Of a stretch of 32,000 nucleotides of DNA, positions 1 through 32,000 are shown in pieces. The notes below the pieces were generated by a model. The model saw nothing but the letters and a program-made list of their open reading frames with translations, searched no databases and was not told where the DNA came from. The position numbers and the translations under genes were made by a program. The stretch's first letter is position 1, and every line of letters begins with the position of its first letter. The stretch comes from Methylophaga frappieri (GTDB lineage: Bacteria > Pseudomonadota > Gammaproteobacteria > Nitrosococcales > Methylophagaceae): positions 510,001 through 542,000 of the forward strand of contig NC_017856.1 of assembly GCF_000260965.1 (NCBI RefSeq), written 5' to 3'.

Positions 1-1859
1 CGCTGTTTCCAATCCATTGACTCAACATTGTTGATCTTGATTCCTAGCGCACTCACAAGAGGTGTAATCCTTGAGTGAAATTCGTTCAGAAACTCTTCGT
101 TGAACGTGAAGTCAGAGTCCGAATCTGAGGTCTCTGGAACAATGAGTATTCCATTAATAGGAGAAAGTATGTCTAGTAACCTAAGGCCAAGGTCTGATTG
201 TGTGGGGGCGGTAATTCTCGTAATTTTTCCCTTACCGTTATAGCCGATATCTATTCGCGTGATCTCATTATTTACTTCAAAAAAATAAACTTCTAGGTAC
301 TGACCTTGGCTAACATCTTGGATCTTTACGTCGGATCCCTTTAATAGCCTTCGAACTCGTCCTAATACCTCAAGTGAAAAGTTTGCATGGGGTGGAATGC
401 CGAAGTTATTGTCTTCTTCTGTGTCAATGGGGTTGTCGCTAGCGTTTATATGTTGATGGTTTGACTTGGGAGTATTCTGGCTGCTTACCTTAGAGCTTAA
501 TATATTTGGAGAGTTAACAGCTTTGATGCCAGCACCAATCTTTATATTTGGCGGGTCTAAAAGGTATAGGTTTTTTGATGTTCTGGTGATTGCCGTATAG
601 AGCCAGCGAAAATAATCAGCGGATAGCTGACTCTGATGTGTTTTACATTTTACAAACACGTGATTCCATTCGCTGCCCTGTGCTTTATGGCAAGTAATGG
701 CGTAGCCAAACTTAAGCCTCAAAGCATTAAAATATGAATCTGATCGAAGGGTCTCTTTGAATTCCAAACTTCCGCGCTTTAAATGTGGATGACGGATACA
801 AAAATCCAAATACAAGGCCTTGCTCTCGTCTGAAGTAAGACCTGGATGTTCGCTGTAAAGTAAGTCTTCTAGAATTTTTGCGTTGAAGAAATGTGGAGTT
901 CCTTCTAAGTCTTTAAAGCCAATAATGACGTCTTTAAAAGCTAGCGAAACTGAAATCTCTTCAACTTCGTTCGTTTCTGAGTTCTTTCTGCGCAAGGTTA
1001 TTTGTCTGCGTTCGGTTGGGCTTAAAATCTCTCTGACCAGGCCGAAGTCACCATTTGATATAAAGAACCCATAAGCATTACTGTTGCTTACAGCCATCAC
1101 TTTATCGCCCGCAGAAACCTCTGGGTTATCTGGGAAAAAATGCTGTCTTATTTTTCGATTGTAAGCAGCGACATCAGAATTAGAATGCGCAAGGACTATA
1201 GACTCTGCATTAATTTTTCTATTGCAGGATTCAAGATATACATCTAACAAGTCTGCATGGCTTACGTTGATGATGTCTGGGAAGCTTGAGTCTATTGATA
1301 GCTGGTTAAATACCCCGTTCTTTAAAGATTTACGAAGGTTTATGGAGTTTAGCATGACTCCGCTACCTGACTTTTGACGAACAACTTCAGTCAATTCAAA
1401 CAGAGTGCTTTTGATATTGTGCTCTCTAGATAGATACTTCTGGTCAAGAGCAGGAGAGAAATTCATCCCGACAGGTGGGAGCTGAGCATCATCGCCAATA
1501 AAGATTACTTTTTTTCTGTGGTCATTATGGTCTAGATTTACAAACTTGAAAAAGTCTCTGAGCAAGTAGCCAGTACCGAATCTAAAGAATTCTTCCTCAT
1601 GATATACATCTGCAATCATTGACGATTCATCAACAATGTAGACAGTATCAGCAGACATTTCATTGACAGCCAGTTGAGCATAGAACTTAAATGTCTCAGA
1701 CCCATCAAGGTTGTCTTCTTTATACTCAGAAATATCTTTGAATGAATAGATTGTCTTGTGAATCGTGTAAGCGGGAGATTGTGTTTTTTTAGCAATTACT
1801 TTTGATGCCTTTCCAGTAGGCGCGGCTAGGACATAGTTTCTTCCAATAGCCCTAAAGTA
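1..1859 (-). pseudogene. SF1B RecD2/TraA/Pif1-like DNA helicase fragment. The 3' end runs off the left edge; the 5' end (Walker A region) is lost at the IS66 junction.
   Basis: My own minus-strand translation is open from 1859 to base 1. It is absent from the ORF track because it has no stop in the window. Motifs read directly: YVLAAPTGKASKVIAKK...YTIHKTIY (motif Ia region, about 1760-1830), YIVDESSM (motif II, about 1617-1640), FIGDDAQLPPV (motif III, about 1470-1502), YAITCHKAQGSEWNHVF (about 665-700). No GxxGxGK[ST] lies upstream, and the frame meets a stop at 1884-1886 inside the IS. Confidence 0.75.
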
Positions 1860-1941
1860 CGTAAGCGATCTATAAACACCATTCTAGCCTGAGCCAGCAC
1901 GGCCTGTCATAGTCGCCCCTCCATTTATCGAGGGCATTCCC

Positions 1942-2247
1942 ATGAAAAAACAGCAATGGCAAACTCATGTTAAGGCGTACAATAGCAGCGGCCTATCTAA
2001 GCGGGAGTATGCTGACAGTCACAAGCTGGTTTATCACCAATTCGTGTACTGGTCTCAAAAATTCAATAAGCCCAAATCACCAAACGCATTTATTCCAGTC
2101 AATGTAACAGCTAAGGCTCAACTTCAGCCACAACCTAAAGCCGCACCCGATGTTCCACTAGGTGTCCTAGAATATCCCAATGGTGCACGTCTAGTGATTC
2201 ACTCCCCTGAATTACTGGCACTGTTACCCAGCCTTCTCACGAGATAA
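1942..2247 (+). CDS. tnpA: IS66-family accessory protein TnpA (Orf1)
   Basis: This is a 101-aa ORF, first of the triad, 6 nt upstream of tnpB. MKKQQW...SGLSKREYADSHKLVYHQFVYWSQKF resembles the small HTH-like IS66 Orf1 proteins. Confidence 0.8.
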   Translation: MKKQQWQTHVKAYNSSGLSKREYADSHKLVYHQFVYWSQKFNKPKSPNAFIPVNVTAKAQLQPQPKAAPDVPLGVLEYPNGARLVIHSPELLALLPSLLTR

Positions 2248-2253
2248 TCAGCC

Positions 2254-2604
2254 ATGCTGTTACCGTTCAATACCACTATTTGGTTTTACCGGCAGCCGAT
2301 TGACTTTCGTAAACAGATCGATGGCATTGTTATTTTGGTGGCTGATACGCTGCAAAAAAATCCTGTTTCAGGTCAGCTCTTCGTTTTTAGAAATAAAAAG
2401 GCCGACAAATTAAAAATGTTGTATTGGGAGTCGGGTGGTTTTTGGCTGCTATACAAACGTTTTGAAAAAGGGATATTTAAGTTTCCCGGTGTTGTCGACG
2501 AAGCAATGGAGCTGTCCATGCAGCAATTGCAGTGGTTGTTGTCAGGGATTGATTTTACGCAACAAAAACCGCCTGAAAAATGCCAATACACGCGGTTTTA
2601 TTAA
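2254..2604 (+). CDS. tnpB: IS66-family accessory protein TnpB (Orf2)
   Basis: This is a 116-aa ORF. Its core, DFRKQIDGI...SGQLFVFRNKKADKLKMLYWESGGFWLLYKRFEKGIFKFP, matches the conserved IS66 Orf2 signature. Confidence 0.88.
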   Translation: MLLPFNTTIWFYRQPIDFRKQIDGIVILVADTLQKNPVSGQLFVFRNKKADKLKMLYWESGGFWLLYKRFEKGIFKFPGVVDEAMELSMQQLQWLLSGIDFTQQKPPEKCQYTRFY

Positions 2605-2672
2605 CACTATTTTCACTTTTGACTATCAGAATAGTCTATAATAATAGGCATAAAAACACTGTGCAGTCCATC

Positions 2673-4253
2673 ATGACCGACACTGAAAAATCCTTACAGC
2701 ATCAAGTCGACCAGCTAACACTGGAATGCGATTTATTGCGTAAGAAGTGTCAACAATCTGATGATGCCTATGCAGTGTTAATGGATCAGCTGAAACAAAT
2801 GCTACGCCACCGGTTCGGTCAAAAATCAGAGCGCTATATCGATCTCGAAAACCCTCAGCTGTCTTTGTATGGTGAAGTAGTTCTTAATGAAGCGCTGGAT
2901 GAAGAAGATGAAGTCAGCGACAATTCCTGTGACAATGATATTGAGCGCCAGAAAAAACGTCGGGCCAAAAAATCAAGGAATGCCTTTGCTGCACATTTAC
3001 CCCGTACAGAACAGCTAATCCCCGTTGATGCTCACGACAAAACCTGTCAGTGCGGCTGCCCAAAAAAGGTGATTAACCATGAGCGGCATGAACGTTTAAA
3101 TTACCAGCCGCCCGTCTATGAAGTCATTGTCGAACTGCGTGAAGTAGTAGCCTGCCCTAAAGGTTGCGTGGGTGAAGTGATCACAGCCGATAAGCCTAAG
3201 CATATTCTTCCCAAAGCATCCTTTACCGAATCCGTGTTAGCCCACATTATCGTCAGCAAGCTCGATGATCGTCAACCGTACTACCATCTAGAAAAACAGT
3301 TTGAAAAAAGGGCGGGGTTTCGCTTATCTCGCCAAACTATGGCCCGCTCAGTGATTGATTGCAGTGATTCACTACAACCGCTAATCAATTTAATGAAAGA
3401 CGAAGTGATTGACTATGATGTAGGGGCTTTAGACGCCACTACCCTGCAAGTATTAAACGAACCCGGACGATCGGCGTCCACAAAATCCTATGCGTACTGC
3501 TTTAGGGGTGGAGCACCCGGTAAAGACGTCATTCTTTACGAGTACAACGCCATAAAACACAAGCCCTTTGTTAATAATTGGTTTGCGGGTTTTAGTGGTG
3601 GGCTGCATTGTGATGGTGATCCGTTTTTTGATTTATTATTTGAATCTGAGGCGGTAAGCCCCAGTTTCTGTAACACCCACGCTAGACGCAAATTCGAGCC
3701 GATTGCTATCGCGTCAAAAGGGAATGGACTAGCCAAACAGGCGATGCGTTTTTATAAGCGCCTCTACAAAATAGAGCGCAAGGCCAAAGATGAGAAAATG
3801 TCACCAGAGCAACGCTATAGCCTGCGACAACAGTGTTCAAAACCACTGATGGCTGAATTTAAACAATGGCTTGATGAGCATTACCCGACTGTGCCGCCGA
3901 AATCATCGCTGGGTAAAGCTTTTGCCTATACCCTTAAGTTTTGGGATGGCCTGTGTGAATTTCTCAACGATGGTCGCTTAGAAGCGGATAACAATTTGAC
4001 GGAACAGGAAATCAAACCCTTTGTCATTGCCAGAAAGAATTTTATGTTTTGTAGTTCGGTGAAAGGTGCTGAGGCTCTGTGTCTTCATTTTAGTTTGATT
4101 AGAACGGCCAAGCGCCATGGATTAGACCCTTATCGATATTACCAGGAAATCCTAGAAGCGATTCCTCACTGCCAAACGGTGGAAGACTACGAAGCATTGC
4201 TACCCTGGAATATTGCCTTAGAAAAAGTGGGTGCCATCAATCTCGCGGCCTAA
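2673..4253 (+). CDS. tnpC: IS66-family DDE transposase TnpC
   Basis: The ORF track gives 2580..4253. I prefer ATG 2673 (MTDTEKSL...) because the upstream extension overlaps tnpB and is hydrophobic junk. Features read: N-terminal coiled coil, Cys-rich zinc ribbon (CQCGCPKK...ACPKGC), LDDRQPYYHLEKQF...LSRQTMARSV, ALDATTLQVL, GGLHCDG...CNTHARRKFEP and the C-terminal RTAKRHGLDPYRYYQEIL. All are typical of IS66 TnpC. Confidence 0.9.
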   Translation: MTDTEKSLQHQVDQLTLECDLLRKKCQQSDDAYAVLMDQLKQMLRHRFGQKSERYIDLENPQLSLYGEVVLNEALDEEDEVSDNSCDNDIERQKKRRAKKSRNAFAAHLPRTEQLIPVDAHDKTCQCGCPKKVINHERHERLNYQPPVYEVIVELREVVACPKGCVGEVITADKPKHILPKASFTESVLAHIIVSKLDDRQPYYHLEKQFEKRAGFRLSRQTMARSVIDCSDSLQPLINLMKDEVIDYDVGALDATTLQVLNEPGRSASTKSYAYCFRGGAPGKDVILYEYNAIKHKPFVNNWFAGFSGGLHCDGDPFFDLLFESEAVSPSFCNTHARRKFEPIAIASKGNGLAKQAMRFYKRLYKIERKAKDEKMSPEQRYSLRQQCSKPLMAEFKQWLDEHYPTVPPKSSLGKAFAYTLKFWDGLCEFLNDGRLEADNNLTEQEIKPFVIARKNFMFCSSVKGAEALCLHFSLIRTAKRHGLDPYRYYQEILEAIPHCQTVEDYEALLPWNIALEKVGAINLAA

Positions 4254-4407
4254 CGCTATAACGAAACCTACATCTCGTAGGTGGTTGATCTTTAACAATG
4301 TGTTTACTTTAGGGGGTACCGATATTAATACAGGTGCCCCTCTAATGTTGTTATATGTCAGTAGATATAACGGGCTGATACACTCATCGCCATGAAATAA
4401 CGCAAGG

Positions 4408-5913
4408 ATGCGTTGTATGATCCAACCAAGGCCGGAAGGGATGTCTGGCGGTGATGTGTTTAGCTATGCCCGACACCGACCAGAGCAAACACTGCTTTAT
4501 CAACTCATCGAGCGCTATTGGCCCGAGTTTCAGTCGCATCTCAGTGAGACAGACCGTTACTTGCCTCGCCATGTCGCACGAGAATTTGATGAGTACCTCG
4601 AATGTGGCAGGCTCGAAAATGGGTTTCTGCGGGTCCGCTGTGAAGACTGCCACCTTGAACACCTGGTAGCTTTTAGCTGTAAACGCCGAGGCTTTTGCCC
4701 CAGCTGTGGAGCAAGGCGAATGGCAGAAACAGCAGCGCTGTTAGTCGATGACGTCTTACCTTACAAACCTATCCGCCAATGGGTACTCAGTTTTCCATAC
4801 CCGCTGCGATTCCTTTTATCCAGCAACCCTCTGGTCATGAGTAAGGTGCTGGGCATTGTTAACCGAGTCATTTCAACGCACTTGATCAAAAAAGCGGGGG
4901 TTAAAGCCACACAAGCACAAACAGGCGCCGTTACTCTGATACAGCGTTTTGGCTCCGCGCTAAATCTCAATGTCCATTTTCATATGCTCTTCATTGACGG
5001 TGCCTACCAAGAAAAACACAACGGCCAATTGAGATTTCACCGAGTAAATGCACCTACAGCCAGCGAACTTAATACTTTAGTCGCTGCCATTAGCCAGCGC
5101 GTTGCAGGTCATTTGGAGCGCCAGGGTTTATTGGTGCGCGATGATGAAAGCAGTTATCTGACACTAGATTTACAAGACGACGATGCGATGCATCAGCTTC
5201 AGGAACACTCCATCACCTATCGAATTGCAGTGGGCCCACAACAAGGCCGCAAGGTCTTCACACTACAGACAATCCCATCCTGGGAAGATGATGATTTTGG
5301 TACAAACCAGGTCGGTAAAATCGCCGGTTTCTCCCTGCATGCTGGGGTGGCAACAAAAACACGAGAACGCAAAAAGCTGGAACGCTTGTGTCGCTATATC
5401 TCCCGCCCGGCGGTATCAGAAAAGCGACTGGCACTGACTTCGCAGGGCAAGGTCAGGTATCAGCTAAAGACGCCCTACAGAGATGGCTCGACGCACGTCA
5501 TCTTCGAGCCGTTAGATTTCATGGCGAAATTGGCAGCCTTAGTGCCGAAGCCACGCGCAAATTTGACGCGGTACCATGGTGTACTGGCCCCTAACAGCAA
5601 GCAGCGTATCTTTGTTACTCCCGCTAAACGTGGCAAGGGCAACACTCAAAAGCAGGGCGTGAAGGACGATGAGCCTGCGCTGGTTGATTGCCATCAAAGC
5701 ATGACGTGGGCCGAGCGGCTTAAGCGCGTATTCAATATTGATGTCACGATCTGTAGCCGCTGTGGTGGTGCAGTGAGGATTATTGCCTGTATCGAGGACC
5801 CGTCGGTCATCAATAAGATTTTAGCTCACCTGGATGCGAAGTCTGGGACGCCCGCCACCGTGAATCAAATACCAGAGCCACGAGCACCGCCACAAGAGAG
5901 CTTGTTCGATTAG
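4408..5913 (+). CDS. IS91-family HUH (Y2) rolling-circle transposase
   Basis: This is a 501-aa ORF. Features read: N-terminal zinc-binding domain (CEDCHLEHLVAFSCKRRGFCPSCGARR), HUH motif (LNLNVHFHMLFIDGAY), C-terminal catalytic Tyr region (LTRYHGVLAPNSKQR), and a terminal CSRCGG zinc ribbon. ATG 4441 is an alternative start. Confidence 0.9.
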   Translation: MRCMIQPRPEGMSGGDVFSYARHRPEQTLLYQLIERYWPEFQSHLSETDRYLPRHVAREFDEYLECGRLENGFLRVRCEDCHLEHLVAFSCKRRGFCPSCGARRMAETAALLVDDVLPYKPIRQWVLSFPYPLRFLLSSNPLVMSKVLGIVNRVISTHLIKKAGVKATQAQTGAVTLIQRFGSALNLNVHFHMLFIDGAYQEKHNGQLRFHRVNAPTASELNTLVAAISQRVAGHLERQGLLVRDDESSYLTLDLQDDDAMHQLQEHSITYRIAVGPQQGRKVFTLQTIPSWEDDDFGTNQVGKIAGFSLHAGVATKTRERKKLERLCRYISRPAVSEKRLALTSQGKVRYQLKTPYRDGSTHVIFEPLDFMAKLAALVPKPRANLTRYHGVLAPNSKQRIFVTPAKRGKGNTQKQGVKDDEPALVDCHQSMTWAERLKRVFNIDVTICSRCGGAVRIIACIEDPSVINKILAHLDAKSGTPATVNQIPEPRAPPQESLFD

Positions 5914-6096
5914 GAAAGCAAGGGAGAGGATGATAGGTGCTGCTCAAGGATGAGGTCGGTAGGATAGGTTGCGTGTCGGAATGCGCAAAACGCTAAAAAG
6001 GCCGGCGCATTATTGATTTGTGCTTAATCATTGTGCAGCTAATGGGTTGATAATAACTTGGCGATTGCTAATAGCCTGTTTTTTATTGTAGATTGG

Positions 6097-6136
6097 GAAG
6101 ATGACGGGGGTATTAAGAAGATGACGGGGGTATTAA
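6097..6136. repeat. Perfect 2 x 20-bp tandem duplication (gaagatgacgggggtattaa) just inside the IS91-like oriIS end
   Basis: Read directly: unit 1 is 6097-6116 and unit 2 is 6117-6136, identical. GGGGTAT in unit 2 pairs with ATACCCC at 6145-6151, giving a potential hairpin. Confidence 0.9.
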
Positions 6137-6142
6137 TCCTAC

Positions 6143-6352
6143 CTATACCCCTGACCCATAACGCTTAGTAATTTGGCGGGAATACTCTAGGTCTTTATCA
6201 CCCTCCAAAACTAAAGAGTCGGCAGAAGCATCTAATTTAAAATTAGGTAGATGGCTTGCCAGCCAACCCAAAATTAATACGGTCACTAGTAGCGTTATTA
6301 ACGGCCTACGCAGGATCATTAGCTCGTACAGTGAAAATAGTTTTTTTGACAT
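6143..6352 (-). pseudogene. N-terminal stub (about 67 codons) of a COG1033/MMPL-type RND exporter, truncated by the IS91-like element
   Basis: From ATG 6352 the sequence is MSKKLFSLYELMILRRPLITLLVTVLILGWLASHLPNFKLDASADSLVLEGDKDLEYSRQITKRYGS. This is TM1 plus the start of the first periplasmic loop of exporters that normally exceed 700 aa. The frame then reads G-V-stop using IS bases (stop at 6143-6145). The base retained at 6151 fits the first base of an Asp codon (RYGSD...). Confidence 0.6.
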
Positions 6353-6451
6353 GGAGAGCATTTCTCTTGTTATTTTTAATAACGACATCTGACTTGAAGC
6401 GAAATACTCAATAGCGATTACGCTGATTAGTATTGCTTGTTGAGACAATAG

Positions 6452-7879
6452 TTACTTATCGTTTAGCGCCTGCAGCAGTTGGCCATGAATACCACCAAAA
6501 CCACCATTACTCATGATAACAATATGATCGCCTGATTTAGCTTCAGCAACGAGGTTAGCCACGATGCTATCAACGGTGTTAAACACTTCTGCTCGGCCAT
6601 CGCTGTCGGCTATGACTTGCTCTAACGACCAATCTAGGCCCTTGGGCTGATACCAAATAACACGATCAGCATCGCAACTAGCGTCGGCCAACAAGGCCAA
6701 GTGAGTCCCTAAACGCATGGTATTTGAACGCGGCTCAATAACTGCGATTAAACGCTGCTCACCAATTTTAGCGCGCTGACCAGCTAAGGTAGTAGCAATG
6801 GCTGTAGGATGATGTGCAAAATCGTCGTAAACACTAATGCCGGCGATCACAGCTAACAGCTCCATTCGGCGCTTAACGCCTTTAAACGTTGAAAGCGCCT
6901 GACAGGCTATATCGGCAGTAACGCCTACATGCCTAGCCGCTGCTATAGCTGATAATGCATTGCTAACATTGTGATTGCCGGTGTGAGACCAATGCACCTC
7001 GCCCTGTTTTTGTTGCTTTAAGAAAATAGCAAAAGCACTGCCATCAGCGCTCAGCAGTTGCGCCGACCAAGTTGTATTCTCTTGGTCAAAGACATCATGA
7101 TGAATATTGGCAGCAGCGTTGTTTAGGGGTTTTTTACAAACAGCATCATCAATCGAACAACGCTCAACTTCTGACCAAAGCCCCTGAGAGAGAACGGTTT
7201 CTAAGTTGTCATTGCTCGCGGGCAACAACACCCTGCCCGTCGAGGGGATAGTGCGCACCAAATGATGAAATTGTTTTTGGATGGCCGCTAAATCTTCAAA
7301 AATATCGGCATGATCAAATTCAAGGTTATTAAGAATCGCGGTGCGCGGTCGGTAGTGCACAAACTTTGAGCGCTTATCAAAAAAAGCGCTGTCATATTCA
7401 TCGGCCTCAATAACAAAAAACGGAGAGTCACCCACCCGTGCCGAAACACCAAAGTCGGCAGGCACACCACCAATTAAAAAACCCGGCGCCATATTGGCGT
7501 CTTCTAGAATCCAGGCAAGCATACTCGAAGTAGTGGTTTTGCCGTGTGTACCGGCAGCTGCGAGCACCCAGCGGTCTTGCAGCAAATGTTCAGATAGCCA
7601 CTGCGGCCCGGAGGTGTATTTAAGGCCTTTATCAAGGATATATTCGACGCAAGGATTACCTCGCGACATGGCATTGCCAACCACAACAAGATCAGGCGCA
7701 GGTTCAAGCTGAATTGGATCAAAGCCCTCAACCAACGTAATGCCCTGCTCTTCTAGCTGGGTACTCATCGGTGGATAAACATTGCTGTCAGAGCCTGTAA
7801 CTTGATGTCCAAGCTGGCGGGCCAAAATAGCTAAGCCGCCCATAAATGTCCCGCAAATACCCAAAATATGGATATGCAT
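6452..7879 (-). CDS. mpl: UDP-N-acetylmuramate:L-alanyl-gamma-D-glutamyl-meso-diaminopimelate ligase (murein peptide ligase)
   Basis: This is a 475-aa ORF. Its N-terminus, MHIHILGICGTFMGGLAILARQLGHQVTGSDSNVYPPMS, is nearly collinear with E. coli Mpl. It has a Mur-ligase P-loop (GTHGKTTT). Confidence 0.93.
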   Translation of the reverse strand: MHIHILGICGTFMGGLAILARQLGHQVTGSDSNVYPPMSTQLEEQGITLVEGFDPIQLEPAPDLVVVGNAMSRGNPCVEYILDKGLKYTSGPQWLSEHLLQDRWVLAAAGTHGKTTTSSMLAWILEDANMAPGFLIGGVPADFGVSARVGDSPFFVIEADEYDSAFFDKRSKFVHYRPRTAILNNLEFDHADIFEDLAAIQKQFHHLVRTIPSTGRVLLPASNDNLETVLSQGLWSEVERCSIDDAVCKKPLNNAAANIHHDVFDQENTTWSAQLLSADGSAFAIFLKQQKQGEVHWSHTGNHNVSNALSAIAAARHVGVTADIACQALSTFKGVKRRMELLAVIAGISVYDDFAHHPTAIATTLAGQRAKIGEQRLIAVIEPRSNTMRLGTHLALLADASCDADRVIWYQPKGLDWSLEQVIADSDGRAEVFNTVDSIVANLVAEAKSGDHIVIMSNGGFGGIHGQLLQALNDK

Positions 7880-8208
7880 AATGATCCTTATTGTTACCCT
7901 TAGCAGCGACTCAAAAAAACGCTGTTTTTAAAGACCGCAAATAGTAGCACTCAGGTGAGACAAAACCTAGCTGACATGATGCAAACCGCACTCACCACTA
8001 CACTTAGGAGAGCGTTTCAAAAAAACCGATAACTGCACATAGCAGTAACAATAGTGACTATAAAAAGCTGGGGGGAGTTAACAGAGAGGCTTAAACAATT
8101 TAAGTGCCCTACCCTAAGATCAAATCACCACTGACACTTTCTTCACGATAAGAGAGGCACGATTGAAGTGACCCAAATTGCTAAGCTTAGACAGTAGAAA
8201 ACGAGCCA

Positions 8209-10305
8209 TTAAAATCCACTTTCTCGAATTAAAACGGCCGCCACACGTTTGAATTGCTTAGGCAGCCATGCGCGGGCTTCACCTTGCACGGTGACATCGG
8301 CTAACCCCATTCGGGTTGAAACCGGCGGTTCGAGTAAACGGATTCTTACCCGAAATAATACCTGCTGCGGTTGGCGTTTATTTTTGCCGTGAACCACCGT
8401 ATTGATCGGCCCACCCGATGCGGCATCGAGCATCGGGTGCGGCAAAAGTGCTAAGGGTGATATATCAACCGATTCGACCACACCGTCAATAAAATATGGC
8501 ACTTGCTCTTTTAATTTAACCCGGGCCTTTGCCCCCACAATCACTCGCGCTATATCGTTTTCGGGCAGGTAGGCTTCGACTATCCAGGCGCTATTATCGG
8601 CGAGCACTGCCAATGGTTGATGTGATTTAACCCATACGCCGTTGGCCAAGTAAGGATCAATATCAAATAACTGGCCGCTAAAACTTGCTGTTAACACCAA
8701 CCGCTGTTGTTCTTGTTGATATAGTCGTGCCTCGGCCAAGTAATGGTCATAGCGAGACATTAAGCCTGTACGCCGCTGCTCGCCGTTACTAACGCCCATT
8801 AAACCATTGAGTTCATGCCACGTATGCTCAGCTAGAGTGCGTGCTTTCATTTCTGAATGCGCGAGATCAGGTGAGCGCAATACGAACAAGGTATCACCTT
8901 GAGTGACCTGATCAGTCGATGGCAATTGCTGCAACTGGCCTGCTAATGGCGAAAATATGATTTGTTGCCGTGCTGAGTGAACCCAGCCGATACTTGAAAT
9001 ACTGGTATGCCAAGGTATCATCGCTATCGCCAGTAAAACGATAAAAAAACCTAACCAACGCTTTTTCTTAATCACACTCATCTCGCTACGTCGCTGCCAC
9101 CAAACGGTCAACTCGGCCAATACCGGTCTGCCAATAAAGACAAAAAGCTCAATAATAAAAAGCGCGATACCTGCCAATTTAAAAAAGAAAAAATACACCA
9201 GCAATGCAATACCGATATAAACAAAAAAACGATAAACCCAGGTGAACAGTGCAAAAATAATCAGCCAAGGCCGCCAGTTTGGTTGCTCAGTGGCTGGCCA
9301 ATCATCTTCAATACCCAGTAATGCACGCCTTAACCAAACCTTAGCCATGGCGGCTGAGCGCTCATGAAGGTTAGGCATATCGAGTATATCAGCCAAAATA
9401 AAATAACCATCAAAGCGCAAAAAAGGGCTTACATTAATCAATAATGTAAGCACCCAACTGGTCGTGGCAAGATAAAACATCGCCTCGCGCACGGCACCAT
9501 TTGGAAGCAAACACCACGCTAGCGTAGCAATGATTGCCAAGCCGAGTTCGGCAATAATGCCCGCACTGGCGATCGCCATTCTCTGCTTAGAGTTTGATAG
9601 CTTCCAGCTTTCACTGGTATCGGTGTAGAGCATTGGGAACATCACCACCATGGCAACCCCCATATGTGCAACACGCACACCATAGCGAGTAGCCGTATAA
9701 GCGTGCGCTAGCTCGTGCAGCGCTTTAGCGATAACAAGGGCAATAGCAAAACCAACTAGGCTATCAAAACCCAGTTGATTTATTAGCGTTGCACTAAAAG
9801 TATCCCACTGACGACTAATTAAATAGCCGCCTAAAACAGCGAAAAAAACCAAACTAACCAACATCGCTTTTGAATAGAGCCAAGCAACATAAGGGTAGCT
9901 ATTTTTGAGTAAGCGTTGCGGCTTAATTAGCGGTATACGAAAAAAAAGATAGTGCTGCAACAACCACTGAAAGGTATTTTTTTTCTGCTGCTGTGCTCGC
10001 TGCTGCAAAGCATTAGCGGTTTTAGAGTTGCTGGCTTGAAGCAAATTATGCTGTTGTAAGAAAACAATTAAACTTTCAATATCAGCTTCGTCAACATGGA
10101 GTGCTGTCTGTTGGTTAATAGCGGCGATTATCGCCTCGGCTGGGCCTGTATTCCATCGAACTAGCAACTCAAAATCTAACCAGCCAATTCGATAAAAACG
10201 ATTAATAACTGGGTCTACTATCATCCATGCCGGCGAACCATCACTATTGGCCGCAGCGGGTAATAATTTTAGTTCTTCGCGCAACGCAGGCAGGTTTTCA
10301 ATCAC
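8209..10305 (-). CDS. Site-2-protease (peptidase M50) membrane domain fused to a C-terminal HlyD/membrane-fusion-protein-like periplasmic domain
   Basis: This is a 698-aa ORF. HELAH lies at aa 197-201 (nt 9703-9717) and the second S2P motif NVSPFLRFDG at aa 291-300 (nt 9406-9435). Multiple hydrophobic helices are present. The C-terminal third (SPLAGQLQQL...GDTLFVLRSPDL...coiled segment...AYLPENDIARV.VGAKARV) looks like an adaptor lipoyl/beta-barrel. Its start overlaps the upstream gene's stop by 4 nt (ATGA). Confidence 0.85.
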   Translation of the reverse strand: MIENLPALREELKLLPAAANSDGSPAWMIVDPVINRFYRIGWLDFELLVRWNTGPAEAIIAAINQQTALHVDEADIESLIVFLQQHNLLQASNSKTANALQQRAQQQKKNTFQWLLQHYLFFRIPLIKPQRLLKNSYPYVAWLYSKAMLVSLVFFAVLGGYLISRQWDTFSATLINQLGFDSLVGFAIALVIAKALHELAHAYTATRYGVRVAHMGVAMVVMFPMLYTDTSESWKLSNSKQRMAIASAGIIAELGLAIIATLAWCLLPNGAVREAMFYLATTSWVLTLLINVSPFLRFDGYFILADILDMPNLHERSAAMAKVWLRRALLGIEDDWPATEQPNWRPWLIIFALFTWVYRFFVYIGIALLVYFFFFKLAGIALFIIELFVFIGRPVLAELTVWWQRRSEMSVIKKKRWLGFFIVLLAIAMIPWHTSISSIGWVHSARQQIIFSPLAGQLQQLPSTDQVTQGDTLFVLRSPDLAHSEMKARTLAEHTWHELNGLMGVSNGEQRRTGLMSRYDHYLAEARLYQQEQQRLVLTASFSGQLFDIDPYLANGVWVKSHQPLAVLADNSAWIVEAYLPENDIARVIVGAKARVKLKEQVPYFIDGVVESVDISPLALLPHPMLDAASGGPINTVVHGKNKRQPQQVLFRVRIRLLEPPVSTRMGLADVTVQGEARAWLPKQFKRVAAVLIRESGF

Positions 10306-11726
10306 AACCCAGTGAACTCACGCACCGCAGCAATAGGCCGACGAAATAAATAATATCCCAATACTGTCCAGTCTGATGAAATCCGTGCTGTACCGCGAAG
10401 CCCCAAACGTGGCAAGTCTTTGCGCTCACTAAAATGACCAAATAGCGTATAAGCCGAAATACCTTCTGGGCTTTGGCTAGCCTGATAACTGGTCTGCAAT
10501 AAACTGGCATCTAAAGGTGATAAGGGCTGGGTATGCAAAAAGACGCGAATAGGAGCGCCGATATCTAAATTAATCGCATCGGCCACCGGTAGCCAAATTT
10601 CGATGCCCGCATCTTCGGCACTAGCCAACTGCATAATACGCTCACCAATTTGAACCGGCCGACCGATCCAGTCATTTTTGTCGGCAAAAATAGCTAAACC
10701 TTTACGATCAGCTTTTACCGTGACTCTCTGCAACAACAATTCAACAGCGCCAAGCTCGGCCTCTTTCTCTCTGACCCTGCCCAGCGCTGATGCCAATTCA
10801 GCTTTGCTGCTGTAATCATTAAACGCTTGTTGTTCAGCAACTAATGCATCGGCTCTTGCAATGACTAGGGCTTTTAGCGCGATATTTCTTCGGCTTTGTA
10901 AAGCGCTGTCATCCAGTGAAAATAGCGCATCGCCTACCTCAACTTCGGCATTAGGCTGCACATGAATTTTGCCAATAACACCATCTATAGGTGAAGCTAC
11001 GGCTTTGGCATTTAAGGCCACGACCTCGGCCGGGGCCAGTACCGATAAACGGATAGGGATAAACAACGCTAACACCATAGCCAATACAACCCAACGCAAA
11101 CGCCCAGATTGAATAAACTGACGCAGCTTGCGAGCTAGGTTATTTTCACGTTTGTTCATCGCGCGATAACAGTAAGCATAACAATCGTGTAAACGATGCA
11201 ATAAATCTAAATCTAATGGCGACCAAGTTTGCTCTCTAGCATACAGCACTAGCATGGCAACATTCTCATCAACATCGAGCACAGGGATAATCAGCAAATG
11301 TTCCGGTAACCACTCCAACCAGCCCGTCTGCAGATCTTCTCTGATGGATTCACTTTTAACCAACATAGATTGCGCTTGGTGATTGCTAATGTCTAAACTG
11401 GCAATCAACGACTGCAGCCAAATTGAAAAAGGGGAGTCTTCAACAATATTGGCTAAACCCGACGCCTGTCGCAGGCTAAATTGACCACTGATATTTTTGT
11501 CCATAATCAGTGACTGCCGAAACGGCGTAAGCATGTGAGTTTCATTTGCAATCACAAAGCATAATGCTTGGTTATCTTGCGCCGCCAAAGCGCGCTTTTC
11601 GAGATGTAACAAAACCGACAACTGAGTATGCTCGGCATTTTTTTTAGCTGTCGTGCGTGGGGGAGGCACAGGCTGATGAGTAGCGGCTTGTTTTTTTTCG
11701 GCTACTGGGGGTTTATTTGTATTCAT
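10302..11726 (-). CDS. HlyD-family periplasmic adaptor with a roughly 200-aa cytoplasmic N-terminal (GAF-like) domain and one TM anchor
   Basis: This is a 474-aa ORF. It has a TM segment (RLRWVVLAMVLALFIPIRLSVL, about aa 209-230), then ASPIDGVIGKIHVQPNAEVEVGDALFSLD (lipoyl-like), a coiled-coil hairpin, and GERIMQLASAEDAGIEIWLPVADA. All are typical of MFP/HlyD proteins. Confidence 0.85.
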   Translation of the reverse strand: MNTNKPPVAEKKQAATHQPVPPPRTTAKKNAEHTQLSVLLHLEKRALAAQDNQALCFVIANETHMLTPFRQSLIMDKNISGQFSLRQASGLANIVEDSPFSIWLQSLIASLDISNHQAQSMLVKSESIREDLQTGWLEWLPEHLLIIPVLDVDENVAMLVLYAREQTWSPLDLDLLHRLHDCYAYCYRAMNKRENNLARKLRQFIQSGRLRWVVLAMVLALFIPIRLSVLAPAEVVALNAKAVASPIDGVIGKIHVQPNAEVEVGDALFSLDDSALQSRRNIALKALVIARADALVAEQQAFNDYSSKAELASALGRVREKEAELGAVELLLQRVTVKADRKGLAIFADKNDWIGRPVQIGERIMQLASAEDAGIEIWLPVADAINLDIGAPIRVFLHTQPLSPLDASLLQTSYQASQSPEGISAYTLFGHFSERKDLPRLGLRGTARISSDWTVLGYYLFRRPIAAVREFTGL

Positions 11727-11795
11727 AAAAATAACTTTTTAGAAGCGCCACTGAGCAATCAATATAAGCCAAGATTAATATTATGCTTGGGGTAA

Positions 11796-12608
11796 TCACT
11801 CAGCGTTTAGATCAGCAAGCATTGCGGTACCACTCATGCCGGCTAGTAAGCCAGGATAATCCTCAATCATCCGACCTTCGATTTCAATTGTTTGGCTAAC
11901 CGAGTCAATACGGCTGTTGATAGCCACTATTCTAGCTCGGTAACGCTTGCCGGTTTCGTCGATGGTGACATTGAACAAATCGCCAACCTGCAGGGAGTTT
12001 ATTTTTTTTGAAGGTACATTAAGGCGGATTTTTAAGCGGCCATCCTTCACCAGTTCTAACAGCGGCTCCCCTGCCGCCACACTCATGTGGTTACTTACAA
12101 AGACTTTTGAAACCCTACCTCGCCAAGGTGATTTGACTTCGCAGTTTTTTATTTGCACGGCACTCAGCGCTAATTGCGCCCGTAATCTAGCGACTTCACT
12201 GGCTGCCAAAGCGACCTCGATGCTACTCGCCTGTTTTAAACCTTGCATTTTCACTTTGCCTTCGTGTGACTCTAGGGCCCCTGCCAACTCGGCCTGCACC
12301 ATATTGTTGCGAGCTATGGGCTCTTCACATGAAAATTTTAGCAGTAGTTTATCTTTATCGAACGAAGAACCCAACGAAACATTAAGCTGATTAATTTTAG
12401 CGGCCACCGAACTCGACAACACCGTTTCTTTTTCAGGTGCCAATAAAACTCTTATGGCAGCATGCCGATAATCAGTTTGCCGGGTCTGGCTGGTACTAGG
12501 GTAGTTATGAAGGGTTTGTAAAGCGGTTTTCCCAGCGAACTGGGCTTGTGCAAGTTGGGCGGTGAGCCCAACAAGCACTATTAAAAAACAACAAGAACGG
12601 TGTGTCAT
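11796..12608 (-). CDS. Short periplasmic adaptor (MFP/HlyD-like) with a cleavable signal peptide
   Basis: This is a 270-aa ORF. It has a signal-like N-terminus (MTHRSCCFLIVLVGLTAQLAQAQ). SSSVAAKINQLNVSLGSSFDKDKLLLKF and VKSPWRGRVSKVFVSNHMSVAAGEPLLEL are lipoyl half-motifs flanking a coiled coil. Its ATG directly follows the TAA of the TolC-like gene (12606-12611). Confidence 0.8.
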   Translation of the reverse strand: MTHRSCCFLIVLVGLTAQLAQAQFAGKTALQTLHNYPSTSQTRQTDYRHAAIRVLLAPEKETVLSSSVAAKINQLNVSLGSSFDKDKLLLKFSCEEPIARNNMVQAELAGALESHEGKVKMQGLKQASSIEVALAASEVARLRAQLALSAVQIKNCEVKSPWRGRVSKVFVSNHMSVAAGEPLLELVKDGRLKIRLNVPSKKINSLQVGDLFNVTIDETGKRYRARIVAINSRIDSVSQTIEIEGRMIEDYPGLLAGMSGTAMLADLNAE

Positions 12609-14513
12609 TTACATCTCCAACGGTTGAGCAGTAGGTAGCGATTGCGATAACCAGTTACGTGTTGACGATAAGCTAGCTGAAGCTGCAGCCAATAAACTTG
12701 CTTCATAAGTCGAAGCACGCGCATTTTGTGGCAAGGTCGTTTCATACTCCATGCTGTTGGATACTTCTTTGCTATCCATGGTTACTAACCATAAAGCTTT
12801 TTGCAAACCATTAGCATCGTTACGACTCAAACTAAACGTCAGTGGCGTCCCTGATGCTTGATTGACCTTAATATCATTTCTCTCGAGCATAGTGACCAAC
12901 TGCTCGGTCATGCTGTTTTTTAATACAGGGTCATCAATGCCTTGCACGCGAATGCTAACATCAGCTTGATGGCCAAATAGGTGCGACTTTAGGCTGAAAG
13001 AATTATTTTGCAACTGAGCCTGGTGTTCACTAATCAGTTCAGTCAATTGAGCCAAGTCTAAACCCTCGCCATCGTAGGGAAGTGGATCAAAACCTAATGT
13101 GTTATACAAACGACCAAAAGCAATTTGCAAATTAGCGTAAGCATTAGCACGTTGATAGTCACCTAACAGTGCTTTGGCTTCTGTTCGAATAACTTCAAGT
13201 TCGCTATCCATTTTTGAGCTTAACGCATCGCGAGCATATTGTGATAAACGATGATCAACCCCTGCGGCTTTATCGGCCAAATTAAATTCACTGGCTGCTA
13301 AACGGTAGCGCTCTATCGAAATGCGTACCTGAGTTAAAATCGCCATTGACAGTGCCATGCGGCGCGCAGTATCAGCTTTCTCTTGCTCTTCGCGAGAATC
13401 ATTCAACGAGGGGATGCTGGCTAATTTCATTAAATTCCACGACAACGAAATACCGCCCTGTGACCATTCATTGTTATAGAGGTATTTATTAGAGTCTTGA
13501 AAAAATCCGTAATTAAAGTTTATTGCAGGGAATAAACTTAAGATTTGTTTACGCGTTTCGTCAGCAGTAATGCGTTTTCTAAAATCTTCTTCACGTAATT
13601 CAGGGCGCTGTAATAACGCCATTTCTTCTAGTTGATTAATGTTGTCGGGGGCTGCTGGCAGTGCATGCTCTTTAGTATCAGCCAAACTAAAAGTAACGCC
13701 AGAGGGCACGTTCATTAAAGCGGCCAGCTCACTTTTTGCGTAGGCTAAATCTTGGCGACGCTTATTGAGCATGTAGGCAGCATCTAATAATGCGCGCTGA
13801 TAATTCAGTGCCGTTACAGGAGCAATAATTTGCTGCGACTCTGCTTCACGTGATTGTTCAAGCGCTCGGTCAATTCGCTCAATAGTGGCATTCACCTGCT
13901 GCTCTAAACGTTGCGCCCCTAGCGCACGCCAATACGATGCGCGAACATCTTGAAATAAACCTTGAACTACTTTTCTGCGGCGCTCTTCAGCAATTAAATA
14001 CTGATCGGCTTGTTGCCTTGCCCGATAATAAGAAACACCAAAGTCTAAACTATTCCAGCTGAATTCAATATTTTCAGTATGGTAGCTTTTCTCTTGCGAT
14101 GAAGAAGGACGCAGCGACTCTAGGCCATCTTCAATACCATAACTGGAGCCACCCGAATCATTATTGCGCCGACTATAACCTGCCGATGCCAAAACACGCG
14201 GCAGCATATCGAATTTTGATAGCTCATTTAAACCCAGAGCCAAGGCCGACTCCATATTTTTTAATCGATAATCCAAGTTATATTTCAACGCTCTAGCTAG
14301 TGCCTCGTCTAAAGTTATAGGCGCACTAATAGCCACTTGGTTCTCAAACATTTGCGCTGTATCGGCCGCTACTCTATCGCGAACTTCATCCTGCGTTGCC
14401 AACTGAGGCGAAACGGAGCACCCTCCCAAGACAAGGCAAAAGATCGGCGCATTAAAACGCCAAGCACGGGTTGCTGTCCCAGTAAAAAACAGTTTATTTA
14501 AAAGGGCTTTCAT
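12609..14513 (-). CDS. TolC/OprM-family outer-membrane factor (lipoprotein) with a C-terminal extension of about 150 aa
   Basis: This is a 634-aa ORF. A lipobox-like LVLGGCS lies near the N-terminus. Two OEP-type repeats with long coiled segments are present (LDEALARALKYNLDYR..., ...LLQRPELRE...). GGAG lies about 10 nt upstream of the ATG. The tail (about aa 485-634) goes beyond the usual OMF fold. Confidence 0.85.
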   Translation of the reverse strand: MKALLNKLFFTGTATRAWRFNAPIFCLVLGGCSVSPQLATQDEVRDRVAADTAQMFENQVAISAPITLDEALARALKYNLDYRLKNMESALALGLNELSKFDMLPRVLASAGYSRRNNDSGGSSYGIEDGLESLRPSSSQEKSYHTENIEFSWNSLDFGVSYYRARQQADQYLIAEERRRKVVQGLFQDVRASYWRALGAQRLEQQVNATIERIDRALEQSREAESQQIIAPVTALNYQRALLDAAYMLNKRRQDLAYAKSELAALMNVPSGVTFSLADTKEHALPAAPDNINQLEEMALLQRPELREEDFRKRITADETRKQILSLFPAINFNYGFFQDSNKYLYNNEWSQGGISLSWNLMKLASIPSLNDSREEQEKADTARRMALSMAILTQVRISIERYRLAASEFNLADKAAGVDHRLSQYARDALSSKMDSELEVIRTEAKALLGDYQRANAYANLQIAFGRLYNTLGFDPLPYDGEGLDLAQLTELISEHQAQLQNNSFSLKSHLFGHQADVSIRVQGIDDPVLKNSMTEQLVTMLERNDIKVNQASGTPLTFSLSRNDANGLQKALWLVTMDSKEVSNSMEYETTLPQNARASTYEASLLAAASASLSSTRNWLSQSLPTAQPLEM

Positions 14514-14589
14514 TACACACTTACTCCAAATTCACTGTTAATTATTATAAAAATAGTCATTACATTGTAACCATACAAACCAATACCGC

Positions 14590-17298
14590 TTAGGCTTTTT
14601 TGTAGTAGCTAATGGTATTTTCTGAACCGCTAGCCAACCTCGATGCTGCTGACTGTTTGAGCTGCTCACTAAAGCTACTCGCAGCGGTAATTTTTTCATC
14701 GCCTTGATCACCACCAAGCGCAATAACGATATCGGTATTGGCGATGTCTAAAACACTCGGTGAACTTTCAGCTGTTATTGTGCCCTGCAGCTCGATGGTG
14801 TCATCGTTAACTTGCTCGCTGCTGCTATTAGCCGCTATTTTTGTGGCCGATAATTCTGGTTTAGCAAAAGGGTCAAGTAAATGTTTAACGCCGGGCGATG
14901 CTGAATTAAATGAATCAACCAGACCATTGCGCGCCGCAGATTCAAGCTGCGATTGATTAACGGCTAACTGCACAAAAACAGCATGCGATGTAGGTAACGG
15001 AATTTGTCGGACTGACTGCTGCACATAAAGTGCGTTGTCGGGATAGCGATCAATACCCAGCGGAGAAAAGTCCTTGCCGCCTAATTCGCCTAAGCCATTA
15101 TCACCAGAGGCAAACGCTAGGCCGATATCTAAACCACCGAGTAGCTCTTTATAAGCAACAGAATCAATATCTAACAAATTCAAACCAGAGCTGAGTTGGA
15201 TTTCATTTCTGGCTTGTTGAACGCTCAATAACACATGCAGCGCAGGGTCAACCGGACGAATAGGGACTGTAAATACAGGTCTAAAGTTACCGTAATCACG
15301 AAATTCTCCATCCACCCGAGGCGCGGGTGTAATGTCAATTGAAACGGTTGCCGAAGCCGTACCACCTTGGCCGTCACTGATTTCATACTCAAAACTAAAG
15401 TCGCCAATAAAACCAAGGTCAGGGTAAAAAGTGATTACACCACTGGCGCTGATAACCACTTCACCATTAGGCACAGACAATGTTTGTGCCTGGCCTGCAA
15501 TGACCGGCTGGCCGGCAATACTAGAAACAACAAGCGTGTCGCCATCAACATCGGTGTCATTATCCAGTAAATTCAGCACAACACCGGCTGCACCGGCTGC
15601 ACCATCAACGCTATAGCTATCATCAGTTGCCACAGGGTTATCGTTGACAGGCAGTACTGTTATCGTAACCGTTGCTGTTTCAGTGATGCCATTAACAGTC
15701 GCCGTATAAGTGAAGCTATCGATGCCTTCAAAATTAACATCAGGCGTATAAGTAAAGGTACCATTTGGGTTTAACACCACGGTGCCATTTTGAGCTTGGG
15801 TAAACACTGAAACGGTGGCGACACCTTCAAAATTATCATTAGCCAGCACATCAAGCGTGACCGGCTGTTCTTCATTAGTGGTAGTAGCATCATCACTAAT
15901 ATCAACAACAGGTAGTACCGTTAGAGACAGCGAAGACACATGCGTTTCAATGCCATCAGTGATTTCAACACCGATAGCAATCGGCCCCGATGCAGAAGTA
16001 TTAAAATCGTCCGTGGGCGTGTAATCAACGGCTAATAAAGCCGCATTGATTTGAGCGGATGTACCCGTAATAACAACCGTATTAGTGCCGTTATCAGTAA
16101 TGGTTGCACCGCCCCCCGCGATCACATTAATAACACCAGCATTAGCAGGCAACGTTAACGTGGTGGTAAGGATCGCGTTGTCAGCATCCTGCACAGCAAT
16201 ACCATTGATCGTAAGGGGAGTATCTTCGGTTGCGATTTGCGGCGCAGGTAACGTACTCACTGCAATATCATTGAGGCCGGTGACAGTAATAGTGACCGTC
16301 ACCGGTGCACTTACACCGCCGTTGTTATCACTGGTTGTGTAAGTGAAGGTAACGTCACGGCTGCCACCCGGTGCCAAATCATCAAAATCGCCAGTCGGGT
16401 CAAAACTATAAGTACCATCTGGGTTGAATGTCAGAACACCTTCACCCACATTAGTCACTAATGCAAAACCATTAGGGTCAATGGTGCCGTCGATATCACT
16501 GCCAGCAGGCACGGCAGCATTAAGGACGGTGTCTTCGTCGGTAGTCTGAGCATCGCTAGCGGCAACCGGGTTATCATTTGTACCGTTAATGGTGATTTCT
16601 ATCGTGGTCGGCGTACCATCTACCGTGGTGACGTTAAATACTTCATTTATCGAGTCACCGACATCTAAACTGTCAAACGCGCTATTAGCCGTAAAAGTCC
16701 AAGCACCTGCAGCATTTAAAACTAGCTCGCCAGTGGGGCGTGTAATCGTCACTGGTGTAAACGTGTTGTCTGGACTATCAGGATCGGTGCTGGTGAGAGT
16801 GCCAGTAAAGACTAAGGGCGCATCGGTTTCGTCTAAGCTAACATCGGCGCTACTCACGGTTGCCGCATCATTAACCGGCGTTACTTCAACCGTGGTGTTC
16901 ACCACCGTTGAGGTCTGCTGACCATTGGCTGCAGCCTCTGAATTTTCATCGCGCACTGTCCAATTGATGGTGCGGTCTGCACTGCCCGGATTATCTGAGC
17001 TTGAGCTGTAATTCACAGTGCGCAATAACGATTGATATTCAGCTTTGGTGGCATTGCCGCTAATGGTGAGCGTGCCGGGCACCGAACTGTCTACCGTTAA
17101 ACCCAGTGAAGTTGCCAGTGCTGCATCCAGCGCTAATGTATCACCCGCTGAGAAACCGCTGGCTATGGTAATCACCGCTTGGTTTAAGTCAGCATCATCA
17201 ACATCGGCCAAGCTCAACGCGGGCTCTAATACCAACGCCGGATCATTTTCTATATAGGTGTGCGTGGTAGCTACACCGCTGACCACTGGGGTGGTCAT
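14590..17298 (-). CDS. Giant adhesin, fragment 5 (C-terminal 902 aa): end of the array, VCBS/cadherin-like modules, and a unique 242-aa non-RTX tail
   Basis: It continues the repeat (TPVVSGVATTHTYIEND...), followed by VNDAATV..., TNDNPVA..., LNDIAV... and VNDNPVATDD... modules. The tail runs from RVDGEFRDYGNF... to ...ISYYKKA. Confidence 0.85.
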   Translation of the reverse strand: MTTPVVSGVATTHTYIENDPALVLEPALSLADVDDADLNQAVITIASGFSAGDTLALDAALATSLGLTVDSSVPGTLTISGNATKAEYQSLLRTVNYSSSSDNPGSADRTINWTVRDENSEAAANGQQTSTVVNTTVEVTPVNDAATVSSADVSLDETDAPLVFTGTLTSTDPDSPDNTFTPVTITRPTGELVLNAAGAWTFTANSAFDSLDVGDSINEVFNVTTVDGTPTTIEITINGTNDNPVAASDAQTTDEDTVLNAAVPAGSDIDGTIDPNGFALVTNVGEGVLTFNPDGTYSFDPTGDFDDLAPGGSRDVTFTYTTSDNNGGVSAPVTVTITVTGLNDIAVSTLPAPQIATEDTPLTINGIAVQDADNAILTTTLTLPANAGVINVIAGGGATITDNGTNTVVITGTSAQINAALLAVDYTPTDDFNTSASGPIAIGVEITDGIETHVSSLSLTVLPVVDISDDATTTNEEQPVTLDVLANDNFEGVATVSVFTQAQNGTVVLNPNGTFTYTPDVNFEGIDSFTYTATVNGITETATVTITVLPVNDNPVATDDSYSVDGAAGAAGVVLNLLDNDTDVDGDTLVVSSIAGQPVIAGQAQTLSVPNGEVVISASGVITFYPDLGFIGDFSFEYEISDGQGGTASATVSIDITPAPRVDGEFRDYGNFRPVFTVPIRPVDPALHVLLSVQQARNEIQLSSGLNLLDIDSVAYKELLGGLDIGLAFASGDNGLGELGGKDFSPLGIDRYPDNALYVQQSVRQIPLPTSHAVFVQLAVNQSQLESAARNGLVDSFNSASPGVKHLLDPFAKPELSATKIAANSSSEQVNDDTIELQGTITAESSPSVLDIANTDIVIALGGDQGDEKITAASSFSEQLKQSAASRLASGSENTISYYKKA

Positions 17299-18247
17299 TG
17301 ACAGGGTTAACCGCCGTGGCGATGTTGATACTATCGGCCGACCAGGTTTCGGTCGTGCCTAGATTGCCAGAAATATCTTGGCCCGAGGCCTCCGCTTGCA
17401 CGCTGTCGGCAAGGTGCACCGTTAGTGCTCCCGGCGTGCCACTGTATTCTGCCACCGGTAAAAAACGAATATCGGCGGTGGCGGGCAGCACTAGAGCATT
17501 GCCCGATGACAAGCCTACGTTGGTGATCGTCACCCAGCCTGAACCACTGTTGTATTGCCAGCTACCTTCTGTCGCTGGATTAGCTGCGTTGCCAATAATC
17601 GCTATACCGCCAAGCGCTGTAGCGCTAGAGCCGCCAGCAACGGTATCGGTGCTGTCATCGTATTGTGAGCTGGTGATTACACTGCTCAGTGCAGCACCGG
17701 CTGGGTTGGTGTTGTCTTCATTAATCGACGCGAGTGTACCGCTGCCACTGGCAACCGGCGCATCGTTAACCGCAGTAATAGCCGTCCCTAAGGTAACGGC
17801 ATTGGCCGCATTAGAGAATGCGGTTGTGCCACCCGTGGCACCACCACTCAAATCAGCTCCCGCACCTGTAGCTACTGCACCACTAGAGCTATCGATTAAG
17901 CGCACGGTTAAATCACCCGGTGTGCCGTTCCAATCGGGTTGCGCTAAAAAGCGAACCTGATCGGTACTCGATAGTAAAAACGGATTCGCTAAACTGGCTG
18001 TCGCAGGGATAGCTAACCAGCCGCCACCACTGTTGTACTGCCACACACCTTGCGCGGCGGTCGCGGCATTATCAACAATCGCCACGCCAGCAAGGGTATT
18101 AGCCGTCGAGCCATTAGGTGACGGTATCGGTGCTGTCATCAAACCTTGGCCCAAAGATATTGCTGACCGTATCGCCCACCGGGTTTGCAGTGTCTTCTGG
18201 AACAGCCGGTAAACTGGTGCTCGCCGCTGTGCGCAGCGGTGCATCAT
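17243..18247 (-). CDS. Giant adhesin, fragment 4 (frameshifted piece of repeat copy 1)
   Basis: From aa 46 or so, the 334-aa ORF is the repeat sequence (NGSTANTLAGVAIVDN...). Its N-terminal about 45 aa (MMHRCAQRRAP...) is out-of-frame read-through. Confidence 0.6.
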   Translation of the reverse strand: MMHRCAQRRAPVYRLFQKTLQTRWAIRSAISLGQGLMTAPIPSPNGSTANTLAGVAIVDNAATAAQGVWQYNSGGGWLAIPATASLANPFLLSSTDQVRFLAQPDWNGTPGDLTVRLIDSSSGAVATGAGADLSGGATGGTTAFSNAANAVTLGTAITAVNDAPVASGSGTLASINEDNTNPAGAALSSVITSSQYDDSTDTVAGGSSATALGGIAIIGNAANPATEGSWQYNSGSGWVTITNVGLSSGNALVLPATADIRFLPVAEYSGTPGALTVHLADSVQAEASGQDISGNLGTTETWSADSINIATAVNPVNDHPSGQRCSYHAHLYRK

Positions 18248-21008
18248 TGACCGGAGTAATGGTGATTTGCAGGGTTTCTGAATCGGTCAACGCACCACCT
18301 GTGCCGGTGTTGCCTTGGTCATCAACATTAACCGTTAAGTCTTGGGTAAAAGCCACCGTGTTTTGGTCACCCGTTGGCGTAAACGTCAACGAAGCCAGTG
18401 CAGTATTAATGGCCGCTTTGGTGCCGGTAAACACCATCGCGGTATCGTTAGTGCCATCGCCAGTGCTAAAGGTTAGCCCAGCAATAGTGCTTAAATTAAT
18501 CGTGCCTTTAGGTGTGCCAGCGAGACTCAAACTGACTTGTAGGTCGCTGCCCGAATCATCGGCATCGGCAATAGAAATGCCGATTGCATTAGCGGTGCTG
18601 TCTTCTAAAACGGTGGGGTTAGCAGGCAGTGTGATAACAGGGGCATCATTAACCGGCGTTACTTCAACCGTGGTGTTCACCACCGTTGAGGTCTGCTGAC
18701 CATTGGCTGCAGCCTCTGAATTTTCATCGCGCACTGTCCAATTGATGGTGCGGTCTGCACTGCCCGGATTATCTGAGCTTGAGCTGTAATTCACAGTGCG
18801 CAATAACGATTGATATTCAGCTTTGGTGGCATTGCCGCTAATGGTGAGCGTGCCGGGCACCGAACTGTCTACCGTTAAACCCAGTGAAGTTGCCAGTGCT
18901 GCATCCAGCGCTAATGTATCACCCGCTGAGAAACCGCTGGCTATGGTAATCACCGCTTGGTTTAAGTCAGCATCATCAACATCGGCCAAGCTCAACGCGG
19001 GCTCTAATACCAACGCCGGATCATTTTCTATATAGGTGTGCGTGGTAGCTACACCGCTGACCACTGGGGTGTCATTGACAGGGTTAACCGCCGTGGCGAT
19101 GTTGATACTATCGGCCGACCAGGTTTCGGTCGTGCCTAGATTGCCAGAAATATCTTGGCCCGAGGCCTCCGCTTGCACGCTGTCGGCAAGGTGCACCGTT
19201 AGTGCTCCCGGCGTGCCACTGTATTCTGCCACCGGTAAAAAACGAATATCGGCGGTGGCGGGCAGCACTAGAGCATTGCCCGATGACAAGCCTACGTTGG
19301 TGATCGTCACCCAGCCTGAACCACTGTTGTATTGCCAGCTACCTTCTGTCGCTGGATTAGCTGCGTTGCCAATAATCGCTATACCGCCAAGCGCTGTAGC
19401 GCTAGAGCCGCCAGCAACGGTATCGGTGCTGTCATCGTATTGTGAGCTGGTGATTACACTGCTCAGTGCAGCACCGGCTGGGTTGGTGTTGTCTTCATTA
19501 ATCGACGCGAGTGTACCGCTGCCACTGGCAACCGGCGCATCGTTAACCGCAGTAATAGCCGTCCCTAAGGTAACGGCATTGGCCGCATTAGAGAATGCGG
19601 TTGTGTCACCCGTGGCACCACCACTCAAATCAGCTCCCGCACCTGTAGCTACTGCACCACTAGAGCTATCGATTAAGCGCACGGTTAAATCACCCGGTGT
19701 GCCGTTCCAATCGGGTTGCGCTAAAAAGCGAACCTGATCGGTACTCGATAGTAAAAACGGATTCGCTAAACTGGCTGTCGCAGGGATAGCTAACCAGCCG
19801 CCACCACTGTTGTACTGCCACACACCTTGCGCGGCGGTCGCGGCATTATCAACAATCGCCACGCCAGCAAGGGTATTAGCCGTCGAGCCATTGGTGACGG
19901 TATCGGTGCTGTCATCAAACCTTGGCCCAAAGATATTGCTGACCGTATCGCCCACCGGGTTTGCAGTGTCTTCTGGAACAGCCGGTAAACTGGTGCTCGC
20001 CGCTGTGCGCAGCGGTGCATCATTGACCGGAGTAATGGTGATTTGCAGGGTTTCTGAATCGGTCAACGCACCACCTGTGCCGGTGTTGCCTTGGTCATCA
20101 ACATTAACCGTTAAGTCTTGGGTAAAAGCCACCGTGTTTTGGTCACCCGTTGGCGTAAACGTCAACGAAGCCAGTGCAGTATTAATGGCCGCTTTGGTGC
20201 CGGTAAACACCATCGCGGTATCGTTAGTGCCATCGCCAGTGCTAAAGGTTAGCCCAGCAATAGTGCTTAAATTAATCGTGCCTTTAGGTGTGCCAGCGAG
20301 ACTCAAACTGACTTGTAGGTCGCTGCCCGAATCATCGGCATCGGCAATAGAAATGCCGATTGCATTAGCGGTGCTGTCTTCTAAAACGGTGGGGTTAGCA
20401 GGCAGTGTGATAACAGGGGCATCATTAACCGGCGTTACTTCAACCGTGGTGTTCACCACCGTTGAGGTCTGCTGACCATTGGCTGCAGCCTCTGAATTTT
20501 CATCGCGCACTGTCCAATTGATGGTGCGGTCTGCACTGCCCGGATTATCTGAGCTTGAGCTGTAATTCACAGTGCGCAATAACGATTGATATTCAGCTTT
20601 GGTGGCATTGCCGCTAATGGTGAGCGTGCCGGGCACCGAACTGTCTACCGTTAAACCCAGTGAAGTTGCCAGTGCTGCATCCAGCGCTAATGTATCACCC
20701 GCTGAGAAACCGCTGGCTATGGTAATCACCGCTTGGTTTAAGTCAGCATCATCAACATCGGCCAAGCTCAACGCGGGCTCTAATACCAACGCCGGATCAT
20801 TTTCTATATAGGTGTGCGTGGTAGCTACACCGCTGACCACTGGGGTGTCATTGACAGGGTTAACCGCCGTGGCGATGTTGATACTATCGGCCGACCAGGT
20901 TTCGGTCGTGCCTAGATTGCCAGAAATATCTTGGCCCGAGGCCTCCGCTTGCACGCTGTCGGCAAGGTGCACCGTTAGTGCTCCCGGCGTGCCACTGTAT
21001 TCTGCCAC
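18114..21008 (-). CDS. Giant adhesin, fragment 3 (repeat copies 2 to 3)
   Basis: This 964-aa ORF carries the same 592-aa repeat sequence as fragment 1. The ATG in the track is only the first in-frame Met after a frameshift. Confidence 0.7.
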   Translation of the reverse strand: MAEYSGTPGALTVHLADSVQAEASGQDISGNLGTTETWSADSINIATAVNPVNDTPVVSGVATTHTYIENDPALVLEPALSLADVDDADLNQAVITIASGFSAGDTLALDAALATSLGLTVDSSVPGTLTISGNATKAEYQSLLRTVNYSSSSDNPGSADRTINWTVRDENSEAAANGQQTSTVVNTTVEVTPVNDAPVITLPANPTVLEDSTANAIGISIADADDSGSDLQVSLSLAGTPKGTINLSTIAGLTFSTGDGTNDTAMVFTGTKAAINTALASLTFTPTGDQNTVAFTQDLTVNVDDQGNTGTGGALTDSETLQITITPVNDAPLRTAASTSLPAVPEDTANPVGDTVSNIFGPRFDDSTDTVTNGSTANTLAGVAIVDNAATAAQGVWQYNSGGGWLAIPATASLANPFLLSSTDQVRFLAQPDWNGTPGDLTVRLIDSSSGAVATGAGADLSGGATGDTTAFSNAANAVTLGTAITAVNDAPVASGSGTLASINEDNTNPAGAALSSVITSSQYDDSTDTVAGGSSATALGGIAIIGNAANPATEGSWQYNSGSGWVTITNVGLSSGNALVLPATADIRFLPVAEYSGTPGALTVHLADSVQAEASGQDISGNLGTTETWSADSINIATAVNPVNDTPVVSGVATTHTYIENDPALVLEPALSLADVDDADLNQAVITIASGFSAGDTLALDAALATSLGLTVDSSVPGTLTISGNATKAEYQSLLRTVNYSSSSDNPGSADRTINWTVRDENSEAAANGQQTSTVVNTTVEVTPVNDAPVITLPANPTVLEDSTANAIGISIADADDSGSDLQVSLSLAGTPKGTINLSTIAGLTFSTGDGTNDTAMVFTGTKAAINTALASLTFTPTGDQNTVAFTQDLTVNVDDQGNTGTGGALTDSETLQITITPVNDAPLRTAASTSLPAVPEDTANPVGDTVSNIFGPRFDDSTDTVT

Positions 21009-21457
21009 CGGTAAAAACGAATATCGGCGGTGGCGGGCAGCACTAGAGCATTGCCCGATGACAAGCCTACGTTGGTGATCGTCACCCAGCCTGAACCACT
21101 GTTGTATTGCCAGCTACCTTCTGTCGCTGGATTAGCTGCGTTGCCAATAATCGCTATACCGCCAAGCGCTGTAGCGCTAGAGCCGCCAGCAACGGTATCG
21201 GTGCTGTCATCGTATTGTGAGCTGGTGATTACACTGCTCAGTGCAGCACCGGCTGGGTTGGTGTTGTCTTCATTAATCGACGCGAGTGTACCGCTGCCAC
21301 TGGCAACCGGCGCATCGTTAACCGCAGTAATAGCCGTCCCTAAGGTAACGGCATTGGCCGCATTAGAGAATGCGGTTGTGCCACCCGTGGCACCACCACT
21401 CAAATCAGCTCCCGCACCTGTAGCTACTGCACCACTAGAGCTATCGATTAAGCGCAC
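20975..21457 (-). CDS. Giant adhesin, fragment 2 (frameshifted piece of repeat copy 3)
   Basis: Its protein is identical to the corresponding part of neighbouring repeat units. It is bounded by homopolymer deletions. Confidence 0.6.
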   Translation of the reverse strand: MRLIDSSSGAVATGAGADLSGGATGGTTAFSNAANAVTLGTAITAVNDAPVASGSGTLASINEDNTNPAGAALSSVITSSQYDDSTDTVAGGSSATALGGIAIIGNAANPATEGSWQYNSGSGWVTITNVGLSSGNALVLPATADIRFYRWQNTVARREH

Positions 21458-21560
21458 GGTTAGATCACCCGGTGTGCCGTTCCAATCGGGTTGCGCTAAA
21501 GCGAACCTGATCGGTACTCGATAGTAAAAACGGACTCGCTAAACTGGCTGTCGCAGATAG

Positions 21561-24500
21561 CTACCAGCCGCCACCACTGTTGTACTGCCACACACCTTGC
21601 GCGGCGGTCGCGGCATTATCAACAATCGCCACGCCAGCAAGGGTATTAGCCGTCGAGCCATTGGTGACGGTATCGGTGCTGTCATCAAACCTTGGCCCAA
21701 AGATATTGCTGACCGTATCGCCCACCGGGTTTGCAGTGTCTTCTGGAACAGCCGGTAAACTGGTGCTCGCCGCTGTGCGCAGCGGTGCATCATTGACCGG
21801 AGTAATGGTGATTTGCAGGGTTTCTGAATCGGTCAACGCACCACCTGTGCCGGTGTTGCCTTGGTCATCAACATTAACCGTTAAGTCTTGGGTAAAAGCC
21901 ACCGTGTTTTGGTCACCCGTTGGCGTAAACGTCAACGAAGCCAGTGCAGTATTAATGGCCGCTTTGGTGCCGGTAAACACCATCGCGGTATCGTTAGTGC
22001 CATCGCCAGTGCTAAAGGTTAGCCCAGCAATAGTGCTTAAATTAATCGTGCCTTTAGGTGTGCCAGCGAGACTCAAACTGACTTGTAGGTCGCTGCCCGA
22101 ATCATCGGCATCGGCAATAGAAATGCCGATTGCATTAGCGGTGCTGTCTTCTAAAACGGTGGGGTTAGCAGGCAGTGTGATAACAGGGGCATCATTAACC
22201 GGCGTTACTTCAACCGTGGTGTTCACCACCGTTGAGGTCTGCTGACCATTGGCTGCAGCCTCTGAATTTTCATCGCGCACTGTCCAATTGATGGTGCGGT
22301 CTGCACTGCCCGGATTATCTGAGCTTGAGCTGTAATTCACAGTGCGCAATAACGATTGATATTCAGCTTTGGTGGCATTGCCGCTAATGGTGAGCGTACC
22401 GGGCACCGAACTGTCTACCGTTAAGCCCAGTGAAGTTGCCAGTGCTGCATCCAGCGCTAATGTATCACCCGCTGAGAAACCGCTGGCTATGGTAATCACC
22501 GCTTGGTTTAAGTCAGCATCATCAACATCGGCCAAGCTCAACGCGGGCTCTAATACCAACGCCGGATCATTTTCTATATAGGTGTGCGTGGTAGCTACAC
22601 CGCTGACCACTGGGGTGTCATTGACAGGGTTAACCGCCGTGGCGATGTTGATACTATCGGCCGACCAGGTTTCGGTCGTGCCTAGATTGCCAGAAATATC
22701 TTGGCCCGAGGCCTCCGCTTGCACGCTGTCGGCAAGGTGCACCGTTAGTGCTCCCGGCGTGCCACTGTATTCTGCCACCGGTAAAAAACGAATATCGGCG
22801 GTGGCGGGCAGCACTAGAGCATTGCCCGATGACAAGCCTACGTTGGTGATCGTCACCCAGCCTGAACCACTGTTGTATTGCCAGCTACCTTCTGTCGCTG
22901 GATTAGCTGCGTTGCCAATAATCGCTATACCGCCAAGCGCTGTAGCGCTAGAGCCGCCAGCAACGGTATCGGTGCTGTCATCGTATTGTGAACTGGTGAT
23001 TACACTGCTCAGTGCAGCACCGGCTGGGTTGGTGTTGTCTTCATTAATCGACGCGAGTGTACCGCTGCCACTGGCAACCGGCGCATCGTTAACCGCAGTA
23101 ATAGCCGTCCCTAAGGTAACGGCATTGGCCGCATTAGAGAATGCGGTTGTGTCACCCGTGGCACCACCACTCAAATCAGCTCCCGCACCTGTAGCTACTG
23201 CACCGCTAGAGCTATCGATTAAGCGCACGGTTAAATCACCCGGTGTGCCGTTCCAATCGGGTTGCGCTAAAAAACGAACCTGATCGGTACTCGATAGTAA
23301 AAACGGATTCGCTAAACTGGCTGTCGCAGGGATAGCTAACCAGCCGCCACCACTGTTGTACTGCCACACACCTTGCGCGGCGGTCGCGGCATTATCAACA
23401 ATCGCCACGCCAGCAAGGGTATTAGCTGTCGAGCCATTGGTGACGGTATCGGTGCTGTCATCAAACCTTGGCCCAAAGATATTGCTGACCGTATCGCCCA
23501 CCGGGTTTGCAGTGTCTTCTGGAACAGCCGGTAAACTGGTGCTCGCCGCTGTGCGCAGCGGTGCATCATTGACCGGAGTAATGGTGATTTGCAGGGTTTC
23601 TGAATCGGTCAACGCACCACCTGTGCCGGTGTTGCCTTGGTCATCAACATTAACCGTTAAGTCTTGGGTAAAAGCCACCGTGTTTTGGTCACCCGTTGGC
23701 GTAAACGTCAACGAAGCCAGTGCAGTATTAATGGCCGCTTTGGTGCCGGTAAACACCATCGCGGTATCGTTAGTGCCATCGCCAGTGCTAAAGGTTAGCC
23801 CAGCAATAGTACTTAAATTAATCGTGCCTTTAGGTGTGCCAGCGAGACTCAAACTGACTTGTAGGTCACTGCCAAAATCGTCGGTATCACTGATCGAAAT
23901 CCCGCTAATTGCATTGGCGGTGCTGTCTTCTAAAACGGTGGGGTTAACAGGTAGGGTTATAACAGGTGCATCGTTGGTGCCAGAAACCTCAATGAAAAAA
24001 TCTTCACTATCGGTATTGTTGCCATCAACACCAACGCCTTCAGTACCATTACCAACACCACCATCACGATCATCGGCAGTGGTGCGAATGCGCACAACGG
24101 TATCGACGTTGGCATCAGTTGGTGTATAAACCAGAGAATTTAAGGTCGCTTCAACATCAGCTGCTGTACCCGTTATTGTTATTGTTGCTGTGTTGTCATT
24201 ACTAATTATCGCACCACCCGAGGTAGTGGCCGTCAAGGTGCCATAAGATGCACCACCCACCGTATTGGTCGCTGCAACGGATACAGAGATAAGATCAGCG
24301 GCCCCCTCGCTGGTGTCGCGATTATCATTCAAGGTGAATGAACCACCTTCAGCATTAATGTTAATACTGGTGCCCGAATCTAGGGATAAACCATTGGTTA
24401 GCGTTGCGTTGATCGCTAAAACAGGAGCGTCGTTAACCGGCGTGATGGTAATATCATTATCGACTGTCGCCGTTTGTTGGCCACCGGCATGATCAAAATC

Positions 24501-27500
24501 GGCAATAGTAGATCTTAAATACAGCGTGCCATTGCCAAGGCCAGGGCCATTAAAATCGCCACGACCCTGAAAACGTAGTGCGTTCAATGCATTTTCAACA
24601 TCAGTAATGTTACCCGTGATGGTAATCGTATTAGAGTTATTACCAGTAATGACTACATCGGGCTGGCTGCTTAATCTTAAACGCCCCTCATTGGCGCTGC
24701 TGGCTAAAGTCGTGCGACCGGCATCATTAAAAAGTTCAATGGTGGCGGTAACGTCCTCATCAAAGCTATCGGCGTCTGATAGTGCAAAACCGCCTAATGT
24801 AATTTCTGCATCTTCGTCAACGGTAAAACCAGAAACATTGGTAATAACCGGCACGTCATTACTATTGGATACACGCAAAGTAATATCATGGGTCACACGA
24901 TTATTGGCGGCATTAATGGCGGAGCCATCATCGTTAACCGGGCCGCCATTGGCATTGGCAAGCAAAGATCCCGAGTTATCATATAGACGATCATCGGCAA
25001 CCACTCTAAGAATAAGATTGTCGTCATCAAGGTCAGCACTAAAGGCGATTGTTAGGCTGGCAAGCACGGCATCAATTTCTGCTTTAGTACCCTGCAAAAT
25101 CATCACATCAGTGCCTTTGCCACTGACAAAACTACTGGGGTCAGCGGCGGTATAATTTAATAAATTAGCACCCGTACCCACAACGCTTACCTCAATGCGC
25201 ATAAAATCAGTTTCGCCTGCCGTTATACCGTCGTCGAGATCTAAGTCAGCCAGCGTTATCACTGGTACAGCGGTAGTTGCAGCGCCCGCTGCGAAAACAT
25301 CCAAGTTATCGGGGCCGCTGATTTCAGCAATATCATTGGTGGGTGTAATTTCAATTAAAAACGTTGAGCCCGGAGGTGACGGCAAGCCTTGAGCAACACT
25401 GACAGAATCGTTCGATGTCCAATCACCATCGCTGACCACATAGTCAAACGAATCGTTGCTTGTTTCAGTGCCATCATGTTGATAACTGATCCGCCCAGAA
25501 TCTAGATCATCTTGAGTGAAAACCGAACCCACACCAAGCGCTGTAGTGTTTAAGAATAAGCTGCCATTATTGGTGGCATCGGTGATGCGATATTGACGCT
25601 GAATGCTTGAGTTATCGTCGTCGCCAAACACTAAGTGGGCGTTGCTCAAATTGGGGTCGGGTGTCGGCAAACCAGAACCGCTGACACCGTTAATAGTGGC
25701 ATAGGATTGCGCACCACCAATAACCCGCGAACCGCCCTCAACAACAGCACCAGCCTCACCGGCAATAAGCTGCCGTTTAGACACAAACGTAGTTGCATCA
25801 TTAGCAGGGAAAATAGTAATCGGGACGATTAAGGTCGAACCTTCTGAGCTAGCATTGGTGGCCGTTGGCACAACCACCCCCGAATCATCAAGAGGCACAA
25901 GAGAGAATGAATCAGAAAAATTTTCGCTGCCTAAATGAGTATAAGTCAAATCACCGTTTTGCAACTGGGCCAGGGTAACGATGGTTGTATTGGCGGTTAT
26001 CAGCACGCCATCAAGCCTCAACTCGCCATGCAGTGTGTCGACCGTTATTCTAAAGCTCAGTTCATCATTAACCGCATTGCCAGTTTCGTTATCAGAAGCC
26101 GAGTTATCTCTGTCGCTCAAAACAATATTAGCACCGTTGATAACAACGGTATTATTTTCACCGACAAAAATAGCACTATTATTGACAGCCTCCGGTGTGT
26201 CATTTTGAGGCGTTGCGGCAATACTGAACGACTGCGGTGCCGACTCTGTGTTGCCATCAGAAATGGTATAACTAAAAGAATCAACGAAGTCTTCATCGCC
26301 ACTATGAACAAAGCTGACGTTGCCGTTATTAATATCGGCCTGAGTAAAAGTTTGGTTATAGGTTAGTTCAGCACCATTGAGCCTAATAAGACCACTGGTT
26401 GGTAGTGAGACTAAGCGATACACCAGTTCATCTGGGCTGCTTTCAGCGTCGGTAATTAGCAGCTCAGTGTTACTAAAGTTAAAAGTGCCACCTTCGTTGA
26501 GGTCAGCCGCATCAATGGTGTTTGTGCCGCCACTGGTCGGCGGGGTATTAATGTCAGCGGCACCCGGAACAGGGTCAGGGCTAACAGTCACGGTATCGGG
26601 GACAACCACATCAAAGGTTATCGGCGTTAGCGGGCTGCCCTGTGAAGGATTATCGTAAATACCACCGTCTCGGCTATCTGGAAACAGTCGGATACCGCCA
26701 TCTTTTACCGTAAAGGTCATACTGTCGGTACGCGGGGTGTCGCTAAGTGTTACAAACGTTACATTGCCAGCATTAATGTCTGCTTGAGTAAACGTAGCGC
26801 CAACGGTGAGTGTTTGGCCATTAACCGTAAAATAACCCTCTGCTGGGTTGGGAACACTGGTTAATGTATAAGTTAACGAGGTGTTGGCCGAATCAACATC
26901 AGTCACCTCAAGCATAGCGGGGGTCAAGGTGATCGAAGTAGAACCCGGTGCCATAGTCTGAGCTACGTTTGTATTCAGCACTGGGTCATCGTTGTTGGGC
27001 ACGATGTTTAACTGAATGGTCGCCGAATCAGAAAGCACATTGCCTTCACCACCACCATCATCTTGAACCTGCATATTAAAGCTATCAGTGCTGTTTTCAC
27101 CGCCTGAGTGGCTGTAAGTCAGCAACCCTGGGTCGGCAACAACAAAAGGCGTGCCCACGCTCGCCGCAACAATGGCCACACCGTTGTAAAACAGCGTACC
27201 GTTAATAGGTAAGCTAGTAATCTCGTAGTTTTGTGCTGTGCCACCCTCTGGGTCAAAAAAGCTAATCGCACCTCTCGAGCTATTAAATGGCGCGATTAAT
27301 AAGCCGTTATCGGCAAGATTGACCGCAGTCTCCCCCTCAATAACAGTAATTGAGCCCTCTAAAGTCGGTGCCTGATTAATCGGATTAATATTCACTGAAA
27401 CCGACTGGTTGGTGATCAATCCACCGGCTCCATCATCAACAGTAATTAAAAAGGTATCTGTTGTCACCGAGGTGACTTGTGAACCATTGTGTTGATACGA

Positions 27501-28856
27501 CAAGTTATTAATATCAGACGCCGCAAAGGTCGAGCCGACCGCTATTAAGTTGCCATTTAATCGCAAATCACCATTGGCAGGGACGGCAGCAATTTTAATA
27601 ATTGTCTGAACCGCTTGGTTATCAATATCTGACAACCCAAGCTGAGCTTGGGTAAAACCAAAACTCGCAGCCGTTGCAGCAGAAAAACTGCTGGTGCCAC
27701 CCTCATTAACCTCTAAAGGCGTGCCGCCACTAATCGTTGGCGCATCATTAATGGCAACCACATTAATGTTACTGATTTGAATGTTCGTTGGGCCATCAGG
27801 GGTGTCAACATCATTGACGGTAATATCAATCAATGGGGTGTAAGCTGGGTCTAAACTGTTGCTGTTAGTAACCGGGGTAAAAACCATGCCATTGAGGGCT
27901 GAGTTAATTTCGGCTTCAGTGCCGGTAATCGTGACCGCGCTAGTGCCATCGGCACCCGCTGTCACTGCCCACCCTGCCCCTGCTAAGGTAATGCTACCGC
28001 CGGTCACGCTGATCGCGACCTGCAGCTCCACACCTGCATCGTCATCAGTAACACTAATGCCAGTGATAGTTAACGGCACGTCTTCGTCAGTGCTGCGAGT
28101 ATCGACAGCTTGAGCATCGGTTATTTCTGGCGCACCGAGCAAGCCTGTAAAACCTGAAACTTCAACAACCTGTGATTCTATAGCACCGGCTTGCCACTCT
28201 AGATCCCAATCGCCACCTAAGGCTTTAGCGCCAGTGAGGTCAGTAGATGCAGCAATATCGGCCCCGGTTGCAGCCGCCAGTGCAGCAACAAAAGATTGCC
28301 CTTCGGCGCTGCCTGCCACGTCACAACCGTAAAGCAAAATATCGGCATCAACCGATAAAACAGCACGTATCTGGCTGAGAGCCTCACTATAATCTTGCGT
28401 TAGTGTCACCTCATTAACGGTGCTATTACCGAGTTGCAACTGCCCATCACTGCCGTGACTAAATAGATGAATAGCCTCGATATCGTTGCGCCCGGCTACT
28501 GCCTCAGCAATTTGTAGCAAACCATCTTGTTCACCATTGAGTAAAATGACCTCGCTATTGGCAAATTGATTAGCTATTGATTGTTGATTTTCAATACCGG
28601 CATCAATAAACACTATCTGCCGACCCGTTGAGCTTTCGGCAGAAAACTCAGGAGAAAAATCGCCTTGATTCTCAGAATTTTGATGAGGTTCAGCCGATGT
28701 GGGTGATTCGGTATGATTGGCGTTATCTGCCTGCTCAGCGATGGCTATGGGCAACGCTGCATCAAAGACTATTCGCGGTTCAAGTGCTAAACGTTGCGTT
28801 TTGGACTTGAAGATTGAGTTAAAACCTTTTTGCTGACTCATATTGCCAATAACCAT
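21561..28856 (-). CDS. Giant adhesin, fragment 1 (N-terminal 2431 aa): LEPRIVFDAA motif, DUF4347-like domain, diverged cadherin/Ig-like modules, start of the tandem array
   Basis: RLALEPRIVFDAA is encoded at nt 28755-28790. The DUF4347-like signature is IHLFSHGSDGQLQLGN...ILLYGCDVAGSAEGQSFVAALAAATGADIAASTDLTG...GGDWDLEW. Many modules are bounded by (V/I)ND(A/T/D)P. Confidence 0.9.
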   Translation of the reverse strand: MVIGNMSQQKGFNSIFKSKTQRLALEPRIVFDAALPIAIAEQADNANHTESPTSAEPHQNSENQGDFSPEFSAESSTGRQIVFIDAGIENQQSIANQFANSEVILLNGEQDGLLQIAEAVAGRNDIEAIHLFSHGSDGQLQLGNSTVNEVTLTQDYSEALSQIRAVLSVDADILLYGCDVAGSAEGQSFVAALAAATGADIAASTDLTGAKALGGDWDLEWQAGAIESQVVEVSGFTGLLGAPEITDAQAVDTRSTDEDVPLTITGISVTDDDAGVELQVAISVTGGSITLAGAGWAVTAGADGTSAVTITGTEAEINSALNGMVFTPVTNSNSLDPAYTPLIDITVNDVDTPDGPTNIQISNINVVAINDAPTISGGTPLEVNEGGTSSFSAATAASFGFTQAQLGLSDIDNQAVQTIIKIAAVPANGDLRLNGNLIAVGSTFAASDINNLSYQHNGSQVTSVTTDTFLITVDDGAGGLITNQSVSVNINPINQAPTLEGSITVIEGETAVNLADNGLLIAPFNSSRGAISFFDPEGGTAQNYEITSLPINGTLFYNGVAIVAASVGTPFVVADPGLLTYSHSGGENSTDSFNMQVQDDGGGEGNVLSDSATIQLNIVPNNDDPVLNTNVAQTMAPGSTSITLTPAMLEVTDVDSANTSLTYTLTSVPNPAEGYFTVNGQTLTVGATFTQADINAGNVTFVTLSDTPRTDSMTFTVKDGGIRLFPDSRDGGIYDNPSQGSPLTPITFDVVVPDTVTVSPDPVPGAADINTPPTSGGTNTIDAADLNEGGTFNFSNTELLITDAESSPDELVYRLVSLPTSGLIRLNGAELTYNQTFTQADINNGNVSFVHSGDEDFVDSFSYTISDGNTESAPQSFSIAATPQNDTPEAVNNSAIFVGENNTVVINGANIVLSDRDNSASDNETGNAVNDELSFRITVDTLHGELRLDGVLITANTTIVTLAQLQNGDLTYTHLGSENFSDSFSLVPLDDSGVVVPTATNASSEGSTLIVPITIFPANDATTFVSKRQLIAGEAGAVVEGGSRVIGGAQSYATINGVSGSGLPTPDPNLSNAHLVFGDDDNSSIQRQYRITDATNNGSLFLNTTALGVGSVFTQDDLDSGRISYQHDGTETSNDSFDYVVSDGDWTSNDSVSVAQGLPSPPGSTFLIEITPTNDIAEISGPDNLDVFAAGAATTAVPVITLADLDLDDGITAGETDFMRIEVSVVGTGANLLNYTAADPSSFVSGKGTDVMILQGTKAEIDAVLASLTIAFSADLDDDNLILRVVADDRLYDNSGSLLANANGGPVNDDGSAINAANNRVTHDITLRVSNSNDVPVITNVSGFTVDEDAEITLGGFALSDADSFDEDVTATIELFNDAGRTTLASSANEGRLRLSSQPDVVITGNNSNTITITGNITDVENALNALRFQGRGDFNGPGLGNGTLYLRSTIADFDHAGGQQTATVDNDITITPVNDAPVLAINATLTNGLSLDSGTSININAEGGSFTLNDNRDTSEGAADLISVSVAATNTVGGASYGTLTATTSGGAIISNDNTATITITGTAADVEATLNSLVYTPTDANVDTVVRIRTTADDRDGGVGNGTEGVGVDGNNTDSEDFFIEVSGTNDAPVITLPVNPTVLEDSTANAISGISISDTDDFGSDLQVSLSLAGTPKGTINLSTIAGLTFSTGDGTNDTAMVFTGTKAAINTALASLTFTPTGDQNTVAFTQDLTVNVDDQGNTGTGGALTDSETLQITITPVNDAPLRTAASTSLPAVPEDTANPVGDTVSNIFGPRFDDSTDTVTNGSTANTLAGVAIVDNAATAAQGVWQYNSGGGWLAIPATASLANPFLLSSTDQVRFLAQPDWNGTPGDLTVRLIDSSSGAVATGAGADLSGGATGDTTAFSNAANAVTLGTAITAVNDAPVASGSGTLASINEDNTNPAGAALSSVITSSQYDDSTDTVAGGSSATALGGIAIIGNAANPATEGSWQYNSGSGWVTITNVGLSSGNALVLPATADIRFLPVAEYSGTPGALTVHLADSVQAEASGQDISGNLGTTETWSADSINIATAVNPVNDTPVVSGVATTHTYIENDPALVLEPALSLADVDDADLNQAVITIASGFSAGDTLALDAALATSLGLTVDSSVPGTLTISGNATKAEYQSLLRTVNYSSSSDNPGSADRTINWTVRDENSEAAANGQQTSTVVNTTVEVTPVNDAPVITLPANPTVLEDSTANAIGISIADADDSGSDLQVSLSLAGTPKGTINLSTIAGLTFSTGDGTNDTAMVFTGTKAAINTALASLTFTPTGDQNTVAFTQDLTVNVDDQGNTGTGGALTDSETLQITITPVNDAPLRTAASTSLPAVPEDTANPVGDTVSNIFGPRFDDSTDTVTNGSTANTLAGVAIVDNAATAAQGVWQYNSGGGW

Positions 28857-28900
28857 TGTTAAAAAATTTTTAAGAGCAACATATTAGAAATCAGCTAACT

Positions 28901-28935
28901 GGTATTTTCGCTGTTAAAAAAGCAGCCAAAATACC
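28901..28935. promoter_or_regulatory. 13-bp-arm inverted repeat or hairpin (12/13 paired, 9-nt loop), 45-79 nt upstream of the giant-gene ATG
   Basis: The sequence is GGTATTTTcGCTG-ttaaaaaag-CAGCcAAAATACC, paired base by base by eye. No U-run follows on either strand, so it is not a classical terminator. Confidence 0.25.
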
Positions 28936-29093
28936 GTTACTCCACTGTTAGTAAAAGTATGGACGAATATTTAAGTTCCCGACAATTAATATTTCAGTAA
29001 TTACGTCACATAACGGTGTTAATGCTTAATCGATCTATTAATCGAGTAGCTCAGGCTTTATACGACCATAGATGCCGATAGGTTTTTTAACTC

Positions 29094-29112
29094 ACCTGAT
29101 AGATTATCAGGT
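29094..29112. promoter_or_regulatory. Palindrome ACCTGATA-gat-TATCAGGT in the divergent intergenic region, a possible dimeric regulator site
   Basis: It has 8-bp perfect arms and a 3-nt spacer, read directly. An 8-bp direct repeat, ttaatcga, also occurs at 29026-29033 and 29038-29045. Confidence 0.2.
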
Positions 29113-29239
29113 ATATAGAATATAAACAAGTTGCAATATCACAGGCAAAGCAGACATAAAGCTTTATTATACCCAAATATATTACAAGAAAAAAGGACAG
29201 TTATTTCATAAAAGTGAAAAGTTCAAGTTCTCACGATCA

Positions 29240-29458
29240 ATGCGCAGTGTCCGCTCATATTCTGACCATAATATCTATAAAGAGTTAAGTGAAGTATCAC
29301 CTATGCTAACCAAGGTGATGGCGGAGCTGGATGATGTTGTAGACCAGGAACAGCAAGAACTGGAAGCTAAGAATAAAATACTGAGTGATTTAAGGCACCT
29401 TGAAAAGGTCGTTAAGCAGAAAATTGAGGAAATCGAAGAGCAGCTGGATAAATTGTAG
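29240..29458 (+). CDS. Hypothetical small coiled-coil protein (72 aa, or about 51 aa from the internal Met at MLTKVMAELDD)
   Basis: The ORF sits in an otherwise empty gap, convergent with the SpoVR gene. It has strongly heptad-like acidic/basic sequence (QEQQELEAKNKILSDLRHLEKVVKQKIEEIEEQLDKL). There is no convincing Shine-Dalgarno at either ATG and I recognise no family. Confidence 0.35.
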   Translation: MRSVRSYSDHNIYKELSEVSPMLTKVMAELDDVVDQEQQELEAKNKILSDLRHLEKVVKQKIEEIEEQLDKL

Positions 29459-29507
29459 TTCTGGGCGGTTTTTATAAGCGTATGCTATAGGCTGATATTC
29501 TGAGGCG

Positions 29508-31061
29508 TCAGCTGGAGTCACCCTCTTCTAAAATTGGGTTGCTAATTGGAGGGCAGTGATAGTCGTCAACCACTCTTTCTTCGCCGTTTTTGTCACTAAT
29601 TACACTTTCTAGATGAATATCAAACCCCCATAAACGGTGTATGTGTTTGAGTACGTCGGCGGTTCCTTCTTCCATGGGAACCCTATCCGCCGGAATATGC
29701 CTAAGTGTAAGTGAGCGGTCGCCTCTAATATCAACATTCCATACTTGTATATTGGGCTCTTTGTAGCTCAGGTTGTATTGTTTTGCCAATTGTTCTCTAA
29801 CTGTTTTATAGCCATTTTCATCGTGTATGGCCTGAACTAGGTACTCGTTTTCCATATCATCATCTACGATGGAAAATAGTTTAAGGTCGCGAATTACTTT
29901 AGGGGATAAAAACTGCAGAATAAAACTCTCATCTTTAAAGTTTTCCATTGCGAAGTGAACAGTGTTTAACCAGTCATTGCCGGCTATATCGGGGAACCAC
30001 TGCTTATCTTCGTCGGTGGGAGCCTCACAGATTCGACGAATATCCTGATACATGGCAAACCCCAGCGTATAGGGGTTGATACCGCTATACCAAGGGCTAT
30101 CAAACGGAGGTTGGTAGGTAACAGCAGTATGAGATTGTAGAAACTCAATCATAAACCCATCGGTCACTAACCCTTTATCATAAAGTCGATTAAGAATGGT
30201 GTAGTGCCAGAATGTCGCCCAGCCCTCGTTCATCACTTGTGTTTGTCTTTGGGGGTAAAAGTACTGCGCTATTTTACGCACTATTCTGACAATTTCTCGT
30301 TGCCAAGGCTCCAGTAACGGTGCGTTTTTCTCAATAAAGTAGAGCAAGTTTTCTTGCGGCTCTTTGGGGAACCTGTTCTGCTCACCGGGTTTCTCTTTCC
30401 CTTTTTTTGTCGGGAGAGTAAGCCAAAGCTCGTTGACTTGCTGTTGCAGGTATTCCTCTCGTTCTTGCTGACGGTTTTTTTCTTCTGCTGCAGAGATGGG
30501 GGGTGGGCGTTTATAGCGGTCTACCCCGTGGTTCATAATCGCATGGCAAGAGTCCAGAAACTTCTCAACGGTTTCAACTCCGTGGCGCTGTTCGCATTTA
30601 GAAATATAGTTACGAGCAAACAACAAGTAATCGATGATCGCACTCGCATCTGTCCAAGTTTTGAATAGGTAATTCCCTTTAAAAAACGAATTGTGACCAT
30701 AGGCCGCATGGGCAATCACCAGCGCCTGCATGGTGATAGTGTTTTCTTCCATTAAGTAGGCAATACAAGGGTCAGAGTTAATAACAATTTCATACGCCAG
30801 CCCCATCTGACCACGCTGATAGCGCTTAGACGTGTTTAAAAACTGTTTGCCGAAAGACCAGTGATGATAACCCACAGGCATACCGACAGAAGAGTAGGCA
30901 TCCATCATTTGCTCAGCGCTAATCACCTCGATCTGATTTGGGTAGGTATCGAGCTTGAATTCCTTGGCGATTTTGGCAATCTCTTTATCGTATTGCTCTA
31001 TAAGCTCAAAGGTCCATTCTGACCCTGATGAAATAGGCTGTTGGTTCATGTTCAACCCCAT
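29508..31061 (-). CDS. SpoVR-family protein (E. coli YcgB-like)
   Basis: This is a 517-aa ORF. Blocks typical of SpoVR/YcgB: EWTFELIEQYDKEI...LDTYPNQIEVISAEQMMDAYSSVGMPVGYHHWSFGK, AYEIVINSDPCIAYLMEENT, VIAHAAYGHNSFFKGN, NEGWATFWHY. The start may be the second ATG at 31049. Confidence 0.9.
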   Translation of the reverse strand: MGLNMNQQPISSGSEWTFELIEQYDKEIAKIAKEFKLDTYPNQIEVISAEQMMDAYSSVGMPVGYHHWSFGKQFLNTSKRYQRGQMGLAYEIVINSDPCIAYLMEENTITMQALVIAHAAYGHNSFFKGNYLFKTWTDASAIIDYLLFARNYISKCEQRHGVETVEKFLDSCHAIMNHGVDRYKRPPPISAAEEKNRQQEREEYLQQQVNELWLTLPTKKGKEKPGEQNRFPKEPQENLLYFIEKNAPLLEPWQREIVRIVRKIAQYFYPQRQTQVMNEGWATFWHYTILNRLYDKGLVTDGFMIEFLQSHTAVTYQPPFDSPWYSGINPYTLGFAMYQDIRRICEAPTDEDKQWFPDIAGNDWLNTVHFAMENFKDESFILQFLSPKVIRDLKLFSIVDDDMENEYLVQAIHDENGYKTVREQLAKQYNLSYKEPNIQVWNVDIRGDRSLTLRHIPADRVPMEEGTADVLKHIHRLWGFDIHLESVISDKNGEERVVDDYHCPPISNPILEEGDSS

Positions 31062-31316
31062 CTTTTGAACAATTATTCATAAAGTATAGCTCATGGGAAT
31101 AGTCATACTCTCAATTTATTGCAGAGTTAGGATATAGCAACTATTCTTAATGCTATGGATAGAAACCACAGGGAGCTAGTGTTCGTTGTGTAGCGGCTGA
31201 AAGGTTTAGCATCGTATCGAAAAAGTACTATTAGTTAATGATAACGTTGATGGGTGCAGCGACACCGTTGAGTATTTTGAATTGATTTTTCATGCTAAAT
31301 TTTTTGGTAATAGTTT

Positions 31317-32000
31317 ATGAATAAGATTTTTCGCGTTTTTTGGAATTCAAGTTTACAGGTGTGGCAGGCAGTCGGTGAAAATAGTAAAGGTCGTAAAAAG
31401 TGTAAGGTTGGCGCCTCTAAGGCCTCAGGTCGGCTTATTGCTTCTGGTGCTCTGACGCTGTTGAGCGCTAATGTTTTTGCTGCTGACTTACCTACCAATG
31501 GAGTGGTTGTCTCTGGCCAAGTGGCGATCGAACAACAAGCCAACGTGATGAATGTCACCCAGTCTAGCAACAAAGCTGCGGTTAACTGGCAGTCCTTTGA
31601 TGTGGGCAAGAATAATACGGTTAACTTTGTTCAGCCCAGCGCCACCTCAGCCATTCTTAATCGCGTCATTGGCAGCGATGTGTCTAGCATCCAAGGGGCT
31701 ATTAATGCCAATGGTCAAGTCTTTTTAATCAACCCAAACGGCATTTTATTTACTCCTAGCGCACAAGTTAACGTAGGTGCGCTGGTTGCCTCTACGCTTA
31801 ATATTAGCAACGAAGATTTTAACTCCGGCAACTATGTCTTTGCAGGCGATAGTAGCAGCGCCATTATCAACCAAGGCAACATTCAAACCGCTGATGGTGG
31901 TTATGTTGCATTTATTGCCGCCAAAATCGAAAACATCGGCAATATCACGGCCAACAATGGCGAAGTATTGATGGGTGCTGGTGCAAAAGTGACCCTAGAT
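31317..32000 (+). CDS. FhaB/filamentous-haemagglutinin-like two-partner-secretion exoprotein (TpsA), N-terminal 228 codons; continues beyond the window
   Basis: My own translation from ATG 31317 gives MNKIFRVFWNSSLQVWQAVGENSKGRKK (extended signal peptide region type). It continues with LLSANVFAADLPTNGVVVSGQVAIEQQANVMNVTQSSNKAAVNWQSFDVGKNNTVNFVQPSATSAILNRVIG...INANGQVFLINPNGILF (NPNGI at 31731-31745). This is the classic TPS / haemagglutination-activity domain. It is absent from the ORF track because it has no stop in the window. Confidence 0.9.
   Translation, partial: MNKIFRVFWNSSLQVWQAVGENSKGRKKCKVGASKASGRLIASGALTLLSANVFAADLPTNGVVVSGQVAIEQQANVMNVTQSSNKAAVNWQSFDVGKNNTVNFVQPSATSAILNRVIGSDVSSIQGAINANGQVFLINPNGILFTPSAQVNVGALVASTLNISNEDFNSGNYVFAGDSSSAIINQGNIQTADGGYVAFIAAKIENIGNITANNGEVLMGAGAKVTLD

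Follow-up and report, generated by a model that had tools for sequence, protein, structure and literature searches.

The window analyzed here is a stretch of 32,000 nt from Methylophaga frappieri (contig NC_017856.1, positions 510,001 to 542,000). Within it, four closely packed genes follow a giant adhesin-like gene on the same strand.

14590-28856, minus: giant adhesin-like gene, ~4,750 codons, presumed substrate (ORF calls, domains)
14514-14589, minus: intergenic spacer of 76 nt separating the giant gene from the OMF gene, with a sigma-70-like match within
12609-14513, minus: OMF lipoprotein gene, 634 aa, TolC-family (Pfam OEP)
11796-12608, minus: secreted adaptor gene, 270 aa (HlyD_3/HlyD_D23 and a Sec signal peptide)
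10302-11726, minus: anchored adaptor gene, 474 aa (Pfam HlyD_3, Biotin_lipoyl_2)
8209-10305, minus: M50-HlyD fusion gene, 698 aa (Peptidase_M50 and HlyD_3/HlyD_D23)

The coordinates of the four reading frames in the first-pass annotation proved exact, as did the 76-nt gap (giant-gene stop at 14590, OMF start at 14513) and the abutment of the OMF TAA directly onto the ATG of the 270-aa gene. Its domain calls (OEP, three of HlyD type, Peptidase_M50) were upheld by a Pfam profile search. However, the overlap at 10302-10305, reported as ATGA, reads GTGA, the GTG start of the fusion gene overlapping the TGA stop of the 474-aa gene. The spacer carries a sigma-70-like GTTACA-16-TATAAT (14571 to 14544), a consensus match only, and the count of sigma-70-like sites in the region was not above that in shuffles.

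The giant gene was resolved into the following parts.

21561-28856, 20975-21457, 18114-21008, 17243-18247 and 14590-17298, minus: the gene as assembled, in five ORFs
28752-28790, minus: LEPR motif LALEPRIVFDAAL (aa 23-35) with a basic stretch ahead of it; a putative leader or sorting signal
28167-28616, minus: DUF4347 domain, aa 81-230 of the N-terminal ORF (Pfam, 9.8e-50, 168.9 bits)
16341-23438, minus: four tandem copies of ~1776 nt (repeat comparison)
14659-14676, minus: C-terminal motif SFSEQL, 22 aa from the C-terminus, within a conserved C-terminal region of ~200 aa

The gene had been described as encoding a giant LEPR/DUF4347 adhesin lacking RTX repeats. The motif, the DUF4347 domain and cadherin-like repeats are all present, and a profile search gave no RTX match, but the gene is assembled as five ORFs and not as one. 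The three inner tandem copies are 99.5-100% identical to each other, and frame-breaking indels lie within the copies (T5 to T3 at 21501, T6 to T5 at 21018, and a C-run at 17294). These interruptions are probably sequencing errors, that is, homopolymer indels within near-identical repeats; the orthologue in Alkalimarinus alittae is intact at 3,728 aa and has the same neighbours. The N-terminus scores 15.1 bits against NF012209 (LEPR-XLL), under the cut-off of 17, its LEPR segment is weakly hydrophobic, and no Sec-type signal peptide was found in the giant protein. The conserved C-terminal region is common to loci L001 and L005.

The 698-aa protein, called a fusion of M50 and HlyD parts by the first-pass annotation, has both of these by Pfam, yet a two-part description is incomplete. 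It is tripartite, with a PqqD-like peptide-recognition domain (RRE), assigned from a paralogue and a predicted fold, ahead of the protease and the adaptor.

aa ~10-90, nt ~10036-10278, minus: PqqD-like RRE domain, predicted cytoplasmic (paralogue Pfam and predicted fold)
aa ~120-430, minus: polytopic M50 (site-2-protease-type) metalloprotease (Pfam Peptidase_M50)
aa 197-201, nt 9703-9717, minus: HELAH of the M50 domain
aa 291-300, minus: NVSPFLRFDG of the M50 domain
aa ~435-698, minus: periplasmic adaptor (PAP/HlyD) domain (HlyD_3, HlyD_D23, Foldseek)

Pfam does not detect PqqD in the window's own protein. In a Rhizobium paralogue the Pfam PqqD model scores above threshold at the equivalent position, hhalign joins this paralogue to the fusion over columns 12-646 with 100% probability, and the AF2 model of the fusion (pLDDT 75.8) begins with a beta3-alpha3 unit. 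Peptidase_M50 scores 37.4 bits against a cut-off of 27.2, and the HExxH and NxxPxxxxDG motifs are unchanged across 28 homologues. The NCBIfam model daptide_HExxH matches at 5.5e-50, although its 170.6 bits fall below the cut-off of 300, and the YydH/LiaK model matches at 4e-11. By Foldseek the C-terminal part resembles MacA, MexA, ZneB and EmrA.

The 474-aa adaptor appears to carry a cytoplasmic domain of its own; its parts are as follows.

aa ~26-200, minus: putative GAF-like cytoplasmic domain (AF2, Foldseek, paralogues)
aa ~209-232, minus: single TM helix, followed by the periplasmic PAP domain

If its start is taken at Met36, as in the public annotation, this protein is 439 aa long, and P0121 is 100% identical to it over 439 aa. 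The AF2 model has a high-confidence alpha/beta domain at the N-terminus, and Foldseek matched PAPs as well as the GAF-containing chain 6oap_B (7e-6). Pfam GAF_2 is below threshold for the window protein (E 0.088) and GAF above threshold for paralogous adaptors; an hhalign alignment covers the end of the GAF-like domain. The 270-aa adaptor matches HlyD_3 (3.2e-14) and HlyD_D23 in Pfam, and reaches 82.7 bits with NCBIfam RND_mfp, under its cut-off of 94.9; with a Sec signal peptide (...LAQA/QF), it is predicted to be a soluble periplasmic PAP. The OMF matches OEP in two stretches (1.5e-29) and by sequence reading has a lipoprotein signal with the lipobox LVLGGC. Its C-terminal extension of ~150 aa has no family match, the last 294 aa yielding the OEP tail alone.

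Related loci were surveyed at 37-100% identity, giving 88 non-redundant loci from Alpha-, Beta- and Gammaproteobacteria, plasmids and metagenomes; the wider family comprises 3,089 clusters (50% identity) matching at E <= 1e-30. Wherever the DNA sufficed, the other genes lie on the same strand upstream of the fusion gene, at -1.3 to -1.4 kb (474-type adaptor), -2.0 to -2.3 kb (270-type adaptor) and -3.6 to -4.3 kb (OMF). Because practically all related loci with sufficient upstream DNA repeat the same order at fixed distances, the arrangement is not due to chance. In almost every locus with an OMF and upstream DNA, a long reading frame, which in most cases runs on to the contig edge, terminates 3-532 nt upstream of the OMF gene. 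The linkage is kept where the gene order is altered: the giant gene lies inside the operon in Eleftheria and downstream of the cassette in L053, L062, L064 and L066, and L010 also keeps the linkage in a changed order. The possibility had been raised that the module usually accompanies unrelated small-peptide genes. Across the related loci it is linked to giant repeat proteins instead, and it has no conserved neighbours encoding small precursors or modification enzymes. On E. coli IncF plasmids the cassette is an IS-flanked five-gene unit, and it moves as such. Among 5,426 complete E. coli genomes, 24 carry it, and in 22 of these the match covers 80% or more of the four-gene query; 21 of the 25 matched places are on plasmids. 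It occurs on Kosakonia and Azospirillum plasmids too.

Giants with unrelated repeat cores have both terminal motifs in common. ALEPRxxFDAA is present in all 11 complete giant N-termini of the window's clade (10 by regex scan, Cupriavidus by eye), and the LEPR regex matched no other ORF across 1.24 Mb of related loci. LEPR was also found in giants of sister clades and of a planctomycete. The C-terminal motif (A-P-S-F-S-E-Q-L-R; consensus A-[PAS]-[SGA]-F-S-[EA]-Q-L-[RK]) occurs in 48 of 55 giant tails against 11 of 610 background ORF tails.

The absence of an ATPase from the locus, as first claimed, was borne out. Among all ORFs of 80 aa or more in the window the sole Walker-A match is Mpl (7558), no ABC signature motif occurs anywhere in the window, and the cassette holds no RND, MFS or ABC pump. 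Nor do orthologous operons contain an ABC exporter: the 88 loci yielded three ABC-like ORFs in 1.24 Mb, all outside the operon. The term ATPase-less is thus apt in cis, but probably not for the whole machine. The core and the LEPR giants recur in deep relatives (Rhizobiales, Rhodobacterales, a planctomycete), which add a dedicated SecA-like ATPase. In Mesorhizobium, Rhizobium and Pseudohalocynthiibacter the SecA-like gene immediately follows the PqqD-M50-PAP gene on its downstream side, and in Sinorhizobium it comes one gene later. Two deep relatives, a Pirellulaceae MAG and Methylosinus, have it in one cluster with the OMF (TolC). The SecA-like protein of the planctomycete shares 40% identity with the rhizobial ones, and the deep-branching versions also encode a DUF3467 protein beside the SecA paralogue. 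Where a relative's cassette encodes an ATPase it is SecA-like, never ABC, while the window's clade lacks a SecA-like gene within 10 kb in every member.

We consider it quite probable that the cassette is a dedicated secretion or processing machine for the neighbouring giant protein, with no ABC engine in cis. It adjoins its presumed substrate much as in the type I systems that secrete giant adhesins (LapA/LapBCE; HlyA/HlyBD-TolC). There, too, tightly coupled genes encode a TolC-family OMF and HlyD-type adaptors beside a giant repeat adhesin, and the adhesin lacks a Sec signal peptide and has a conserved C-terminal element. A classical type I system with its ABC transporter encoded elsewhere, the M50 fusion being an accessory leader peptidase or adaptor, would account for this layout and for the motif near the substrate ends. 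We nonetheless regard it as quite unlikely. The operons of the 88 loci are all free of ABC genes, IS-flanked E. coli plasmid islands and small plasmids carry the five-gene unit by itself, relatives turn to a SecA-like ATPase, and the substrates bear LEPR at the N-terminus and lack RTX repeats. There are also three adaptor-type modules here against one in type I systems, and the place at the inner membrane is taken by an M50 protease bearing a PqqD-like domain. The module could instead act after or beside export by another route, as a retention, release or quality-control device like LapG/LapD for LapA, with the M50 protease clipping the LEPR/DUF4347 end and the GAF domain sensing a nucleotide signal. 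LapA-type adhesins have an N-terminal retention module, to which the LEPR/DUF4347 N-terminus is similar in position; the invariant protease motifs and the GAF-like sensor domain on the anchored adaptor would fit as well. This too we judge unlikely, since a TolC-type channel and three adaptor modules kept with the protease at fixed spacing point to a conduit, not just an enzyme for processing. Furthermore, no other exporter is linked in any locus, and relatives add a translocation ATPase to the cassette.

Very improbable is an efflux system for a RiPP, bacteriocin peptide or small molecule to which the giant gene is incidental. The nearest curated relatives of the protease are indeed M50 RiPP leader peptidases (daptide MpaP, YydH/LiaK), which share HExxH, NxxPxxxxDG and a PqqD-type element with the fusion, and the adaptors score with RND/MFS adaptor models. 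Like tripartite efflux systems (AcrAB-TolC, MacAB-TolC, EmrAB-TolC), the cassette combines such adaptor folds with a lipoprotein-type OMF. However, the fusion scores far under the RiPP family cut-offs, has a periplasmic adaptor fused to it and is encoded near TolC and giants, with neither RiPP modification enzymes nor precursor peptides. Giant genes occur in essentially all loci in any gene order, and their two terminal motifs are by regex almost absent from other ORFs. Efflux systems differ further in having an RND, ABC or MFS pump, and the cassette's adaptors in bearing the PqqD-like and GAF-like domains, predicted to be cytoplasmic.

The dedicated machine would thus have a type-I-like architecture whose inner-membrane engine is not an ABC transporter, with the giant protein, judging from gene linkage and motifs, as its likely cargo. 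As signals the giant protein would carry an N-terminal leader (the basic stretch and ALEPRxxFDAA) and the C-terminal APSFSEQLR. The PqqD-like domain would bind one of these, as RREs bind RiPP leaders, most likely the LEPR leader since this is the only motif common to substrates of all clades. The fused M50 protease would cut the leader at the membrane. The soluble 270-aa adaptor, the GAF-anchored 474-aa adaptor and the C-terminal part of the fusion would form a periplasmic duct up to the TolC-like lipoprotein, through which the repeat protein would exit, and the GAF-like domain may offer a cytoplasmic regulatory input. The motor would be a SecA-type ATPase; given the SecA-like genes in the cassettes of deep relatives, SecA may act in trans in M. 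frappieri, whose clade presumably borrows housekeeping SecA, an extrapolation from those relatives. The adaptor stoichiometry and the motif bound and cut are likewise inferred. Taken with its steps, the reading as a secretion-and-processing machine for a LEPR-tagged giant adhesin seems to us somewhat probable, while leader binding, M50 cleavage and the SecA motor are each tentative, a little short of an even chance. M50 enzymes normally cleave membrane-embedded helices, and the weak hydrophobicity of the LEPR segment counts against its cleavage. It could also be that, as in type I systems, secretion is really directed by the C-terminal motif, which is conserved in the clade; the LEPR/DUF4347 end would then be a retention or release module.

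Two further systems bear comparison. C39-ABC 'PCAT' exporters of bacteriocins and RiPPs (e.g. CvaAB-TolC) likewise fuse a leader peptidase to an export apparatus that works with a HlyD-type adaptor and TolC. Their protease, however, is a C39 cysteine protease fused to the ABC pump and their cargo a peptide, whereas here an intramembrane M50 metalloprotease is fused to an adaptor and the presumed cargo is a protein of thousands of residues. Accessory SecA2 systems (Gram-positive aSec, mycobacterial SecA2) resemble the deep relatives, which encode a C-terminally shortened SecA paralogue with a very large adhesin-like substrate. In contrast, no SecA paralogue is encoded in cis in the window's clade, SecY2 and Asp genes are absent, and the relatives join the SecA-like protein to TolC, adaptors and an M50 protease, a combination that to our knowledge has no counterpart among SecA2 systems.

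No published description of such an export route was found in the searchable literature. The first-pass suggestion of a dedicated, undescribed route for export or processing gains support from the lack of ABC genes in orthologous operons, from neighbours that are giant repeat proteins and not small peptides, and from a giant-protein linkage that survives changes in gene order. The cassette looks like an undescribed export route that recurs beside giant proteins in many bacteria.

The four minus-strand open reading frames placed here by the first-pass annotation, a TolC-like outer-membrane factor (OMF), two adaptors and an M50-HlyD fusion, are recovered at the same coordinates, and Pfam searches uphold their assignments. 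With the adjoining giant gene they form the following cassette.

28856 to 14590, minus strand: giant gene of approximately 4,750 codons
12609-14513, minus strand: OMF gene; two stretches matched by Pfam OEP (1.5e-29); lipobox LVLGGC read from the sequence
11796-12608, minus strand: 270-aa adaptor gene; HlyD_3/HlyD_D23; Sec signal peptide read from the sequence
10302-11726, minus strand: 474-aa adaptor gene; Pfam HlyD_3/HlyD_D23
8209-10305, minus strand: 698-aa fusion gene; Peptidase_M50 (PF02163) with 37.4 bits, the cut-off being 27.2; HlyD_3/HlyD_D23

A Methylophaga frappieri protein shows 100% identity with the 474-aa adaptor, in line with the species of the window. The spacer between the giant-gene stop (14590) and the OMF gene measures 76 nt as previously noted, and the OMF stop codon TAA directly abuts the ATG of the 270-aa adaptor gene. 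An overlap between the last two genes had also been described and does exist, but its sequence is GTGA rather than the reported ATGA. The claim that the locus is without an ATPase holds across the 32 kb: among ORFs of at least 80 aa the sole Walker-A motif is in Mpl, and the ABC signature motif is absent. The OMF carries a C-terminal extension of about 150 residues (aa ~480-634, window 12609-13100) that matches no family and is common to the OMFs of E. coli, L001 (one of the loci compared) and Caenimonas, which measure 634-639 aa; many other cassettes have OMFs of ~510-530 aa without it.

The flanks of the cassette are unrelated to it, consisting of mpl, a 101-aa gene fragment and IS91- and IS66-family elements, with SpoVR on the other side. 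The 101-aa ORF (6143-6448, minus strand) follows mpl and has a hydrophobic N-terminus, which resembles the beginning of an exporter of the RND/MMPL type. It is apparently cut off by the IS91-family element (Y2_Tnp), which is followed by the IS66-family element (TnpB_IS66 and DDE_Tnp_IS66), the neighbours lying at 4408-5913 and 1942-4253. The fragment has no match in Pfam or NCBIfam and is absent beside the cassette in other loci.

The giant protein begins with a basic stretch and then the motif LALEPRIVFDAAL. The LEPR-XLL model NF012209 scores 15.1 bits (E 0.013) on it against a cut-off of 17, with the motif evident by eye, while the Cupriavidus orthologue exceeds the 17-bit cut-off at 18.8 bits. 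A DUF4347 domain (168.9 bits) follows the motif, and the body of the protein is made of Cadherin_3/4/5, Big_9 and VCBS repeats. In the assembly the gene is divided into five ORFs, with all of the frame breaks inside four tandem copies of ~1776 nt that are 99.5-100% identical (window 16341-23438) and have a G+C content of ~0.53-0.55, against ~0.45 around them. The breaks are homopolymer length changes (T5 to T3 at 21501, T6 to T5 at 21018, and a C-run at 17294), and because the indels in one copy sum to -6 the frame is restored in that copy. These breaks are most simply explained by errors of sequencing or assembly; decay or slipped-strand switching would be a less simple explanation. The orthologue in Alkalimarinus alittae is a single intact gene of 3,728 aa with the same four neighbours.

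A word-indexed search gave more than 3,500 matches for the fusion family, and at E <= 1e-30 the family comprises 3,089 clusters at 50% identity, nearly all with proteins of ~700 aa. From plasmids, metagenome contigs and look-ups we assembled 88 non-redundant loci of the window's clade, totalling 1.24 Mb. Wherever upstream DNA suffices in these loci, the 474-type adaptor gene is found -1.3 to -1.4 kb from the fusion gene, the 270-type adaptor gene at -2.0 to -2.3 kb and the OMF gene at -3.6 to -4.3 kb, all on the same strand. The cassette is conserved as a unit of five genes that links three adaptor modules and a TolC-type channel with an M50 protease that looks active. In almost every locus with an OMF gene and upstream DNA this unit adjoins a giant protein, a long ORF (mostly open to the contig edge) that ends upstream of the OMF gene with a gap of 3-532 nt. 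Gene order is changed in Eleftheria, where the giant gene is inside the operon, and in four further loci (L053, L062, L064 and L066), where it comes after the fusion gene; the link to the giant gene is kept in these cases as well. Carriers of the cassette were found in three classes.

Gammaproteobacteria: Methylophaga and Alkalimarinus; plasmids of E. coli, Citrobacter and Kosakonia
Betaproteobacteria: Caenimonas, Gallionellaceae, Cupriavidus CH34 and Eleftheria
Alphaproteobacteria: Azospirillum

In E. coli the cassette is an IS-flanked five-gene island. It was found in 24 of the 5,426 complete genomes, with 21 of the 25 matched places on plasmids, including plasmids of the IncF type. The E. 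coli and Citrobacter plasmid carriers are clinical and wastewater isolates. On two unrelated plasmids tandem genes for ~225-aa 'tail fiber proteins' of the phage-tail-collar type adjoin the cassette (Kosakonia cowanii plasmid, L009, 17140-19247; Azospirillum Az39 p2, L008, 4997-6856). The Kosakonia genes, which follow the cassette, were considered as extra cargo and ruled out, since their products begin with ordinary Sec signal peptides and lack the LEPR motif.

All 11 complete giant N-termini of the window's clade (10 by regular-expression scan and Cupriavidus by eye) carry the LEPR tag, [A/S]-LE-x-R-x-[LMV]-[FY]-D-[GA]-A, preceded by a basic stretch, and no further ORF of the loci is matched by the regular expression. 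At the opposite end, A-[PAS]-[SGA]-F-S-[EA]-Q-L-[RK] is found 10-39 aa from the C-terminus in 48 of 55 giant tails, as compared with 11 of the 610 tails of background ORFs. Apart from these ends the giants have unrelated repeat cores (Ig-like, VCBS, cadherin), and therefore the termini are what the cassette shares with the adjoining giant. Giants of the sister clade and of the planctomycete have N-termini that read EALEPRLLLSAD, ESLEPRLLLSAD, DTLEPRVLLNAD and NDLEPRVLFSAT, and the C-termini of deep-relative giants differ from APSFSEQLR. DUF4347 alone is not diagnostic of the system, since two short proteins with DUF4347 but no LEPR part (L102, Thiorhodovibrio frisius; L103, a Magnetococcales MAG) have no cassette nearby, and RTX repeats occur in some of the database's DUF4347 fragments. 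In the reverse direction, from LEPR/DUF4347 proteins to the cassette, the proteins retrieved were short N-terminal fragments, and one contig ended before the cassette. A LEPR/DUF4347 protein of Hydrogenophaga has an ESPR-like extension, MNKTYKSIWNEALGTYVAAAEV, with the LEPR segment in place of the signal-peptide h-region, which is a hint, read from the sequence, of a Sec-related start. The N-terminus of the partial Hydrogenophaga sp. protein P0282, MNKTYKSIWNEALGTYVAAAEVASS, resembles the extended signal peptide region (ESPR) that autotransporters and two-partner secretion proteins have, and this start is followed by a basic stretch and MALEPRIVFDAALPA, then DUF4347.

Within the fusion, the M50 residues H197, E198, H201, N291, P294, D299 and G300 (motifs HExxH and NxxPxxxxDG) are invariant across 28 homologues, and the protease should therefore be active. 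An AlphaFold2 (AF2) model of the fusion (mean pLDDT 75.8) places a membrane-like helical domain at aa ~120-430 and an adaptor with an alpha-hairpin at the C-terminus, the adaptor part resembling MacA, MexA, ZneB and EmrA in Foldseek searches. A hydrophobicity scan of the M50 domain gave no settled topology. At the N-terminus, aa 13-85 are modelled as a beta3-alpha3 unit (strands 13-17, 26-31 and 36-40; helices 42-49, 56-66 and 73-85). Pfam PqqD is unmatched on aa 1-145 of the fusion, even at E <= 10. A Rhizobium paralogue of the same architecture (25% identical) matches PqqD (PF05402) at aa 37-101 with 28.9 bits versus 23.4, and hhalign aligns the window's fusion family with this paralogue at 100% probability over columns 12-646, the N-terminal domain included. 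From the paralogue match, the alignment and the predicted fold, the order along the fusion is read as PqqD-like recognition element, M50 protease and adaptor. The protease bears a domain of the leader-recognition type, for which peptide binding is predicted.

The 474-aa adaptor also has an extra domain, a cytoplasmic alpha/beta unit at aa 26-200 modelled by AF2 with pLDDT 85-92. In Foldseek it matches the GAF-containing chain 6oap_B at 7e-6. The best Pfam matches in a search of the N-terminal domains of the window's proteins were sCache_4 at 0.04 and GAF_2 at 0.088, the latter on this adaptor and under the Pfam threshold. Paralogous adaptors match Pfam GAF (PF01590) over threshold, and hhalign of the domain with them covers the last strand and helix only. 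On the paralogues and the predicted fold, the domain may be of the GAF type.

More distant cassettes were found in Rhizobium, Mesorhizobium, Sinorhizobium and Pseudohalocynthiibacter, with full-length homologues of the fusion at 24-28% identity and LEPR giants of ~8,800-10,500 aa. Their gene set consists of DUF3467, an adaptor, a GAF-adaptor, the PqqD-M50-adaptor fusion and a SecA-like ATPase, as exemplified by one plasmid.

6535-13889, Mesorhizobium ciceri plasmid NZ_CP088148 (L098): DUF3467, adaptor, GAF-adaptor, PqqD-M50-adaptor and shortened SecA paralogue; giants of ~10,000 aa

The same type of sister-clade cassette is present at loci L093/L095, L094 and L097. Compared with solved SecA structures, the SecA-like protein scores 4e-137 over residues 13-603, the C-terminal part being missing. 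In Rhizobium, Mesorhizobium and Pseudohalocynthiibacter its gene comes directly after the fusion gene; in Sinorhizobium, the fourth genus, one gene intervenes. On Sinorhizobium chiapasense pA (L097, 14014-14835) the intervening 273-aa ORF begins MAAQLLFYQDVHPVS. At least 12 alphaproteobacterial plasmids have such a SecA paralogue. In the sister-clade cassettes listed above, NCBI annotations call the paralogue 'DEAD/DEAH box helicase' or 'hypothetical'. An accessory SecA tied to adaptors in Proteobacteria is unusual in itself. The DUF3467 protein has no sequence relative in the PDB, and a SecB-like role for it would be a guess.

Two further loci have the SecA-like gene together with a TolC/OEP gene, the M50-adaptor fusion and two adaptors, each beside LEPR giants. 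The cassette of Methylosinus sp. C49 pMSC49a (L104, 1-15995) has an adaptor gene and a TolC gene at its end, and its SecA-like gene is misnamed 'prepilin peptidase'. In a Pirellulaceae MAG (L101, 97-10743) the genes run OEP, SecA-like, adaptor, adaptor and M50-adaptor, divergent from a gene with LEPR and DUF4347. Because the SecA-like protein of the planctomycete shares 40% identity with the rhizobial one, the ATPase is taken to be an old part of the machine. Neither a SecA-like nor a DUF3467 gene was found in any of the 88 loci of the window's clade, and the window likewise has no SecA-like gene. The unit is without an ABC gene in its operon in all loci examined, and its relatives have a SecA paralogue, some with TolC in the cluster as well.

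With type I secretion the cassette shares a TolC-family OMF (Pfam OEP) and HlyD-type adaptors, three proteins here (HlyD_3 and HlyD_D23; MacA, MexA and EmrA by Foldseek), although all three fall far under the cut-off of TIGR01843 type_I_hlyD. Type I secretion has a dedicated ABC transporter, which is absent from the 32-kb window and from the operons of the 88 loci, where ORFs with Walker A and signature at proper spacing numbered three in 1.24 Mb, none of them in an operon. Lacking an ABC transporter, the cassette fails the defining type I test. As to a type I-like C-terminal signal, the RTX model HemolysinCabind is unmatched in the window's giant protein (Pfam), and the APSFSEQLR motif stands 10-39 aa from the end. 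These shared parts would also be accommodated by an ABC exporter acting in trans, which fits the synteny and the SecA finding less well. The accessory (SecA2-type) systems, with a second SecA accompanying the substrate, have a counterpart in the deep relatives and none in the window's clade.

The M50 protease might instead act after export, in retention or release of the giant. In the LapA-type system the BTLCP protease LapG and the c-di-GMP receptor LapD are present, neither of which was found by Pfam among most window ORFs of at least 80 aa, and a post-export role is again a poorer fit to synteny and SecA than is a role in export. M50 peptidases of RiPP systems give the nearest curated family, the daptide leader peptidases (NF041824, 5.5e-50), yet the fusion is under the equivalog cut-offs both there (170.6 bits against 300) and for YydH (NF058609, 43 bits against 225). 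RiPP genes are absent from the window and the loci examined, and an incidental peptide exporter also agrees less well with the synteny and the SecA paralogues. The cassette is best described as a TolC-dependent trans-envelope assembly with a new kind of inner-membrane component. Full-text searches of literature outside subscription journals turned up no account of the fusion, of what LEPR-XLL or DUF4347 does, or of SecA-like, TolC and adaptor genes in combination.

In such an assembly the giant protein would be the cargo. Its LEPR leader, as the sole element common across clades, may be bound by the PqqD-like domain and cut by the M50 site, and the adaptors would make a duct to the OMF. The window's clade may use the housekeeping SecA as motor, as the rhizobial clade presumably uses the housekeeping TolC. 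We propose tentatively, as something possible rather than probable, that LEPR-XLL is the sorting signal of an unrecognised and widespread secretion system for giant proteins, in which a SecA-type ATPase (dedicated or housekeeping), an RRE-M50-adaptor fusion (RRE being the PqqD-like element), two adaptors (one GAF-regulated) and a TolC-type channel move proteins of several thousand residues from cytoplasm to surface without an ABC transporter, the window holding a version without its own motor.

TolC-dependent protein secretion is defined in textbooks by its ABC engine. Here TolC and the adaptors are kept and the engine is swapped for a fusion of peptide recognition, intramembrane protease and adaptor, in a family of ~3,000 clusters at 50% identity that extends through Alpha-, Beta- and Gammaproteobacteria to a planctomycete and in its fuller versions adds a SecA paralogue. 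If the proposal is true, a function would be provided for LEPR-XLL, the N-terminal tag that many of the largest bacterial proteins carry, leader recognition of the RiPP type would be tied to protein secretion, and the route to the surface would be explained for giant adhesins that have neither RTX repeats nor signal peptides. A copy open to genetic work is available on E. coli IncF plasmids, and the cassettes on E. coli and Citrobacter plasmids make the system directly testable, with possible relevance to colonisation.
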